Of a stretch of DNA of 64,000 nt, positions 1 to 64,000 are shown piece after piece (positions within the stretch are counted from its first letter, which is position 1; each line of letters starts with the position of its first letter). The stretch comes from a virus: positions 29,998 to 93,997 of IMG/VR virus record IMGVR_UViG_3300043464_001711; one strand, 5' to 3'. The translations under genes were made by a program, and so were the position numbers. The notes beneath the pieces are model-generated. The model was not told the origin of the DNA, ran no database searches, and was given only the letters and a program-made list of their open reading frames with translations.

Positions 1-195
1 AGTAACTTCTAACACACCATTTTCTGTTTCTATTCTTAAAACATTTTGTATACCAGTGTTATGTATTTTACTAATAGTGTCTTTTTCTATTTCAAAAGTT
101 TCTATGTTAAAAGAATAAACAATATCGTTAATATTTAATTGATTTATAGATTTATCCCCATCAACAGTTTTAACTTTCATTTCACCACTAAAACA
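1..195 (-). mobile_element. Intein N-terminal part (Cys1 codon at 195-193)
   Basis: CFSGEMKVKTVDGDKSINQLNINDIVYSFN...ENGVLEVT matches intein block A and the start of block B; inserted in dUTPase motif 3 after GTVD. Confidence 0.85.
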
Positions 196-594
196 ATCAA
201 CAGTTCCAGGTGTATTCAATACTGTTATACCATTTTTATAAGCCAACCCACTTCTAGGTCTGATTTGCATTTCGTAACCATCAGGTAATTCAAAATATAA
301 TCCTGTGCCGACTAATTTTCTTTCTAAAGGTTTTAGAGAACCACTTTCATTGGCTCTTAAATCAAAACCTGAATCACCTTCTTTTGCGTAAACAGGATTT
401 TTATTATCAGATTTATTAATATATTTAATTTGTATTTTTTCTTTTTCAATTTGACCTTTTTTCTTAGCATCATATTCTTGAACAGATTCAGCTAATTTGA
501 TTGCCATTAAAATTTCTTGTCTTGTAGTTTCAGGTAACATACCCATTTTAGAAAGTTCCTTTAATTCATCTATTTGTTGTTGAATTTCTCCCAT
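1..594 (-). CDS. dut: dUTPase interrupted by an intein (partial, runs off the window start)
   Basis: Not in the ORF track; translated by hand from ATG 594, which overlaps the upstream TAA. Motifs AKEGDSGFDLRA, QIRPRSGLA and LNTPGTVD are followed directly by CFSGEMKVKTVDG. Confidence 0.9.
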   Translation of the reverse strand, partial: MGEIQQQIDELKELSKMGMLPETTRQEILMAIKLAESVQEYDAKKKGQIEKEKIQIKYINKSDNKNPVYAKEGDSGFDLRANESGSLKPLERKLVGTGLYFELPDGYEMQIRPRSGLAYKNGITVLNTPGTVDCFSGEMKVKTVDGDKSINQLNINDIVYSFNIETFEIEKDTISKIHNTGIQNVLRIETENGVLEVT

Positions 595-1307
595 TATTTT
601 AAATTATTTAATTTTGTAATTATATCAACAAGAGCTTTAACATCTCTTTCACAATATTCTTTGATTTCCTCGTGTTTACCCTCCCAATAATTAGTGGTTA
701 CGTTATCACCTTTAACATCACCATTTTTAGGTGAGTCAATATCTAAAACAGAACAAATCAAATCTAAAGAACCTAAAGACCAATTATTACCAAATTGCCA
801 TACTTCTTTAGTATCTACAACCCTTAAGTCCCAAGGTTTAGTTTCATGTGTAGGAAACAATTTAGGTGGTTTCATTCCGTTAATAAAATATCTTTTACCT
901 AAAAAAGGGATGTCAAATATTTTAATACTTTGACCACATAAATCAAAACCAAGTGGTTCAATTTTATCAAAGATTTTTCTAGTTTCAGTTAAGATATGTA
1001 TTTCATCTTCACCATAAAAAGATTCAAATTTAATCTCACCCATTTTTGTTACAAATGCCATAGAAACACAAGCCACTTTACCAAACTCAGGAAAGAATGC
1101 TGCGGTTTGTCTATAAACTTCTTGGTGCATTTCACCAATAGTCATTAATTCAGAATCAATTCTAGATTCGTCAGTAATCTTCTTACGAAAAGAATCGTAA
1201 TAAGACTCCCACATCTTTAACTTATCTTCAGGCATGTCATATAAGTCTTCATATTGACTTACACTTTCAATATCAAAAAATAATAATTTATCTATATTAA
1301 ACTTCAT
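594..1307 (-). CDS. Stand-alone PolB-related DEDDy 3'-5' exonuclease
   Basis: FFDIES (ExoI), FDIPFL (ExoII), YCERDV (ExoIII). Confidence 0.85.
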   Translation of the reverse strand: MKFNIDKLLFFDIESVSQYEDLYDMPEDKLKMWESYYDSFRKKITDESRIDSELMTIGEMHQEVYRQTAAFFPEFGKVACVSMAFVTKMGEIKFESFYGEDEIHILTETRKIFDKIEPLGFDLCGQSIKIFDIPFLGKRYFINGMKPPKLFPTHETKPWDLRVVDTKEVWQFGNNWSLGSLDLICSVLDIDSPKNGDVKGDNVTTNYWEGKHEEIKEYCERDVKALVDIITKLNNLK

Positions 1308-2642
1308 TAGTATGTTCTATTAATTGTTCAACTTCTTTTTGTTTATCATTTAAAATAGTCTTATAGAAAGACGCTCTAGTGTGTGTGACAGTATCTATAT
1401 GATATTTGTCTTTAACAGTTTCATATAGATTATGTGACAATAACTCAACAAGAGTAGGATTTTCTTTTAACTTTTTCAAGGCTTTATACCAGTCCTTATG
1501 ATTTTTAGAAGTGTCAATTAAAATAGCATTACCCTTTTCATTGATATTACCACCGTACTCAAATAAGTTTACACAATCAATCTGGTACGGTCCATAATTT
1601 TGTGCTATTAAAGCTTTTTTATGGAAACCCGACTCAATAACTTTTAACTGAGATTTTACTTTATTAAACATGTGTTCTTTAAGTGGTGACATCGATACAT
1701 CAAATAGATTGTAATTTGATGCATAAGTAGTAATAGGTTTAGTCCAAACCCTACGATATAATTCATTTAAATTATTATAACGTTTATCACTACTTTCATC
1801 ATATTTTTTTAATTGTTTTTGATAATCTTCTGGTAGTAAATTATATTCTTTAGTAAACATTTCTTCATATCTAGCCCATATACTTTCTTGTGGTTCTATT
1901 TTTCTTGTTCTTTGTTGACCAGTATTTCTATCTATTTCAGTTACATTACCTCTAGTATCAAAACCACACAACACCATTTGTGTGTCATTTTTATTTTCAC
2001 CTAAAAATCTACTAACACTATCACCAATAATTTTTAAATCATGAAAATGTGAAGAACCGCCTAACCAACCAAAACGTAAAGTTTTTTCTGTATTTTCTGT
2101 GTTAGGTGTAAATTGTTTTTCGGAAGGGTCAATTGCGTTTGGTAAAACAATTACATTTTTATTTAAAACACTTATTTCTTTAGCGAAAATGGGTGTAGTA
2201 GTTGTTACGTAATTAACTCTTTTAATATTTTCTTTAATTTTTTGTGGTAAATTATCATTAATAATCATCTGATGTGCCGGATGTTCTTTCCCAGGTTCCC
2301 AATAATCATCTAAATCCATTATTGTTATAATACCCATCGAATGGATTTTATCTAAAATAGAAAACATATCTTCCATATAAACTTGTCTTAACATACCGTC
2401 TTTTATCATGGGTAATGTTCTATGGAAATGGACGATATCAAATTTTTTCAAAAAACTATCATCGTAACTAAAATTATCTGTACCAGCCGTAATAATTTCG
2501 ATATAAAAATCATCATTATATAACTCCTGTAATTTCATGTGGGGTTCCACTGAACGAAATTTACTTAACTTACCCCCGTTCTATCTGAAGGAAAAACTAA
2601 AACGTTAATCTTCTGAACGGGGGCATTTATACTTTTTTTCAT
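1297..2642 (-). pseudogene. GT-B glycosyltransferase, frameshifted near the 5' end by a 5-bp duplication (open frame 1297-2550)
   Basis: Motifs DLDDYW, LPNAID, GWLGGSSHFHDL and FNKVKSQLKVIESG. Likely true start is ATG 2642 (MKKSINAPVQKINVLVFPSDRTGVS*); the ACTTA-ACTTA duplication at 2563-2572 breaks the frame. Confidence 0.7.
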
Positions 2643-2991
2643 ATTTATTTATAATTTTATAAATTATTTTATCATCAGAATTGTAATCTGATTCCCATAT
2701 TATTTCTAAATTATAATTATTTTTTTTTGCTAAGTAAACTTTATTATTATCGTATTTCCATATTTGATTAGCCGTCTTTTTTTTAACTTTATTAAAAAAA
2801 TTTTTATCGTAAATTTTTGGGTTACAGTGGAAAAAATCACCGTTAAATTCTATTAAAAGATTATACTTTGGAATTAAAATGTCATAATTTTTTTCTTCTA
2901 CTTGGGACCATCTTTCAAATTTTATATTTAAAGAATTAAGTATTACCCATATTTCTTCTTCATATTTAGAGTGTTTTAACCCAGTTAACAT
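2605..2991 (-). CDS. Vsr/DUF559-like endonuclease domain, probably a truncated homing endonuclease
   Basis: YDILIPKYNLLIEFNGDFFH...IIWESD motif; no N-terminal DNA-binding part. Confidence 0.7.
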   Translation of the reverse strand: MLTGLKHSKYEEEIWVILNSLNIKFERWSQVEEKNYDILIPKYNLLIEFNGDFFHCNPKIYDKNFFNKVKKKTANQIWKYDNNKVYLAKKNNYNLEIIWESDYNSDDKIIYKIINKYEKKYKCPRSED

Positions 2992-3093
2992 TTTCCCTAA
3001 TTTATGATTTTCTTTTATTTTATCAATAACATTATTTTTATTTATAATACCTTTTTATTAGAAACATCTTTAATATCACAAGGAAAAGTATAG

Positions 3094-3124
3094 TAAATAA
3101 AAAACCCGACTTAATGTCGGGTTT
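3094..3124 (-). terminator. Intrinsic terminator (copy 1 of a duplicated hairpin)
   Basis: AAACCCGAC-TTAAT-GTCGGGTTT stem with a T-run on the minus strand. Confidence 0.8.
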
Positions 3125-3141
3125 ATTTTTTTAGTAAAAAA

Positions 3142-3375
3142 TCAATCAATAGCCAACTCAAACTTACGTGTATAAGGATTATATACTTGTTGACTAATAA
3201 TTAAACAATCTTCTTCTTGTTTAAGTGTTGTGTGATTTTTAGTTACTAGTTCACTTTTACCTTCAATGAAAAACGTTTCTGTCACATCATCCATTTGGAT
3301 TACATTTTTTGATCCTTTAACAAAATGTCCTTCTGTGGAAGAAGGTGCTACATTTATTTTAACTTTTGTCTCCAT
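3142..3375 (-). CDS. Small His-containing partner of the DUF6745-like protein
   Basis: 77 aa with STEGH and KNH motifs; directly downstream of the 516-aa ORF. Confidence 0.55.
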   Translation of the reverse strand: METKVKINVAPSSTEGHFVKGSKNVIQMDDVTETFFIEGKSELVTKNHTTLKQEEDCLIISQQVYNPYTRKFELAID

Positions 3376-3428
3376 ATTTATTTTTTATTTTAAATTTACT
3401 AAATTTTATTTAATTAAAAAAGATTTTT

Positions 3429-4979
3429 TTAATACTCATATCTCATTTTTTTGAAATATTCATCCCCTGAAATAGTCACAGTATCTTGTATATCATTTTT
3501 AGTTAATTTATTATTTTTTAACATATAAGTACCTTCATCATCAAAAACAGTACTATATCTTTCACCTTGTCTCTGAATGTATTTTATATGGTTTTTTAAT
3601 TTTTTTGGTATTCTATACAAACTCGCAATCGCGTCTTTAGCGTTTGTATATTTAGGTTCAACACCTAAAAAAAACATTCTATCCGTTGATGGACAATAAC
3701 ATCTAACAAAAGATATGTAAGTCGCATTTACAATGTCTCGTTCAAGAACTCCCATAAATAAAGTGTAAACACCTACATTGTTACTATTTGTTGTTCCTAT
3801 CATAAATTTATCTTCTTTTTTATCCACATAGGTGTCAACTTCCTTTAAAACTTTTGTGAAAAAATCATACAAATATGTATCACCATGTAAATTTCTCATT
3901 ATTGATATTAATAAAGATTTATCTTCTTCATTTTTAATATCCATGAATTCTTCAAATGTTAATGTTTTTTCTTTAATCTTTTTAATTTTTTTAAGTAATT
4001 CTAAATTCACATGTCTATTTTCTATGTAGTCACAAATAAATTTTGTTTCTTCAAATGAGTACCCCCATTCTACCGCAGGACCATGCATATTATGTAAATT
4101 ATTATTTGAATCTAGATGTATTTTTTTAGGATATTTAGAAACAATACAGAAAAGTTCTGAAACTATTGTTGAATAGATATTAGAATCAGTGTATAATTCA
4201 TCCCATAAATCTATTTTTTGATCTATTCCTGTTTTAACATTTAATTCATCTTTAATAAATTTATAAATAGAAAGTCTAGAATTAGATTCTAAATTTGAGG
4301 TATACAAATATTGAAGTTGGTCACTATATTTTTCAGATTTATTTTTTAAATCGTAAATTACTTGGTTTTCTATTTTACGTAATATATTAGAGGTTATATT
4401 ATTTTCTAGACCATTTAATAAACTACCATATAATTTTGTTGTTAAACTTTTTAATAATTTCCTATTGTAAACAGCCATGTCATTTTCAAAATGACTATTT
4501 AATTTAGAAAAAAAGAAAGAACTTAATTTATTATATAACATTTCATTAATTAGTTCAGGATAAATAACACCATCTAATTTTTCATGCATTTTAAATTTTA
4601 ACTGTGAGATTATTTTAGACTTTAAAGATATATCATAATCTGAAGTTAAACCATCAACATATTCTATTTCTTCATGACCCCACTCATATTGTTCCATATT
4701 GTTTATCATACAATAATTAAAATATAGAATGGGTAAAAAATATTTTTTATTTTTAATTATAAAATTGTACAATAATTGTGATTCATAAGGGTTTTCACAA
4801 ACTAATACTATAGGTTTTTTAAAACCAGCGGATTCATAAGTCCAATTAATTAATTTTTCAGCATTTTCTTTACTGAAATTTTTATATCTACTACCGTCTA
4901 ATGAATTTCTAACGTATTTATTGACGTAAGATTTGAATTTTGATTGGTTTTCCGATGTTAATTTGATTAAATTTTTCAT
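3429..4979 (-). CDS. DUF6745-like protein
   Basis: LHNMHGPAVEW and C-terminal VRCYCPSTDRMFFLGV...AKDAIA motifs. Confidence 0.6.
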   Translation of the reverse strand: MKNLIKLTSENQSKFKSYVNKYVRNSLDGSRYKNFSKENAEKLINWTYESAGFKKPIVLVCENPYESQLLYNFIIKNKKYFLPILYFNYCMINNMEQYEWGHEEIEYVDGLTSDYDISLKSKIISQLKFKMHEKLDGVIYPELINEMLYNKLSSFFFSKLNSHFENDMAVYNRKLLKSLTTKLYGSLLNGLENNITSNILRKIENQVIYDLKNKSEKYSDQLQYLYTSNLESNSRLSIYKFIKDELNVKTGIDQKIDLWDELYTDSNIYSTIVSELFCIVSKYPKKIHLDSNNNLHNMHGPAVEWGYSFEETKFICDYIENRHVNLELLKKIKKIKEKTLTFEEFMDIKNEEDKSLLISIMRNLHGDTYLYDFFTKVLKEVDTYVDKKEDKFMIGTTNSNNVGVYTLFMGVLERDIVNATYISFVRCYCPSTDRMFFLGVEPKYTNAKDAIASLYRIPKKLKNHIKYIQRQGERYSTVFDDEGTYMLKNNKLTKNDIQDTVTISGDEYFKKMRYEY

Positions 4980-5008
4980 TTTAATAAGTTTAATATTTTT
5001 AACTACAA

Positions 5009-5016
5009 CAAATATA
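5009..5016 (-). promoter_or_regulatory. Bacteroidota-type -7 promoter element
   Basis: TATATTTG on the minus strand, about 30 nt upstream of ATG 4979. Confidence 0.55.
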
Positions 5017-5069
5017 ATTAAAAAATGTTATTAAACAACATAACAACATAACAATATAAAAAAATATAA

Positions 5070-5100
5070 TAAATAAAAAACCCGACATTAAGTCGGGTTT
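5070..5100 (-). terminator. Intrinsic terminator (copy 2 of the duplicated hairpin)
   Basis: AAACCCGAC-ATTAA-GTCGGGTTT stem with a T-run on the minus strand. Confidence 0.8.
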
Positions 5101-5104
5101 GATA

Positions 5105-5158
5105 TTACTTTTTTGGTGTTCCTTTGCTACCTTTGCAGCCACATCCTTTAGTTCTCAT
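5105..5158 (-). CDS. 17-aa basic micropeptide MRTKGCGCKGSKGTPKK
   Basis: A-rich leader, ATG to TAA; fills the gap between the 5183 gene and the terminator. Confidence 0.5.
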   Translation of the reverse strand: MRTKGCGCKGSKGTPKK

Positions 5159-5182
5159 TTTAGTTTTATTTAATTGTTGTTA

Positions 5183-5755
5183 TTATGTCCTTTTTGTTTT
5201 ATTTGTTAAAACTTTTAACATTTTGACATTTTCTTGGATCATTTTTTTATCGAAATATTTTTCTACAATACTAGGTAAAGCTTTAGCTATTTCTTCAGCA
5301 ATCATTTTTTTAATTACATGAGCATCAAAACCTTGTTGTGTTGGTCCTTTAACCATTTCAACTTTTGTATGTCTTTGTTCTGTTATAAAATCAAATTCAT
5401 CATTCTCTGAATAATAATTTTCTTTTACTGAACTACCATAAGAAGGGTTTATTTCTTTTATATCTTCCTCATCTAAAGAAAACATACCTGGAGCATCAGG
5501 CTGTGGAATAGGGTTTTCCAACATGGCTTTTTGTATTTCAGGTGGTAATTTAGATTCTTTAACTCTTTGTTTATAAGTTTCTCCACCTACGTCTACTTTT
5601 TGTATTTTTGGTGTTTGTGAAACACTTTCACTCAAACCCGCTTGTCTACCACTAACATTAGCCTCTAATAATGAGGTATCTACATTATCATATTTTTTAG
5701 CTCTTTCGTCTATCGCTTTAGCTTTTTGTAATATAGCTTTTAATCTTGGATCCAT
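5183..5755 (-). CDS. Hypothetical phage protein
   Basis: 190-aa ORF tightly packed in the operon. Confidence 0.7.
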   Translation of the reverse strand: MDPRLKAILQKAKAIDERAKKYDNVDTSLLEANVSGRQAGLSESVSQTPKIQKVDVGGETYKQRVKESKLPPEIQKAMLENPIPQPDAPGMFSLDEEDIKEINPSYGSSVKENYYSENDEFDFITEQRHTKVEMVKGPTQQGFDAHVIKKMIAEEIAKALPSIVEKYFDKKMIQENVKMLKVLTNKTKRT

Positions 5756-5757
5756 AA

Positions 5758-6123
5758 TTAAAATTGTGTTATTTTATAAACTCTTTTCATACTTTTATCA
5801 CCAGTAGGGTTAAAAAGTGGTCTAGGTTGGTCAAAAGTTCCACCTAGTATCTGAAAACCTTCTATTCTATCAGCTCTAAAAGTTTTCCAACCAGGTTGTA
5901 TTGTTTTAGTATCACCCCCAACTTGATATACCCTTATTATATCATTATCAGCTAAAGATAAACCATAACAATAAATCTCAACCCACCTTTGTCCTTTACC
6001 CCCTGGGTCTTCTTCGTCATCATAACGTAAACTAACAAGTCTACGTCTATTCATTGCATTCTCTATTTCAGACTTATTTGCAGCCTCTAATATAATACCT
6101 TCTAATAGAGAGTAAAGTTTCAT
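5758..6123 (-). CDS. Stand-alone WYL-domain protein (start revised to ATG 6123)
   Basis: VSLRY...QRWVEIYCYG...RVYQ...WKTFRADRI; the revised start removes the overlap with the upstream gene. Confidence 0.75.
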   Translation of the reverse strand: MKLYSLLEGIILEAANKSEIENAMNRRRLVSLRYDDEEDPGGKGQRWVEIYCYGLSLADNDIIRVYQVGGDTKTIQPGWKTFRADRIEGFQILGGTFDQPRPLFNPTGDKSMKRVYKITQF

Positions 6124-6124
6124 T

Positions 6125-6499
6125 TTACCAATATTGTTCTCCAAAAGTAAAGTTGTAATAATTACTTCCTGCGGTTCCTGGTTTGTATTTGTTACCAGAT
6201 GAATAAAGTAGTGCATTCTTTCTTTGTTCATCAATAAGGGTACCTACACCTCCACCCGGTGTAATTTCACCTCTACCATAGTCATCACCTGTATGCTGTG
6301 CATTAGGGTGTTGTGCATCATATTTTTGTCCATTAAGATTTTTATAAACATTAAAAGTAGTGTTTTGTTGTCTAGTAATTTCACCCTGAACTTTTAATGA
6401 TGGTAATTGGTTTGTGACCCCACCACCCTCTGGGTTTAGTTCTTCTACTGAATCATTATCGGTTAGAACTGGTGCGATTGATTGTGCTGGTCCTGGCAT
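6125..6499 (-). CDS. Hypothetical phage protein
   Basis: 124-aa ORF in the operon. Confidence 0.65.
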   Translation of the reverse strand: MPGPAQSIAPVLTDNDSVEELNPEGGGVTNQLPSLKVQGEITRQQNTTFNVYKNLNGQKYDAQHPNAQHTGDDYGRGEITPGGGVGTLIDEQRKNALLYSSGNKYKPGTAGSNYYNFTFGEQYW

Positions 6500-6966
6500 A
6501 ATTTTTTGTTTTTATCAAAAATTGTTATTAGGTTTTCTATTAACCTCATATTATAAATACCTTCTTGTCTTAAAATTTTATTTGTATCACTATCGTGATC
6601 TTCATTATCTATTCTAACGTTAGGTAATTCTATTTTATTTGAGGCACCTATATTATCCATAGAATCTTTAGTACCTTTAATTCTTTGTCTTGCGTCTGAT
6701 AAAGTTTTTTCAACCCAGTTTTTCATTAAAGTACCACCATTCAATAAATAAGGTGTACTTTTCTTACTCCCCTGATAGTTATCAAAAAAATTTTTTATTA
6801 ATTTTAATTGTTCATAACTAATACCATCTTTATCTATTAATTTTTTAAGTCTTTGGTGACCTTCTTCATTTTTAGCACCTTTATATGCGTTAAAAATTAA
6901 ATTTAAATGGTTTTTAATTTTTTTATCAATATCAAAAGATTGTCCTTGTAATTCTGAATTAGCCAT
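6463..6966 (-). CDS. Hypothetical phage protein
   Basis: 167-aa ORF; start overlaps the upstream stop. Confidence 0.65.
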   Translation of the reverse strand: MANSELQGQSFDIDKKIKNHLNLIFNAYKGAKNEEGHQRLKKLIDKDGISYEQLKLIKNFFDNYQGSKKSTPYLLNGGTLMKNWVEKTLSDARQRIKGTKDSMDNIGASNKIELPNVRIDNEDHDSDTNKILRQEGIYNMRLIENLITIFDKNKKLCQDQHNQSHQF

Positions 6967-7532
6967 TACATAATTTTCTTTTTAAGTTCATTTTTATATT
7001 CAACAGGTATATCAGTCACGTCCATACTTAAAAGGTAATTTAACATGATAGCTTTTTCCTCACCAGTTGCTTCACCTTTTTCTATTAAATCTTTAAGATT
7101 TTGAACTTTTCTAATTAAAATGGGGTTTGTATCCCTTATAGTATCTATTTCTGGGATAGCATTTAATCTTAAATCACTTTTGGTTTTTTGGACAAACTCT
7201 TTATCAAAATCTTTTTTAGTAAAAATATCTTCAATTAAAGAATCCATCTTGTGTCTAGACACTTCATCCAAACTTACGTTTTTTTTAATTTTATTTTTTT
7301 TCTTTTTTGGTTTTGATTTAATTTCATCACCCTCTAATTCATCGTCTTCACCTAGATATGTAACCCTACCATAATTATTATATTGGTTCCAGCCATTTTG
7401 TCTAACCATTTGTATCCTATCGTCGGTGGTATACTTTGAGGATGTCATATTATCATCTTGATTAATAGGTTCATCACCTCTAATCTTAGCACCATTTTTA
7501 CCTATAAACTCATTTAAAAATAAAATATTCAT
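6966..7532 (-). CDS. Hypothetical phage protein
   Basis: 188-aa ORF preceded by TATTTATA (7553-7546, minus strand). Confidence 0.65.
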   Translation of the reverse strand: MNILFLNEFIGKNGAKIRGDEPINQDDNMTSSKYTTDDRIQMVRQNGWNQYNNYGRVTYLGEDDELEGDEIKSKPKKKKNKIKKNVSLDEVSRHKMDSLIEDIFTKKDFDKEFVQKTKSDLRLNAIPEIDTIRDTNPILIRKVQNLKDLIEKGEATGEEKAIMLNYLLSMDVTDIPVEYKNELKKKIM

Positions 7533-7581
7533 GAATTACTTTTCTTATAAATATCAGGTAATTCATGAATATTTAAAAGAT

Positions 7582-10464
7582 TTAGAAATATTCCTTTTCA
7601 GTTTCTTCTTCCTCAAATCTATCTTTAACCATATAATCTGAAGAAATACCTCTCATTTTCCAAAAACGAATTTCTTCATCACTCATAGTCATTAATTCCT
7701 CCAAACTATCTTGGTCCCCTTCTTCTGAAGGTATTCCAGATACCAATTCTAATTCCGTTCTAGTAAAAAATTGTTTATCCGCAGGGTCTGTAATAAGTAA
7801 ACTCTCTCTAATATGTGTATTAAATACAACTAATAACGGCTCTACTTTTTTATTAAAAGAATCTATATATTTTGGTACATTATACTCACCCTTCATATTA
7901 GGGTTTTTCTCCATCTCTTCTGAAGTAATCAAATAAGAATTAAAAACCAAAGTACCTTCAGGTGGATCATTTTTAGTTTTCTTAACTTGTATATCACCGT
8001 GTGATTTTTTATTTCCGTTATTTACGTAATAAACTTGATCCCCTAATTGTGGATCTAAACCTTCTTTAATTAAAAGTTCCATGTGTGCTTGTCTAGCCAA
8101 ATCCTTACCATTCTTATCAGTACCTCTATTTAGATACTGTTTAATAGTCTTTTTAACTTTAGCTTTATTCGCTATATCTGCTAATGGTATATCTTTATTA
8201 TAAATCTTTTCAAGGTATTCATTATAATAATCAACAAATTCTTTACCCTTACCATCTAATAACATTTTAATACCGTTATTCAAAAAAGTTTTAATGTATT
8301 TTTGAATCATTTTACCTTTAATAGTATTACCTGTTAATTTAATTTTACCATTTGGTTTTAAGGTTGCATAGTTTTTACGAGATAAATTAATTGTTGCTGG
8401 CCAAACCTCATCAATATCAAGACCCATTGCTTCATACATATATCGGTCATTATACTCCATTACATCGGCCTCAATACCTTTATATTCTTTACCCTTCTCA
8501 ACAAATCTATGATAACCTCTACCAATGTAAGTATGGTTCTCAACCTCTTCATCATATGAGAAGTTTACACCATCTGTATCTAATACCAAAGGTTCGTACC
8601 CTCTTTCCATAAAAAATCTAATCATATGTCTAAGATATTGTCTACCAGTACAAGTAATAGTCTCACCAATATCAATATCACCCCAAGGAAAAATATAAGG
8701 AGCCGAAATAGAACCAAAAGCGGAGTTATTGAAAATTTTAATCGGTAATTGTTTTTTATCAAATTTACCGGCTAACTTTTCATCACCCTCTTCTTTATAT
8801 TTGTTAGCCAAATATTTGTACTCATTACGTGTATCCAAAAGATATTTTAACATCGCTCTTAAGGCACCTGAAACATCTACTTCAGGGAAAACTTCATGTG
8901 TTAATTGTATAGAAGGGTAAAGTGAAGCGTAGTCAAATTTAGCGATATTTTTACTATACCCTAATTTCAAAAGACGAGATAATCCTCCCACAAAATCTCT
9001 TTTTGGTGATACGTCTGGTAAAGCTAAATTGTTTTCGTAAGACCATGCCATCATAAGTGTCTTCCACATTGTAGCTGTACCCATCGTAATAGACCTAATA
9101 AAGTTTGTTGGTACCAAAGCAGATGTTAAAAATCCTGCCTGAGCATAAATGTCGTCAACCTGTTCAGTTTCCCAAAGGTCATCATGAAGATATTCTTTAA
9201 TTAAAAATTGTCCGTCAACAATTTCCCAAATGTCTTCATAACCTTTTATTATTTCACCATCAATTTCTTTGGGGTTGGGTTTTTCACCATCTAATGAATA
9301 CCATTGTCCACTAGTTTTATTATAATAATATTTTTTATTTTCAGACCAAATCCTACCCAATTGGTTACCATCAACATAAACACGATTTGGTCTTTCTACT
9401 TTAGATTCTTTCGCAATATATTTCAAACCACCTTCTTGTAGATTAGAGTTCAAAGCCATGGCCTGTCTAACTCTATGGTAAGTGTCCATTACATTATAAC
9501 CCCATAATTGAGTTTGTTCGTATTCTTCAGTTTCAGCACCCAACTTCAAACTAGCCTTTTTTCTAGATGCTTTAATCATTGGATGTTTAGTTTTTATAAT
9601 GTCATCAGTACTCATACCTAAAAGTTGTGCCCGTCCAGGTATTAAAGTTTTTTTAACATCCATTTTTTTTGTTCTAGGATTTTTAAACTTTTCCTCTTCT
9701 GTTTTACCAATTAGATAAGTCCAGTCAAAGTTTTCTGAGTTATAACCTATGATTATTGTTGGTTCTAGTTCATGGATTATCTCAAAAAATTCTTTAATCA
9801 TTTCCCTTTCACCTTCCTCACTATACTTACCATCTTCACCATAAGCAGTTAAAAGTTTCTGAAAACCACGATTATCTTTAACCCCAATCATAAAAGTATG
9901 ACCTTCTGATGGGTCAAGACTTGTGGTCTCAATATCGAATGTTAACTTATGGACCTCAGTATAATCTTCATAACCCTTAAACAACCTTTTACCTGTTTGA
10001 ATCATAAATTGTTCTACAGGGGGTAGAATTTGTATTAATCTTCTATCTCTATCCCAAGGGTCAATCCCACCTCTTTTAAAGAAATTAACTAAATCTCTAT
10101 AAGTACCATTTGATTTAACCAAAAAATTAAAGCCTTCACCTAATCTTTCGTTATCACCTGTATTTAATTTATGTGTACTTATACCGTATTTTTTGGCCTC
10201 ACGTTTTATAACATCTAGGTTATCACCATAAAAACCACTACCCCGTAATGATTTGGTCCAACAAAAAGGCGTGAATTTTTGTACTTTGACTTTTTTACCC
10301 TTATTAGGGTCATCGATAATTAAATAAACTTTGTTAGTTTCATCGATTGACCAATCATCTGTTTGGTCTAACTCAATGGAGACAATATATTTTTCAGGGT
10401 CATGTCCTTCTAAAAATAATTTAATGTCTTCAGGAGTTGCTTGTTTAATAGCATCTTTACTCAT
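7582..10464 (-). CDS. polB: Family B DNA polymerase
   Basis: Exonuclease motifs FDIETT, YNSENFDW, YLHDD; polymerase motifs FDYASLYPS, KIFNNSAFG, LDTDG, KNYA. Confidence 0.95.
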   Translation of the reverse strand: MSKDAIKQATPEDIKLFLEGHDPEKYIVSIELDQTDDWSIDETNKVYLIIDDPNKGKKVKVQKFTPFCWTKSLRGSGFYGDNLDVIKREAKKYGISTHKLNTGDNERLGEGFNFLVKSNGTYRDLVNFFKRGGIDPWDRDRRLIQILPPVEQFMIQTGKRLFKGYEDYTEVHKLTFDIETTSLDPSEGHTFMIGVKDNRGFQKLLTAYGEDGKYSEEGEREMIKEFFEIIHELEPTIIIGYNSENFDWTYLIGKTEEEKFKNPRTKKMDVKKTLIPGRAQLLGMSTDDIIKTKHPMIKASRKKASLKLGAETEEYEQTQLWGYNVMDTYHRVRQAMALNSNLQEGGLKYIAKESKVERPNRVYVDGNQLGRIWSENKKYYYNKTSGQWYSLDGEKPNPKEIDGEIIKGYEDIWEIVDGQFLIKEYLHDDLWETEQVDDIYAQAGFLTSALVPTNFIRSITMGTATMWKTLMMAWSYENNLALPDVSPKRDFVGGLSRLLKLGYSKNIAKFDYASLYPSIQLTHEVFPEVDVSGALRAMLKYLLDTRNEYKYLANKYKEEGDEKLAGKFDKKQLPIKIFNNSAFGSISAPYIFPWGDIDIGETITCTGRQYLRHMIRFFMERGYEPLVLDTDGVNFSYDEEVENHTYIGRGYHRFVEKGKEYKGIEADVMEYNDRYMYEAMGLDIDEVWPATINLSRKNYATLKPNGKIKLTGNTIKGKMIQKYIKTFLNNGIKMLLDGKGKEFVDYYNEYLEKIYNKDIPLADIANKAKVKKTIKQYLNRGTDKNGKDLARQAHMELLIKEGLDPQLGDQVYYVNNGNKKSHGDIQVKKTKNDPPEGTLVFNSYLITSEEMEKNPNMKGEYNVPKYIDSFNKKVEPLLVVFNTHIRESLLITDPADKQFFTRTELELVSGIPSEEGDQDSLEELMTMSDEEIRFWKMRGISSDYMVKDRFEEEETEKEYF

Positions 10465-10565
10465 AATATATTTTTTGATTTTTGGTACGGGATAAATCTT
10501 AACCTCTCGTTATTATTAATAATGATTAATTATAATCACTATTATTTAAAAATTAAATAAGCCTT

Positions 10566-11576
10566 TTAGAATTCTTTCGGTAATTTAAACATTTTAGATT
10601 CTTCTTCTCTTCTTTTCTTTAACCCAGGATATTCATCAAATAGATTACTTGAAATATTTTTAATTTCTTCCTTAGCCTTTTCAAGTTCACCCCTTTTAAC
10701 ATATTGTATGAAATCACTCATTCGTAAATTATTAACACCATAATTATAGGCTATTGAAGCCATAGCATTATACATACCTTGTGTTATTCTAGGTTTTATA
10801 TCTTCTAGTTCCCAGTCATCTAATATTTTATTAACACCTTTTGAGGCCTTTAACATATCATCATATAATAATTTTTCAGCTTGAGCACTTGTTATTGTAG
10901 TATGTTCTTTTTCGGGGTTATCTTTATCAAAAAGTATTATATCTTCATAATTAGGTACAAATGAATAATCACCACCAGTACTACCTTTTTTTGAGTTTGA
11001 GAAAACAGCGTGACCATAACCTGTTGTATATGCTCCATCACCTATGTCATAAAAATATAAAACAGGTTTGCCTTTTATACCTTCTTTCTTTTTTAAATGA
11101 GTAAAAAGTTCTTCACTTGGTTTTCTTATTTTTTCAACAACATCTTTTTTTATTTTTTCTGTTTTTTCTATTGGTGTTGTTTTTTCTATTTCAGAAGAAA
11201 AATTATTGTATAAATAATTTATTTCAGATAATGAAAGTATACCGATAAAAGAATAAAAAATATATTTTACAACTCTTTTTTTAAAATTAGAGGGTAAATC
11301 TTTTATTTCTTCCAATAAAGTTTTTATGTATTTTATAACATCATCTTTTGTTTTAACCCATCTCCTAGATTTTTTTAAATCTTCTTTTACTTTTTGAGTT
11401 AAATCCCAATGATAAGTAGGACTTGGTTCATCCTTAGTCCATTCACTTTCATCTTCATTTTCGTTGATTAATAAAAGATTATTAACAACTTTTTTTAAAT
11501 AATATTTTGTTTCTAAAATATTATCATAGTGAATAGATTTATTAATCTCTTCTTTTATTATTAGTTTGATATCCAT
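10566..11576 (-). CDS. GH24 (T4-like) lysozyme with a long N-terminal extension
   Basis: KKEG...YDIGDGAYTTGYGH...SIAYNYG...GLKKRREEE; hydrophobic segment before the catalytic domain. Confidence 0.85.
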   Translation of the reverse strand: MDIKLIIKEEINKSIHYDNILETKYYLKKVVNNLLLINENEDESEWTKDEPSPTYHWDLTQKVKEDLKKSRRWVKTKDDVIKYIKTLLEEIKDLPSNFKKRVVKYIFYSFIGILSLSEINYLYNNFSSEIEKTTPIEKTEKIKKDVVEKIRKPSEELFTHLKKKEGIKGKPVLYFYDIGDGAYTTGYGHAVFSNSKKGSTGGDYSFVPNYEDIILFDKDNPEKEHTTITSAQAEKLLYDDMLKASKGVNKILDDWELEDIKPRITQGMYNAMASIAYNYGVNNLRMSDFIQYVKRGELEKAKEEIKNISSNLFDEYPGLKKRREEESKMFKLPKEF

Positions 11577-13438
11577 TACTTACTAGAATCTATTTTAGAC
11601 TTTAGTTGGTTAATAAACTCCTCAGAGAATTTCTTTAAGAAAGAAACACCATCTTTCCCGAAATACATCAAACCTGATATGTTAGTGATACATTTATGAC
11701 CACCAGAATTTGATTTAATCATATCCCACCCAGTAATAGTTATTGTTTTAAGAGCCTTTATTTCTCTTTGGTTTAATTCTGAATATGGTTTATCTAACAC
11801 TTTCTTTAAAGCTTTTACCCATCTATTAACAGTATAACCTTCAGGAGAACCTTTAGGTGTAGTAGTTAAGCCATTAATACCGCCAAAAAAGTTTTTACCA
11901 TTTATATCTGTTTTAGATAAAAAATTTAAAAAGTTATTTTTTAATTCAAAAAATTTATTTTTTCTTAATGTATGAACTTCTTCACTATTTTTTTCTTTAC
12001 CGTATAACAGTATCTCATTAAAATTAATGGTATACAAAATTAATTTTGTTAAAAAATTTAAATCATCATATGTTTTTTTTGTTATAACTGATTTAATTTT
12101 ATTGATAGCTAAATCATAATCACCTTTTTCATAATAGTCTGAAATTACTTTATATTTTTTACTAAGTTCTTCATCTGTCGTTGTAGTAGTAAGATCTAAA
12201 TATTTTTTATTAAATAATTTAGAAATAGAGTTTTTTGTAAAATTAATTTGATCGTCTAAAGCTCTTGAAGCCCGATTAAAATTATTATCGTCTTCATAGT
12301 CTAACATATCATTAAATGCTATATCTGAATCAGTACCATAAATAGAAAGTAAGGCGTTATAATCAAAACCAACAGAGTCTTCGGTAAAATCTTTATTTTT
12401 TTCAGCAAAATATTTTATCGTATCAAAAGTCAGTATTTTATTATACAATTCATTTTTAAACTTATCTAAAACAACATCTTTCATTTTACCTAAATCAACA
12501 CCTTTTAATTCTCTATTAGCCTTAAAAGGGTTACAGGAAGCTTGTAGTAAACCTAAAGGCCATGCTATAACAAAAAAGTTAGCATCAGGATATAATTTAA
12601 AAGGTACATATCTATCATAAGAACCTGGTTTAAACATTGAACCCCCACCATATTGAGATATTATCCCATATTCCTCATCATATTCTACATTACTATTTTC
12701 AGATTGTTTTTGAATATAATCTTCTAAATTTTGTTTCATTTCTACAGCTGAAGCATAACCCTCTTCTTTAGCTAATTTAACAATATTTAAATAAATGTTT
12801 AAAAGTGATGGGGTGGAATTTAAAACAAGTCTTTCTAAAAATTTTGGTTTATTTTTGTAGGCTAATAACAATTTATTTGTTACTAATGCCATAGCTATTT
12901 TATTATTAACAAACTCTTTTGTTTTATCTAATTTAAAAATGTAATTCATTACATCATCAGGTGTAATACCTAATCTTGCGTAGTCAGCACTATCTACTGT
13001 AGATATCATCATAATATCACTTGAAGGGAAAACATCTTGTGGTGATAATATTTGTGAAATAGTTTCTACATTTGAACGAGAATGTCTAAAAGATGTTGAT
13101 GTACCCTTATCAACCCCCACCTGTGAATCATGGTGGTCTGTATGTATAACAAACATTGGTTTACCATGAGCAAAGTCAACCAACACCGGCATTATATCAC
13201 CACTAGCATCAGGTTTTTTAATAGAAAATTCTTTATCTCCATATTGAATTATTTCCGCATCAACCGTTTTAATACCGTACTTTTCAAGGTAAGCTTTCAT
13301 TGCTATAGCGGTGGTAACACCATCTAAATCTTGGTGAAAATAAATTTTAGCCTTTTTATATCTTTTAGCTAATTTATTTATATTTTGTATACCACTTTCT
13401 GATATAATTTGTTTAATAGAGTTTTCAGTAATAATCAT
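11576..13438 (-). CDS. DHH-family phosphoesterase
   Basis: FHQDLDG, LVDF, HTDHH, VDSAD and C-terminal SGGH. Confidence 0.8.
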   Translation of the reverse strand: MIITENSIKQIISESGIQNINKLAKRYKKAKIYFHQDLDGVTTAIAMKAYLEKYGIKTVDAEIIQYGDKEFSIKKPDASGDIMPVLVDFAHGKPMFVIHTDHHDSQVGVDKGTSTSFRHSRSNVETISQILSPQDVFPSSDIMMISTVDSADYARLGITPDDVMNYIFKLDKTKEFVNNKIAMALVTNKLLLAYKNKPKFLERLVLNSTPSLLNIYLNIVKLAKEEGYASAVEMKQNLEDYIQKQSENSNVEYDEEYGIISQYGGGSMFKPGSYDRYVPFKLYPDANFFVIAWPLGLLQASCNPFKANRELKGVDLGKMKDVVLDKFKNELYNKILTFDTIKYFAEKNKDFTEDSVGFDYNALLSIYGTDSDIAFNDMLDYEDDNNFNRASRALDDQINFTKNSISKLFNKKYLDLTTTTTDEELSKKYKVISDYYEKGDYDLAINKIKSVITKKTYDDLNFLTKLILYTINFNEILLYGKEKNSEEVHTLRKNKFFELKNNFLNFLSKTDINGKNFFGGINGLTTTPKGSPEGYTVNRWVKALKKVLDKPYSELNQREIKALKTITITGWDMIKSNSGGHKCITNISGLMYFGKDGVSFLKKFSEEFINQLKSKIDSSK

Positions 13439-13460
13439 TTTACTTATTTTCCAATAAATA

Positions 13461-13739
13461 TCACTGATTTTGATTCAATTTAGATTTAAGTTGATTAATG
13501 TGATGATTTAAATACCAAGAGGCCTTATTTAAATCCTCCAATTCTTTATTAGGGTCTTTTTTTCCTGCTCTTGAAATGTACTTTACCGTGTTTCCCAAAG
13601 AAAACCCCAGTCCCCACGCATCAATAACTTTTATCGCTTCATATAAATTGTCTTCACCCCCATAATGTGTAGGATGGTTAACCTGTTCTTTTCTTGGTGG
13701 CGGTGGTGTATTTTTATAGTTCAAATCATTATTCTCCAT
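13461..13739 (-). CDS. DUF3310 (T7 gp1.7-like) protein
   Basis: VNHPTHY...GFSLGNTVKYISRAGKK...EDLNKASWYL. Confidence 0.85.
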   Translation of the reverse strand: MENNDLNYKNTPPPPRKEQVNHPTHYGGEDNLYEAIKVIDAWGLGFSLGNTVKYISRAGKKDPNKELEDLNKASWYLNHHINQLKSKLNQNQ

Positions 13740-13743
13740 TACT

Positions 13744-13773
13744 TTTGTTTTTAATTAAAAATACTTATATTTG
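13744..13773 (+). promoter_or_regulatory. Bacteroidota-type promoter (-33/-7)
   Basis: TTTG (13744-13747), 18-nt spacer, TATATTTG (13766-13773); 20 nt before ATG 13793. Confidence 0.6.
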
Positions 13774-13792
13774 TGGTAATAAAAAAGAGTGT

Positions 13793-14401
13793 ATGAAACT
13801 AGAAAAAAATAAAAAATTAAATATCCTTGAAAAAATATCTCTTTGGTGGAGATTTGAGGGTAGGTATTACCATAGAGATTTTAAAAATGGTATTAAAAAC
13901 CTTTGGAAGTGGTTTCCTGTTATATGGAAAGACCGTGACTGGGATGACCATTATATTTTTGAAGTTTTAAAGTTTAAACTTAATAAACAGGCAGATTATA
14001 CTGGTGGTAGAGGGAATCACGTTAGTGCTAAAAGAGATGCTGAAATTATGCGTCTTGTTACTAAATTAATTAAATTACAACAAGATGAATTCTACGGTAT
14101 GGAATATATGGATTACCATAACACTGATTATGACTTTGTTCCAACTGACTATAAAATTGATGGTAAAAAGTGTTTTGAAATGAAATCAACCCTAGTTAGT
14201 GAAGATTTTGATTCTTACTTTAAAAAATACCCAAGACAATACAAAAGAGTTTTGTCTGGTGATATTAGTAGATACAAAAAACCTATAGAAAAATTGACAA
14301 AAGAATTAATTGCGATGGAAATTGCACACGAAAACCAAGACAGATGTAACAAACTTATCTTTAAACTTCTTGAGGGGAATATTCAAAAATGGTGGAATTA
14401 A
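13793..14401 (+). CDS. Hypothetical protein (start revised to ATG 13793)
   Basis: Lone plus-strand gene with its own host-type promoter; WKWFPVIWKDRDWD motif. Confidence 0.7.
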   Translation: MKLEKNKKLNILEKISLWWRFEGRYYHRDFKNGIKNLWKWFPVIWKDRDWDDHYIFEVLKFKLNKQADYTGGRGNHVSAKRDAEIMRLVTKLIKLQQDEFYGMEYMDYHNTDYDFVPTDYKIDGKKCFEMKSTLVSEDFDSYFKKYPRQYKRVLSGDISRYKKPIEKLTKELIAMEIAHENQDRCNKLIFKLLEGNIQKWWN

Positions 14402-16221
14402 AAATACCCCCGTATAAATTGGTTAAATAAATCTTCTTCTATATTCATAGACACATGTTCATCACCGATTACAGTGTCTATGATTTTTCTTTTCTTTTCC
14501 AAAATATTAAACATCATCTCATCTATTGTACCGACGGCTATTGGATAATATACATTTGTTGTCGACTGACTACCTATTCTATGTGCTCTATCTTCAGCCT
14601 GTGCATGGTTAGCTGGTACAAAATCTAAATCATTCATAATAACAACTTCCGCTTCTGTGAGTGTAATTGCTGTACCTGCTGAAACTAAATTACCAACAAA
14701 AACCATAATATTTTTGTTACTTTGGAATTGGTCTACCGAATTTTGTTTTTGTGTGCTATTCATTTTACCATTATGACCTACAGCAATTTTACCAAAATGG
14801 TTCATTAAAGCATCAAATGAGTGTGTGAAATTGGTAAATATTATAACTTTCTGACCATTCTCTATTGCTTGTTCAGCTAATTCAATCGTTTGTTTTGTTT
14901 TTTCTAAAGCCAAATATTTTCTAAGAACAACTAACTCAACCATATGTCTACCAGCACCCAATCTTTTACCTTCAGATTTTGCCCATTCTAAATATTCTTC
15001 AAAAACATTGCCATACTCTTTCATATCATCTATCTCAATGTAGTAAGGAGCTACTATTTTTGGTGGTAAATTTAGGTGGTCTTCTTTTTTTCTTCTTAGT
15101 ATTAGATTTTTAGTCCTTTCATGTAACTCTTCTAGGTTAGAAGCACCATCAGTCAACCAAATATCTTTATATGTACCGTTTTTTAATTTTTTCTTAAACT
15201 TTTTACCATCACAATATCTAAAAGCGTATTGTTTCCAACTAGCCGTAACAGGTGAATCACATATCTTTAATAAATTAAAAAAGTCCATGGGTCTGTTAGC
15301 TAAAGGAGTACCCGTTAACAACCATCTTCTTTTTATGTTTTTACTTATTTGATTTATTATTTTAGCTCTGTTACTTGACGGGTTTTTAACCATATGTGCC
15401 TCATCTAATATGATTAACTCAAAACCCTCGTTATCTAGATGTCTATATATTTCATGTTCTTTATATACTTTTCTACCATCTATTATGGTATGAAAATTTT
15501 TCAATATATCATAATTTATTATAGTATATTTTTTGGGATTCCAATGACCAGATTTAATAATAGAGATGTCTTCTTCTGGTATATAGGCATTTATCTCCCT
15601 AAACCAATTTATTTTTGCGTTAGCCGGACAAACGATTAATATTTTTTCTGAACCAGATTCTATTGAAGCTATGGTTGACATTAAAGTTTTACCTAAACCC
15701 ATGTCATCACCCAAAACCCTATTATTTTTAGATAAAAGAAATTTTATCCCCTCCTCCTGATGTGGGAAAACTCTCCAACCACGTTTATCCATTTTAGCAT
15801 ACTTTTCGAAGTCAACGTCAACCTCTTTTTCAATATCATAAAGATTTTCGGATACTTGTGTTTTGGGTACATAAAAAAGTGGTGAGTATTTTTGATTTTT
15901 AAATACTTTCCCTTTTACGTGATAACTTTTTTCAGTTTCACCTAAAACAGTCTCAACTAAAATTTTTTCAGGAATATGATTTAAATCAAATTTTTCTTGT
16001 AATTGTTTACCTAAAAAATCGGTTATAGTAATAACCTTATTAACTTCCAAAGGTTCCCTATCAAAATTAATATCAACGTATTCAGCTAAACTGGGTGATA
16101 TTGGAAAAGGACCTTCTTTTTCCAATCTTTTCTTTAAAGAAATTAAGTACTCATTTGTACCCTCATATTCCTCTAATTTAAGTAAAGCTTTTCTATTTTT
16201 TAGACTATTGATATCGAGCAT
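14398..16221 (-). CDS. SNF2-family helicase/translocase
   Basis: GDDMGLGKT, LDEAH, LTGTP, QAEDRAHRIG. Confidence 0.92.
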   Translation of the reverse strand: MLDINSLKNRKALLKLEEYEGTNEYLISLKKRLEKEGPFPISPSLAEYVDINFDREPLEVNKVITITDFLGKQLQEKFDLNHIPEKILVETVLGETEKSYHVKGKVFKNQKYSPLFYVPKTQVSENLYDIEKEVDVDFEKYAKMDKRGWRVFPHQEEGIKFLLSKNNRVLGDDMGLGKTLMSTIASIESGSEKILIVCPANAKINWFREINAYIPEEDISIIKSGHWNPKKYTIINYDILKNFHTIIDGRKVYKEHEIYRHLDNEGFELIILDEAHMVKNPSSNRAKIINQISKNIKRRWLLTGTPLANRPMDFFNLLKICDSPVTASWKQYAFRYCDGKKFKKKLKNGTYKDIWLTDGASNLEELHERTKNLILRRKKEDHLNLPPKIVAPYYIEIDDMKEYGNVFEEYLEWAKSEGKRLGAGRHMVELVVLRKYLALEKTKQTIELAEQAIENGQKVIIFTNFTHSFDALMNHFGKIAVGHNGKMNSTQKQNSVDQFQSNKNIMVFVGNLVSAGTAITLTEAEVVIMNDLDFVPANHAQAEDRAHRIGSQSTTNVYYPIAVGTIDEMMFNILEKKRKIIDTVIGDEHVSMNIEEDLFNQFIRGYF

Positions 16222-16276
16222 AGATAAATAAATATAAAAAGAATTAAAAAAAAATAAACTAAATGGGATGAGTAAA

Positions 16277-16284
16277 TATTTATA
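16277..16284 (+). promoter_or_regulatory. Putative phage late promoter motif TATTTATA (representative copy)
   Basis: Same octamer precedes ATGs at 18309, 28646, 31568, 35460, 37148, 39594, 40191 and 48693, and on the minus strand at 7553 and 28566. Confidence 0.6.
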
Positions 16285-16297
16285 GATAAAACTTTAT

Positions 16298-16816
16298 ATG
16301 GCAACTAATAAAAGACCCATAAATCGCTTGCATAAATTTTATGATAACACAGACTTCAATTTAGAAAATGAAATGTCTCGTGAATTTATTGAGGGTGATT
16401 TAAATTTTACTGTTGTCCTATTTAAAGTGGATAGGATAAAGAGTCAAACTGATGATGTTTATGGTGAAGCAAGTGCTAATGAAATAATATTTTACCCACC
16501 AAAAGAATTAAAAGTTAGACCTCTTTTAAATGAACCAGAGTCTAAAACTTATTCTGAGGGTTATGGTAGATACCAAGACTATGGTAACTTTAATTTCACT
16601 GTTTTTGTAGACCATCTTAATGAATTGAATACTGATATTGATTATGGTGATTACATTGGTTATCCGGATTTTGAGGATAATATAAAATATTTTACCGTAG
16701 TAGATGATGGTAAAATATTTTCAGACAATGCACATACAAGACTTGGTTATAAAGGGTATTATAGAACAATTAAATGTGTAGTTGCTGATACAAATGAATT
16801 TAACCCTAATTATTAA
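16298..16816 (+). CDS. Putative neck/head-closure protein
   Basis: First gene of the structural block; DDVYGEA motif; position-based call. Confidence 0.5.
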   Translation: MATNKRPINRLHKFYDNTDFNLENEMSREFIEGDLNFTVVLFKVDRIKSQTDDVYGEASANEIIFYPPKELKVRPLLNEPESKTYSEGYGRYQDYGNFNFTVFVDHLNELNTDIDYGDYIGYPDFEDNIKYFTVVDDGKIFSDNAHTRLGYKGYYRTIKCVVADTNEFNPNY

Positions 16817-16823
16817 AGAATAA

Positions 16824-17864
16824 ATGGCTTTACCAAAAAAGAGAAAAACTAATATCCAAATAAAGAGTATTGACCCCCAAGGAGGTCCTGCTCATTGGGT
16901 TGACCAATTTATAGATAAAAACAAACAATTTCTGCCTAGGTCAGTTGATTTAACTGATTTAGACGAAGGTTTTGTAGAATTTGTTAAAGCTGATTTAGGT
17001 GTTGTAATTGAGGGTGAAAAAGTACCTGTTAATTTTTTAACATTACAAAGGTGGAATGAATTTGCTAAAACTTGGCAAAATACAGATAAATATAAAAACT
17101 TAAAAATACCTTTTATATCAGTAGTTAGAAGACCTAACCCTGAAACTGGTACAAATCCAGCTGATTTTAAAATACCTGTAAGAAAAAAATTTCCATATAT
17201 GCAAATACCAATATGGGATGGTAATCGTAAAGGAATGGATATCTATAGTATACCTAATCCTGTTGGTGTAGACATGGTTTATACTGTACGTCTTTTTAGT
17301 TATAAAATGCGTGAGTTAAATAAGTTACACCAAAAAGTATTACAAACATTCGCGTCGGCTCAGGCATATGTTAATATTAAAGGTCATTATTTCCCTATTT
17401 TATTAGAGAGTATGGGTGATGAAAGTCAAATAGATGATTTAGAAGGTAAAAGATTTTATGTCCAAACATACGAAATGAAACTACAAGGTTATATTGTTGA
17501 TAGTGAAGAATTTGATGTTAAACCAGCTGTCACTAGAGCTTTTGTTTCTTTTGAGGTTGGGGACAAAAAACCTAAACCAATCTTTAAAATTATTAAAGAT
17601 GAGACAGAGAATGATAAAACTTTAAAAGTAATTGTTCAATTCTTACCCGGTTCTTTCACTGAAATCACGTTGAGTTTGGATTCATCGTCACAAATAACTT
17701 CTATTCAACCAGAAAATGTTATAACATACACAATATTAAAAAACGGTTCCCCTGTTACGTTGCCTTTCACAGCAAACGAAAACGATTCCATATTTATTAG
17801 TATCGTTAAAGATGATACTACAAAATTTAGTGAAATAATACTTAGAGGATTAGTGATAGTATAA
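16824..17864 (+). CDS. Putative tail terminator/sheath-stabiliser protein
   Basis: ISVVRR...IPNPVGVDMVYTVRL...LQGYI pattern; position after the neck gene. Confidence 0.5.
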   Translation: MALPKKRKTNIQIKSIDPQGGPAHWVDQFIDKNKQFLPRSVDLTDLDEGFVEFVKADLGVVIEGEKVPVNFLTLQRWNEFAKTWQNTDKYKNLKIPFISVVRRPNPETGTNPADFKIPVRKKFPYMQIPIWDGNRKGMDIYSIPNPVGVDMVYTVRLFSYKMRELNKLHQKVLQTFASAQAYVNIKGHYFPILLESMGDESQIDDLEGKRFYVQTYEMKLQGYIVDSEEFDVKPAVTRAFVSFEVGDKKPKPIFKIIKDETENDKTLKVIVQFLPGSFTEITLSLDSSSQITSIQPENVITYTILKNGSPVTLPFTANENDSIFISIVKDDTTKFSEIILRGLVIV

Positions 17865-18298
17865 TGGGTGGAAACGGATGTAATTCTGAAATAGTAAAAT
17901 ACTATGTAGTACAACCACCTAGTGGTGGTGGTGGTTTTACAGGGACTACTGGTGATTTTACCATAGGTGGTGATTTATATGTTTGTACAACAGGATCAAC
18001 AATTTATACCAATTCTATAGATCCTTGTGATACAGGTGTAACAATCTCAAACATAATAACAATTAATACTAATGGTACTATTATACCAACAAGTGATAAT
18101 TTTGTTGATTTAGGGTCACCAATAAACAGATTCAGAGATATAAATACAGTTAGTGGGACATCCACTGTATGGACATCAACAAATCAAGTAATAACACCAA
18201 ATTTAAATCTAGGTTTAGATGGATTAGGTGAACAAAGAACAATAAACGCTAATAACTCTATCATACAAGATGATACATTATTAGGTGGAAGTTATTGA
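17864..18298 (+). CDS. Small virion/tail-fibre accessory protein
   Basis: Thr/Gly-rich; DLGSPINRFRDI motif; C-terminal DTLLGGSY. Confidence 0.55.
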   Translation: MGGNGCNSEIVKYYVVQPPSGGGGFTGTTGDFTIGGDLYVCTTGSTIYTNSIDPCDTGVTISNIITINTNGTIIPTSDNFVDLGSPINRFRDINTVSGTSTVWTSTNQVITPNLNLGLDGLGEQRTINANNSIIQDDTLLGGSY

Positions 18299-18329
18299 CA
18301 ATAACAAATATTTATAAAATAAAAAAAAA

Positions 18330-21314
18330 ATGGCAATTAGAAACACAAGACTTATATTAAAAAATTCTGATATTGTTAATAGGCCACTACCCTCTAGTTT
18401 ATTAAAGGGTGAGGCTATTGTTAACACTGCTGATGGTATAGTATTATTTTCGGGAGTTACTACATCTACGGCTGAATGGACACCGGCTGGAACAGGTACA
18501 ACAGCTAATTTCTTTGAGGTTGGTTCTAACCTTTATGATTTAAAGATTAGAAATCAAATCACATCGTATAATAATTTAACAAATCTTTCTGGTAAATTTC
18601 TTTCTGGAACAACTAATGGTTTTGTTTTAGCTGATATAGCTGATATAGCTAACACATCTGATAGTTATGTTACTGGGGCAACATGGTCACCTAACACTTT
18701 AACATTAAAACATAACTTAAATAGACCAGATGTCACTGTAACCATTAATGACTTTAATAACGTTTCTTTATACGGTACAACAAATGTTAATGGTGATTTA
18801 ACTGTCACTGGAACAACAACGTTAAATGGTCCAGCTTATTATAACAATACTGCATCAGTTTCAAATGAAATTGTTAATTATGGTTTATTAACAGCGTTTT
18901 CACAAACAAACGATGTTTATGTAACAGGTAATACATTAACAGCGGCTAATGATAATACAGCAACACAATCAGCTCAATTAGAATATCATGGTGTCCCTGT
19001 TGGTGGACCTTATTTCATAACAACTGAAAACACATTCACAACAGGTGGTACATGGAACTCAGGTTCAACCTCAATTGATTTCACAAGAAACGATGGGGTT
19101 ACTTATAGCGTTAATTTATCTAACATTGATGTTAATGATACTTACGTGACAGGTGGTACGGTAACTTCATTAGGTGATTTAGATTTATTTAGAAATGATG
19201 GTGTAACTGTAACAGTACCAAAAGTTACCTATTGGACATCAGGTTCTACAGGTAGTTTTTCAATTAAAGCTATTAATGGTTCTGGTCTTGATTCCACAGG
19301 AGATAGATCGGTATCGTGGGGTAATCAAACGTTAGCTTCAGGTCAAGACTCAACGGCTTGGGGTGTTCAGACATCAGCGACAACTTTAGGAAGTACCGCT
19401 AGTGGTTATCAAACATTAGCAAGTGGAAATTATTCACACGCAGAAGGTTATACTACAACAGCATCTGGTTCATTTTCACACGCAGAAGGTGCTACTACAA
19501 CAGCTAGTGGGAATGGTTCACACGCTGAAGGTCAAAATACAACCGCATCTGGAGATTATTCACACGCCGAAGGTGGTACTACAATAGCCTCCGGTTCATA
19601 TTCACACGCTGAAGGTGCTACTACAACAGCTAGTGGTGATGCTTCACATGCTGAGGGTGGTGGTACATTGGCTAGTGCTATTGCTTCACATGCCGAAGGT
19701 TTAGAAACAACAGCTAGTGGTTATGCATCACATTCTGAAGGTTATCAAACAACAGCTAGTGGCATTTATTGTCACGCTGAAGGTTGGTTGACCTCAGCAA
19801 CGACTGTTGGTTCTCACGCTGAAGGTTATATAACTTTAGCTAATGGTGATGGTTCTCACGCTGAAGGTGGTCAAACAATTGCTTCTGGTCAATACTCACA
19901 CGCTGAAGGTCAATTAACTTTGTCCGTTGGTAATTACTCACACGCTGAAGGTGGTAGTACAACTTCTTCTGGTGGTTACTCACATGCTGAAGGTTATGGA
20001 ACATCAGCAACAACAACAGGTTCCCATGCTGAAGGTTATCAAACATTAACTAGTGGTGATTATTCTCACGCAGAAGGACATCAGACAACGGCTTTAAGTA
20101 ATTATTCTCACGCAGAAGGTTATTTAACAACAGCTTCAAATATAGGAGCACATGCTGAAGGTAGAAATACAACAGCCAGTGGATTGTATTCTCACGCTGA
20201 GGGTGCTAATACACTAACAAATGTGTATGGATCACACGCTGAAGGTTTTAGTACAACAACAAATGGATTGTATTCTCACGCAGAAGGTAGTAACACAACA
20301 GCTAATGGTTCTTTTTCACATTCACAAGGTTCTGGAACAACTGCTTCAGGAATAGCTTCTTTCGCTTCAGGTGTTAAATCTATAGCACAAAGTGATTATT
20401 CATTCATACATTCAGAAAATTCAGTAGTTAATGGACAAAGAAGTGTTGTGTTAGGGGGTCAAAATATTACAGGATCAACAAACGATACGGTTTATGTTCC
20501 TTACTTGAATTTAAACCTTACACCAACACTTAATAACTCAAATACAGAAATATTAAGTAGAAACACAGGAACAGGTCAAGTTGAATATACTCCGTTAAGT
20601 GCTTTCACATCACTCGACACATTTGTAACAGGTTTCACTTACAACCCTAATAATAACACATTTACAATTTCTCAAAACCAAGGTCAACCTAATTTAACAG
20701 CATCAATTGATACAGTATCAGGATTAACTATTTCAAACTTAACAGCTGGTAGAGTTGTTTATGTTGGGTCAGGTGGTTTATTAACAGATGAGGCTGGATT
20801 TGAATATAATGATGGTACAAACTTATTAACAGTTGGTAATATCAATGTTACAAACGCATCAGGAACAACAGCTACAATAGGACAAGGTGGATTAGTAATT
20901 GGTTCAGGTGGTTCTTTTTCGGTACCTGGTGTTGGTAGTTTAACAGTTCACGGTGATTTAACTGTTTTTGGTGATACTACAACAATATCTACTAGTGAAC
21001 TTTACGTTGAGGACCCACAAATCACTTTGAACTATAACCCAACCGGTAATACTTCAATAACTTCAATAGCTTCAGGTTTAAGAATCCAAGATGGTGACGG
21101 TTTAGGGAACGATGTTCTTTATACTGTAGCACAAATGAACACCTTTACAGGTGGTTCAGTAGCAGAATACACAGGAGCCGACGGATACACGAATAGAGCT
21201 TTCTTAACTCAATTAAATGATATTGTTATTAGAAATACAAATAGTAACAATGGAGCACCTGACGGAGTAAGAGTACTGGCCGAATTTGATACGTTAGATG
21301 GGGGATCTTATTAA
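18330..21314 (+). CDS. Tail fibre/adhesin with YadA-head-like repeats
   Basis: N-terminal LLKGEAIVNTAD; 22 SHAEG repeats; C-terminal DTLDGGSY. Confidence 0.8.
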   Translation: MAIRNTRLILKNSDIVNRPLPSSLLKGEAIVNTADGIVLFSGVTTSTAEWTPAGTGTTANFFEVGSNLYDLKIRNQITSYNNLTNLSGKFLSGTTNGFVLADIADIANTSDSYVTGATWSPNTLTLKHNLNRPDVTVTINDFNNVSLYGTTNVNGDLTVTGTTTLNGPAYYNNTASVSNEIVNYGLLTAFSQTNDVYVTGNTLTAANDNTATQSAQLEYHGVPVGGPYFITTENTFTTGGTWNSGSTSIDFTRNDGVTYSVNLSNIDVNDTYVTGGTVTSLGDLDLFRNDGVTVTVPKVTYWTSGSTGSFSIKAINGSGLDSTGDRSVSWGNQTLASGQDSTAWGVQTSATTLGSTASGYQTLASGNYSHAEGYTTTASGSFSHAEGATTTASGNGSHAEGQNTTASGDYSHAEGGTTIASGSYSHAEGATTTASGDASHAEGGGTLASAIASHAEGLETTASGYASHSEGYQTTASGIYCHAEGWLTSATTVGSHAEGYITLANGDGSHAEGGQTIASGQYSHAEGQLTLSVGNYSHAEGGSTTSSGGYSHAEGYGTSATTTGSHAEGYQTLTSGDYSHAEGHQTTALSNYSHAEGYLTTASNIGAHAEGRNTTASGLYSHAEGANTLTNVYGSHAEGFSTTTNGLYSHAEGSNTTANGSFSHSQGSGTTASGIASFASGVKSIAQSDYSFIHSENSVVNGQRSVVLGGQNITGSTNDTVYVPYLNLNLTPTLNNSNTEILSRNTGTGQVEYTPLSAFTSLDTFVTGFTYNPNNNTFTISQNQGQPNLTASIDTVSGLTISNLTAGRVVYVGSGGLLTDEAGFEYNDGTNLLTVGNINVTNASGTTATIGQGGLVIGSGGSFSVPGVGSLTVHGDLTVFGDTTTISTSELYVEDPQITLNYNPTGNTSITSIASGLRIQDGDGLGNDVLYTVAQMNTFTGGSVAEYTGADGYTNRAFLTQLNDIVIRNTNSNNGAPDGVRVLAEFDTLDGGSY
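19434..20357 (+). repeat. 22 x 42-bp coding repeat (SHAEGxxTxASGxx)
   Basis: Counted from the translation; degenerate at DNA level. Confidence 0.9.
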
Positions 21315-21338
21315 GAGTTTAAAACTAAAATAAAAATT

Positions 21339-21364
21339 AAAGGAGGGGAAACCCTCCTTTTTTT
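21339..21364 (+). terminator. Intrinsic terminator
   Basis: AAAGGAGGG-GAAA-CCCTCCTTT followed by a T-run. Confidence 0.9.
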
Positions 21365-21403
21365 GTTATTCACATTTTTGTATTTGTAAATATTTTTAGG
21401 TTT

Positions 21404-22219
21404 ATGGTACAAAAAATATTCTTTCAAAGCTCACTGCCTAGAGCAGGTTCAACTTTATTACAAAATATAATAGGTCAAAATCCCGAATTTTATGTCACAC
21501 CCACTTCTGGTGTTTTAGAATTACTTTATGCGTCAAGAAGTAATTATACAAATTCACCAGAATTTAAAGCTCAAGATACCCAATTAATGAGTCAAGGTTT
21601 TACCTCTTATTGTAGAAGTGGTTTAGAAGGTTTTTTTAATGGTATAACAGATAAACCTTATGTCCTAGATAAAAGTCGTGGGTGGGGGATTCATTACCAT
21701 TTTTTAAACTCTTTCTATCCTGACCCAAAAGTCATTTGTATGGTTAGGGATTTAAGAGGAGTATTTTCCTCAATGGAAAAAAATTTTAGAAAAAATCAAG
21801 ATAAAGATTCAGGAATTGTTAATCATTCACAAATGAAAGGTACAACCACAGAAAAAAGAGTAGACATTTGGGCAAACACACAGCCCGTAGGTCTTGCAAT
21901 AGAAAGAATCTACCAAATGATTAGAGAAGGTATTGATCAAAAAATACTTTTTATAAAATTTGAGTATTTCTGTTCAAACCCAAAACAAGAAATGGTAAAA
22001 ATATATGATTTTTTAGAATTACCTTATTATGATCACGATTTTAACAATGTAGAACAAATAACACAAGAAGATGATTCTGTTTATGGTATTTATGGTGATC
22101 ATACGATAAAAAAAGAAATTAAACCATTAAAGGATGATTATAAAGAAGTATTAGGTCCGGGTATTTGTAATGGTATTAAAGAAAAATATAAATGGTATTA
22201 CGAATTTTTTAATTACTAA
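21404..22219 (+). CDS. Sulfotransferase-family protein
   Basis: 5'-PSB motif SSLPRAGSTLL, DKSR, 3'-PB motif MVRDLRGVFSS. Confidence 0.85.
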   Translation: MVQKIFFQSSLPRAGSTLLQNIIGQNPEFYVTPTSGVLELLYASRSNYTNSPEFKAQDTQLMSQGFTSYCRSGLEGFFNGITDKPYVLDKSRGWGIHYHFLNSFYPDPKVICMVRDLRGVFSSMEKNFRKNQDKDSGIVNHSQMKGTTTEKRVDIWANTQPVGLAIERIYQMIREGIDQKILFIKFEYFCSNPKQEMVKIYDFLELPYYDHDFNNVEQITQEDDSVYGIYGDHTIKKEIKPLKDDYKEVLGPGICNGIKEKYKWYYEFFNY

Positions 22220-22291
22220 TACTATTTATTATTTAAAGGTTCATATAACCATAAATAACACCTTAAATAAGGTTACATAATAGTCATAAAT

Positions 22292-25200
22292 ATGGCAAAA
22301 AGACAAAATACATTCCTTTTAAAAAGGTCTAATGTACCTGGAAAAATACCATCTCCCGGTGATTTACAATTAGGTGAATTAGCATTAAATACGGCAGATG
22401 TTATTTTATATGCATCAGGAACAACATCCAATCAAATATTACCAATCGGATGGGACAGGTTATCAATCTTATCAGGTGGTACTGTCAATGGTAATGTTAA
22501 TATAAATGGATCAATTTCAGCAACAACATATTTAAATTTACCTTCATTTTCTGGTGATTATTTACCATTAAGTGGTGGTACAGTTTATGGTGAAACATTT
22601 TTTACAAGTGGGATAACTTCCAATGCCATATATACTGATTATATTGACTTTAATACAAACCCAATAGTTCCATTAGTGACAGGTGGAACATTATATTTTG
22701 ATTCAAATGAAAATGCGTTATCATATAAACCAATAACAAATCAAAATGATGTTACGGTTAACTTGGGTCAAGAAAGTTTAATTAGGATTTATAATGATTT
22801 ACCAACAACAATACTTAACGGACAGGTTTTACATATAACTGGTGCAACTAGTGGGGTACCTACAGTTGCATTAGCTAACGCATCAAAATTAGGGACATCA
22901 TTTTTAAATAGTTTAGCCCAAAGTTCTGGTGTTGCGACTCATGACATACCAAGTGGTGAATATGGTTTTATGACCAATTTTGGTATTGTTAGAGATTTAA
23001 ATACGAGTGCGTTTACTGTGGGTCAAGAAGTATTTTTATCTGATACAATTGATGGTGGTTTAACTAATGACCCTGACTCTATTGAATTCTCGTCAAGGAT
23101 ATCAACTGTTGGTTATTGTTTGGAGTCACATCCAACAACAGGTAAAATTTTAGTGGTAATATCTAATGAAAACTCACTACAAAGTTTAACACAACAAGAA
23201 ATAAATGTATTACTAGGGAATGTCATTTCGACAGGTGTATATGATTATACGGGAATGACTAAGGCCTCTTCAACAACAGTAAATGTTGCTCCAATGAGAG
23301 GGTGGATTGTTTTTAATACGGATGAAAGGGCGACTGATCCATTAGTATTAAATGTCTATTATAGTGGTGGAACAAATATTCCTGTAACAAACATTAACTC
23401 ATCTTTAGATACTTACTTTTTGGTAAATAGTGGTGGAACTTTATTCCAGCAAACAACTTTTCCAACACCAGTAGAAAGAAGAGATAATATATTTTTAGGT
23501 AGAGCAGTTCACCCAAATAAAACTGATATACTTAACGTAGAACAAAGTGTTGATTATGATGTATCCCCATTATCATCATTAAGGGATTTATGGACACCAA
23601 TTAGATTAATTAATCAAGGTGTTATTATTTCAAATAATGGTGCTAATTTAACATTTAAAACCTCATCAGGTACTTTTTGGGGTAATGGTATTGGTTGGGA
23701 CACAAATCAAAAAAATCCTAACTCAATAACAGTTCCAGCTCAAATACCTGCAGTATTTTATTATACAACACAAACAGGTGGAACATTCACAACAACGGCA
23801 TCAACTATAGATACCACAAGTTATGACGTTAATGGTATAATAACACCAATACCGGGGTCTGGTAACTATTCAACTCAAAGAATTTATATGTCCCAAAGTG
23901 GTGTTATAAGAATACAATACGGACAAGTGGTTTATCCAACTTTAGCAAAGGCTATTGCTGCACTACCAAGTGAACTTTTTGTTGAAAACGCGGATAATGC
24001 GATAGATTGTATTTTAATTGGTACATTAACTGTGAAAGATGGTGCTGGTGATTTAAGTAATACTGATGATGCGGTATTTTCACTTGTTTCTAAATTTGGT
24101 GAAGTTCTTGGTGGTACTGCCGGTATATCAACAACAACATTACAACAAGCATATAATAATTCAGTTAATCCTGAAATCACAACAAACACCACTTTAGGTA
24201 GTGTTCAGTTTAGAGGTGGGACCGGAAGTAACACAGATAAAAATATATCAATTGAAAATAATTCTGGTATAGAAACAGCATTTATTAGAGCAGATGGTTA
24301 TGGTAAATTTACAACTTTATCAGCAACAACAATTGGTGCTTCAGGAAACTGTGTGACTGATTTATATATATCAAATATACGTTCTTGTTCACCATTAAAC
24401 GTCCAACCAAATAATGAGGGTAATGTTTATTTTGGGTCTACAAGTGCGGTTACCATTGATTTAGCAAATAATAGATTAGGGGTTGGGATTGCAAATCCAA
24501 CAGCAAAACTACACGTTAACAATACAGGTTCTGGTAACTCATTCTTAGTAGAAGATGATACGAATCCAGATTCAACACCATTTGTAATTGATTCTATAGG
24601 ACGTGTTGGTATTGGTACAACAAACCCAGGTGAAAAAGTATCCATAGTAGATGGTAGTCAATTTATATGGGGGTCAGGTAATACTAATACCGGTTTAAGA
24701 TTACAATATGGGTTAGGTACATCTTTTTGGGTTAATACTCCTTCTGGTGGTACTATGTCAATAGGAGGTATTGGAACGTCTGCACCATCATCTGGTGTAA
24801 TAAATATCACTAGTACAGGTAACGTTGGTATCGGTATACCTACCCCAACCGAAAAATTACATGTCGCTGGTAACGCTTTAATAACAGGAACAACATTCAC
24901 AGGAAACTTAATAGTTACTGGTGGAACTGGTATTAACTGGATAAGTGGATCAACTTCCACTGATATTTTAAGAATTACACAAACAGGTAATGGTAACGCT
25001 CTTGTTGTGGAGGATTCAACAAATCCTGACTCATCACCGTTTGTAGTAGATGCCGCTGGTAATGTTGCTGTAGGTTCTGGTTCTGCATCTAACAAATTTA
25101 TTGTTAGTAACGGTACAAATGATGTGTTCACAGTTAATACTGTTAATAGTACAGTATGGGCAAGGGGTGCTGGAAATGTATCTTCTAATACTTCTTTTGG

Positions 25201-25846
25201 AGAGAATGCACTGGATTCAAATACAACAGGAACAAGTAACACCGCTTTTGGTCAGAATGCATTAACAACTGTAACAACTGGGTCTAATAATAGTGCATTC
25301 GGAAGGGCGGCATTACAATCCTCAAATGGCAATGAGAACGGTGGCTTTGGAATATCATCTTTAATTTTTCTTTCATCTGGCAATAGTAATGTTGGTTTAG
25401 GTTTTCAATCTGGAATTTACATTACTGATGGTGTGACACAATTAACAAACGCAGGTTCTTCTATTTTTATAGGCGCAAACACTAAAGCACTAGACAATAA
25501 CCAAACTAATCAAATAGTAATTGGTCACAACACTACAGGTAACGGATCAAATTCAGTGACACTTGGTAATGATTCAATCACAAAAACAATCCTACAAGGT
25601 AACGTTGGGATTAACACAACAACACCATCAGAAAAATTACAAGTATCTGGTAATACAATAGTATCAGGAACAATAAGTGGTGGGACTATGGTGATAACAA
25701 CACAACCAACAAGTGGTTACACATCAACACAAATATTGATGAGAAACTCTACTTCAGGGGAAGTTGAAATAACTGATAGCACTTCTCCATCAATATATAA
25801 CTACGGTATGACATATGTAATGTCAACATTTAACTATTTAACATAA
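22292..25846 (+). CDS. Long tail fibre/receptor-binding protein
   Basis: N-terminal LKRSNVPGKIPSPGDLQLGELALNTAD; repeated GNVGIGxxxPxEKL units; NTAFG beta-roll repeats. Confidence 0.75.
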   Translation: MAKRQNTFLLKRSNVPGKIPSPGDLQLGELALNTADVILYASGTTSNQILPIGWDRLSILSGGTVNGNVNINGSISATTYLNLPSFSGDYLPLSGGTVYGETFFTSGITSNAIYTDYIDFNTNPIVPLVTGGTLYFDSNENALSYKPITNQNDVTVNLGQESLIRIYNDLPTTILNGQVLHITGATSGVPTVALANASKLGTSFLNSLAQSSGVATHDIPSGEYGFMTNFGIVRDLNTSAFTVGQEVFLSDTIDGGLTNDPDSIEFSSRISTVGYCLESHPTTGKILVVISNENSLQSLTQQEINVLLGNVISTGVYDYTGMTKASSTTVNVAPMRGWIVFNTDERATDPLVLNVYYSGGTNIPVTNINSSLDTYFLVNSGGTLFQQTTFPTPVERRDNIFLGRAVHPNKTDILNVEQSVDYDVSPLSSLRDLWTPIRLINQGVIISNNGANLTFKTSSGTFWGNGIGWDTNQKNPNSITVPAQIPAVFYYTTQTGGTFTTTASTIDTTSYDVNGIITPIPGSGNYSTQRIYMSQSGVIRIQYGQVVYPTLAKAIAALPSELFVENADNAIDCILIGTLTVKDGAGDLSNTDDAVFSLVSKFGEVLGGTAGISTTTLQQAYNNSVNPEITTNTTLGSVQFRGGTGSNTDKNISIENNSGIETAFIRADGYGKFTTLSATTIGASGNCVTDLYISNIRSCSPLNVQPNNEGNVYFGSTSAVTIDLANNRLGVGIANPTAKLHVNNTGSGNSFLVEDDTNPDSTPFVIDSIGRVGIGTTNPGEKVSIVDGSQFIWGSGNTNTGLRLQYGLGTSFWVNTPSGGTMSIGGIGTSAPSSGVINITSTGNVGIGIPTPTEKLHVAGNALITGTTFTGNLIVTGGTGINWISGSTSTDILRITQTGNGNALVVEDSTNPDSSPFVVDAAGNVAVGSGSASNKFIVSNGTNDVFTVNTVNSTVWARGAGNVSSNTSFGENALDSNTTGTSNTAFGQNALTTVTTGSNNSAFGRAALQSSNGNENGGFGISSLIFLSSGNSNVGLGFQSGIYITDGVTQLTNAGSSIFIGANTKALDNNQTNQIVIGHNTTGNGSNSVTLGNDSITKTILQGNVGINTTTPSEKLQVSGNTIVSGTISGGTMVITTQPTSGYTSTQILMRNSTSGEVEITDSTSPSIYNYGMTYVMSTFNYLT

Positions 25847-25871
25847 CAATAAATTTAATATATTTTAAAAA

Positions 25872-26297
25872 ATGCCAGCAAATAACCAACCAATTTTTAC
25901 AAGGACACCGGATATTCAGTGGACGGTATCCGCAATGACTGTAGCTAACACAACTACAGATTTAACAGCAGGAACCATTTATTTGGCTTTCACAGCCGAT
26001 GCAACTAATGGTGGATATGTACAGAGAATACGTTTTAGAACTTTGGGGACTAATACAAATGCAACAGTTGCTCGTGTATGGGTTAATAATGGATTAACAA
26101 CCGCAACTGCGGCAAATAACACATTAATAGATGAAATAACATTGCCAAATACAATAGTATCACAAGTTGCTGCACAGGCGAATTATGAACTACCATTAAA
26201 CTTTGCGTTACCAGCGGGTTATAGAATTTATATAACATTAGGTACTGCACCTACATCTGCCGGATGGGAAGCGACAGTAATCGGAGGAAAATATTAA
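25872..26297 (+). CDS. Putative tail-fibre-associated protein
   Basis: 141-aa beta-rich ORF after the fibre gene. Confidence 0.55.
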   Translation: MPANNQPIFTRTPDIQWTVSAMTVANTTTDLTAGTIYLAFTADATNGGYVQRIRFRTLGTNTNATVARVWVNNGLTTATAANNTLIDEITLPNTIVSQVAAQANYELPLNFALPAGYRIYITLGTAPTSAGWEATVIGGKY

Positions 26298-26301
26298 CGT
26301 T

Positions 26302-26481
26302 ATGAAATATAGTTTATGTGAGTTTGAATATGGATATGATGGTCAGTTTTATCAAGAAAGTGATCAAAATGGACTAGTTAGATTTATGGATTTAAATTGT
26401 AACACTTTGGAATTAATACCTCCATATGGGTATTATGTCGTTGACGATAGCATACCAACACCTGATTGTATAATAGATTAA
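26302..26481 (+). CDS. 59-aa acidic protein missed by the ORF track (MKYSLCEFEYGYDG...PDCIID)
   Basis: Open frame that fills the gap between its neighbours with short spacers. Confidence 0.65.
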   Translation: MKYSLCEFEYGYDGQFYQESDQNGLVRFMDLNCNTLELIPPYGYYVVDDSIPTPDCIID

Positions 26482-26486
26482 TATGT

Positions 26487-27422
26487 ATGATAGATTATTC
26501 AAATATACCATCAATAACTAACCATCAAACTTTTTTTGCTTTAGGTTCAACTACTTGGCAAACTTGGCAAAAACCAAGAAACTGTAAGTTTGTTTATATT
26601 ACAGTTATTGGAGGAGGGGGTGGGGGTGGTTCATCTTCAAATGTCGCCGGAAATGGTGGTGGAGGAGGTGGGGGTGGTTCATCCGCAATTACTAATATAT
26701 TAATACCTTCAGTATTACTACCAGATACCTTATACGTACAAGTTGGACTTGGAGGTGCTGGTGGTACATCTGGTGGTGATGGTGGTTTTGGTGGTCAATC
26801 TTTTGTTTCAATTAGCCCCTCAACGACCGCTATTGATGTTATTATTAGGACATCTACTACCGCAGCTCTTGGTGGTTTTGGGGGTGACTCTGGTGCTGGT
26901 GGTATTGGTGGTAATGGGGGTACACCTTTTACTCAAACCGCTGGATTTTTATCATCACTTGGTATTTGGAATAGTAGAGTTGGTGATGCTGGTGCTACTG
27001 GTGGTTTTGGTTCTTCTGGTGCTGGAGGTTCTAAAACAGCTTTAGCTAATTTTCCACTTTGTGGAGGTGCTGGTGGGGGTGGAAAAACATCTACTACTAA
27101 TTTTGCTGGTGGTTCTATATTGGCAGGTGGTGTTTTAGGTAGAGTTGCCGGAGGTACCGGTGGGGGTGGTGCTGCTAGTGCTGGTTCTAAAGGATTAATA
27201 ACAATAACCCCAAATTTATTAACTTATTCATCAACTGAATTTCCATTTGCAACAACAGGTGGTTCAGGTGGTGGAAGTAATGTTACCATTAGTGGTGGTG
27301 GTGGAAATGGAGGTGCTGGTGAAATAGGTTCTGGTGGCGGGGGTTCTGGAGCTATAGATGGTGGTACTGGTAGAGTTGGGGGTAGAGGTGGTGATGGAAT
27401 TGTATTTATAACAACATTTTAA
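26487..27422 (+). CDS. Glycine-rich virion protein, paralogue 1 (start revised to ATG 26487)
   Basis: WQKPRNCKFVYITVIGGGG...GGRGGDGIVFITT. Confidence 0.75.
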   Translation: MIDYSNIPSITNHQTFFALGSTTWQTWQKPRNCKFVYITVIGGGGGGGSSSNVAGNGGGGGGGGSSAITNILIPSVLLPDTLYVQVGLGGAGGTSGGDGGFGGQSFVSISPSTTAIDVIIRTSTTAALGGFGGDSGAGGIGGNGGTPFTQTAGFLSSLGIWNSRVGDAGATGGFGSSGAGGSKTALANFPLCGGAGGGGKTSTTNFAGGSILAGGVLGRVAGGTGGGGAASAGSKGLITITPNLLTYSSTEFPFATTGGSGGGSNVTISGGGGNGGAGEIGSGGGGSGAIDGGTGRVGGRGGDGIVFITTF

Positions 27423-27434
27423 AATTTTTAATAT

Positions 27435-28397
27435 ATGATAGATGTTTTTAACATACCTAATATTGATACAAATGTACAAGTATTTTACACAAAAGGTTCA
27501 GGTGTTTGGCAAAATTGGGTGAAACCTAAAAACTGTAAATTTATAAACATTACCACGATAGGTGGTGGTTCTGGTGGAGGTGGTGGAAGAGGTTCCAACA
27601 GTAGTGCGGCCATCGGTGGTGGAGGTGGTGCGTCTTCATCGGTAACGACTGGTATTTTTCAGGCAAATTTATTGCCAGATACTTTATATATTCTTGTGGG
27701 TCCTGGTGGTACCGGTGGAACATCAGGTCCTGCAGGGTTTAGTGGTGGTACAGGTGGGGTGGGATCAATTTCATATGTATCAGTTTTACCATCAACCGCA
27801 TCAACATCAAATATTATTTTAGCAAGTGGTGCTGTAGCGGCCACTGGTGGTGCTGGTGGTGCAATAGGACCTGGTACTGCAAATGGAGGAACTGCTGGTA
27901 CAATATTTACGTCTACCAACGGTATTTTATCATCTTTAGGTATTGTAAATTCAATTGCAGGACAAAATGGTGCATTAGGTCGAAATATTACATTTGGTGA
28001 TAATATAGCGGTAATTAATATCGTAACTGGTGGAGCTGGTGGAGGAGGATCATCAAGTTCATTATCTTCTTATTCTGGAGGTTCAATTACTACTTCAGGA
28101 TTTATACCCCAACTTAATGGTGGTGCATTAGGTTTTGTTGCTAACGCTGGTGTTGGTAATTCCGGTTTTATTAGTTTGAATCCGTCATCTTTAACAACTT
28201 CAAGAACCCCATTTTTAACTACAGGCGGAGCTGGTGGTGGTGGAGCAACAAACAACGCTTCAGGTACATTCACAGGTGGAGACGGAGGTAATGGTGGATA
28301 TGGTTCAGGTGGTGCCGGTGGTGGAGGTTCGTATAATGGTGCAGGAGGTACTGGAGGTCGTGGTGGTGACGGTATAGTTATTATCACTTGTTGGTAA
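27435..28397 (+). CDS. Glycine-rich virion protein, paralogue 2
   Basis: WVKPKNCKFINITTIGGG...GGRGGDGIVIITCW. Confidence 0.75.
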   Translation: MIDVFNIPNIDTNVQVFYTKGSGVWQNWVKPKNCKFINITTIGGGSGGGGGRGSNSSAAIGGGGGASSSVTTGIFQANLLPDTLYILVGPGGTGGTSGPAGFSGGTGGVGSISYVSVLPSTASTSNIILASGAVAATGGAGGAIGPGTANGGTAGTIFTSTNGILSSLGIVNSIAGQNGALGRNITFGDNIAVINIVTGGAGGGGSSSSLSSYSGGSITTSGFIPQLNGGALGFVANAGVGNSGFISLNPSSLTTSRTPFLTTGGAGGGGATNNASGTFTGGDGGNGGYGSGGAGGGGSYNGAGGTGGRGGDGIVIITCW

Positions 28398-28547
28398 TTA
28401 TTCTCCGTAAATATCTACTTTAGTTTTACAAGCATCCTTAATTAATTTCTCAACAAAAGCAAACATTTTAAGACCGTTATTTTCACAATACTCTTTTAAT
28501 AGTTTATGTGTTTGTGGTGTTATTTTTAAATTTTTGTCCCTTTTCAT
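28398..28547 (-). CDS. 49-aa ribbon-helix-helix-like DNA-binding protein (not in the ORF track)
   Basis: MKRDKNLKITPQTHKLLKEYCENNGLKMFAFVEKLIKDACK...; TATTTATA just upstream. Confidence 0.7.
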   Translation of the reverse strand: MKRDKNLKITPQTHKLLKEYCENNGLKMFAFVEKLIKDACKTKVDIYGE

Positions 28548-28686
28548 GGTTTTTTAACTATAAATATGATAAAAATCATATTTGTGTCATACTATTTTTT
28601 GTTGTAGAATAACAAAAAAAATCTTTTGATAATTTCAACAATATTTATTTATAAAATAACGAAATAAAAAAAATAAAAAATTAAAA

Positions 28687-31488
28687 ATGGCATCAGACAA
28701 AATATTCGTATCACCAGGTGTGTTTACATCTGAAAAAGATTTAAGTTTTGTAGCACAACAAGTTGGTGTAACCACTTTAGGTGTTGTCGGAGAAACAACC
28801 AAAGGTCCTGCTTTTGAACCAATCTTCATTACAAATTATGAAGAGTTTACGGCAATATTTGGTGGTCTTAACCCTAAAAGATTTGGGGGTGAATCTAGAA
28901 AACCTAAATTTGAATTACCTTATATAGCGAAAAGTTATCTACAACAATCAAACCAAATGTTTGTAACAAGAATTCTTGGTTTAACTGGTTATGATGCTGG
29001 TGACGCTTGGTTACTAACGGCTAGTGCTAACTACGACCCATCAACAATTGGTGTTTCTGTAGCGGCTCAAGATTTTACTTGTAACTTTACAGGTGGGACC
29101 GAGTACTTTAATTTTGCAGGACCAGGAGCTACTGAGGCTGAAGTGTTATTTGATGCAGCATTATTCCCTAATGGGCCAACAAATACTACTGCAACCCCAG
29201 TACCAAATGATACTGTTACATACCCTGAAGGTATCTATTTTGAAAAAGTAGGAACTTCTTTCGTTGGTTATAGTGCTAGTATTGTACAAACAGGTGTTGT
29301 TGGTACAAGTGGTACGTCATCGGGTACTGTAATAACATATTCAGCATCTTCTTACTCAGAATATGAAGGAATGGTATTAGCTATGTTAAGGTCAAGAGGT
29401 GATTATGGTGACGTTAATAATGTTACAGATACTCTTACATATAGAACTTTACAGTCACAATCTGGACTTGTTATGAACCCATTAAATACTGGTACAAACT
29501 CTGAAGCTGATTTTGTATTATCTGCGACAAACAATACTACAAGTGCTATTACTAGATATGATGTTTCTTTAGATACAACTTCTAGAAATTATTTACCTAG
29601 AGTACTTGGTACAGATTTCTTTGATAGAGATGCTTTAGTATTTGTTGAAGAACTTTATCCTAATAAACTAAATGAATTAATTGAAAATGGTTATATTCTT
29701 GGATTAAACACAGGCTTAACCTATACAAATAATTTTGAAAATTACCAACAACAATGGCAAACACCTGAGACACCTTGGGTTGTTTCTGAATTACGTGGTA
29801 ACATTGTACAAAAATTATTTAAGTTTGTATCTATATCTGATGGTACTATGGCAAACAAAGAAATTAAAATTTCAATAGCTAACATTAAACCTGATACAAA
29901 AGAGTTTGACATTATAGTTAGAGATTTTTATGATAATGATACAAGACCTTCAATTATTGAGTCTTTCCGTAAAGTTGTTATGGACCCTTCTAGTAGTAAT
30001 TTTATTGGTAGAAGAATAGGTACAGCCGATGGTGAATTCTCTTTAAGAAGTAGATATATCATGATGGTAACTAACCCTGAATCCCCAATTGACGCATTCC
30101 CAGCGGGTTATGAAGGTTATATCGTTAGAGATTACCCAACAGGAGTTTTAGCACCACAATTAAATTTTAAAACTCAATATGATATTGTAAACGATAATAT
30201 CAGAAAAGTATATTTAGGTTTATCCGATACTGTTGGTATTGATCAAAACATGTTTAACTGGAAAGGTTATACAAATGGAGTTACACCAGCTCAGTGGACA
30301 GCTAGAACAGAAGGATATCACATGGATAGTGGAGCTACAGTAGCTGGTAATTTTGTTGTAGGATGTTGTCCATTTAGAACACTTTCTGGTCTTGAAGGTA
30401 CTTCTTACGAATCTATTCAATCCAGAAAATTCACATTAGCACCTTATTTAGGTTTTGATGGTTGGAACTCTTACAGAACAACTAGAACAAATGAAGATAG
30501 GTATAAAGTTGGTAGAGCCGGATTTGAAAATGGTTTAAATGAAGAAGAATTTAAAATTGTGGGTACTAATGAAGGAACTTCTGACTATTACGCATACTTA
30601 CAAGGTATCCGTACTTTTAGAAATCCTGAAGCGGTTAATATTAACGTATTAGCTACACCTGGTATTGATTATAGTGACAACTCAGAATTAGTTGGTATAA
30701 CAATTGACATGGTTGAAGAAGAAAGGGCAGATTCAGTTTATATCTTAACTTCACCTGAAGGTGTTACTTATAATAGTGTCACACAATTGACTAGTTTAGG
30801 ATTCTCAACGGTAGATGTACCTTCAGCTGACGACATGGTAGGTTTACTTGAAGCAGCCGACATTGATTCTAACTACACAGCCACTTACTGGCCATGGATT
30901 CAATCATTAGATAATGAAAACAATGTTAATGTTTGGTTACCACCTACATATGAAGTAGTACGTAACATCGCTTTAACTGATAACGTATCATTCCCATGGT
31001 TCGCTTCGGCTGGTTATACAAGAGGTCTTACTTCAGCTATCCAAGCTAGAGTTAAATTGACTGAATCAGATAGAGACACTCTTTATGAAGGAAGAATTAA
31101 TCCAATGGCTACATTCTCTGATCAAGGAGTTGTAATTTGGGGTAATAAAAATTTACAAATTAAAGATTCAGCTCTTGATAGATTGAACATTAGAAGATTG
31201 TTACTACAAACAAGAAAATTAATTTCAGCGGTAGCAGTAAGATTGTTATTCGAACAAAACGACCAAATTGTGAGAAACCAATTCTTATCACTTGTTAATC
31301 CAATCTTGGAAAACATTAAGAGAGAAAGAGGTTTGGCTGACTTTAGAGTTGTTCTTTCTAATGACCCTGAAGAAATCGATAGAAATGAATTAAGAGGTAA
31401 AATATTTATCAAACCTGTACCATCACTAGAATTCATAATCTTAGAATTCAATGTAACATCTACAGGAGCTTCTTTCGATAACCTATAA
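28687..31488 (+). CDS. Contractile tail sheath protein
   Basis: VSPGVFTSEKD, GETTKGP, YWPW, PWFASAGYTRG, WGNKNL, RLNIRRLL, FEQND. Confidence 0.95.
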   Translation: MASDKIFVSPGVFTSEKDLSFVAQQVGVTTLGVVGETTKGPAFEPIFITNYEEFTAIFGGLNPKRFGGESRKPKFELPYIAKSYLQQSNQMFVTRILGLTGYDAGDAWLLTASANYDPSTIGVSVAAQDFTCNFTGGTEYFNFAGPGATEAEVLFDAALFPNGPTNTTATPVPNDTVTYPEGIYFEKVGTSFVGYSASIVQTGVVGTSGTSSGTVITYSASSYSEYEGMVLAMLRSRGDYGDVNNVTDTLTYRTLQSQSGLVMNPLNTGTNSEADFVLSATNNTTSAITRYDVSLDTTSRNYLPRVLGTDFFDRDALVFVEELYPNKLNELIENGYILGLNTGLTYTNNFENYQQQWQTPETPWVVSELRGNIVQKLFKFVSISDGTMANKEIKISIANIKPDTKEFDIIVRDFYDNDTRPSIIESFRKVVMDPSSSNFIGRRIGTADGEFSLRSRYIMMVTNPESPIDAFPAGYEGYIVRDYPTGVLAPQLNFKTQYDIVNDNIRKVYLGLSDTVGIDQNMFNWKGYTNGVTPAQWTARTEGYHMDSGATVAGNFVVGCCPFRTLSGLEGTSYESIQSRKFTLAPYLGFDGWNSYRTTRTNEDRYKVGRAGFENGLNEEEFKIVGTNEGTSDYYAYLQGIRTFRNPEAVNINVLATPGIDYSDNSELVGITIDMVEEERADSVYILTSPEGVTYNSVTQLTSLGFSTVDVPSADDMVGLLEAADIDSNYTATYWPWIQSLDNENNVNVWLPPTYEVVRNIALTDNVSFPWFASAGYTRGLTSAIQARVKLTESDRDTLYEGRINPMATFSDQGVVIWGNKNLQIKDSALDRLNIRRLLLQTRKLISAVAVRLLFEQNDQIVRNQFLSLVNPILENIKRERGLADFRVVLSNDPEEIDRNELRGKIFIKPVPSLEFIILEFNVTSTGASFDNL

Positions 31489-31504
31489 GAATAAATAAAT
31501 AACT

Positions 31505-31537
31505 AAAAGGCTCACTAGTAAAGTGGGCCTTTTTTTT
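31505..31537 (+). terminator. Intrinsic terminator
   Basis: AAAAGGCTCACT-AGTAA-AGTGGGCCTTTT followed by a T-run. Confidence 0.9.
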
Positions 31538-31589
31538 ATCAAAAATAACTTTTTCTTAAAAGAAAGATATTTATAATAAAAAAGAAATT

Positions 31590-32147
31590 ATGTCAAAAAT
31601 TATTAATAAAAAACAATTGGACGTTCTTATTGAATCAACACTTAAAGAATGGAATTATAATATGGATTCTCATGGTATGAGTCAGGCAACGGGTGGCTTT
31701 TGTGAAGGAAAATGGGGTGATCCTGAATGTATGAAATATTGGTTAAATACTGGGCATATACATAAAAAAGAATATGATGACTGGGAAGAAAATTATTCAC
31801 AAAAAACGTCTGAAATAAAAGAAGGCAAAGGTACCATGTGTGAATGTGGTGGTATGGTGTATGAAGGAGAATGTAATGAGTGTGGAACTTCATATATGAA
31901 AAAAGGTAAAAAAGAAGAGAAAATAAAAAATCCTGGTAAATATATAAATGGGCCTAGAACAGAAGCCGGAATTGATGATGACGGTGATGGTGTCCCTAAT
32001 CGTGCAGATAAAAAACCTAAAGATGGTAATGTGACAGAAGCTTCAGTTAAAGATTTAGCTGAATCAGTTACAAAAACATTTGACGCATCATTCTTAACAG
32101 AGAATATGGATAACTTTAAAAAGTTAATTAATTACAGAAACAAATAA
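31590..32147 (+). CDS. Hypothetical protein with a zinc ribbon and a DxDxDG motif
   Basis: CECGG...CNECG and DDDGDGVPNRAD. Confidence 0.65.
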   Translation: MSKIINKKQLDVLIESTLKEWNYNMDSHGMSQATGGFCEGKWGDPECMKYWLNTGHIHKKEYDDWEENYSQKTSEIKEGKGTMCECGGMVYEGECNECGTSYMKKGKKEEKIKNPGKYINGPRTEAGIDDDGDGVPNRADKKPKDGNVTEASVKDLAESVTKTFDASFLTENMDNFKKLINYRNK

Positions 32148-32158
32148 AAACTAATAAA

Positions 32159-32815
32159 ATGACAAAAGTAAGATATAAAATCAGAAAAGAACAACTAGAA
32201 AGAGTTGTTGAAAATTTTGTAATGGAATCAGCGATGATTGAAAAGAACGCTGCTAAAAAACACAAAATGTCGATGGGTGCTGAACAAGCTGACGATATGG
32301 GTGAAGGAATGGAAAAAGCTAAAGAAGTTAAAAAAGCTAAAATGAAACAAGCTCCTGAAGTTAAAAAACACATCCACGGAAAAGTTAACGAATCTAGAGT
32401 GTTAAGAGAAAATTCTGAAGAAGAGGCGATGGAATTTTTAAATGATTTAAAAGAAAATGACCCTGAAGCATACGCAAAATTAGAACAATCAGCAAAAAGT
32501 ATTCAAGCAAAATTAGAATCTGGAATGCAAGAAGAAGGATTACGTGATACTTTTAATAGGATAAAGGGTAAAATAGGTGGTGTACTATCTACTATTGGTA
32601 TTGGTGGTTTAGGTGTTTTTGGTAGTAGCCTTGAACAAGCGGCTAAAATGGGTAATTACGCAGTAGATTTGACAGACCCTTTATTTGTTACATCTGTGAT
32701 AGCTCTTTTAACTGGTGGTGGTCTTGTAGCCTCAAAAATACACCAAACAACAAAAGCACAAGAAAAAGAAAGAATGGAAAGAGCTAAGGCTAAATTAAAA
32801 AATAGAAATATATAA
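32159..32815 (+). CDS. Hypothetical protein with two C-terminal hydrophobic segments
   Basis: IGGVLSTIGIGGLGVFG and LFVTSVIALLTGGGLVA. Confidence 0.65.
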   Translation: MTKVRYKIRKEQLERVVENFVMESAMIEKNAAKKHKMSMGAEQADDMGEGMEKAKEVKKAKMKQAPEVKKHIHGKVNESRVLRENSEEEAMEFLNDLKENDPEAYAKLEQSAKSIQAKLESGMQEEGLRDTFNRIKGKIGGVLSTIGIGGLGVFGSSLEQAAKMGNYAVDLTDPLFVTSVIALLTGGGLVASKIHQTTKAQEKERMERAKAKLKNRNI

Positions 32816-32835
32816 ATTTTTTATTTAAAATAAAT

Positions 32836-32860
32836 AAACCCCGTTTAATCGGGGTTTTTT
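32836..32860. terminator. Probable bidirectional terminator
   Basis: AAACCCCG-TTTAAT-CGGGGTTT between convergent genes. Confidence 0.8.
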
Positions 32861-33204
32861 GTTTTATCTAATTTTCTACTTTTTAAAACTATATCACATT
32901 TTTCTTTTGTTATAAGAGCTGATTCTCTAATTTCCTCGGTATAGTTAAAGGCTTTTTTTAAGTAAAAAAACCAGAAAAAAAAGTGTCCAACAAAGGAGGG
33001 GAATAATATTAGTTTAGCAAAAGTTGGTGCTCCAAATAAAAAACAAACAATAGACGGAGACATAAAAATTAAAAAGAAAAGAATAAACATATAGTTTTCG
33101 TTTGAATAAAAAAGAATTCTTTTACACTCTTTTTTAGTTTCCACAATTTCTTCAGTTGAAACATCTTTCCACTTTTCAATAATCATATGTTCTTTATAAT
33201 CCAT
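32845..33204 (-). CDS. Small two-TM membrane protein
   Basis: Two hydrophobic Phe-rich segments. Confidence 0.6.
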   Translation of the reverse strand: MDYKEHMIIEKWKDVSTEEIVETKKECKRILFYSNENYMFILFFLIFMSPSIVCFLFGAPTFAKLILFPSFVGHFFFWFFYLKKAFNYTEEIRESALITKEKCDIVLKSRKLDKTKNPD

Positions 33205-33290
33205 TTTATAATGTATTTAATCAGATTAATATTCTCTTTTTATAAAGATAACAATATTTATCTATATAACTATAAATATTTTAAAAAAAA

Positions 33291-34202
33291 ATGAAAAAAA
33301 TTATCATAACTGAATCACAAGCAAAGTTTTTAAAACAATATCTTAACGAAGAAAGAGATTTAAGATTATACTCATTTGATTGGGATGATAACATATTAAA
33401 CATGCCAACTGAAATTTATCTTAAAGATAATATGGGAAATGTTGTTGGGATGTCCACACATGAATTTGCTGAATACAGACATTTAATAGGTAAAGAACCT
33501 TTTAAATATAAAGGTAAAATGGTTGTGGGTTATGATGAAGACCCTTATAGAGATTTTAAAGATCCAAATGCATTTATTAGAGATGCTAAAATAGCTATAG
33601 AAAATGAAGATTTTGCGCCAAGTATCGGTAAATTTATTGAAGCTTTAATTTACGCTAATCCACTTTCAATTAATACGGCTAGGGGGCACGACCCAAAAGT
33701 TCTTAAAAAAGGTCTTAGATTTTTTATCGATAAAGTTCTTACAGAAGATGAAAAAGAAGAAATGGTTGAAAATATAAAAGACGCTTACCAATACGAAGGT
33801 AATTATCCACAAGACTTTTTAAATAAAATAAATAACCTTAATACCAATCAGTTAATAGATTTTTATTTAGATAGTAGGGTTAAATATTATCCTGTTTCTT
33901 CTGATAAATTTGGTGAGAAGTCTGGGTTACCAGTTACAGGTGGGGCAGCAAACCCTGAATATGCAAAACAAGTAGCTTTATCACATTTCTTACAAACTAA
34001 TTTTGAAGATGTTAAAGATTTAATTAAAGGTGGTAAATATAATAAAATATCTTTAGGTTTTTCGGATGATGACCTTAAAAATGTTAACGCAATGGTAAAT
34101 TTTATTGATAGAGAATTATCAAAAGTATACCCTGAAGTTCACTTTGTTGTTTATGATACATCTGAGGGTGGTAAGAAAAAAATTGTTATTGAAAAAGATT
34201 AA
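33291..34202 (+). CDS. HAD-superfamily phosphatase-like protein
   Basis: FDWDDNI (motif I), INTARG (II), K (III), FSDDDLKN (IV). Confidence 0.75.
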   Translation: MKKIIITESQAKFLKQYLNEERDLRLYSFDWDDNILNMPTEIYLKDNMGNVVGMSTHEFAEYRHLIGKEPFKYKGKMVVGYDEDPYRDFKDPNAFIRDAKIAIENEDFAPSIGKFIEALIYANPLSINTARGHDPKVLKKGLRFFIDKVLTEDEKEEMVENIKDAYQYEGNYPQDFLNKINNLNTNQLIDFYLDSRVKYYPVSSDKFGEKSGLPVTGGAANPEYAKQVALSHFLQTNFEDVKDLIKGGKYNKISLGFSDDDLKNVNAMVNFIDRELSKVYPEVHFVVYDTSEGGKKKIVIEKD

Positions 34203-34203
34203 T

Positions 34204-34323
34204 ATGAAAATAGTTGTACTTATTGTTTTAAGCTTTATTTTATTAGGGTGTAAAACTTCATCTGGTAATCATTGTGACGCTTACGGTAAATTAGAAAACA
34301 AAAATGAAAGAAAAAATTCGTAA
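34204..34323 (+). CDS. 39-aa putative lipoprotein (start revised to ATG 34204)
   Basis: MKIVVLIVLSFILLG-C lipobox followed by KTSSGNHCDAYG. Confidence 0.6.
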   Translation: MKIVVLIVLSFILLGCKTSSGNHCDAYGKLENKNERKNS

Positions 34324-34804
34324 AATATTAAAGGAAGAATCTGAAGAGTTTGATTGGACTAATCAAATAGACCCATTACAATCGTTTGAAGATTATTTTT
34401 ATGGTAAAAGTGGTTACAATACTAGAGATGTTCCAGGTATTTATATTAAGCGTGATAATGGGTGGTGGTCCAATTGGATTCATGAAGTTGAAATGGCTCA
34501 TGCCAGTTTTTTAGATGATGTTAATGAATTAAATGATATGGTACATGACTTGGTTAACCCAACAGACGGTTCAGAAAAATATAAAATGTTAGCTGACGAT
34601 GTTTATTCTTATCTAACCCCATCAAGAAATTTAGGTGGTAGGAGTTATTTATTGGATTTAGCTCTTGAAATTAAAATGGCTTATGACTATTTAGGCCCAT
34701 TTGCTGAAAAAAATAATCTAACTATTTTAGAGACATTAGATATTTTTAAACAGTGGTTGGGTAAAATGAAAAAAGAAGGTAAACCTTTACATGAAAAATT
34801 ATGA
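34304..34804 (+). CDS. Hypothetical protein with IRKILKEE...FDW leader
   Basis: 166-aa ORF. Confidence 0.65.
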   Translation: MKEKIRKILKEESEEFDWTNQIDPLQSFEDYFYGKSGYNTRDVPGIYIKRDNGWWSNWIHEVEMAHASFLDDVNELNDMVHDLVNPTDGSEKYKMLADDVYSYLTPSRNLGGRSYLLDLALEIKMAYDYLGPFAEKNNLTILETLDIFKQWLGKMKKEGKPLHEKL

Positions 34805-35349
34805 AAAATTTAATTAAAAAAATATTAAAAGAGGATTTTGATTGGATAACTGATATACCACCATTTATTGAGATTACTGAACCCGTATCACAAAAAAACC
34901 CAAGAGATGTTTTTAGATTACATTGGGCCAATGGTCATGGTGAAGATAGCGGTACTTGGTCCGATAGTTGGTACAACTTTACAAATGATTCTAATGGAAG
35001 TGAACAATTAATCAGATATGTTAAAATTTTACAAAATGGATTTAACTCTTCTGGTTATTTCAGCCTTGAAAAATTAATAGATTTATATTTAGATGGTGGT
35101 CATGATTATATTGTAACTAATTGGATGAGGGGTGAGTTATCTAAAATACCTACAAATGGTTTTGGTGAAGATACTATATATAATGAAAAAAGAGATTCCT
35201 TAGATGAAATGTTAAAAGATGACCTATATGATATGGGTATTTTATCTTACGATTCTTATAGTGGTGATTATGCAACAGTAGAAAGGTGGTGGATTACTTA
35301 TTTTGATGAGTATGGGGTTGAATTTGAAACAAAAATTAATAGAATATAA
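34801..35349 (+). CDS. Hypothetical protein with IKKILKEDFDW leader
   Basis: 182-aa ORF; ATGA overlap with the upstream stop. Confidence 0.65.
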   Translation: MKNLIKKILKEDFDWITDIPPFIEITEPVSQKNPRDVFRLHWANGHGEDSGTWSDSWYNFTNDSNGSEQLIRYVKILQNGFNSSGYFSLEKLIDLYLDGGHDYIVTNWMRGELSKIPTNGFGEDTIYNEKRDSLDEMLKDDLYDMGILSYDSYSGDYATVERWWITYFDEYGVEFETKINRI

Positions 35350-35378
35350 AAAAAAGGGAGTCTTAAACTCCCTTTTTA
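35350..35378. terminator. Bidirectional terminator
   Basis: AAAAAGGGAGT-CTTAA-ACTCCCTTTTT. Confidence 0.85.
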
Positions 35379-35425
35379 TTTTTATCAGGTTTACCAATAA
35401 CCTCATCAATAATACCGTAATTTTT
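35363..35425 (-). pseudogene. Orphan clpP 3'-end remnant
   Basis: Minus frame reads KNYGIIDEVIGKPDKNKKGV*, matching the ClpP C-terminal consensus (YG[IL]ID). Confidence 0.65.
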
Positions 35426-35479
35426 TCAATACCACCAGGATTTTAACTGGTTTTAATAATATTTATATTAAAAAAGAAT

Positions 35480-36367
35480 ATGGATGGTAAAACTTTTATA
35501 TATGGTTTATATAATATAAATGACGTAAAAAAAGAAATAAGATATATAGGTAAAGCTGATAACCCTGAATATCGTTTAAAAAGACACAAAAACAATACTT
35601 TATACAATAAAAAAATAAATAAGAAATTAACCCATAAAGAAAATTGGATAATTGATTGTGATTACAATATAGATTATATCATTATCAGTGAGTGTAGTAT
35701 CACTGATTGGGTTGAATTAGAAAAAAATCTAATAAAAAATTATCCAAATTTAACAAACACTGCTAATGGTGGTGAAGGTGGTTCAGGTATAAAATATAAA
35801 ATAACCTACGAAGAATGTAAAAAATGGGTAAAAGAAAATGTTAAAGTTAAATCTAAAACGGATTGGTCTAACAAATTAAAATTATTACCAGATTACATAC
35901 CAAAAAACCCTAACCAAAGGTATAAAAATGATGGTTGGGTTAGTTGGGGTGACTTTTTAGGTACCAATACAGTTAGTGATAACTATGTTAATTATTTAAA
36001 CTATGATGAAGCTAAAAAAACAATAAATTTATTGAATATTAAAAAAGTTATAGATTATAAAATTTTAGCTAAAGAAGGTAAAATACCACACAATATACCA
36101 AATAGACCTAATAGGTATTATGAAAATCGTGGTTGGTTGGGGTGGTCAGACTTTTTAGGGTGTGATATTATTGCTAATCAAAATAAGAAATTTTTTAATT
36201 TAGAAGAATTCAAAATAAATATTAAAAAATTAAACATTAAAAAAATGTCTGAATATAAAAAATATTGTTTAAGTGGTAGTAGGGATGGGAGAATGCCAAC
36301 TAACCCTCTTACAGTCTACCGTAGAGAAGATAAGAAAGTTAGTTGGCTAGATATTATTACCCCTTAA
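35480..36367 (+). mobile_element. Free-standing GIY-YIG homing endonuclease
   Basis: FIYGLY...IRYIGKA...R...E...LTN; three C-terminal PxxPxxxY...W..W.D repeats. Confidence 0.85.
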
Positions 36368-37109
36368 TTATTTTTTGGTAATATTTATCAAACCCTGTTA
36401 AATATTTATCCATACCATTTTTAACTTTATTATCTGAATATAAAACTTCGTCAATTAATCCGAATTTTAATATTTCTTCAGCGTTAAACCATTTATCACG
36501 ATGTGCTGTAGAAATAACCTCATCAAAAGATTTACCACAATATTCAGCTAACATATTAAAAAGAACATAATTATATTTTTCACTTTCAAGATGATTGATT
36601 CTATTATCAGCCACATGCCCTCTAGTTCCAGAAGACACTTGATGTATCATTACTCTTGAAAAGGGAAGAGAACTTCTCATACCTTTTGTTCCGGCCCCTA
36701 ATAAAACTGAACCCATTGATGCCGCCATCCCTGTGTTAATTGTTTGAATTGGGTTGGGGATATAATTCATAACATCAATAATAGATAGACCACTAGAAAC
36801 ACTTCCGCCAGGTGTGTCTACATGCAAAGTAATAGTTTTCTTAGGGTCTTGTTGGGATAAGAAAAGAAGTTGTGCCTGTACAACAACAGCCATTCTATCA
36901 TTCACAGGTCCAGCACACCAAATAATACGATCCATCATCAATCTATCAAATACACTCATAATAGCAACATTTAGTTGTCTTTCTTCAATAATTGAAGGTG
37001 TGATTGATGATTCAATGTTTGGAACAATAGATTGGAAATTTTGGTATCCGTGTAGGGTATGTGAACCAATACCCATGTGCTTTACAGCGTACTTATCAAA
37101 TTCGGTCAT
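36357..37109 (-). CDS. clpP: Clp protease proteolytic subunit (start revised to ATG 37109)
   Basis: SVFDRLMMDRII, TPGGSV; catalytic triad in AASMG, MIHQ and RDKWF. Confidence 0.93.
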   Translation of the reverse strand: MTEFDKYAVKHMGIGSHTLHGYQNFQSIVPNIESSITPSIIEERQLNVAIMSVFDRLMMDRIIWCAGPVNDRMAVVVQAQLLFLSQQDPKKTITLHVDTPGGSVSSGLSIIDVMNYIPNPIQTINTGMAASMGSVLLGAGTKGMRSSLPFSRVMIHQVSSGTRGHVADNRINHLESEKYNYVLFNMLAEYCGKSFDEVISTAHRDKWFNAEEILKFGLIDEVLYSDNKVKNGMDKYLTGFDKYYQKIIKG

Positions 37110-37172
37110 GTTTAAAATTTTTAATGTTTTTTTTCTTAAAACAAGAATATTTATAATAAAACAATTTGTCAA

Positions 37173-39572
37173 ATGAAAAAAATAAATTACGACAACGCTT
37201 TAACTAGTTTATTTGAAGAAAAGGAATTAACTACTAATATACTATCTCTTGAAGGTGAGGATTTATATAAAGAAATAGCTTATGTTTTAACAGAACTTTC
37301 TCTTATTGATAAAGGTACTGGTAAAAAAATAATCTCAGAAAACGAAAGATTATTATTGGAAGCCAGTTTCATGGAAAAAATAAGAAATGCTTGGAATAAC
37401 CTTTGGGGTCAAGCAAATCAACAAGCACAACAAAACGCTAATCAAAATTTAGGTCCACAACAAGCACAGGCAGTACAACAAGCACAAAAGGATATTGCAG
37501 AAGTATCTAAAAATTGTGCTGAAAGAGCAGAAGGTCACTGGAGTATAAAATATGAACCTGGTGATCCTAGATATACAGAAGAAAATAAAAAGAAATATAT
37601 TGAGGGTCATATCAAACATTGTATTGAAGAGACCATGAATAGTTCTGGTGGTAAGTCTATTATAGGTAAGTTAAGTAATTTTTTAAATAACACAGTATCA
37701 GGTAGAGTTCTAACAGGAATGGTAGCTATTGGAGCTATGTTCTATGTTACTGGTTTATTGGGTACACATTCCACAACAGTTAAAAAGAATGTTGATGACG
37801 GTAATCTACATGTTGCTAAGGTAGTAAACAAACACACACAAAACGATTCTTTAAACCATTCTTCACATGTTAAAGTAAATAAAGATGGTAGTTTAACTAA
37901 AGTTGATATTGGTAAAGATGGTAAGACTGTTGGTGTTATAGAACGTGATTTTGCTAAAACTGATTTAAATGATAGTCAGGTACAACAGGCTGCACAAAAT
38001 ATTGTTAATTTAGTTAAGGATATTAATAAAGATCCTGATTTAGGTGGTAAACCTGTTAAATCTATAACTTTAAAATTCCATTCAAATTATTCAAATACTG
38101 ATGGTGGTGTTGATTCTGATGGTGATGGTATACCTGATAGTAACGATTGTCAAGGTGGACCATGTGCTGAAACACACAACCAAAAATCCATTGATGCTGT
38201 TTTAAAAATAGTTAAACAAGAATTAGCTAAAGACGGTATACCTACCAAAGTTAAAGTTAAATCTGAAATTGGTGGTTTGGCAAAAGATGTTGTAAAAGCT
38301 AAATCATCATCAGCTGATGCTGAACAAAACACAACAATAACTGTTGATGGGATAGACGCTCCAATAAAAAAACAAACAGATACAAAGATTCAACCTGGAC
38401 CATATGGGCCACTTGTTGATACGCCACCAGCACCAAAAGTACCAATTTGTGATATAAACATAAACGGTAAGACAATTAAAGTAGAAAGGGGTAACCGTAT
38501 AAGTATATATGCTAATGTAGATTACCTTGAAGAAGATGGTCAAAAATTTGATGGTATTTTAACACCTGTTGATAATGGTCCTTTATTACATTTAGAAATT
38601 TTAGGTGGTTTTACTGATGAAAAGAATGGGGTAACATATTTTGTTGTACAACCAGAAGATAAAACAACCGTACCTGAAGGATATGAACAAATACTAAAAG
38701 ATGGTATGTATATAGTTCCTTGTGGTAAAAAAATGAAAGGTGAGGATAAACGTGAAGATGATGATATAAATAGAAAAGATGAATACGAAGACGACATAGT
38801 AGTACCAGTACCAAAAAAAGAATTCCTAAAAGGTAATAGAAATATGCAATTGGCTTATTTAGCTAAAAATTTCTTACCAGGGGGAGAAAGTTTATGGAAT
38901 GGTTTAGGTATAAAAGAAGGGACAGTTTTACCTTCAGGGTTTTTTGACGCAGCTTTAAATCAAGGAAAATATGACCCACAAAACTATTTAAGCAAATATT
39001 ATGATTATTTAGTGAATAATAATGCTTTTACTAACAAAATTAATAAACAAGCATGGTTAGCTAGGGTACGTAGTAATAAAAATTTAGCTTTAATATCTTG
39101 GATTAGAAACACTAGAAAAAACATTGGTGGATTTTTCAAAAAATTAAACAATGAATATGGATTAGGTTTGGGTGAAAGAGCTAGAGCATTCACAGCAAAA
39201 CCTGGTGAAACAGGGAAAGCTATGGGTACGATAGGTGATTCAGTTCTTAAAAAAGATAATTTAATTATTGAAGCTTCAACCACTTTTGGTGATTCAATTA
39301 AAAAGGCTGGTTTTAGAGAAGACTTATTAATGAAAAATTTACCACAATTTATGGAAATGTTAACAACAATGTATTTCGGTATTAAAGGTAAGAAAATAGG
39401 TTATGATAAAAATGCTGTTATGAATTTATGTAAAGAATATGGTTGTAAAGTCGATACTGGTAAAAAATTCAAAAGAAGTGTATCTAAAGATTACGCTATA
39501 ATGGATAGTGTTGAACCTAAAGATGAAATTTTAAAAGAAGAAATAAATAGAATAAAAAATTTGATGAAATAA
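37173..39572 (+). CDS. Large hypothetical protein, possibly internal virion/ejection protein
   Basis: 799 aa; one hydrophobic helix (VLTGMVAIGAMFYVTGLLG); DSDGDGIPD motif; C-terminal ILKEEINRIKNLM. Confidence 0.6.
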   Translation: MKKINYDNALTSLFEEKELTTNILSLEGEDLYKEIAYVLTELSLIDKGTGKKIISENERLLLEASFMEKIRNAWNNLWGQANQQAQQNANQNLGPQQAQAVQQAQKDIAEVSKNCAERAEGHWSIKYEPGDPRYTEENKKKYIEGHIKHCIEETMNSSGGKSIIGKLSNFLNNTVSGRVLTGMVAIGAMFYVTGLLGTHSTTVKKNVDDGNLHVAKVVNKHTQNDSLNHSSHVKVNKDGSLTKVDIGKDGKTVGVIERDFAKTDLNDSQVQQAAQNIVNLVKDINKDPDLGGKPVKSITLKFHSNYSNTDGGVDSDGDGIPDSNDCQGGPCAETHNQKSIDAVLKIVKQELAKDGIPTKVKVKSEIGGLAKDVVKAKSSSADAEQNTTITVDGIDAPIKKQTDTKIQPGPYGPLVDTPPAPKVPICDININGKTIKVERGNRISIYANVDYLEEDGQKFDGILTPVDNGPLLHLEILGGFTDEKNGVTYFVVQPEDKTTVPEGYEQILKDGMYIVPCGKKMKGEDKREDDDINRKDEYEDDIVVPVPKKEFLKGNRNMQLAYLAKNFLPGGESLWNGLGIKEGTVLPSGFFDAALNQGKYDPQNYLSKYYDYLVNNNAFTNKINKQAWLARVRSNKNLALISWIRNTRKNIGGFFKKLNNEYGLGLGERARAFTAKPGETGKAMGTIGDSVLKKDNLIIEASTTFGDSIKKAGFREDLLMKNLPQFMEMLTTMYFGIKGKKIGYDKNAVMNLCKEYGCKVDTGKKFKRSVSKDYAIMDSVEPKDEILKEEINRIKNLMK

Positions 39573-39637
39573 AAATAAAATATTTTATCAGCATATTTAT
39601 AATTAAAGATAACAAAAAAAAATTAAAAAATTAAACT

Positions 39638-40126
39638 ATGGCAGATTTGTTAATGAGAATGCCTGTTCCTTACGAACCAAAGAAAAAGAATAGGTTTATA
39701 TTTAGATTCCCTACACCATTGGGTATCCAAGAATGGTTCGTATCAACAGGTGCTAGACCGACTTATACAGCGGAAGAAACTGAGATTCAATTCTTAAATA
39801 CTTCTACTTTTGTAATTGGTAGATTTACTTGGGAAACAATCGACGTTACTTTCCGTGACCCAATCGGTCCTTCAGCTACTCAAGCTCTTATGGAATGGAT
39901 TCGTCTTCACTCTGAGTCTGTAACAGGTAGACAAGGTTACGCTGCTGGTTATAAGAAAGATATAGAATTAGAAATGTTAGACCCAACAGGAGTTGTTATT
40001 GAAAAATGGATTCTTCAAGGTACTATGATTACTTCAGCTAATTTCGGTGATTTGGATTACTCTTCTTCTGATATAGCTGACATTTCAGTTACACTTAGAT
40101 TTGATAGAGCAATCTCAGTATTCTGA
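39638..40126 (+). CDS. Tail tube protein (T4 gp19-like)
   Basis: YEPKKKNRF, WETIDVTFRD, YKKDIELEMLDPTG, FGDLDY; 162 aa. Confidence 0.9.
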   Translation: MADLLMRMPVPYEPKKKNRFIFRFPTPLGIQEWFVSTGARPTYTAEETEIQFLNTSTFVIGRFTWETIDVTFRDPIGPSATQALMEWIRLHSESVTGRQGYAAGYKKDIELEMLDPTGVVIEKWILQGTMITSANFGDLDYSSSDIADISVTLRFDRAISVF

Positions 40127-40214
40127 TTTAAATATTTACGAAAAATAAACATAATTGTCATACCCTTGACAACCAAATTAAAAGTCTGTATATTTATATT
40201 AAAAATATAAATGT

Positions 40215-41750
40215 ATGGACTTTTCTTTTTTTACAACAAACAACAAATCGGGTCATAAAACCAAAGAGTCTTGGTTTTCCAAAAATTACCCCGAAGAATA
40301 CTTAAAAATAATTGACCATACCTCAAGATTCGGTTTAAAAACATTTAAAGAAAAAATATGGTTTTTCTACCATAATTTAAAATCAATACCAAAATGTCCT
40401 TGTGGTAATCAATCAAAATTTAGTGAAAGGTTTGACAGGGGTTATCAATCCTTTTGTTCCTTAGAATGTGCTAACAACAATAAAGAAGAATTAATAAAAA
40501 GACAAAAAAAAAGTATAAATAAAAAATGGGGTGTAGATTTCTATACACAACACAAAGATTTCATAAAAAAACAAAAAGAAACAAAGAAAAAACGTTATGG
40601 TAATGAAAGTTATAATAACGTTGAAAAAATGAAAAATACTAAAAAGTTGTTATATGGCAAGTCTGGTTACAATAATTCAGATAAGAATAAAATAACAAGA
40701 CGTGATAGTTTTATTAAACTAGTTAAAGAAAAAACAAAAGATGTTTTTGTTTCATATGAATTAGATTCGGATAATATCACATTAAATTGTTCTATATGTA
40801 ATCAAAATTATCTAATATATAATAATTTATTTAATTATAGAACAAAACAAAAATCAACATTATGTACTTTATGTAACCCAACAGACAACAAACAAGTTTC
40901 GGGACTTGAGTTGGACCTAATAAATTTTATATCTAAAATAATTAAGGTTGAGACTAAAAACAGGTCTGTTTTAGGTGGTAAGGAATTGGATGTGTTTATC
41001 CCATCAAAAAAATTAGCTATAGAGTTTAATGGGTTGTATTGGCATTCAGACATATATAAAGACAAAAATTACCATTTAAATAAAACTATTGAATGTAACA
41101 AAAAAAATATAAATTTATTACATGTTTTTGAGGATGAATGGTTAGAGAAATCCGATATCGTTAAATCAATAATTAAAAACAAGTTAGGTGTTTGGGATAA
41201 AAAAGTTTATGCTAGAAATTGTGAGATAAGGGTTGTTAATAAATCTGAAGAAAAATTGTTTTTAAATTTAAACCATATTCAAGGGTTTGTTGGGTCAAAT
41301 ATTTCCTATGGTCTTTATTATTGTGATGAATTAATTTCCATAATGACTTTTGGTGGTTTAAGGAAATCTTTAGGATATAACTCAAAAGAGGGGTCTTATG
41401 AGATGTTAAGATTTTGTAATAAATTAAATTATAACATTATCGGTGGAGCATCAAAATTATTTAAGCATTTTGTTAAAATGAATAACCCAAAACAAATTAT
41501 ATCGTATTCTGACAATCGTTATTTTGATGGTTTTTTATATAAAAATTTGGGCTTTGCGTTTATTGGTGAGACCAAACCAAATTATTTTTATGTTATTAAT
41601 CATAACAGAGAAAATAGGTTTAAATATAGAAAAGATGTTTTAATTAAGGAGGGTTTTGTTAAATCACTAACAGAAAAAGAAATTATGAAATCTAGGGGGT
41701 ATAATAGAATATGGGATTGTGGTAATAAAAAATGGGTTATAAATTTATAA
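40215..41750 (+). mobile_element. Hef-like free-standing homing endonuclease
   Basis: Cys zinc motifs, ELDVFIPSKKLAIEFNGLYWH, HVFEDEW, then ARNC...HIQG...EMLRFC...GGASKL...WDCG. Confidence 0.8.
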
Positions 41751-41766
41751 CCCATAATTATTTTTT

Positions 41767-42834
41767 CTACCAATCGTAATCAACTTCGTCGTCATACTTT
41801 CTAATACTATAACCTCCATTGAATTCTTTATAATCAAATAGGTCCTCAAAACCTCTATCAGTTATTTTTTCACTTTTATAGTAAGCATTTACTCTATTAA
41901 AGTCTTCCCATTCATCATGCCATTCAGCAAAAAAGTCATCATCATCCTCTTCGTCCTCATCAAAAAACAATTCTTCTTTTAAAAGTGTTTTAGATGATTC
42001 AGATTTTTGTGTTGTAGAACTAGACCAATAAGAATCATTTCCGTAATTTGTTACAGGTTCTTCTACTCTTTCGTAAAAATTTTCACCTAAAATTTCATGT
42101 AGTCTAAGTCCTAATTGAAATCCGTTCTCAACTTCATCAACAACTACATATTCATTAGCTGTATGATAACTATGATAACCTGCCGCCAAATTCAAACAAG
42201 AGAAACCAAATTTTTCCATTAATGGCCAAATATCTGTGTAAGGGTGTCTTTCCCAACTATCAATACCATGTTCAAGAATAAGGTTACCAACTTTATTACC
42301 AAATTCGGATTTTTCGTTAAAAAGTTTTTTACCCATAAGAGTTAAACTCATTGAATTACCTTCAGGTGAATCATACTGAATTGCGTAACCAACGTTTTTA
42401 AAGAACTCAGGGTCAGCCTGTCTAGAACCAACACAACCAATTTCTTCCGAAACAAAAAATGCCGCTTTAACATTGTCCAATGTATCCAACATTTCCAAAC
42501 AAAGAAAGACACCACACTTATCATCACCACCAATACCGGATGGTTTCATAGTTTCTTTATCAATACCTGTTAGGATTGTTTTTCCGTTTTCTTCTAGTTG
42601 AACCACTTTAAGATTCAAATTAACTGAGTGTACTGTATCTGTATGTGAAACAAAACAAGGATACCATTCAGCCTTTCCTTTAGTCACATAAATATTACCG
42701 ATTGCATCAGTATAATGTTCAAACCCTTTTTCGGTTAAAACATTCTGTAAATAAGAAACCATTAGTTTCTCGTTTCTAGAATGTGTAGGGATTGATAACA
42801 CTTCTTTCAATCTCTGTAGTTTTCTATCTTCCAT
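41767..42834 (-). CDS. M28/M20-family metallopeptidase
   Basis: SHTDTVH, GGDDKCG, SEEIG, YHTANE; acidic tail. Confidence 0.85.
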   Translation of the reverse strand: MEDRKLQRLKEVLSIPTHSRNEKLMVSYLQNVLTEKGFEHYTDAIGNIYVTKGKAEWYPCFVSHTDTVHSVNLNLKVVQLEENGKTILTGIDKETMKPSGIGGDDKCGVFLCLEMLDTLDNVKAAFFVSEEIGCVGSRQADPEFFKNVGYAIQYDSPEGNSMSLTLMGKKLFNEKSEFGNKVGNLILEHGIDSWERHPYTDIWPLMEKFGFSCLNLAAGYHSYHTANEYVVVDEVENGFQLGLRLHEILGENFYERVEEPVTNYGNDSYWSSSTTQKSESSKTLLKEELFFDEDEEDDDDFFAEWHDEWEDFNRVNAYYKSEKITDRGFEDLFDYKEFNGGYSIRKYDDEVDYDW

Positions 42835-42853
42835 TTTTTTTATTTATATAATA

Positions 42854-42884
42854 CAAATATAGTTAAGGTTTTTAATATGGCAAA
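42854..42884 (-). promoter_or_regulatory. Bacteroidota-type promoter (-33/-7)
   Basis: TTTG (42884-42881), 19-nt spacer, TATATTTG (42861-42854); 20 nt before ATG 42834. Confidence 0.7.
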
Positions 42885-43007
42885 GTTTTTTTTAACAAAA
42901 AATTTAGAATAATTCTATTTATATAATAAAAACAGAATCTTTACTTTGTCAAAAAAGGTTTTAAGATTATAATAAAATAATAGTAAACATAAAAAAAAGT
43001 TTTTACA

Positions 43008-43769
43008 ATGTCAAATCAAGAAAACGATTTTAATTTTGAAGCACCGTTTGATGTGCTTGAATTACCTTCAAAAGGGTTATTATACCCTGGTAGACCTGCC
43101 ACAGTTAAAGTGGAGTATCTTACAGCAGCAGACGAAAATATTCTTACATCTCCTAACTTAATTAGAAGTGGTAAGGTATTGGATGTTCTTTTACAGAAAA
43201 AAATTAAAAGTTCTGAAATCCCTATGGAACAAATGTTAGTGGGTGATAGAAATGCTATTATGATTTGGTTAAGAGCTACAGGTTATGGTGAAATGTACCC
43301 TGTAAAAATGCTTGACCCTGAAACGGCTGAAGAATTTGAAACTGAAATTGATTTATCCAATCTAGGTACAAAAGAATTAACAGCACAACCAGATGAAAAT
43401 GGTGAATTCGATTTCTTATTACCTAGAAGTAAAAAGAAAATTAAATTTAGATTATTAACTGTAGCTGACGAAACCTCAATTACTAAAAAAACAGAACAAA
43501 GAAATAAGGCCACAAAATCACCCATTAGTAACGCTTTAACTTATAGACTACAGGCACAAATTAAAGAAATTGAGGGTAATAGAGACCCATCTATGATTGC
43601 TAAATTTATTGAAATTATGCCGGCTTTTGATTCTTTAAAGTTTAGAGAATATTCAGATGAAATAGAACCTGGTATTGACCTAGAAGTGGACGTGGAGGGC
43701 CCATCAGGTACCTTTCGTAGCCCCTTTACAATTGGACTCAACTTTTTTTGGCCTAACGCTAGAGTATAG
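43008..43769 (+). CDS. Baseplate hub assembly/tail chaperone (T4 gp26-like)
   Basis: LPSKGLLY, LTAADENILTS, GDRNAIMIWLRATGYG, NFFWP. Confidence 0.75.
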   Translation: MSNQENDFNFEAPFDVLELPSKGLLYPGRPATVKVEYLTAADENILTSPNLIRSGKVLDVLLQKKIKSSEIPMEQMLVGDRNAIMIWLRATGYGEMYPVKMLDPETAEEFETEIDLSNLGTKELTAQPDENGEFDFLLPRSKKKIKFRLLTVADETSITKKTEQRNKATKSPISNALTYRLQAQIKEIEGNRDPSMIAKFIEIMPAFDSLKFREYSDEIEPGIDLEVDVEGPSGTFRSPFTIGLNFFWPNARV

Positions 43770-43944
43770 AAGACATTTAATAGAAATTGTCTATTACATG
43801 GTTAAACATTTAAGATTTAGTTATACAGATGTTTTAAAAATGCCTGTTTGGGAGAGAGCTCTTTATATTGACCTTTGGCAAAAAGAAATGGAAGAACAAC
43901 AAAAACAATATAAAAAGGCTCAATCTAAAGGTAAGAGTAGATAA
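43732..43944 (+). CDS. Small chaperone domain, probably made as a frameshift extension
   Basis: FFGLTLEYR...FSYTDVLKMPVWER; overlaps the upstream gene at a T7 run. Confidence 0.6.
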   Translation: MDSTFFGLTLEYRRHLIEIVYYMVKHLRFSYTDVLKMPVWERALYIDLWQKEMEEQQKQYKKAQSKGKSR

Positions 43945-43986
43945 AACAAAATTAAGGCATATTTATCAATAAAAAAGAATCTAAAA

Positions 43987-45792
43987 ATGCCTAAAAATAT
44001 CAGAGAAATATTAAAAGAGTATGATCAAAAGTTAGAGGAATCTCTAACTTTTGGTGCTTCTATGAATGAAGATGCTTTAAATAATTTATTAAACCCACAG
44101 GCAAATCCATCAAAAACAAAAGCACCAGGTTTAGATCCCAAGGACGACCCTTCAGGAGCAAAAAGTGGTGGTAGAGCTTCTTTTTTATTACAAAACGTAA
44201 AAAATAATTTACGTTCAGTGGGTTTTACTCTTGATGATTTAGAAAAACAAAAAACTATCGCACAATTAATTCCAGCTCCTTTTGGTTTTAAATTTTCACT
44301 TTTATGGCCAAAAGAAAATGAGTGGGGTGAAAAAAAATATGTAACCCTAAAAATTGGGGACCAAGAGATAGAATGTGATAGAGTTGATACTAGAGCACAA
44401 GTAAGAAACCCTAATTTAAAAGGTAGATTGGTTTTATCAACAAAATTAGGTCCAGATATTATTTTTATTGACCCTGTTGAATTAACTAGAACTTTTGGTG
44501 GTGATGCGGGTAAGTTACCTCCAGGTAAAAAAGGTGAAAATTATAAAAGATTATTAGAAGAAGGTGTTACATATAAAGTACAGGTAGATTCAGATGTACT
44601 TGTTGGTGGTGAAAGTGATGATGAAAAAGAAGAAGAACCAATTAAAGAAGTACCAATACCTGAAGAAATAACTTCAGGAAAAAATAGGAATGAAATTTTT
44701 AGACTTCTACTAAGAGGTTTTGGTAAATACAATGGATTAGTTGTATTTGGTGACGGTTTTAATAATATAGATGATGCTAGGGAATACGCTAGACTACAAA
44801 GAGGTTTAAAATCAGGTAAAACTACAAAAGAAGAATTAGCTGATTTTAGGGAAAAAGCTGAACGTGATGCTTATAGTATGATGATAGCCAATTTAAGAAA
44901 ATCTTATCCAACTAACTTCTTTAAAGGTTTATCAAAAGCCTTCCCCGAATTTAACATACAGTATGCTAAACAATCAATGGATGAGGATTATAACCTTTCT
45001 GAGGATGTAGATAACGATGATAAATATAAAAGGTGGAATCTTGTCTTTCCTGGTAAAGTTATTGGTACTAAAACAATAGATAACCTAGATAAAAATATCA
45101 GGGAATTTATGATAGCCGTTAAAAAATGGTTTGCTGTACCTGTTGCTGGTATTGATGGTAAAAAAAGAAGTTACACTATTAATTACGATGAAGATAAAGT
45201 TAATCAATATTGGGAAACTTTTTATGGTAATAAAAAAAATGAATCAAAATTATCTTTATCTAACATTTTAAAAGAAATGTTAAATGAAGAGCAGATAATA
45301 AATAATAAGACACCTAAGTTTCCACAATATTTTCTCCTTAAGATTGAAAATGGTGGTTTACAAACCATAGATGAATCACAATCTGATGTTGAATCTAGGG
45401 TTCAAAAGGCTACTGGCCAAAAACAATCTGGATTTTTTGACGCCATTTTATTTAAAACTTCATACTCACTTGATAAAGATGGGGGTGATATTTCTGAATC
45501 TTCGGCTGATTTATTACTAGGATACGCTAATATTAAAAATGCTCCATCCGATGGAAAAGCTAAGATTGATATGGATTACGACTCAAATGGTGTGGTCGGA
45601 TCAAATAGTATTGTAGAAATAGTGGGTGATCCAGAAGGAGTTAATTCAAAATTAAAAAATCAAATCATTAGTAGAGGAAAAATGAGGATTAAAAAATCTA
45701 TAAAAAAACCGGGTTATTTAATGCTTTATTACCCATCATTAGAATTGGGTGGTCAGAAAAACTACAAATGGGATGAAATATCAAATACATAA
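43987..45792 (+). CDS. Hypothetical protein with ILKE motifs
   Basis: 601 aa between the chaperone and tape measure genes. Confidence 0.65.
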   Translation: MPKNIREILKEYDQKLEESLTFGASMNEDALNNLLNPQANPSKTKAPGLDPKDDPSGAKSGGRASFLLQNVKNNLRSVGFTLDDLEKQKTIAQLIPAPFGFKFSLLWPKENEWGEKKYVTLKIGDQEIECDRVDTRAQVRNPNLKGRLVLSTKLGPDIIFIDPVELTRTFGGDAGKLPPGKKGENYKRLLEEGVTYKVQVDSDVLVGGESDDEKEEEPIKEVPIPEEITSGKNRNEIFRLLLRGFGKYNGLVVFGDGFNNIDDAREYARLQRGLKSGKTTKEELADFREKAERDAYSMMIANLRKSYPTNFFKGLSKAFPEFNIQYAKQSMDEDYNLSEDVDNDDKYKRWNLVFPGKVIGTKTIDNLDKNIREFMIAVKKWFAVPVAGIDGKKRSYTINYDEDKVNQYWETFYGNKKNESKLSLSNILKEMLNEEQIINNKTPKFPQYFLLKIENGGLQTIDESQSDVESRVQKATGQKQSGFFDAILFKTSYSLDKDGGDISESSADLLLGYANIKNAPSDGKAKIDMDYDSNGVVGSNSIVEIVGDPEGVNSKLKNQIISRGKMRIKKSIKKPGYLMLYYPSLELGGQKNYKWDEISNT

Positions 45793-45799
45793 GTTTTAA

Positions 45800-48592
45800 A
45801 TGGCTGACGAAAATTTTAAACAGAACAAAAAAGATGCTGAGGATTACTACAAAACCCAGCTCAATATAGCCAAAGTTATTAAAGAAATAACTAGTGACTA
45901 TACTACTTATGGTGCGGCTGTAAAAAAGGCAAAAGAAAACGCTCAAGCTATTAGAGAGGCTGAGAAAGAAATTCTTAGGTTATCACAAATTAAAACAAAA
46001 GAAGCTCAAGCTTTACTTGAAAAGGAAAAAACTAATCTTGAATATCTAAAAACATATAATAAAGAATTACTTAAAACTAGTAATTTATTAAAATCAGGCT
46101 TTAGTTCAATTACAAAGTCTATTGGTGGTGCTTTATCACAAGGGTTTACTAAAATTCTTCAGAATTACAATGAAATGGACAAGTATGCTAGACAATCTAC
46201 TATACAAGTAGGTATGTCAGTTACTAGAATGAACCAATTCAGAAAAACCGCACAACAATCAGCTGCTGAACTAGCTAACCTCGGTATGGAGGCTGGTGCA
46301 GCTGGTAAAATGCAACAAGCCTTTGCTGACCAAACAGGTAGACAATTGATGTTAACTCAAAAGTCTATAGAGTCTATGGCTGCTCTAGCTAATACAACAG
46401 GTATGTCAGCGGAACAAATGGCTGGTATGGTTGGTAGTATGGATGCCGTAGGTAAAAGTTCAGGTTCTGCTGTTCAAGTAATAGATGAAATAGTAAAAAG
46501 AACAAATTCGTTAGGTTTAAATACTAGCAACGTAATGGAAAAAGTAGAGAAAAACATTGGGTTGCTTAATAAACTTAGTTTTAAAAGTGGTGTTAGAGGT
46601 TTAGCACAAATGGCTAGATATTCTGAAAAATATAAATTGTCAATGGAGGCCGCGGCAGGTTTCGCCGAAAAGGTAATGAGACCTGAAGGTGCGATTGATG
46701 CTGCAGCAAATTTACAAGTTTTAGGTGGTAGTTTAGCACAAATGGGTGACGCTTTTCAATTAATGGGTCAGGCTAGAAATAACCCTGAAGAATTTATGAA
46801 AAGTATTACTAAAGCCGCATCAGAAACAGCTAAATGGGATCAAGCAACTAAAGAATTTAAAGTTAGTGCTTACCAAATGGATAGATTAAGGGAAGCTTCT
46901 GAAGCTACTGGTATATCGGTAGATGAGTTGGTTCAAACAGCTAAACAAACAGCCAAAATTAATATGTTTGGTGACCTAGTAAAAATAAAAGGTGATGATA
47001 AAGAATTCCTAACCAGTGTAATGGAAATGGATAGTAAAGGTCAGGCTTTTGTTTTTGATGAAAAGGGGTCTAAACAATATCTAAAAAATATGACCGCCAC
47101 TGAACAACAAAATTTAGCCACTACTTTAAAGGCTGAAGAAGATTCGGCACGCGAAAGAGCTATCACAATGCAAACAACACAAGAACGTGTCTTTAATAAC
47201 TTAGATAGATTATTAGCTGATTTTTTCCCTGAAATTGGTAAGTTTGATGATTCAATAAGAGGTACTATTGAAGGTTTCTTTGATAAAGCTTTTGAATGGT
47301 TAAAACAACTTAAAGGTTCCTTCAGTTGGGTAGGTAAACTAATAGTAGGTTTAATGGCTTTTGCGGCCGCAGCACCGATACTTGGTACCATATTGGGACC
47401 AATATGGTCGTTCGCGATGGGAAAATGGTTTGCAAAAGGTATTACTTCTGGAATGGCACAAGGAAAATTAACACAACAATTAATGGGTGGTGGAAATGAT
47501 TCAAATATGGTACGGTCCAAAAGTGGTAAAATGTATGATGCTAATAGTCCACAAGGAAAAATGATTAGAACTAAGGGTGGTACACAACCGCTAAGTGGAG
47601 GACAATCTGGAGTAGCTCAAGGTGCTTCACAAACAGGTGATTCAGCTGGTAAGTCAGCTACTAATATGTTAAAAGGAGCTGCCGCTATTTTAATTTTATC
47701 AGCAGCTTTATTTGTATTCGCTAAAGCTTTACAGGAATTTGATAAACTACAAAATGGTTGGTCTACATTAGCTTTAGCCGCGGCTAGTCTACTTGTTTTA
47801 TCTGGTGCTTTATTTGTGGTAGGTAAAGTGGTTGGTCAGTCAGCTACTCAAATGTTATTAGGTTCTGTCGCTATTGCCGCTTTAGGAGTGGCTTTAATAC
47901 CTTTTGCTTACGCTATGTCTTTACTTGGTGGTGTAGGTGTGGGTACTATGTTAGGAGCCGCACTTGCTTTAGGTGCTTTTGCGTTAGCGGCGTTTTTAAT
48001 GGGTGGAGCTCTTGTACCAATTTTATTGGGTTCAGTAGCGATTATTGCTTTGAGTGGGGCTTTAATGTTGTTTGGTTTAGCTCTACAAATAGTAGCTCCT
48101 GGAATGGAGATGTTCTTGTCCTCACTATCAAAATTACCTTCTTTGATTGGACCGTCATTAATGTTTGGTCCGGCATTATTAATGATGTCTGGTGGTATTT
48201 TTGCTTTATCAGCCTCTTTATTAGCTTTAGGTGCTGCTTGGTGGATTGGGGGTAGTGCTTTCACTAGTTTAACTTCTAGTTTAGCCTCAATACAAAAAAT
48301 AGATAGTAAAGGTATATACTCAGCTGTTAATAGTATTAATAGACTAAATACAGAAAAAGTTGAAGCCCTTAAAGAATTAGCTTCGTCACTTTCATGGGCA
48401 TCAATGTTCGGTGGTGGAATAAAAGTGGAGTTCGATGATGTAGAAGTTAGTGGAACAATTAACCTTAAAGATAGTGGTGGTAACGTTAAGAAAACTATTT
48501 TGGATGACTCACAATTTATTACTGAACTTAAGAGAAAAGTTTTTGGAGCCGCTTCAAAAGACAAAACTTCTAAATATCCAAAGCCAAAATAG
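45800..48592 (+). CDS. Tape measure protein
   Basis: Ala/Gln-rich helical N-terminal half and hydrophobic repeats in the C-terminal half; position before the baseplate genes. Confidence 0.8.
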   Translation: MADENFKQNKKDAEDYYKTQLNIAKVIKEITSDYTTYGAAVKKAKENAQAIREAEKEILRLSQIKTKEAQALLEKEKTNLEYLKTYNKELLKTSNLLKSGFSSITKSIGGALSQGFTKILQNYNEMDKYARQSTIQVGMSVTRMNQFRKTAQQSAAELANLGMEAGAAGKMQQAFADQTGRQLMLTQKSIESMAALANTTGMSAEQMAGMVGSMDAVGKSSGSAVQVIDEIVKRTNSLGLNTSNVMEKVEKNIGLLNKLSFKSGVRGLAQMARYSEKYKLSMEAAAGFAEKVMRPEGAIDAAANLQVLGGSLAQMGDAFQLMGQARNNPEEFMKSITKAASETAKWDQATKEFKVSAYQMDRLREASEATGISVDELVQTAKQTAKINMFGDLVKIKGDDKEFLTSVMEMDSKGQAFVFDEKGSKQYLKNMTATEQQNLATTLKAEEDSARERAITMQTTQERVFNNLDRLLADFFPEIGKFDDSIRGTIEGFFDKAFEWLKQLKGSFSWVGKLIVGLMAFAAAAPILGTILGPIWSFAMGKWFAKGITSGMAQGKLTQQLMGGGNDSNMVRSKSGKMYDANSPQGKMIRTKGGTQPLSGGQSGVAQGASQTGDSAGKSATNMLKGAAAILILSAALFVFAKALQEFDKLQNGWSTLALAAASLLVLSGALFVVGKVVGQSATQMLLGSVAIAALGVALIPFAYAMSLLGGVGVGTMLGAALALGAFALAAFLMGGALVPILLGSVAIIALSGALMLFGLALQIVAPGMEMFLSSLSKLPSLIGPSLMFGPALLMMSGGIFALSASLLALGAAWWIGGSAFTSLTSSLASIQKIDSKGIYSAVNSINRLNTEKVEALKELASSLSWASMFGGGIKVEFDDVEVSGTINLKDSGGNVKKTILDDSQFITELKRKVFGAASKDKTSKYPKPK

Positions 48593-48718
48593 GCAAATAA
48601 TATAATAATAATATTTAATTATATATTAATTTATTTATCTATTAATAGTAGCTTCTAAGCGCAAAATTGATAAGTAAATTTGAATATGTAAATATTTATA
48701 TAAAAAATATTAGAAAAT

Positions 48719-51700
48719 ATGCCTAATGATATAAACCCAAATGATTATAATATAGATTTCTTCTCTACCCAAAGTCTAGGTGTCACTACGGCAACTAATT
48801 TTAGGGATTATCTTTTAAATAAAAATCTAACAGAAATACCTGAAGAATTGGTTAATGGTGCTGCAGGTAATTTTAGTAGTAAATATGCAGAAAAGGGGGC
48901 AGAGAAGTCTATTAACTATACTCAGATATCTGACCCTGGTAATGTTGATGAGTGGATACTAGAGGGTAACTATAGTGTTAGTTCACATGAGGTGAGAGAT
49001 ATTGGCATGTTAAAAGGAAATCAATATGGACCACCTTCAATTCAAGCATATTCGTATAATAACCCTGAATTAATAGATGAAAGTACTGGGTTTTTACAAT
49101 ACCCAACTTCAACTGGAGGAGATGATTTTAAACAAGTTTTATTAAGTGACCAATTAATAGGTTTAGGACCTGGTGTTTCAATTAATTTTCCCTCAGATTT
49201 AAATGATATCGCAAAAGAAAGAAGAAAAGAAGAGGCTATTAATAGGGTAAAACTTAAAGCCGAAAATAATATTTTAGGTAAATTAAATTTAGACCCATTC
49301 GGTTTATTAGCTGGACAAGATTTAATTTTAAAAGATTATAAAATTACAACTAACCCAACCATTGGGGGTAAAATATTAGAGTTTTTTACTGATGCTGTTG
49401 ATATAAATATTCCTGTTAGTCCAATACCAACAAATGCTTTTGGTAAATATGGTGATACAGATGGTCCTGAGGCTTATTCAGATATAATGAAATCTACTGG
49501 TTCAGGTACAAAAGCTTTAATATACAACTCTGTTTCAGTTAATAAATACGGACCGACTTTAAGTGAACCTAAAGGTTTGTTAGCTAATGTTTTTGGTGCA
49601 GGTCAAGCTTCACAAAAAAACACGTATTTGACTCCACCTACTGAATTAATAAATAATGATTTATTTAATCTACCTATTGTAGATAAAATTAACAGAGCTG
49701 TAGGTAAAGCCGTTGACGCTATAACAAAAACACAAATAGAGAATGATAGTACAATTCTTCTACCAACTGAAAATCTCAATCCTTCGATAACATTAGATGG
49801 TATCCAACAAAATGCTCAAGCTGGTTTTGATACACTACCTAGTTCGGGTCTTATCGACACTTGGAATTTAACAGGTCCTACTAAAAAAATAGAAATACCT
49901 GGGGTTCCATTTTCAATACCTATACCTGATGACGGACCTGACGGACCTATTGGTACTAAAATACCTTTAGATGTAAGTGAAGATTTTTATCCTGGTAACG
50001 CCGCTAGTAACGGTTCTAAAAACAATGGTGTATCTTATGATAGAGGTATGTATTGGGGTAATCAAACTAGTAATCCATTTAGAAAAGGTATATTAAAATA
50101 CACACAAGACTTAATTAATAATTCTAGAAATACTAAAGATTATAAAGATAAGGCTAGATATATTGGGGCTTCTAATGATGCTTCTAATTTTGACAGTACA
50201 ACAGGGAGACATAAAAATTATTCAATGGGTAACACTGTTACTGACGCTGAAAATAAATTTTATTGTCGTTCTTGGTCAGTTAGAAACCCTTATAGAAAAG
50301 TTAGTGATTTAGTTAGACATGGTGGTGGTACTGAAGCAAATAGAAGAAGTTTAACAAGAGAAGATTTAAATTTAAGTGTTTTAGCCGATAATGGTTTTGT
50401 TAAAGTAGCTCCTTATTATAATGCTGGTATGGCTAAAGATATAATAGAGGGTAATATTAAATCTAATTTAGAGGGTGAAACATTAAACCTAGGTAACCCA
50501 TCTGTACAAAAATATATGTTGTCTATTGAAAATTTAGCTTGGCAAAATACAGAACATATATTACACGTACCACCTTGTGAGGTTGGACCTAATGGGGGTA
50601 GAATAATGTGGTTCCCACCATATAATATTAGTTTTACAGATAACTCAAGCGTTAACTGGGAAGCAACTTCTTTTATTGGTAGAGGTGAACCTGTTTATAC
50701 TTATAATAATACAGAAAGAACTGGTACTCTTACATTTACCTTAATAATTGACCATTCTATGGCAATGACAGAAATAAAAGAAAAGGGTGAATACGCTTTA
50801 TTTAGATATTTTGCTGGTTGTGAAGATCCTTTAGAAGTTTTTACTGCTATGGTACCAAAAGCCGTTAATGAGGAAGTAAAAGTACAACAACAAGTACAAG
50901 AAGACGTACCCAACCCAAATTCAACAGTAAAAGAAGAAGAATTTAAAGTTACAAAACCAACACCACCACCAACAGATAAAATACAATTTTATTTTAGAAA
51001 TGCTCGTAGTTTTGAAAAAGATACTATTGGTACTAATTTAGAAACAGAATTAGGACCTAATGCTAATGAACAACCACCTAATTATAAAGCAGAATATACT
51101 AGATTATGGCCTAATGGTTATTTAAGATCTAATGCGAATAATGTACCGGCTACTATAATTTCTGATGGTACAACAATACCTAACCCAGCTTATACTGCAA
51201 CAACAACAAGTCAATTAGATTCTTTAAATGAGGTAGCTTATCAAGATATGTCTAAGTTAATAGATTTTTTATTAACACCTGATGGTAAAAGATATAAAAT
51301 TAAAATTATTGGTAAAACAAGTGACGCTGGACCAACAACAGGGCAAAAAAGTAACCAAAAATTGGCACAAGCTAGGGCTAATTCTACAAAAAATTATTTA
51401 TTAAAAAATATTTTAGAAATTGAGGGTAACTTAACCGATCCAAAATTTAAAGCAACTAATTTAGGTTCAGAAAGTACATACCCAACAGAGTCGGAATGGA
51501 AAGACAGTACTCTAAGATGGGAAGTTTTAGCGGTAGGTGAAAACGATGCAAGTTTATCGGTATCTTACGATGAAGGTACAGGACAAAAGAAAGAATCGAA
51601 AGATGATAATAGAAAATTTGGTGATACGCAAACAAGTGTACCTGCGGCAATAAGAAACAGAACTACTTTAATTATATTAGAATATAATAAAGAAATTGAT

Positions 51701-53167
51701 GATTCAATTATAGGACCGGCACAACAAACAGACCCTAATGCTGGTGCAAGTTCTGAAGAAAACATAAAAACAATACCCGAAGTAACAGTAACACCTAAAA
51801 ATAATAATAAAAATCAAAATACTGAAACACAACCTTCAGCTGAAGAAAAACTACAAAAACAAAGACAAGAAGAATTAGCCAAAGCTTTAGCCGCTAAAGC
51901 TAGTAGATATATGGCTTGGGAATGTTCTTATTTCAATAAAATGCAACAAGAAGATTCTTTTATTTATGAATCTTTACAAGAAAAATTAAAATATTTTCAC
52001 CCAGCATTTCATTCAATGACACCTGAAGGATTTAATGCTAGATTAACATTTTTAAAACAATGCACTAGACAAGGACCTAATATTGCTGTAGGTGAACCTA
52101 GTAATTTGGCTTTTGGTAAACCACCAATTTGTGTGTTAAGAGTAGGTGATTTTTACCATACTAAAATAGTGATAGATTCTGTTAGTTTTTCTTTTGATCC
52201 ATTACAATGGGATTTAAATCCTGAAGGTATAGGTGTACAACCTATGTTATGTAATGTTGATTTAAGTTTCAAATTTATTGGTGGTTCTTCATTAGGTGGA
52301 CCTATAACACAACTACAAAATGCAGTATCATTTAACTTCTTTGCTAATACAGCTTTATATAACCCAAGAGTGATTTATCAGTCGGCTGGAGACTATGTAA
52401 CTAAGAGACGTGACCCATTAACAGATCAAATAACTGAAACTAAAGTTAGTACAACCAATACTAAAGGTAAGAATTTTGAATATGGAGCTTATATGACACC
52501 TACACAGTCATTTAAAATAGAATCAGCTAATAACTCAACGTCTGAACAATCAGGTAAAGATAGTATTAATTCTACTGGTGACCTATCACAAGCACAAACA
52601 GCTAAACAACAAAATGATCAAGGAATTGTTGGTAAAGACGCTACACCATCAGAAGAAAATAAAACTAGAATTGAAGACGCTGTTAGTGAAGACCAAAAAG
52701 TGAATGAGAATACAGATAATAAAGGTGTGGGTGATGCTAATAAGGGTGGTAATGAAAACAAAACAATAAAAGGTTTTGATAAGAAAAAAGGTGTATATAC
52801 GGTACAATACGCACAAGTATTAACATTTAAACCTTTTGGTGATAAGAAAACACAAAGTGATACTAGTTATGAAAAACTGAAAATACCAGTAGGAACAACA
52901 GTCACTATTTTGGATTTAACTGGTGATGGAGTAAAAGAAGTTGTTATATCACAAACCATAAACACAAAAACCAGCAAAACTTTCTACAATAAATTTAGTT
53001 TAAATTGTGGTGGTAATAATGGTCTAGATTTCTTATCAAACAGTTATAATGGTTATGAGGGACTTACTGATGGTGGTTATTATTCTAATAGTACATTAGC
53101 TAATGTATTAAGACCTATTTTTTGTAAAGGTAATGTCCCAAAAACAAAAAAAGAATTAACTACTTAA
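48719..53167 (+). CDS. Large baseplate/tube-initiator-like protein with an OmpA-like domain
   Basis: FIGRGEPVYTYNNTER and PPICVLRVGD flank IKIIGKTS...NQKLAQARA...GE...RNR. Confidence 0.65.
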   Translation: MPNDINPNDYNIDFFSTQSLGVTTATNFRDYLLNKNLTEIPEELVNGAAGNFSSKYAEKGAEKSINYTQISDPGNVDEWILEGNYSVSSHEVRDIGMLKGNQYGPPSIQAYSYNNPELIDESTGFLQYPTSTGGDDFKQVLLSDQLIGLGPGVSINFPSDLNDIAKERRKEEAINRVKLKAENNILGKLNLDPFGLLAGQDLILKDYKITTNPTIGGKILEFFTDAVDINIPVSPIPTNAFGKYGDTDGPEAYSDIMKSTGSGTKALIYNSVSVNKYGPTLSEPKGLLANVFGAGQASQKNTYLTPPTELINNDLFNLPIVDKINRAVGKAVDAITKTQIENDSTILLPTENLNPSITLDGIQQNAQAGFDTLPSSGLIDTWNLTGPTKKIEIPGVPFSIPIPDDGPDGPIGTKIPLDVSEDFYPGNAASNGSKNNGVSYDRGMYWGNQTSNPFRKGILKYTQDLINNSRNTKDYKDKARYIGASNDASNFDSTTGRHKNYSMGNTVTDAENKFYCRSWSVRNPYRKVSDLVRHGGGTEANRRSLTREDLNLSVLADNGFVKVAPYYNAGMAKDIIEGNIKSNLEGETLNLGNPSVQKYMLSIENLAWQNTEHILHVPPCEVGPNGGRIMWFPPYNISFTDNSSVNWEATSFIGRGEPVYTYNNTERTGTLTFTLIIDHSMAMTEIKEKGEYALFRYFAGCEDPLEVFTAMVPKAVNEEVKVQQQVQEDVPNPNSTVKEEEFKVTKPTPPPTDKIQFYFRNARSFEKDTIGTNLETELGPNANEQPPNYKAEYTRLWPNGYLRSNANNVPATIISDGTTIPNPAYTATTTSQLDSLNEVAYQDMSKLIDFLLTPDGKRYKIKIIGKTSDAGPTTGQKSNQKLAQARANSTKNYLLKNILEIEGNLTDPKFKATNLGSESTYPTESEWKDSTLRWEVLAVGENDASLSVSYDEGTGQKKESKDDNRKFGDTQTSVPAAIRNRTTLIILEYNKEIDDSIIGPAQQTDPNAGASSEENIKTIPEVTVTPKNNNKNQNTETQPSAEEKLQKQRQEELAKALAAKASRYMAWECSYFNKMQQEDSFIYESLQEKLKYFHPAFHSMTPEGFNARLTFLKQCTRQGPNIAVGEPSNLAFGKPPICVLRVGDFYHTKIVIDSVSFSFDPLQWDLNPEGIGVQPMLCNVDLSFKFIGGSSLGGPITQLQNAVSFNFFANTALYNPRVIYQSAGDYVTKRRDPLTDQITETKVSTTNTKGKNFEYGAYMTPTQSFKIESANNSTSEQSGKDSINSTGDLSQAQTAKQQNDQGIVGKDATPSEENKTRIEDAVSEDQKVNENTDNKGVGDANKGGNENKTIKGFDKKKGVYTVQYAQVLTFKPFGDKKTQSDTSYEKLKIPVGTTVTILDLTGDGVKEVVISQTINTKTSKTFYNKFSLNCGGNNGLDFLSNSYNGYEGLTDGGYYSNSTLANVLRPIFCKGNVPKTKKELTT

Positions 53168-53179
53168 TAAAAAAATAAT

Positions 53180-53494
53180 ATGGCAGTATATTACGATAGA
53201 TATAGAGATTTTAGAATAGACGGACAAGTATCCACTCTACCTTTTATAAAATTACCCATAAAAGGTTCAGATAAAAAAATTGTTACTGATAAAAAAACAA
53301 GGTTTGATAAAATAAGTCAACAATATTATGGCAACCCTTATCATGGTTGGGTTATTTTACAGGCTAATCCAGAATTCGGTGGACTAGAGTTTGACATTCC
53401 TGAAAATACAATTATAATAGTACCATTCCCTCTTAGTAAATCACTTGAGGATTATCAATCACAAGTTGATAGATATAAAAGATTATACGGATAA
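53180..53494 (+). CDS. LysM-like baseplate wedge protein
   Basis: RFDKISQQYYGNPYHGWVILQANP...IIIVP. Confidence 0.75.
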   Translation: MAVYYDRYRDFRIDGQVSTLPFIKLPIKGSDKKIVTDKKTRFDKISQQYYGNPYHGWVILQANPEFGGLEFDIPENTIIIVPFPLSKSLEDYQSQVDRYKRLYG

Positions 53495-53508
53495 ATAATA
53501 AGTTTTTT

Positions 53509-56500
53509 ATGGCATTTAATCAAGGACCACAACCTGAAATAGTTTTAAATGAAAACGGGGTTAGGTATGTTGACCCAAATCCAACAGACGAGATAGTTAA
53601 TCACGAAGACCTAGTAATGTATGTTAAATTGGTTGCTAGAGCTAAAGGAAGGAGTATTTTAACATACGACCAAGCCACAGAACAACAAACTGTTATCGTT
53701 GAACAAAAAAATGTTCAATCAGAAACTAATTTCACATATCAAACAGGTAAAGAGTATTTAGATACTAGTTGGACTAATATAGGTGGTGGTAATATAAATT
53801 TTGGTGAAGATTTAGGTTCATTTGGTATTACTAATATCGGTATAGAATTTAAATCTAGTTTTATGCCACAAATAGTAATTGATTTTGTGGATGTACGTGG
53901 GGCGGCTTTATTTGAACAAGGACCTTGTTCACCTTACGCCATATTTTTTCATCTACCGTACCCTGTTTTTGAATTAACAGTTAAAGGTTATTATGGTAGA
54001 CCTGTAACATACACATTAGCTTTAATTAAATTTAATACTAAGTTCAATTCTGAAACAGGTAATTTTGAGTCAAAAGCCGAATTTGTTGGTTATACCTATG
54101 CTTTCTTAGCGGACATCCCAATGGGTTATGTTATGGCAGCAAATTTTATGACTAAACCACACGATGGTAAAACTATATTGGCTGAAAAATGGAAACAACT
54201 TATAGAAAAGAAAATACTAGATAATAGTTTTACAAATGAAAACGAACCTTTAAGTGTTTATGATTTAATTAAAAAATCAAAACAATTAGAACAAAGAACA
54301 CAAGAATTAAAAGGTTTGGCTTCTGTTAAACAGTTAGGGCAAATAAACAGCACTAAAAATCAATTAGACAGTTTAAGAAACATTGTTTCTGAATTCGAAG
54401 GTAAATTAAGAAGTTCAATATCAAAATCAATTAATAGTGGGTTTGATAAAAATAAAGTTTTTTTTATAAAATTACCAAACACCCCAGACACCCAACAAAG
54501 TGCTATTTTAACAGATGTTAAAGCTATTATAAATGAATATTTAGGTGATGGTAATAACTTAGGTGGTAAAATAGGTACTGAAGTAAGTACAGTGAATACC
54601 TATTATAAAACAAACTCAATTGGGGATTCACCTAATATAAATTTTACAAATATTACAAATAACACTAAAGGTTTTTTAAATCAGTCTGTAGGTCAAGAAG
54701 ACGGATTATTAAAATATTCAATAGATTTTGAAGAAAGTTTTTATAAACCATTAAACATTGCCTCTAAAAGTTTAAGTAAACAACAAATTACTAAAAAAGA
54801 TGAAGTTAAAAATACTTTAAATGCTGAGGTAATAAAAACTTTAGGATTTTTACCAACAATAAGTAACGTCTTTGCTATTATTTTAACTAACGTTGAAGTA
54901 TTTTTAGAACTACTATTAAGGACATCTAGAGATGCTGAAAAGTATCACGAAGAAAATGATGTAACCAGTGTTTTAGATGGTACTACACAAAATTTATTAG
55001 AATTAAGAAATAAACCAACAGTTGGAGCACAATTATCGGATGAAGCCTCCACCAATAAACCAATTAAAGTTTATCCTTGGCCAACTTATTATGTACAGAA
55101 AGCACCCGCTAGTGAAACTAACCCCGATAGTAACGTATCAAGTAATAGTTCAGAGGTAGGTACTAAAGAAGCTTATCCTGGTGAAAACCCAGAATTTACT
55201 TCTTGGCCTGAAGTTGTTTTTGTTGAAAACTTTATTAAGGCTTTAACTAGATTAAAAACAGAATTACAAGTTTTAGAATTAGAAAAAGAAAATTTACCGG
55301 GTTACGATAATTTTGCTCCAATAACAGCATATGAAACACATGCTTTTGGTAACGCCAACGCACCAAATAGATGGTATAGATTGCAACAAGATCCTAGTTT
55401 TGAAAACATAATTTATAAAATAATGGGTGAAAACGCTTTTATCCTAGGTGACTATACCATGATTAATACTTTAAGTTTGTGGAAATCACAATTAGGTTTT
55501 ACAAATGGTTGGGGTGTATCATCACTAACAAACTATCAGGGTTCCGGAAATGGTTATATACCAGCCTCAAGTAATGGATTTAATGTTGGGCCACAAAGAT
55601 TGGTTAATAACCCATTGGTTATATCAAATTTAAATCAACCAGAATTAAATAGATACCCAAATATATCTAATAAAGGTTTTAATTATCTATCTTATGGTAG
55701 TGATGCTAAAGATAGAGAAGTGGAATCTTTCAGAAAAAAAATAATCCCAACTACTAGAGCTAGAATGAAAAAATGGGGTTACATAGATGCTTTAAATCTA
55801 ATGACTACAATGAAATTAGATGGTGGTGAAACTACTGTATTAAGTTTTTTAAAAAGCAGTATGACTGTTGAAAATAAAGAAAAAATTAAAAAAGAAATTA
55901 AAGAAAGATTAAGTGAAAGACTTAAAACACAAACTTGGGATGAATGGAAAGTTTCTGCAACACAAGAAATAAGTGGAACCACTGCTTTAATAGATAACCA
56001 AAATAGTATTTGGAGTGGACATTTTGGTTATGTTAAAAAGAAACCAGTATTATCCTATAAAGGACCGATAATATTAAATAGTCAAATAGACGAAGGTAAA
56101 AATATAGAAATACACGCTAACCCACATTTAAATGAGGGTCAAGGGGCAATTTTAACAACAGCTGATGCTTTAGCTGGTAGAGAAATAGATTTTAGTTCTG
56201 AATCTTTAACTGATAATATTAAAAAGAAATATACAGAATATTTTGCTGATGTCTCAACAAACGAAAGTAAAATAAATGAAGATGTGGCCACACCTAATTC
56301 TCTCGCTTATACCACATTAAAATATAGACCAAAACCCTCTACGATAAAATCTAAAACATCTTATGATAATTATAGTTTAGAAAGATCTAATATTAATTTA
56401 ATTAGGGATAAAAATACTAACCTACTATCTTTAGGTGAAAATTTTTATCCAAACTTTTTCCACAAATATGAAGATAATGAGGGATTGGAAAGTAGTAAAA

Positions 56501-58590
56501 TTATATTAGATTTATCTTCTTCTAGAAGATACATTTCTCAAAAAAATGGTAATACTACCGAGAAATGGGCTAGATTTATGGGAGCACCAGAGACAGATGA
56601 TTTAGGTTTTGCTAATTCAATTATTAACACACCATTATGGACACTTAATTATCCACTATACAAAAATGCTTGGAATTGGTCAAAAGCCGGTGGTAATTCC
56701 TATATAGGGTTAGATGAAACAATTAAAACCTCAGATCTAGATTTACCAGAGTCTTACAACAACAATATTTATAAAAATACAAAAAGAAATTGGGGTACAT
56801 GGTGGGGTATTAATCAGTGGGGTGTTGATAACAATACAGATTATTATAAACCTCTAGCTTATATAGCTGTAATGTCTTTTGGCTTTAGAAATCAAAATAC
56901 TAATTATAGGTCCGGTCATTTTTTACCTTGGGATGGTAAGGGTGATTACGATTTATCTTCTTTTTCTAATTTTACACATACAGCTATAGTAGCTAATTTA
57001 CCTAAATCTTATGTTTTATTAATAGGTGCTCTTTTATGGAGAATGAAAGAATCTGGTTTATTAAGATGGGACGATATAAAACCAAAAAGAAACACTATAG
57101 ACGCTAATAACAAGGGTTGGAATACTTTTGATAAGTCTTATTTAGGTGCTGAAGGTGCAGGTAATGTTGGTATTGATGATTTAAATGATCCTGTTTGGTT
57201 CTTCCATACGTCGACTTCAAGACCTTTATACGGTGGTGGTTCTGTTTATGCAAATAATGATGGCTTTGATATAAAACAATCACCATTTACTGACGGTAAA
57301 GGAAAATACCAAAGAGAATGGCTTGGTAGAACGAAGGGTATTGATAATTGGACAAATGGCGGTGGTAGTATAAATAGTTCATTATCTTTAGATGCACCAG
57401 TTACCATCACTAGTTGGACAAAAGGTCAGTTTGTATTTGGTGATGAAAAAAGTGAGTTTAAAAATAGAGCAAGAGGATTTTATGATTTGTGTAGACCCGA
57501 CCAGATTCCTTTTTTAATTTCTAGTGGTGATGATTTTAAAACACCTAATACTTTAGCCATAGTAGAAAAAACTGAAAAAGATAAAAACCCACCATCTAAT
57601 GTGAATACCTCCCTATCTAGACTACCTAATTTAAAATTTGATAATGGTACAGGTTCCACCTCTTACATTAAAACAACTTACCCTGTATTAAAAGAAGAGT
57701 GTAAAGAATTAATGTTTATACCTAAATCACTAAAAGAACAATTTATTCAAGCTTTTGAAAATTGGGCAACAAACGATACAAAATGGTTGGCAACAATTGA
57801 CCCATTAAATTGGACGGATGATGGTAAACTAGAAAATTTTACCACTACCACAAATGGAAATGTAAACACCGCTTACAAAGTAAGTGGTTATAGAGGTTTC
57901 TTAAACCAAGAAACTTATAGTAAATCTAGAAATTTCGGTAAAGTCATCAATGACGAAAAAAAAGATTTCGGATTTTCTAAATTTGATTTTGAGGATAATA
58001 ATAATATTGGATCTAATCAAAAAAAGACTAAAAAAACTAATAAAAATAATAACAGCAGCGAAGAAAATATACCTAGTGGGGGTGGTTCTGAAGGAATCGA
58101 ACAAGCTGGTGGTATAGGTAATTCTTTTTGTTTTGTTGCAGGAACAAAAATTAAATTAGTTGACGGGTCTAGTGTGAATATTGAAGATTTAAATATAGAT
58201 AAAAAATTATTAACATATAACTTAGACACCAAAGAATTTGAAGAAGGTGATATTGGTGAAATACAGGTTGAATACAAAGAAAATTTGGTAACTTATTATT
58301 TTGATAATGGTAATAAAATAAATTGTACTGAAGATCACCCTATTTGGGTAATCGGAAAAGGTTGGTCTTCTTATAGAGCTTATAACTTTACTGAAGATAA
58401 CACACACAATATAAATACAAAAGAAATTATAATAGGTGATGAATGTTTATATTATTCTGATGGGAAGTTCAACAAAGTAAAATTGAATAAAATTATCAGA
58501 AAAAATAATAGACCAACAAGAGTTTGGAGAATTAAAAACCTTAATGTTAATAAAAACTTTATTGCTGGTAATGTTTTAGTCTATAATTAA
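53509..58590 (+). CDS. Baseplate hub-like protein (N-terminal half) ending in a Hint domain
   Basis: FGITNIGI...IDFVDVRG...FELTVKGYYG N-terminus; canonical position after the LysM gene; Hint domain at residues 1541-1693. Confidence 0.7.
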   Translation: MAFNQGPQPEIVLNENGVRYVDPNPTDEIVNHEDLVMYVKLVARAKGRSILTYDQATEQQTVIVEQKNVQSETNFTYQTGKEYLDTSWTNIGGGNINFGEDLGSFGITNIGIEFKSSFMPQIVIDFVDVRGAALFEQGPCSPYAIFFHLPYPVFELTVKGYYGRPVTYTLALIKFNTKFNSETGNFESKAEFVGYTYAFLADIPMGYVMAANFMTKPHDGKTILAEKWKQLIEKKILDNSFTNENEPLSVYDLIKKSKQLEQRTQELKGLASVKQLGQINSTKNQLDSLRNIVSEFEGKLRSSISKSINSGFDKNKVFFIKLPNTPDTQQSAILTDVKAIINEYLGDGNNLGGKIGTEVSTVNTYYKTNSIGDSPNINFTNITNNTKGFLNQSVGQEDGLLKYSIDFEESFYKPLNIASKSLSKQQITKKDEVKNTLNAEVIKTLGFLPTISNVFAIILTNVEVFLELLLRTSRDAEKYHEENDVTSVLDGTTQNLLELRNKPTVGAQLSDEASTNKPIKVYPWPTYYVQKAPASETNPDSNVSSNSSEVGTKEAYPGENPEFTSWPEVVFVENFIKALTRLKTELQVLELEKENLPGYDNFAPITAYETHAFGNANAPNRWYRLQQDPSFENIIYKIMGENAFILGDYTMINTLSLWKSQLGFTNGWGVSSLTNYQGSGNGYIPASSNGFNVGPQRLVNNPLVISNLNQPELNRYPNISNKGFNYLSYGSDAKDREVESFRKKIIPTTRARMKKWGYIDALNLMTTMKLDGGETTVLSFLKSSMTVENKEKIKKEIKERLSERLKTQTWDEWKVSATQEISGTTALIDNQNSIWSGHFGYVKKKPVLSYKGPIILNSQIDEGKNIEIHANPHLNEGQGAILTTADALAGREIDFSSESLTDNIKKKYTEYFADVSTNESKINEDVATPNSLAYTTLKYRPKPSTIKSKTSYDNYSLERSNINLIRDKNTNLLSLGENFYPNFFHKYEDNEGLESSKIILDLSSSRRYISQKNGNTTEKWARFMGAPETDDLGFANSIINTPLWTLNYPLYKNAWNWSKAGGNSYIGLDETIKTSDLDLPESYNNNIYKNTKRNWGTWWGINQWGVDNNTDYYKPLAYIAVMSFGFRNQNTNYRSGHFLPWDGKGDYDLSSFSNFTHTAIVANLPKSYVLLIGALLWRMKESGLLRWDDIKPKRNTIDANNKGWNTFDKSYLGAEGAGNVGIDDLNDPVWFFHTSTSRPLYGGGSVYANNDGFDIKQSPFTDGKGKYQREWLGRTKGIDNWTNGGGSINSSLSLDAPVTITSWTKGQFVFGDEKSEFKNRARGFYDLCRPDQIPFLISSGDDFKTPNTLAIVEKTEKDKNPPSNVNTSLSRLPNLKFDNGTGSTSYIKTTYPVLKEECKELMFIPKSLKEQFIQAFENWATNDTKWLATIDPLNWTDDGKLENFTTTTNGNVNTAYKVSGYRGFLNQETYSKSRNFGKVINDEKKDFGFSKFDFEDNNNIGSNQKKTKKTNKNNNSSEENIPSGGGSEGIEQAGGIGNSFCFVAGTKIKLVDGSSVNIEDLNIDKKLLTYNLDTKEFEEGDIGEIQVEYKENLVTYYFDNGNKINCTEDHPIWVIGKGWSSYRAYNFTEDNTHNINTKEIIIGDECLYYSDGKFNKVKLNKIIRKNNRPTRVWRIKNLNVNKNFIAGNVLVYN
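58129..58587 (+). other. C-terminal Hint/mini-intein-like domain without a C-extein
   Basis: CFVAGTKI (block A), CTEDHPIWV (block B), NFIAGNVLVYN (block G) followed by TAA. Confidence 0.9.
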
Positions 58591-58593
58591 AAT

Positions 58594-60543
58594 ATGTCTG
58601 AAAGAATAATAGGGTTAAAGAAGGAAGAATCAGGCAATCAAAATAAAGTGCTTTATGATGAATTGTTTGTTAAAGATTCTGGATATAGGTTAGTCTCTTC
58701 TACACCTAAAGTTTTTTCTGCAATACATCCTGATGATTTTGGTGAAAATTTTTATATTTCTGAGGAAGAATTAGATTTTTACATTGAAGGTTTTATTTCC
58801 GCTGTTTCAGAAAATGTTGACGATATATCACAGAATATAGTAAAAGAAGAATCTAATAATAATGATTTAGAATCTGGTTTAGATGATTTAGATACTAAAC
58901 TATCCTTATATAGGTCATTTAGATCATTGTATGATAAATGGATTGCTAGTTCTAATATAGACGGTGAAACATCTAGTGGATATTTCTTCAATAATTATGG
59001 TCAAAGTGAAGTTAATGGTGAGGATGATAAAAGATTATTATTTGAACACTTTTCTTTTGTAAATAGAACAAATTCTAATATAGGTAATAGAGCAGTTATA
59101 GACTTCTCATACCTATCAAATTTAGCTAACTCTAAAAATGGACAAGGACCAACACAATCTTTATACGAATCAATAACTAATCTACTAACTGAAAATAAAT
59201 TTGAGTTTTTCGCAATGCCTAGTTTAATAGGTTATTCAGATTCAGATTCAAAAGATTTGATAGATATATTTAGAACGATAGATGGACCAATAAATAGAAT
59301 ACCAGCTAAACCTGGTTTTATATGTATGTTTATTGGTGGTAATTCTAGAACATTAGATATCCCACAATCTTATTGTGGTATTAATCGTGTTGGTTTTGAT
59401 TTTGTAAACGACTCATTTGATATAGACGATCCAACCACATATCCACAAGATTTTACTGATAATGGGGGTATTACCGCATTTAAAGTTAAATACGGACAAC
59501 AAACCCAAAATCATTTTAAAAGTATAGAATTAGACCAATCGGAATTCAAAGAAACCCAAGAATCTTTAATAGTAATAGATTCTTTAACAAACCCCTCTAG
59601 TGGTTCAGATCCAGTAAAAATTGGTAAGGGTAATAATGTCTACGATGTTAATTTAACAAGGGGTTATTCTTGTACCGTCACAATGTTGGGTGATATGCAA
59701 ATACAGCCAATGATGATCTTTAAATTAGAGAATGTCCCTATGTTTAGGGGAACATATTTAATAACATCTGTTTCACATAATATTAAACCACACAATGTAG
59801 AAACAACATTTAAGGGTGTGAGACAACCAATAGTAACAGTACCTATTGTAACTGAGGCATTAAGTTTATTGGATTTAGCTTTAGCGGAAGTAGTACAAGG
59901 AGACCAAGCTTTACAAAGTAATAATGGTACTATATCATCACAATCATTATTTGGTGATGTTGGTAGTAGTGATGTAACACCACCTGAAATAGACTTAACT
60001 GTTTATGGTGATAATTCAGATAAAACATGTCCTAAAGACCCATTAATTTCTGATGGTGGTGTGGGTGATGCTTACATCAAAGGTAAATTATATAAAATTA
60101 GATTGTGTAAAGTTAAAGGTACCGATGGTAACACAGCTAAAGTTAACGTTGAAATGGCTTTAAATTTAGCTAACATGATTAGAAAGGCACAACAAGATGG
60201 TGTTAAATTAACCCTCGGTAGTAACTTTAGAACAATGCAAAGCCAAGTAAATACCGCTAGAAGTAATGGATGTTACAAATCTGGTAATTTTAATAGATCT
60301 GATTGTAATGTGGCTACCGCACAACCAGGTTATTCTAATCACCAAAGTGGTTCAGCTATAGATTTTGGTTGTAACGGTAAAACCATATGTTACAGTAATA
60401 GTTCAGCTTGGTGTGAAAAAAATGGTTCACAATTAAGGCCAAATGAATATCCTTGTTTTGAATGGATGGTTAGAAACGCTAATAGTTATGGTTTTTATAA
60501 TTATAAAAAAGAAGCTTGGCACTGGTCAATAAATGGTGCGTAA
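58594..60543 (+). CDS. Hub C-terminal module 1 with an M15/VanY-like zinc peptidase
   Basis: Shared module (CTVTMLG...GTYLITSVSH...FKGVR), then FRT, SNHQSGSAID and EAWH. Confidence 0.85.
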   Translation: MSERIIGLKKEESGNQNKVLYDELFVKDSGYRLVSSTPKVFSAIHPDDFGENFYISEEELDFYIEGFISAVSENVDDISQNIVKEESNNNDLESGLDDLDTKLSLYRSFRSLYDKWIASSNIDGETSSGYFFNNYGQSEVNGEDDKRLLFEHFSFVNRTNSNIGNRAVIDFSYLSNLANSKNGQGPTQSLYESITNLLTENKFEFFAMPSLIGYSDSDSKDLIDIFRTIDGPINRIPAKPGFICMFIGGNSRTLDIPQSYCGINRVGFDFVNDSFDIDDPTTYPQDFTDNGGITAFKVKYGQQTQNHFKSIELDQSEFKETQESLIVIDSLTNPSSGSDPVKIGKGNNVYDVNLTRGYSCTVTMLGDMQIQPMMIFKLENVPMFRGTYLITSVSHNIKPHNVETTFKGVRQPIVTVPIVTEALSLLDLALAEVVQGDQALQSNNGTISSQSLFGDVGSSDVTPPEIDLTVYGDNSDKTCPKDPLISDGGVGDAYIKGKLYKIRLCKVKGTDGNTAKVNVEMALNLANMIRKAQQDGVKLTLGSNFRTMQSQVNTARSNGCYKSGNFNRSDCNVATAQPGYSNHQSGSAIDFGCNGKTICYSNSSAWCEKNGSQLRPNEYPCFEWMVRNANSYGFYNYKKEAWHWSINGA

Positions 60544-60546
60544 TAT

Positions 60547-62466
60547 ATGTCTAACGAAAGAATAATAGGATTAAAGAAAGAAGAATCGGGCAATCAAAAT
60601 AAAGTGCTTTATGATGAATTGTTTGTTAAAGATTCGGGCTACAGACTAGTGTCATCAAGTCCAAAAGTTTTTTCTGCAATACATCCTGATGATTTCGGTG
60701 ATAATTTTTACATCTCAGAAGAAGAATTAGATTTTTATATTGATGGGTTTATTTCTGCTATATCAGATAACGTCGATGATGTTATAGATAATTTAGTAAA
60801 AGAAGAAGCAAATCAAATTAATGATTTAGAATCTGGTTTAGATGATTTAGATACTAAACTATCCTTATATAGATCTTTTAAATCTTTAAATGATAAATGG
60901 ATAATCAGTTCAAATTATAATGAAGGTAGTAAAACTAGATATTTTTATGATAACAATAAATTTGTTAGTGGTGATACAAAATTATTATACGAATATTTTT
61001 CTTTTGTAAATAGATGCGGAACCTCAATTGGTAGTAAGGCTGTTATAGATTTTTCATATCTTTCTAATTTAGGTAGTGTACAAAATGGCCAAGGGCCAAC
61101 AAAATCTCTTTATGAATCACTAACTGGTCTTTTAACTGAAAATAATTTTATATTCCACCCTTTACCAGCATTTGTTACTTATTCAGATAAAGATTTAACA
61201 CCTTTAACCGATATGTTTAGAACAATAGACGGTCCATTAAATAATTTATCGGCTGAACCTAATTTTGTTTGTATGTTTATTGGTGGTAGTTCTAGAGCTT
61301 TAGATATACCAACCTCATATTGTGGTTTAGGGGGGACTAATTTTCAATATACTAACGACTCTTTCGATGTTAACGACCCAACAACTTACCCAGAAGATTT
61401 TAGGTCAGGTGGTGCGATAAATGCGTTTAAAGTTAGGTATGGACAAGAAGCACAAAATCATTTTAGTAGAATAGAGCTGGACCAAGCAGAATTTAAAGAA
61501 ACACAAGATTCTTTATTGGTAATAGACGCTTTAGTTAATCCGTCTAGTGGTTCAAACCCAACAAAAATCGGTAAAGGAAATAATATCTATGATGTTAATT
61601 TGACTAGGTCTTATACCTGTACAGTAGAAACTTTAGGTAATATGCAAATACAACCAATGATGTTCTTTAAATTGGAAAATGTACCAATGTTTAGAGGCAC
61701 TTATTTAATTACTGATGTTAGTCATACAATAAAACCACATAATGTTATAACTTCTTTCAAGGGAGTTAGACAACCAATAATGACTGTACCAATCGTAACT
61801 GAGGCATTAAGTTTATTAGATTTATCTTTAGTTGAAGTAGTAGAAAATAATAACAACCAAAATACATTAGGTTCATCACAAACTAGTGATTTGGGTAATG
61901 ATAGTTTTGCCTCCATAAATTTAGTACCATTAGAATCTATTGGTGATAATGTAAAAGATGCTTTAATTTATTTTATAAAAACAGTGAAGTTACCACCTTA
62001 TAAAGCTATAGGTATTATAGCGGCTATAATGGGTGAATCTGGTACAAAATTAAATCCAAAAGCGTTAAATAGTAGTTCAGGTGCTTTTGGTATTGCTCAG
62101 TGGTTAGGTAATAGGTTACAAGGTTTAAAACAACTAACTAATTTTGAATCATTATCAACCCAATTACAGTATTTATGGAGTGAATTAGATCCTAATAGTA
62201 AAAATGTTGATACAATAGCTAAACCTTATATATCTAAAGCCACCTCTAAAGAAGAAACATTAGCGGCAATGGCTTTATTTGAAAGATGGGAATACCCAGT
62301 TAAATTATTTAAAAGTAATGGTAACTCATATAAAAACGTATACCCGATATTAGTAGCTGAAGTAATAAATAAAAGTACACCAGATAAATCTTTAAGGGAT
62401 AGAATAGGTTATTTAGTTAGAGTTGAAGAAGTTTATAACAGTTTAAAATCCCAAGGATTAGTTTAA
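60547..62466 (+). CDS. Hub C-terminal module 2 with a phage tail lysozyme
   Basis: Shared module, then GIIAAIMGESG...LNP...GAFGIAQW...QLQYLWSEL...FER. Confidence 0.85.
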   Translation: MSNERIIGLKKEESGNQNKVLYDELFVKDSGYRLVSSSPKVFSAIHPDDFGDNFYISEEELDFYIDGFISAISDNVDDVIDNLVKEEANQINDLESGLDDLDTKLSLYRSFKSLNDKWIISSNYNEGSKTRYFYDNNKFVSGDTKLLYEYFSFVNRCGTSIGSKAVIDFSYLSNLGSVQNGQGPTKSLYESLTGLLTENNFIFHPLPAFVTYSDKDLTPLTDMFRTIDGPLNNLSAEPNFVCMFIGGSSRALDIPTSYCGLGGTNFQYTNDSFDVNDPTTYPEDFRSGGAINAFKVRYGQEAQNHFSRIELDQAEFKETQDSLLVIDALVNPSSGSNPTKIGKGNNIYDVNLTRSYTCTVETLGNMQIQPMMFFKLENVPMFRGTYLITDVSHTIKPHNVITSFKGVRQPIMTVPIVTEALSLLDLSLVEVVENNNNQNTLGSSQTSDLGNDSFASINLVPLESIGDNVKDALIYFIKTVKLPPYKAIGIIAAIMGESGTKLNPKALNSSSGAFGIAQWLGNRLQGLKQLTNFESLSTQLQYLWSELDPNSKNVDTIAKPYISKATSKEETLAAMALFERWEYPVKLFKSNGNSYKNVYPILVAEVINKSTPDKSLRDRIGYLVRVEEVYNSLKSQGLV

Positions 62467-62477
62467 TATTAAATAAA

Positions 62478-64000
62478 ATGTCTAACGAAAGAATAATAGG
62501 GTTAAAGAAAGAAGAGAGTGGAAACCAAAATAAGGTTTTATATGATGAATTATTCGTTAAAGATTCTGGGTACAGACTTGTTTCTTCCACACCTAAAGTT
62601 TTTTCTGCTATTCACCCCGATGATTTTGGTGAAAATTTTTATATTTCTGAGGAAGAGTTAGATTTTTACATTGAAGGCTTTATTCAGGCTGTTTCAGATA
62701 ATGTGGGTGATGTTATAGATAATTTAGTAAAAGAAGATTCAGCTAAACTTGATGATATAGAATCTGGTTTAGATGATTTGGATATTAAACTATCTCTTTA
62801 TAGATCATTTAAATCACTTTATGATAAATGGATTTCTAATTCAATATCACCTAATGGTGTAACAAATGGTTATTTTTATAATAATTATGGTGGTGATGAT
62901 GATAGAATGTTATATGAACATTTTAAATTTGTTAATAGAGCAAATCAAAATATAGGTGACAAAGCTGTTATAGATTTTTCTTATTTATCAAATTTAGCTA
63001 ACACACAAAACGGACAAGGACCGACACAATCACTTTATGAATCTTTGACCGGTTTGTTAAGTGAAAACAAATTTGATTTTTGGCCTTTACCAGCAAACAT
63101 ATCATTAACACAAGATAGTTTAAGTAATGAAGATGTTAAAGATATATTTAGGACACTAACTCTTGTTACTGATTTAAAACCAGGACCAACCTTTGTTTGT
63201 GTTTATATTGGAGGCAGTTCAAGAACCTTAGCTGATTTACAAAGTAGTGGTGATGCTTGTGTTAATAATAATGGTTCTTTTTATTATACCGACGATTCTT
63301 TTGATATAACAAAAGTTGAAGATTGGCCGGCTGAATATGCTGCTAGTAATGAAGGTGTTGTTGTTTTTAAAGTTAGATATGGACAAGAAGCACAAAACCA
63401 CTTTGATTCTATTGAGTTAGACCAAACAGAATTTAAGGAAACACAAGAATCTTTACAGATTATAGATGCTTTAACTAACCCTAATAGTGGTTCTAATCCA
63501 TCAAAAACAGGTAAAGGTAATAATATGTATGACGTTTACTTAACTAGGTCTTATAATTGTACCGTTTCAGGTTTGGGTAATATGTCTATACAACCATTAA
63601 TGCATTTTAAATTAGAAAATGTACCTATGTTTAGGGGTACTTATTTAATTACAGGTGTTAAACACACAATAACACCACACAACATAAAAACTGAATTCAC
63701 AGGTATGAGACAACCTAAAATTACAATTCCAGTTGTGACTGAAGCGTTAAGTTTAATTGATTTAGCTTTAGCTGAAACAATTACACAAGGTACCGTACAA
63801 AATGATAGTTCGTCAGACGTTTCAAATTTTAGTAGTAGTGATATAGAAAACTTTAGTGGTGTAGACACTAATTCTAAAGGTTGTGAAATAGCTAGAAAAT
63901 TAAGTAATGATTTAAGTATTTCATTAGAACAGGCTTCTGGTATAGTCGGTAATTTAGTAGCTGAAAGTGGATTAATACCTAATAGAATACAAGGTGGGGG
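62478..64000 (+). CDS. Hub C-terminal module 3 with a second phage tail lysozyme (partial, not in the ORF track)
   Basis: MSNERIIGLKKEESGNQNK start; same frame at the window end reads QASGIVGNLVAESGLIPNRIQGG. Confidence 0.85.
   Translation, partial: MSNERIIGLKKEESGNQNKVLYDELFVKDSGYRLVSSTPKVFSAIHPDDFGENFYISEEELDFYIEGFIQAVSDNVGDVIDNLVKEDSAKLDDIESGLDDLDIKLSLYRSFKSLYDKWISNSISPNGVTNGYFYNNYGGDDDRMLYEHFKFVNRANQNIGDKAVIDFSYLSNLANTQNGQGPTQSLYESLTGLLSENKFDFWPLPANISLTQDSLSNEDVKDIFRTLTLVTDLKPGPTFVCVYIGGSSRTLADLQSSGDACVNNNGSFYYTDDSFDITKVEDWPAEYAASNEGVVVFKVRYGQEAQNHFDSIELDQTEFKETQESLQIIDALTNPNSGSNPSKTGKGNNMYDVYLTRSYNCTVSGLGNMSIQPLMHFKLENVPMFRGTYLITGVKHTITPHNIKTEFTGMRQPKITIPVVTEALSLIDLALAETITQGTVQNDSSSDVSNFSSSDIENFSGVDTNSKGCEIARKLSNDLSISLEQASGIVGNLVAESGLIPNRIQGG

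Follow-up and report, generated by a model that had tools for sequence, protein, structure and literature searches.

How does a phage come to encode one structural tail protein as a long gene ending in a complete Hint domain, followed by three shorter genes that each repeat the same module in front of a cell-wall hydrolase, and what does the Hint domain contribute to such an arrangement? The question is raised by a window of 64,000 nt, the whole stretch of DNA analysed here (positions 29,998-93,997 of IMGVR_UViG_3300043464_001711), the end of which is also the end of the contig. On the best explanation of these genes, their products are the central hub and the tail-associated lysin of a large myovirus from fresh water, divided into one N-half and several C-halves.

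Gene layout and transcription

Four ORFs on the plus strand make up the locus, separated by gaps of 3, 3 and 11 nt (Table 1). Their coordinates agree with the layout described in the initial annotation, in which a 1693-aa ORF ending in a linker, a Hint domain and a stop codon is followed by three tightly spaced ORFs. The third C-half runs into the contig end; in the near-identical relative L008 it is 829 aa long, and no fourth module follows it there. Contigs from three independent lake metagenomes all carry the same sequence where the N-half stops and C-half 1 starts, and a 97%-identical protein of different origin terminates in the same way. At least 20 lake sequencing runs contain the phage, and no RNA data set was listed among the runs. 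In this phage, C-half 1 continues in the reading frame of the N-half. The hub-lysin genes close the tail gene block, downstream of a tape-measure-like gene, and ORFs of the same size as the small gene that precedes the N-half adjoin it upstream in L004-L007 and L016 as well.

Motifs of the late-promoter-like type AATATTTAT were matched 19 times, against 9.6 matches expected, and most of them lie just upstream of late genes. Since no further intergenic copy was found from 48699 to the window end, the hub genes probably share a single late transcript. The number of terminator-like sites was not above chance.

Table 1. Features of the hub-lysin region, in positions of the 64,000-nt window
Feature	Position	Strand	Remarks
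Late-promoter-like motif AATATTTAT	48691..48699	+	Precedes a 1482-aa gene
Small gene, 104 aa	53180..53494	+	phrog_7145, E 1.5e-4; weak baseplate-wedge-type match
N-half of the split hub-lysin protein, 1693 aa	53509..58590	+	Includes linker and Hint domain; colinear with the N-terminal part of fused homologues
N-terminal 660 aa of the N-half	53509..55488	+	Most conserved part of the family, core at about aa 100-215 (alignment)
Last conserved N-half block	57703..57813	+	K-E-L-M-F-I-P ... I-D-P-L-N-W
Low-complexity linker	57997..58128	+	About aa 1497-1540; rich in N/K/S/G/E; ends G-I-G-N-S-F right before Cys1
Hint domain, 153 aa	58129..58587	+	Residues 1541-1693; type A bacterial-intein-like; Cys1541 (58129-58131), T1607-E-D-H1610 (58327-58338), terminal Asn1693 (58585-58587)
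Junction TAA-AAT-ATG	58588..58596	+	N-half stop, one spacer codon, start of C-half 1; same frame
C-half 1, 649 aa	58594..60543	+	Module aa 1-435 (58594-59898); VanY-type peptidase aa 516-645 (60139-60528)
C-half 2, 639 aa	60547..62466	+	Hub module; Phage_lysozyme2 aa 468-584 (61948-62298)
C-half 3, 507 aa, open at contig end	62478..64000	+	Hub module and start of Phage_lysozyme2

A split hub and its multiplied C-terminal ends

Most relatives encode a single giant protein, which begins with a hub part, continues through a long middle into a gp27/gpD-like module and ends in one or two cell-wall hydrolases. The N-part, the module and the lysin are colinear within one ORF in no fewer than 81 database proteins of 1500-3000 aa, and 43 viral loci (35 distinct ORFs) show the same fused arrangement with exactly one module each. 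A Hint HMM gave no match in the 81 fused proteins or the 35 distinct fused ORFs; a fused gene with an intein at the split site was not found among more than 115 fused sequences; and Pfam and PHROGs returned lysin domains only, with no intein, for five fused homologues. In the fused proteins, the motifs W-Y-x-x-Y-G-x-D and R-[IV]-x-x-L-[RK], which flank the junction, lie 2-10 aa apart, and the last conserved N-half block stands a few tens of residues before the module. In a quick tree the split traces to a single origin: the split modules form one clade (SH-aLRT 99) nested among the fused modules; copy 3 is orthologous between phages, and copies 1 and 2 arose by a duplication of their own in every lineage. 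Extra module copies (2-3) occur only in split loci. It is strongly supported that the locus arose by the splitting of one ancestral hub-lysin gene. Relatives with two C-half copies exist, which weakens the idea of a fixed 1:1:1 heterotrimer. Read-through or recoding of the stop codon was rejected, as the third junction is out of frame and L004-type genes overlap as TAATG in another frame. Among GenBank phages, tblastn gave no match for the N-half or for C-half 1.

The structural model of the module (mean pLDDT 60, a middling value) aligns over residues 145-417 with approximately residues 120-345 of Mu gp44, the pyocin R2 hub, Afp8/Pvc8, the P1 hub and VgrG; Z scores were 7-9.2, and nearly all top rows were hubs. 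Matches in a viral structure library (BFVD) were to protein D, XkdQ and baseplate hub. In this model, the module shows a gp27/gpD-type hub fold that matches the C-terminal two-thirds of such hubs, and the first hub domain is expected in the N-half. The Atlas lead to Phage_GPD/YQBQ had a score of 0.85. Outside the lysin domains, the hub proteins had no Pfam or PHROG match, and PF05954 (Phage_GPD) was absent from the contig; an hhalign comparison with one P2 gpD sequence did not reach significance (a C-terminal motif only, 2% probability), and PDB searches with sequence profiles for the module and for the N-terminal part gave nothing meaningful. A first fold of the whole C-half, based on 45 close sequences, resolved the VanY domain only. 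Like the hubs and tail lysins of the gp27-gp5, P2 gpD, Mu gp44 and VgrG type, the phage protein has a matching module and a C-terminal lysin. Unlike them, it is spread over about 2200 aa with a long middle of unknown fold, and it is split into two genes of which the second is multiplied.

Complex prediction placed the module against the N-terminal 660 aa of the N-half with about 480 contacts and an ipSAE of 0.75 (best control 0.01), although hub structures have already been solved and part of this score may come from the predictor's prior exposure to them. Of 80 solved complexes, 58 attained the ipSAE mark, versus 2 of 110 mismatched pairs. At least 71% of the contacts agreed between runs, with a partner pLDDT of at least 62. 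The split-hub model put forward in the initial annotation is therefore borne out by the abundance of contiguous, Hint-free homologues, by the predicted fold of the module and by this predicted interface with the N-half.

The modules of the three downstream ORFs, each about 430 aa long, are 67-73% identical (69-73% in the matches at E 1e-188 to 1e-294). By Pfam, they are followed by a VanY domain in C-half 1 and by Phage_lysozyme2 domains in C-halves 2 and 3; the earlier statement that each copy ends in a different hydrolase needs this qualification. In L008, C-half 3 continues for about 200 residues past Phage_lysozyme2, an extension seen only there. All three C-halves of the window begin with Met-Ser, and the initial annotation had built on this shared start, with Met removed ahead of Ser, an argument for ligation. 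Comparison did not support the argument: among 73 C-half clusters, residue 2 is mostly Ala (27), Ser (25) or Gly (11), more rarely Val (3), Thr (2) or Pro (1), and never Cys, and the extension ahead of the R-I-x-x-L-[RK] motif varies in length between 0 and about 16 residues, with a one-residue difference even between the window's own three copies. Judged from these clusters, residue 2 is not a conserved nucleophile. The N-terminal region of the C-halves, about 65 aa long, is under very strong constraint. Over the first 40 residues of the three modules, 37-39 are identical, and 32-44% of the codons for those identical residues differ, which points to a shared docking surface rather than to gene conversion.

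Identity and distribution of the Hint domain

Pfam assigned the terminal domain to AXH (6e-11) and, below the cut-off of that family, to Intein_splicing (2e-3). Its profile matched 6tmm (8e-18), 2lwy, a BIL domain (5e-15), inteins (1e-8 to 1e-4) and Hedgehog (~1e-3) in the PDB. The domain ends V-L-V-Y-N directly before TAA, with a penultimate Tyr rather than His, and its block F reads V-W-R-I. By its Cys1, its TxxH motif and its profile matches, it is a type A BIL-like member of the Hint superfamily. The same genome carries other inteins and homing endonucleases, including an intein-interrupted dUTPase.

Within the split clade, to which it is confined, the Hint domain is present in 13 of about 16 N-half clusters. 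None of these 13 varies at Cys1 or at the block-B His, and most keep the block-B TxxH, with Thr replaced in four. The terminal His-Asn is more variable; it is Tyr-Asn in this phage and His-Asn in close relatives, and it has been lost in four distant phage clusters (HS, HQ, TS, KE) and in two Vint-type clusters (SG also seen). Two lineages (L016/P0172 and P0175) are split without any Hint domain and keep duplicated C-halves, so a requirement for the covalent joining contemplated in the initial annotation is not supported.

Beyond the phages, the Hint subfamily has 1589 representatives and constitutes a very large, apparently unstudied family of protein-end domains in Bacteroidota, DPANN archaea, CPR bacteria and other hosts. 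Among its best 148 matches, 106 have the Hint domain at the extreme C-terminus; these typically end I-L-V-H-N-K without a C-extein. The nearest cellular relatives are RHS-type proteins of Flavobacteriia. In Bacteroidota, the genes that follow C-terminal Hint proteins are small ORFs (about 130 aa) that do not start with Met and a small residue, and a separately encoded C-extein is therefore not general to the Hint proteins of this phylum.

Several known systems resemble the locus in part. Type A BIL domains, reportedly described by Amitai in 2003 and Dassa in 2004 and represented by PDB 2LWY from C. thermocellum, share with the phage domain the Hint fold, Cys1, the block-B TxxH, a C-terminal (His)-Asn and the lack of a +1 nucleophile. 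They lie inside one polypeptide, however, and their C-flank is released by Asn cyclisation, whereas the phage chain stops at Asn, and what would be the C-flank is a separate translation product that comes in three versions. In naturally split inteins and fractured genes, of which DnaE and the cases of Dassa et al. in 2009 are reportedly examples, one ancestral gene is likewise divided between two ORFs, and intein-type sequence marks the point of division. There, the Hint fold is divided into IntN and IntC, and a +1 Cys, Ser or Thr is needed; in the phage, the whole 153-aa Hint lies on the N-half, the Hint HMM has no match and thus no IntC fragment in any C-half, and none of these three residues is conserved at residue 2 of the 73 C-half clusters. 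The initial annotation was accordingly right to set the locus apart from classical split inteins. As in Hedgehog proteins, a terminal Hint may form a thioester that an external nucleophile could resolve, but the phage domain lacks a sterol-recognition region and matches Hedgehog only weakly in sequence.

Polymorphic toxins carry a HINT domain in cis just before the toxin and hold spare cassettes as substrates for recombination (Zhang et al. 2012, PMC3482391). In both systems, variable C-terminal tips come after a large delivery protein, and the nearest cellular Hint domains belong to the RHS type. The phage tips, in contrast, are encoded by complete genes in the same orientation, each of which repeats a structural hub module, and downstream copies lacking their own start, as in orphan cassettes used by recombination, were not seen. 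A literature search on Hint domains or inteins in phage baseplates, hubs or tail lysins, and on AXH together with inteins, found no description of this layout.

Proposed assembly of the hub and fate of the putative thioester

In the mechanism that we favor, a single break at a fixed point, with W-Y-x-x-Y-G-x-D on one side and R-[IV]-x-x-L-[RK] on the other, divided the ancestral gene, after which the C-half, consisting of module and lysin, became a separate gene and duplicated repeatedly, giving three copies here. With all four genes made from one late transcript, each N-half would dock one C-half through a large non-covalent interface, and the hub, presumably a trimer at the tail tip by analogy with its family, would thereby carry mixed enzyme tips. 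The Hint domain would perform an N-S acyl shift at Phe1540-Cys1541 and most likely remove itself by thioester hydrolysis, freeing the junction. We infer that the hub is a trimer, that the genes are co-transcribed, that the C-halves mix and that the thioester is hydrolysed rather than transferred; for a hub assembled non-covalently from which the Hint domain cuts itself off via a thioester, the chances seem evenly balanced. Split forms without Hint exist, residue 2 has no conserved nucleophile, and cleavage dominates over splicing in type A BIL domains (PMC4031507), all of which speak for this reading. On the other side, the Hint domain occurs only together with the split, and it persists, catalytic residues intact, even where the N-halves are no more than 30-50% identical. 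Its retention, although a single nonsense mutation in the linker would remove it, suggests that it does more than excise itself. Even if the halves are held together only non-covalently, a giant virion protein would have been broken at one point such that its enzyme-bearing end was free to duplicate and diversify; peptidase, amidase and lysozyme tips on one hub could then change specificity for the host envelope without the copying of 1500 scaffold residues.

A rival explanation is ligation in trans, which we regard as a serious but clearly less probable reading. Here, the free N-terminal amine of a docked C-half, exposed by removal of Met, would attack the Phe1540-Cys1541 thioester and rebuild the covalent chain. 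It is conceivable, with the same reserve, that the Hint domain would be released while any of the three C-halves was joined to one N-half, as a natural form of "expressed protein ligation"; across a clade of freshwater giant phages, this might tentatively be viewed as an analogue of alternative splicing at the protein level. For type A BIL domains, ligation has been proposed to proceed through attack of a free amine on the thioester (PMC4031507), and the solved relative nearest to the phage domain is the type A BIL 2lwy; in the phage, the C-flank with its free amine would come from separate translation rather than from Asn cyclisation. The Hint domain is found only where the gene is split, in the 13 N-half clusters as against 0/81 fused proteins and 0/35 fused ORFs, with Cys1 and His invariant despite the ease of its deletion. 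Residue 2 is almost always small (Ala, Ser or Gly) and thus compatible with Met removal, the start of the C-halves is very strongly constrained, and the flexible linker could bring the thioester to the docked N-terminus. Conversely, residue 2 is not a conserved Ser, Thr or Cys and is Pro in one cluster, the N-terminal extension varies in length even within this locus, Hint-less split lineages are viable, and cleavage dominates in the BIL domains studied. In the ligated product, 40-100 aa would also form a floppy loop at a place where fused relatives contain just 2-10 aa, and with so large a predicted interface a covalent bond is not needed. Were the C-halves to capture the thioester, this would be a new natural mechanism of protein ligation with several alternative partners, operating with a complete Hint on one chain, without IntC and without need of a side-chain nucleophile, and its value for protein engineering would be obvious.

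Transfer of the thioester to some other nucleophile, such as a virion protein, a lipid or a cell-wall amine, would anchor or modify the C-terminus of the N-half in a Hedgehog-like manner. The many C-terminal Hint domains without a C-extein in varied hosts suggest a general end-of-protein function independent of a split partner, but we consider such a transfer improbable in the phage: only 0-6 residues follow the Hint domain, and an adaptor region, sterol-recognition-like or other, is absent; the phage loci showed no conserved partner gene; and nothing points to a particular acceptor. It is more doubtful still that the domain is an inert remnant of an intein once present in the fused gene, neither cleaved nor used. 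The degenerate residues for C-terminal cleavage in this phage (Tyr-Asn for His-Asn, and the block F noted above) and the other inteins and homing endonucleases of the genome would fit a remnant, whereas the invariance of Cys1 and the block-B His, the mostly retained TxxH (Thr replaced in four clusters) and the lack of an intein at the split site among the more than 115 fused sequences argue against it. Finally, the C-halves could be alternative cassettes, one of which is brought into use per infection or lineage through recombination, rather than co-assembled parts. This is suggested by the resemblance to polymorphic-toxin loci, with a HINT peptidase before a variable tip and spare cassettes downstream (PMC3482391), and by the Flavobacteriia RHS-type relatives, yet it seems very unlikely here. 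No consistent rearrangement was found in contigs of four metagenomes, where the few joints listed were each supported by one contig of one run, and with synonymous divergence at 32-44% there are few identical stretches of DNA on which recombination could act. The copies are all complete ORFs that begin with an ATG, 3-11 nt after the preceding gene, and copy 3 is orthologous across phages.

Layout and fold of the divided hub gene

The initial annotation described four closely spaced ORFs at the window's end: an N-half ending in a Hint domain, and three C-halves that each carry a hub-like module of ~430 aa ahead of a lysin. The coordinates are exactly as described, with spacings of 3, 3 and 11 nt. 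In the near-identical locus L008, C-half 3 is complete at 829 aa; small unknown genes and replication genes lie downstream of it, and a fourth module is absent. From position 48691 to the window end, no intergenic late-promoter-like motif was found and terminator-like sites were at chance level; thus, the hub genes are likely on one transcript.

Genes of the hub region, in window coordinates
Feature	Position	Length	Content
Protein directly upstream of hub genes	48719-53167	1482 aa	OmpA-type peptidoglycan-binding domain, aa 835-897
N-half ORF	53509-58590	1693 aa	
C-half 1 ORF	58594-60543		ends in VanY
C-half 2 ORF	60547-62466		ends in Phage_lysozyme2
C-half 3 ORF	62478-window end (contig stops inside gene)		ends in Phage_lysozyme2 + extension

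Pfam and PHROGs gave no recognition beyond the lysins. A module model built from a 48-sequence alignment (mean pLDDT 60; 63-90 over residues 150-320 and 355-420) matched, with both Foldseek and an independent all-against-all aligner, almost only central hub proteins, including Mu gp44, MuSo2 and Neisseria tail proteins, the R2 pyocin hub, Afp8/Pvc8, the phage P1 hub and VgrG, as well as the lambda and T5 tip proteins. Z scores were 7-9.2, and model residues 145-417 aligned with ~120-345 of the roughly 330-aa hubs. Matches in a viral structure library (protein D, XkdQ/YqbQ, baseplate hub subunits) and an Atlas lead also pointed to hubs. By its modelled fold, the module represents the last two-thirds of a gp27/gpD-type hub; therefore, the first hub domain should be located in the N-half. 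The initial annotation had proposed that the two parts form a complex, and such an interface was indeed predicted. The N-terminal 660 aa of the N-half and module residues 140-441 shared a very large interface with a score of 0.75 (best control, 0.01), although part of this score may reflect likeness to solved hub structures. Of 80 solved complexes, 58 attained the score mark, as did 2 of 110 mismatched pairs; this calibration is only rough owing to custom alignments. Contact agreement between runs was at least 71% and partner pLDDT at least 62. This result is in agreement with a first hub domain in the N-half.

Contiguous homologues without a Hint, anticipated for a split hub, do exist. Among 81 longer module-containing proteins (1137-2989 aa), nearly all place the N-terminal part of the N-half first and the module and lysin later in a single colinear chain (BLAST). 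A fused ORF also occurs in 43 IMG/VR loci (35 distinct sequences), and 14 further loci are 5'-truncated with the module internal; each locus holds exactly one module. A Hint HMM (18 sequences) had zero matches among the fused proteins and ORFs. The fused proteins carry a W-Y/F-x-x-Y-G-like motif and, 2-10 residues after it, R-[IV]-x-x-[LF]-[RKQ], the opening motif of every separate C-half; this places the break at one defined point. In a quick maximum-likelihood tree, ten split-type modules formed one clade (support 99) nested among fused modules. This topology marks the split state as derived from a fused gene and is compatible with a single origin of the split, the simplest reading. Separately, a lone in-frame TAA (L024:5330-5332) divides a fused-type homologue into two ORFs of 817 and 1249 aa that share a frame, while the ORF is intact in its close relative L025. 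This TAA might mark a second break that lacks a Hint, or else reflect a pseudogene or an assembly error.

Diversity of the C-halves

The three modules of the phage under study are 67-73% identical (E 1e-188 or better). The claim that each C-half ends in a different hydrolase holds for VanY and Phage_lysozyme2 but not for the third, where Phage_lysozyme2 recurs with an extension. Across 73 clusters of separate C-halves, the ends are VanY, Phage_lysozyme2, Amidase_2, GH24 or M74. Residue 2 in these clusters is Ala (27), Ser (25), Gly (11), or Val, Thr or Pro, never Cys, and 0 to ~16 residues precede the R-I-x-x-L-[RK] motif. Given this variability, the Met-Ser start cannot be upheld as the signature of a conserved nucleophile.

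Three copies are present in the phage under study and in L004-type phages, and two in L010 and L016. The third copy (lysozyme type) has orthologues in other phages of the group, and copies 1 and 2 originated independently in each lineage. Fused relatives frequently carry two enzymes per chain (e.g., Amidase_2 or VanY with Phage_lysozyme2), which in the split clade lie on separate C-halves. Over their first 40 residues, the three copies are identical at 37-39 positions, while 32-44% of the codons for identical residues differ, which shows strong purifying selection on the C-half N-termini rather than gene conversion. In L016 (5955-10333), which is split but has no Hint, the first C-half consists of a module alone (463 aa) and a separate 313-aa ORF with a tail-lysozyme match (phrog_1259) lies between the two modules; here, the lysin itself has therefore been split off.

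The Hint domain and its probable role

At the C-terminus of the N-half, a low-complexity linker leads into a 153-aa Hint that begins with Cys1541, includes T1607-x-x-H1610 and finishes V-L-V-Y-N before the TAA stop. Among Pfam models, AXH matched best (6e-11), and Intein_splicing reached 2e-3. A profile built from the domain together with 18 relatives matched a solved bacterial intein-like domain (2lwy, 5e-15) and also AXH structures, several inteins and Hedgehog. Related N-halves comprise 13 Hint-ended clusters, named AXH, Intein_splicing, Hint or Vint by Pfam; two clearly without a Hint (L016/P0172, ending Y-L-K-G-D, and the similar P0175); and three that are truncated or frameshifted. Cys1 and the block-B His are kept in all 13 Hint-bearing clusters. 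The terminal His-Asn is retained in the closest group, is Tyr-Asn in the phage under study, and is replaced by HS, HQ, TS, KE or SG in the remaining clusters, usually with 0-6 residues after it. This pattern suggests that the conserved chemistry is the N-S acyl shift and N-terminal junction reaction, not C-terminal cleavage.

Several known systems were compared and ruled out. The distinction from a classical split intein made in the initial annotation stands, as IntC and a conserved +1 nucleophile are absent. Unlike a cis bacterial intein-like domain, the phage chain stops at Asn; unlike a Hedgehog-type domain, its Hint lacks a following adaptor region; and unlike a polymorphic-toxin cassette array, all copies are complete, closely spaced genes. 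Literature searches found no description of a Hint-ended split hub layout.

Taken together, the analysis shows a split hub whose two parts are predicted still to fit together, and a Hint that, judged by its residues, should be able to make a thioester at Phe1540-Cys1541 through an N-S acyl shift. Hydrolysis of this thioester would remove the Hint and leave the halves to assemble non-covalently, a course to which we assign an even chance. It is favoured because cleavage is dominant in studied bacterial intein-like domains (PMC4031507), Hint-free split forms exist, the N-termini of the C-halves vary, a large interface is predicted, and a ligated product would hold a long floppy loop. Ligation of a C-half to the N-half via the thioester is possible, if rather unlikely. 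In its favour, the Hint was associated with split genes only, and an easily lost domain has been retained with its catalytic residues intact. Moreover, free-amine attack is the ligation step proposed for type A bacterial intein-like domains, and a separately translated C-half would supply the amine directly. Transfer of the thioester to another acceptor is improbable. Very little probability attaches to the Hint being an inert relic, and equally little to the C-halves being silent cassettes.

Genomic setting and wider Hint subfamily

The window makes up the final 64 kb of a viral contig of 94 kb, for which CheckV estimates 29% completeness; thus, the phage is probably giant. G+C content is ~30%, and Shine-Dalgarno sequences are absent. 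The hub genes lie within a contractile-tail block (sheath, tube, T4-type baseplate protein, tape-measure-like protein), and the 1482-aa protein may be a further tail-tip or ejected protein. The block also contains GIY-YIG and HNH homing endonuclease genes (35480-36367 and 40215-41750), which indicates mobile-element activity around the structural genes. At 1-594 (minus strand), a dUTPase N-part runs through N-T-P-G-T-V-D directly into an intein N-terminus (Cys-Phe-Ser-Gly). Positions 57600-61000 are nearly identical in 20 sequencing runs from 19 studies, almost all of lake water, with dates from 2016 to 2025; in freshwater, the phage is widespread. The N-half stop/start junction is unchanged across contigs of three independent lake metagenomes.

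The closest cellular relatives of the Hint occur in RHS-type proteins of Flavobacteriia (e.g., Tenacibaculum, Dokdonia), which fits a Bacteroidota host. In a Tenacibaculum protein, the Hint is labelled "AXH" by the Pfam model. The solved AXH domains of ataxin-1 and HBP1 were matched at 3e-15 to 4e-13 by profile A5, the alignment of the Hint and its relatives, and share a D-H-P-x-x-V-x-x-K-G-W-S-S block with the Hint (58129-58587). Either AXH derives from a Hint, or microbial Hints are mislabelled by the Pfam AXH model.

The subfamily comprises 1589 representatives; of the best 148, 106 have the Hint as their final domain, and the typical ending is I-L-V-H-N-K. Hosts include Bacteroidota, DPANN and Thermoplasmatales archaea, CPR bacteria and Streptomyces (P0183-P0330; L086-L165). 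Other members carry tandem arrays of 2-7 Hints, and a 4046-aa archaeal ORF (L128) holds up to 18 Hint stretches. In Bacteroidota, Hint-ended genes are followed at -4 to +19 nt by a 123-151-aa ORF with a Tyr/Phe-rich start, e.g., M-x-x-x-F-D-Y-I-Y-Y (L086, L088, L090, L095, L098, L103-L105, L119), which may encode an immunity-like or partner protein.
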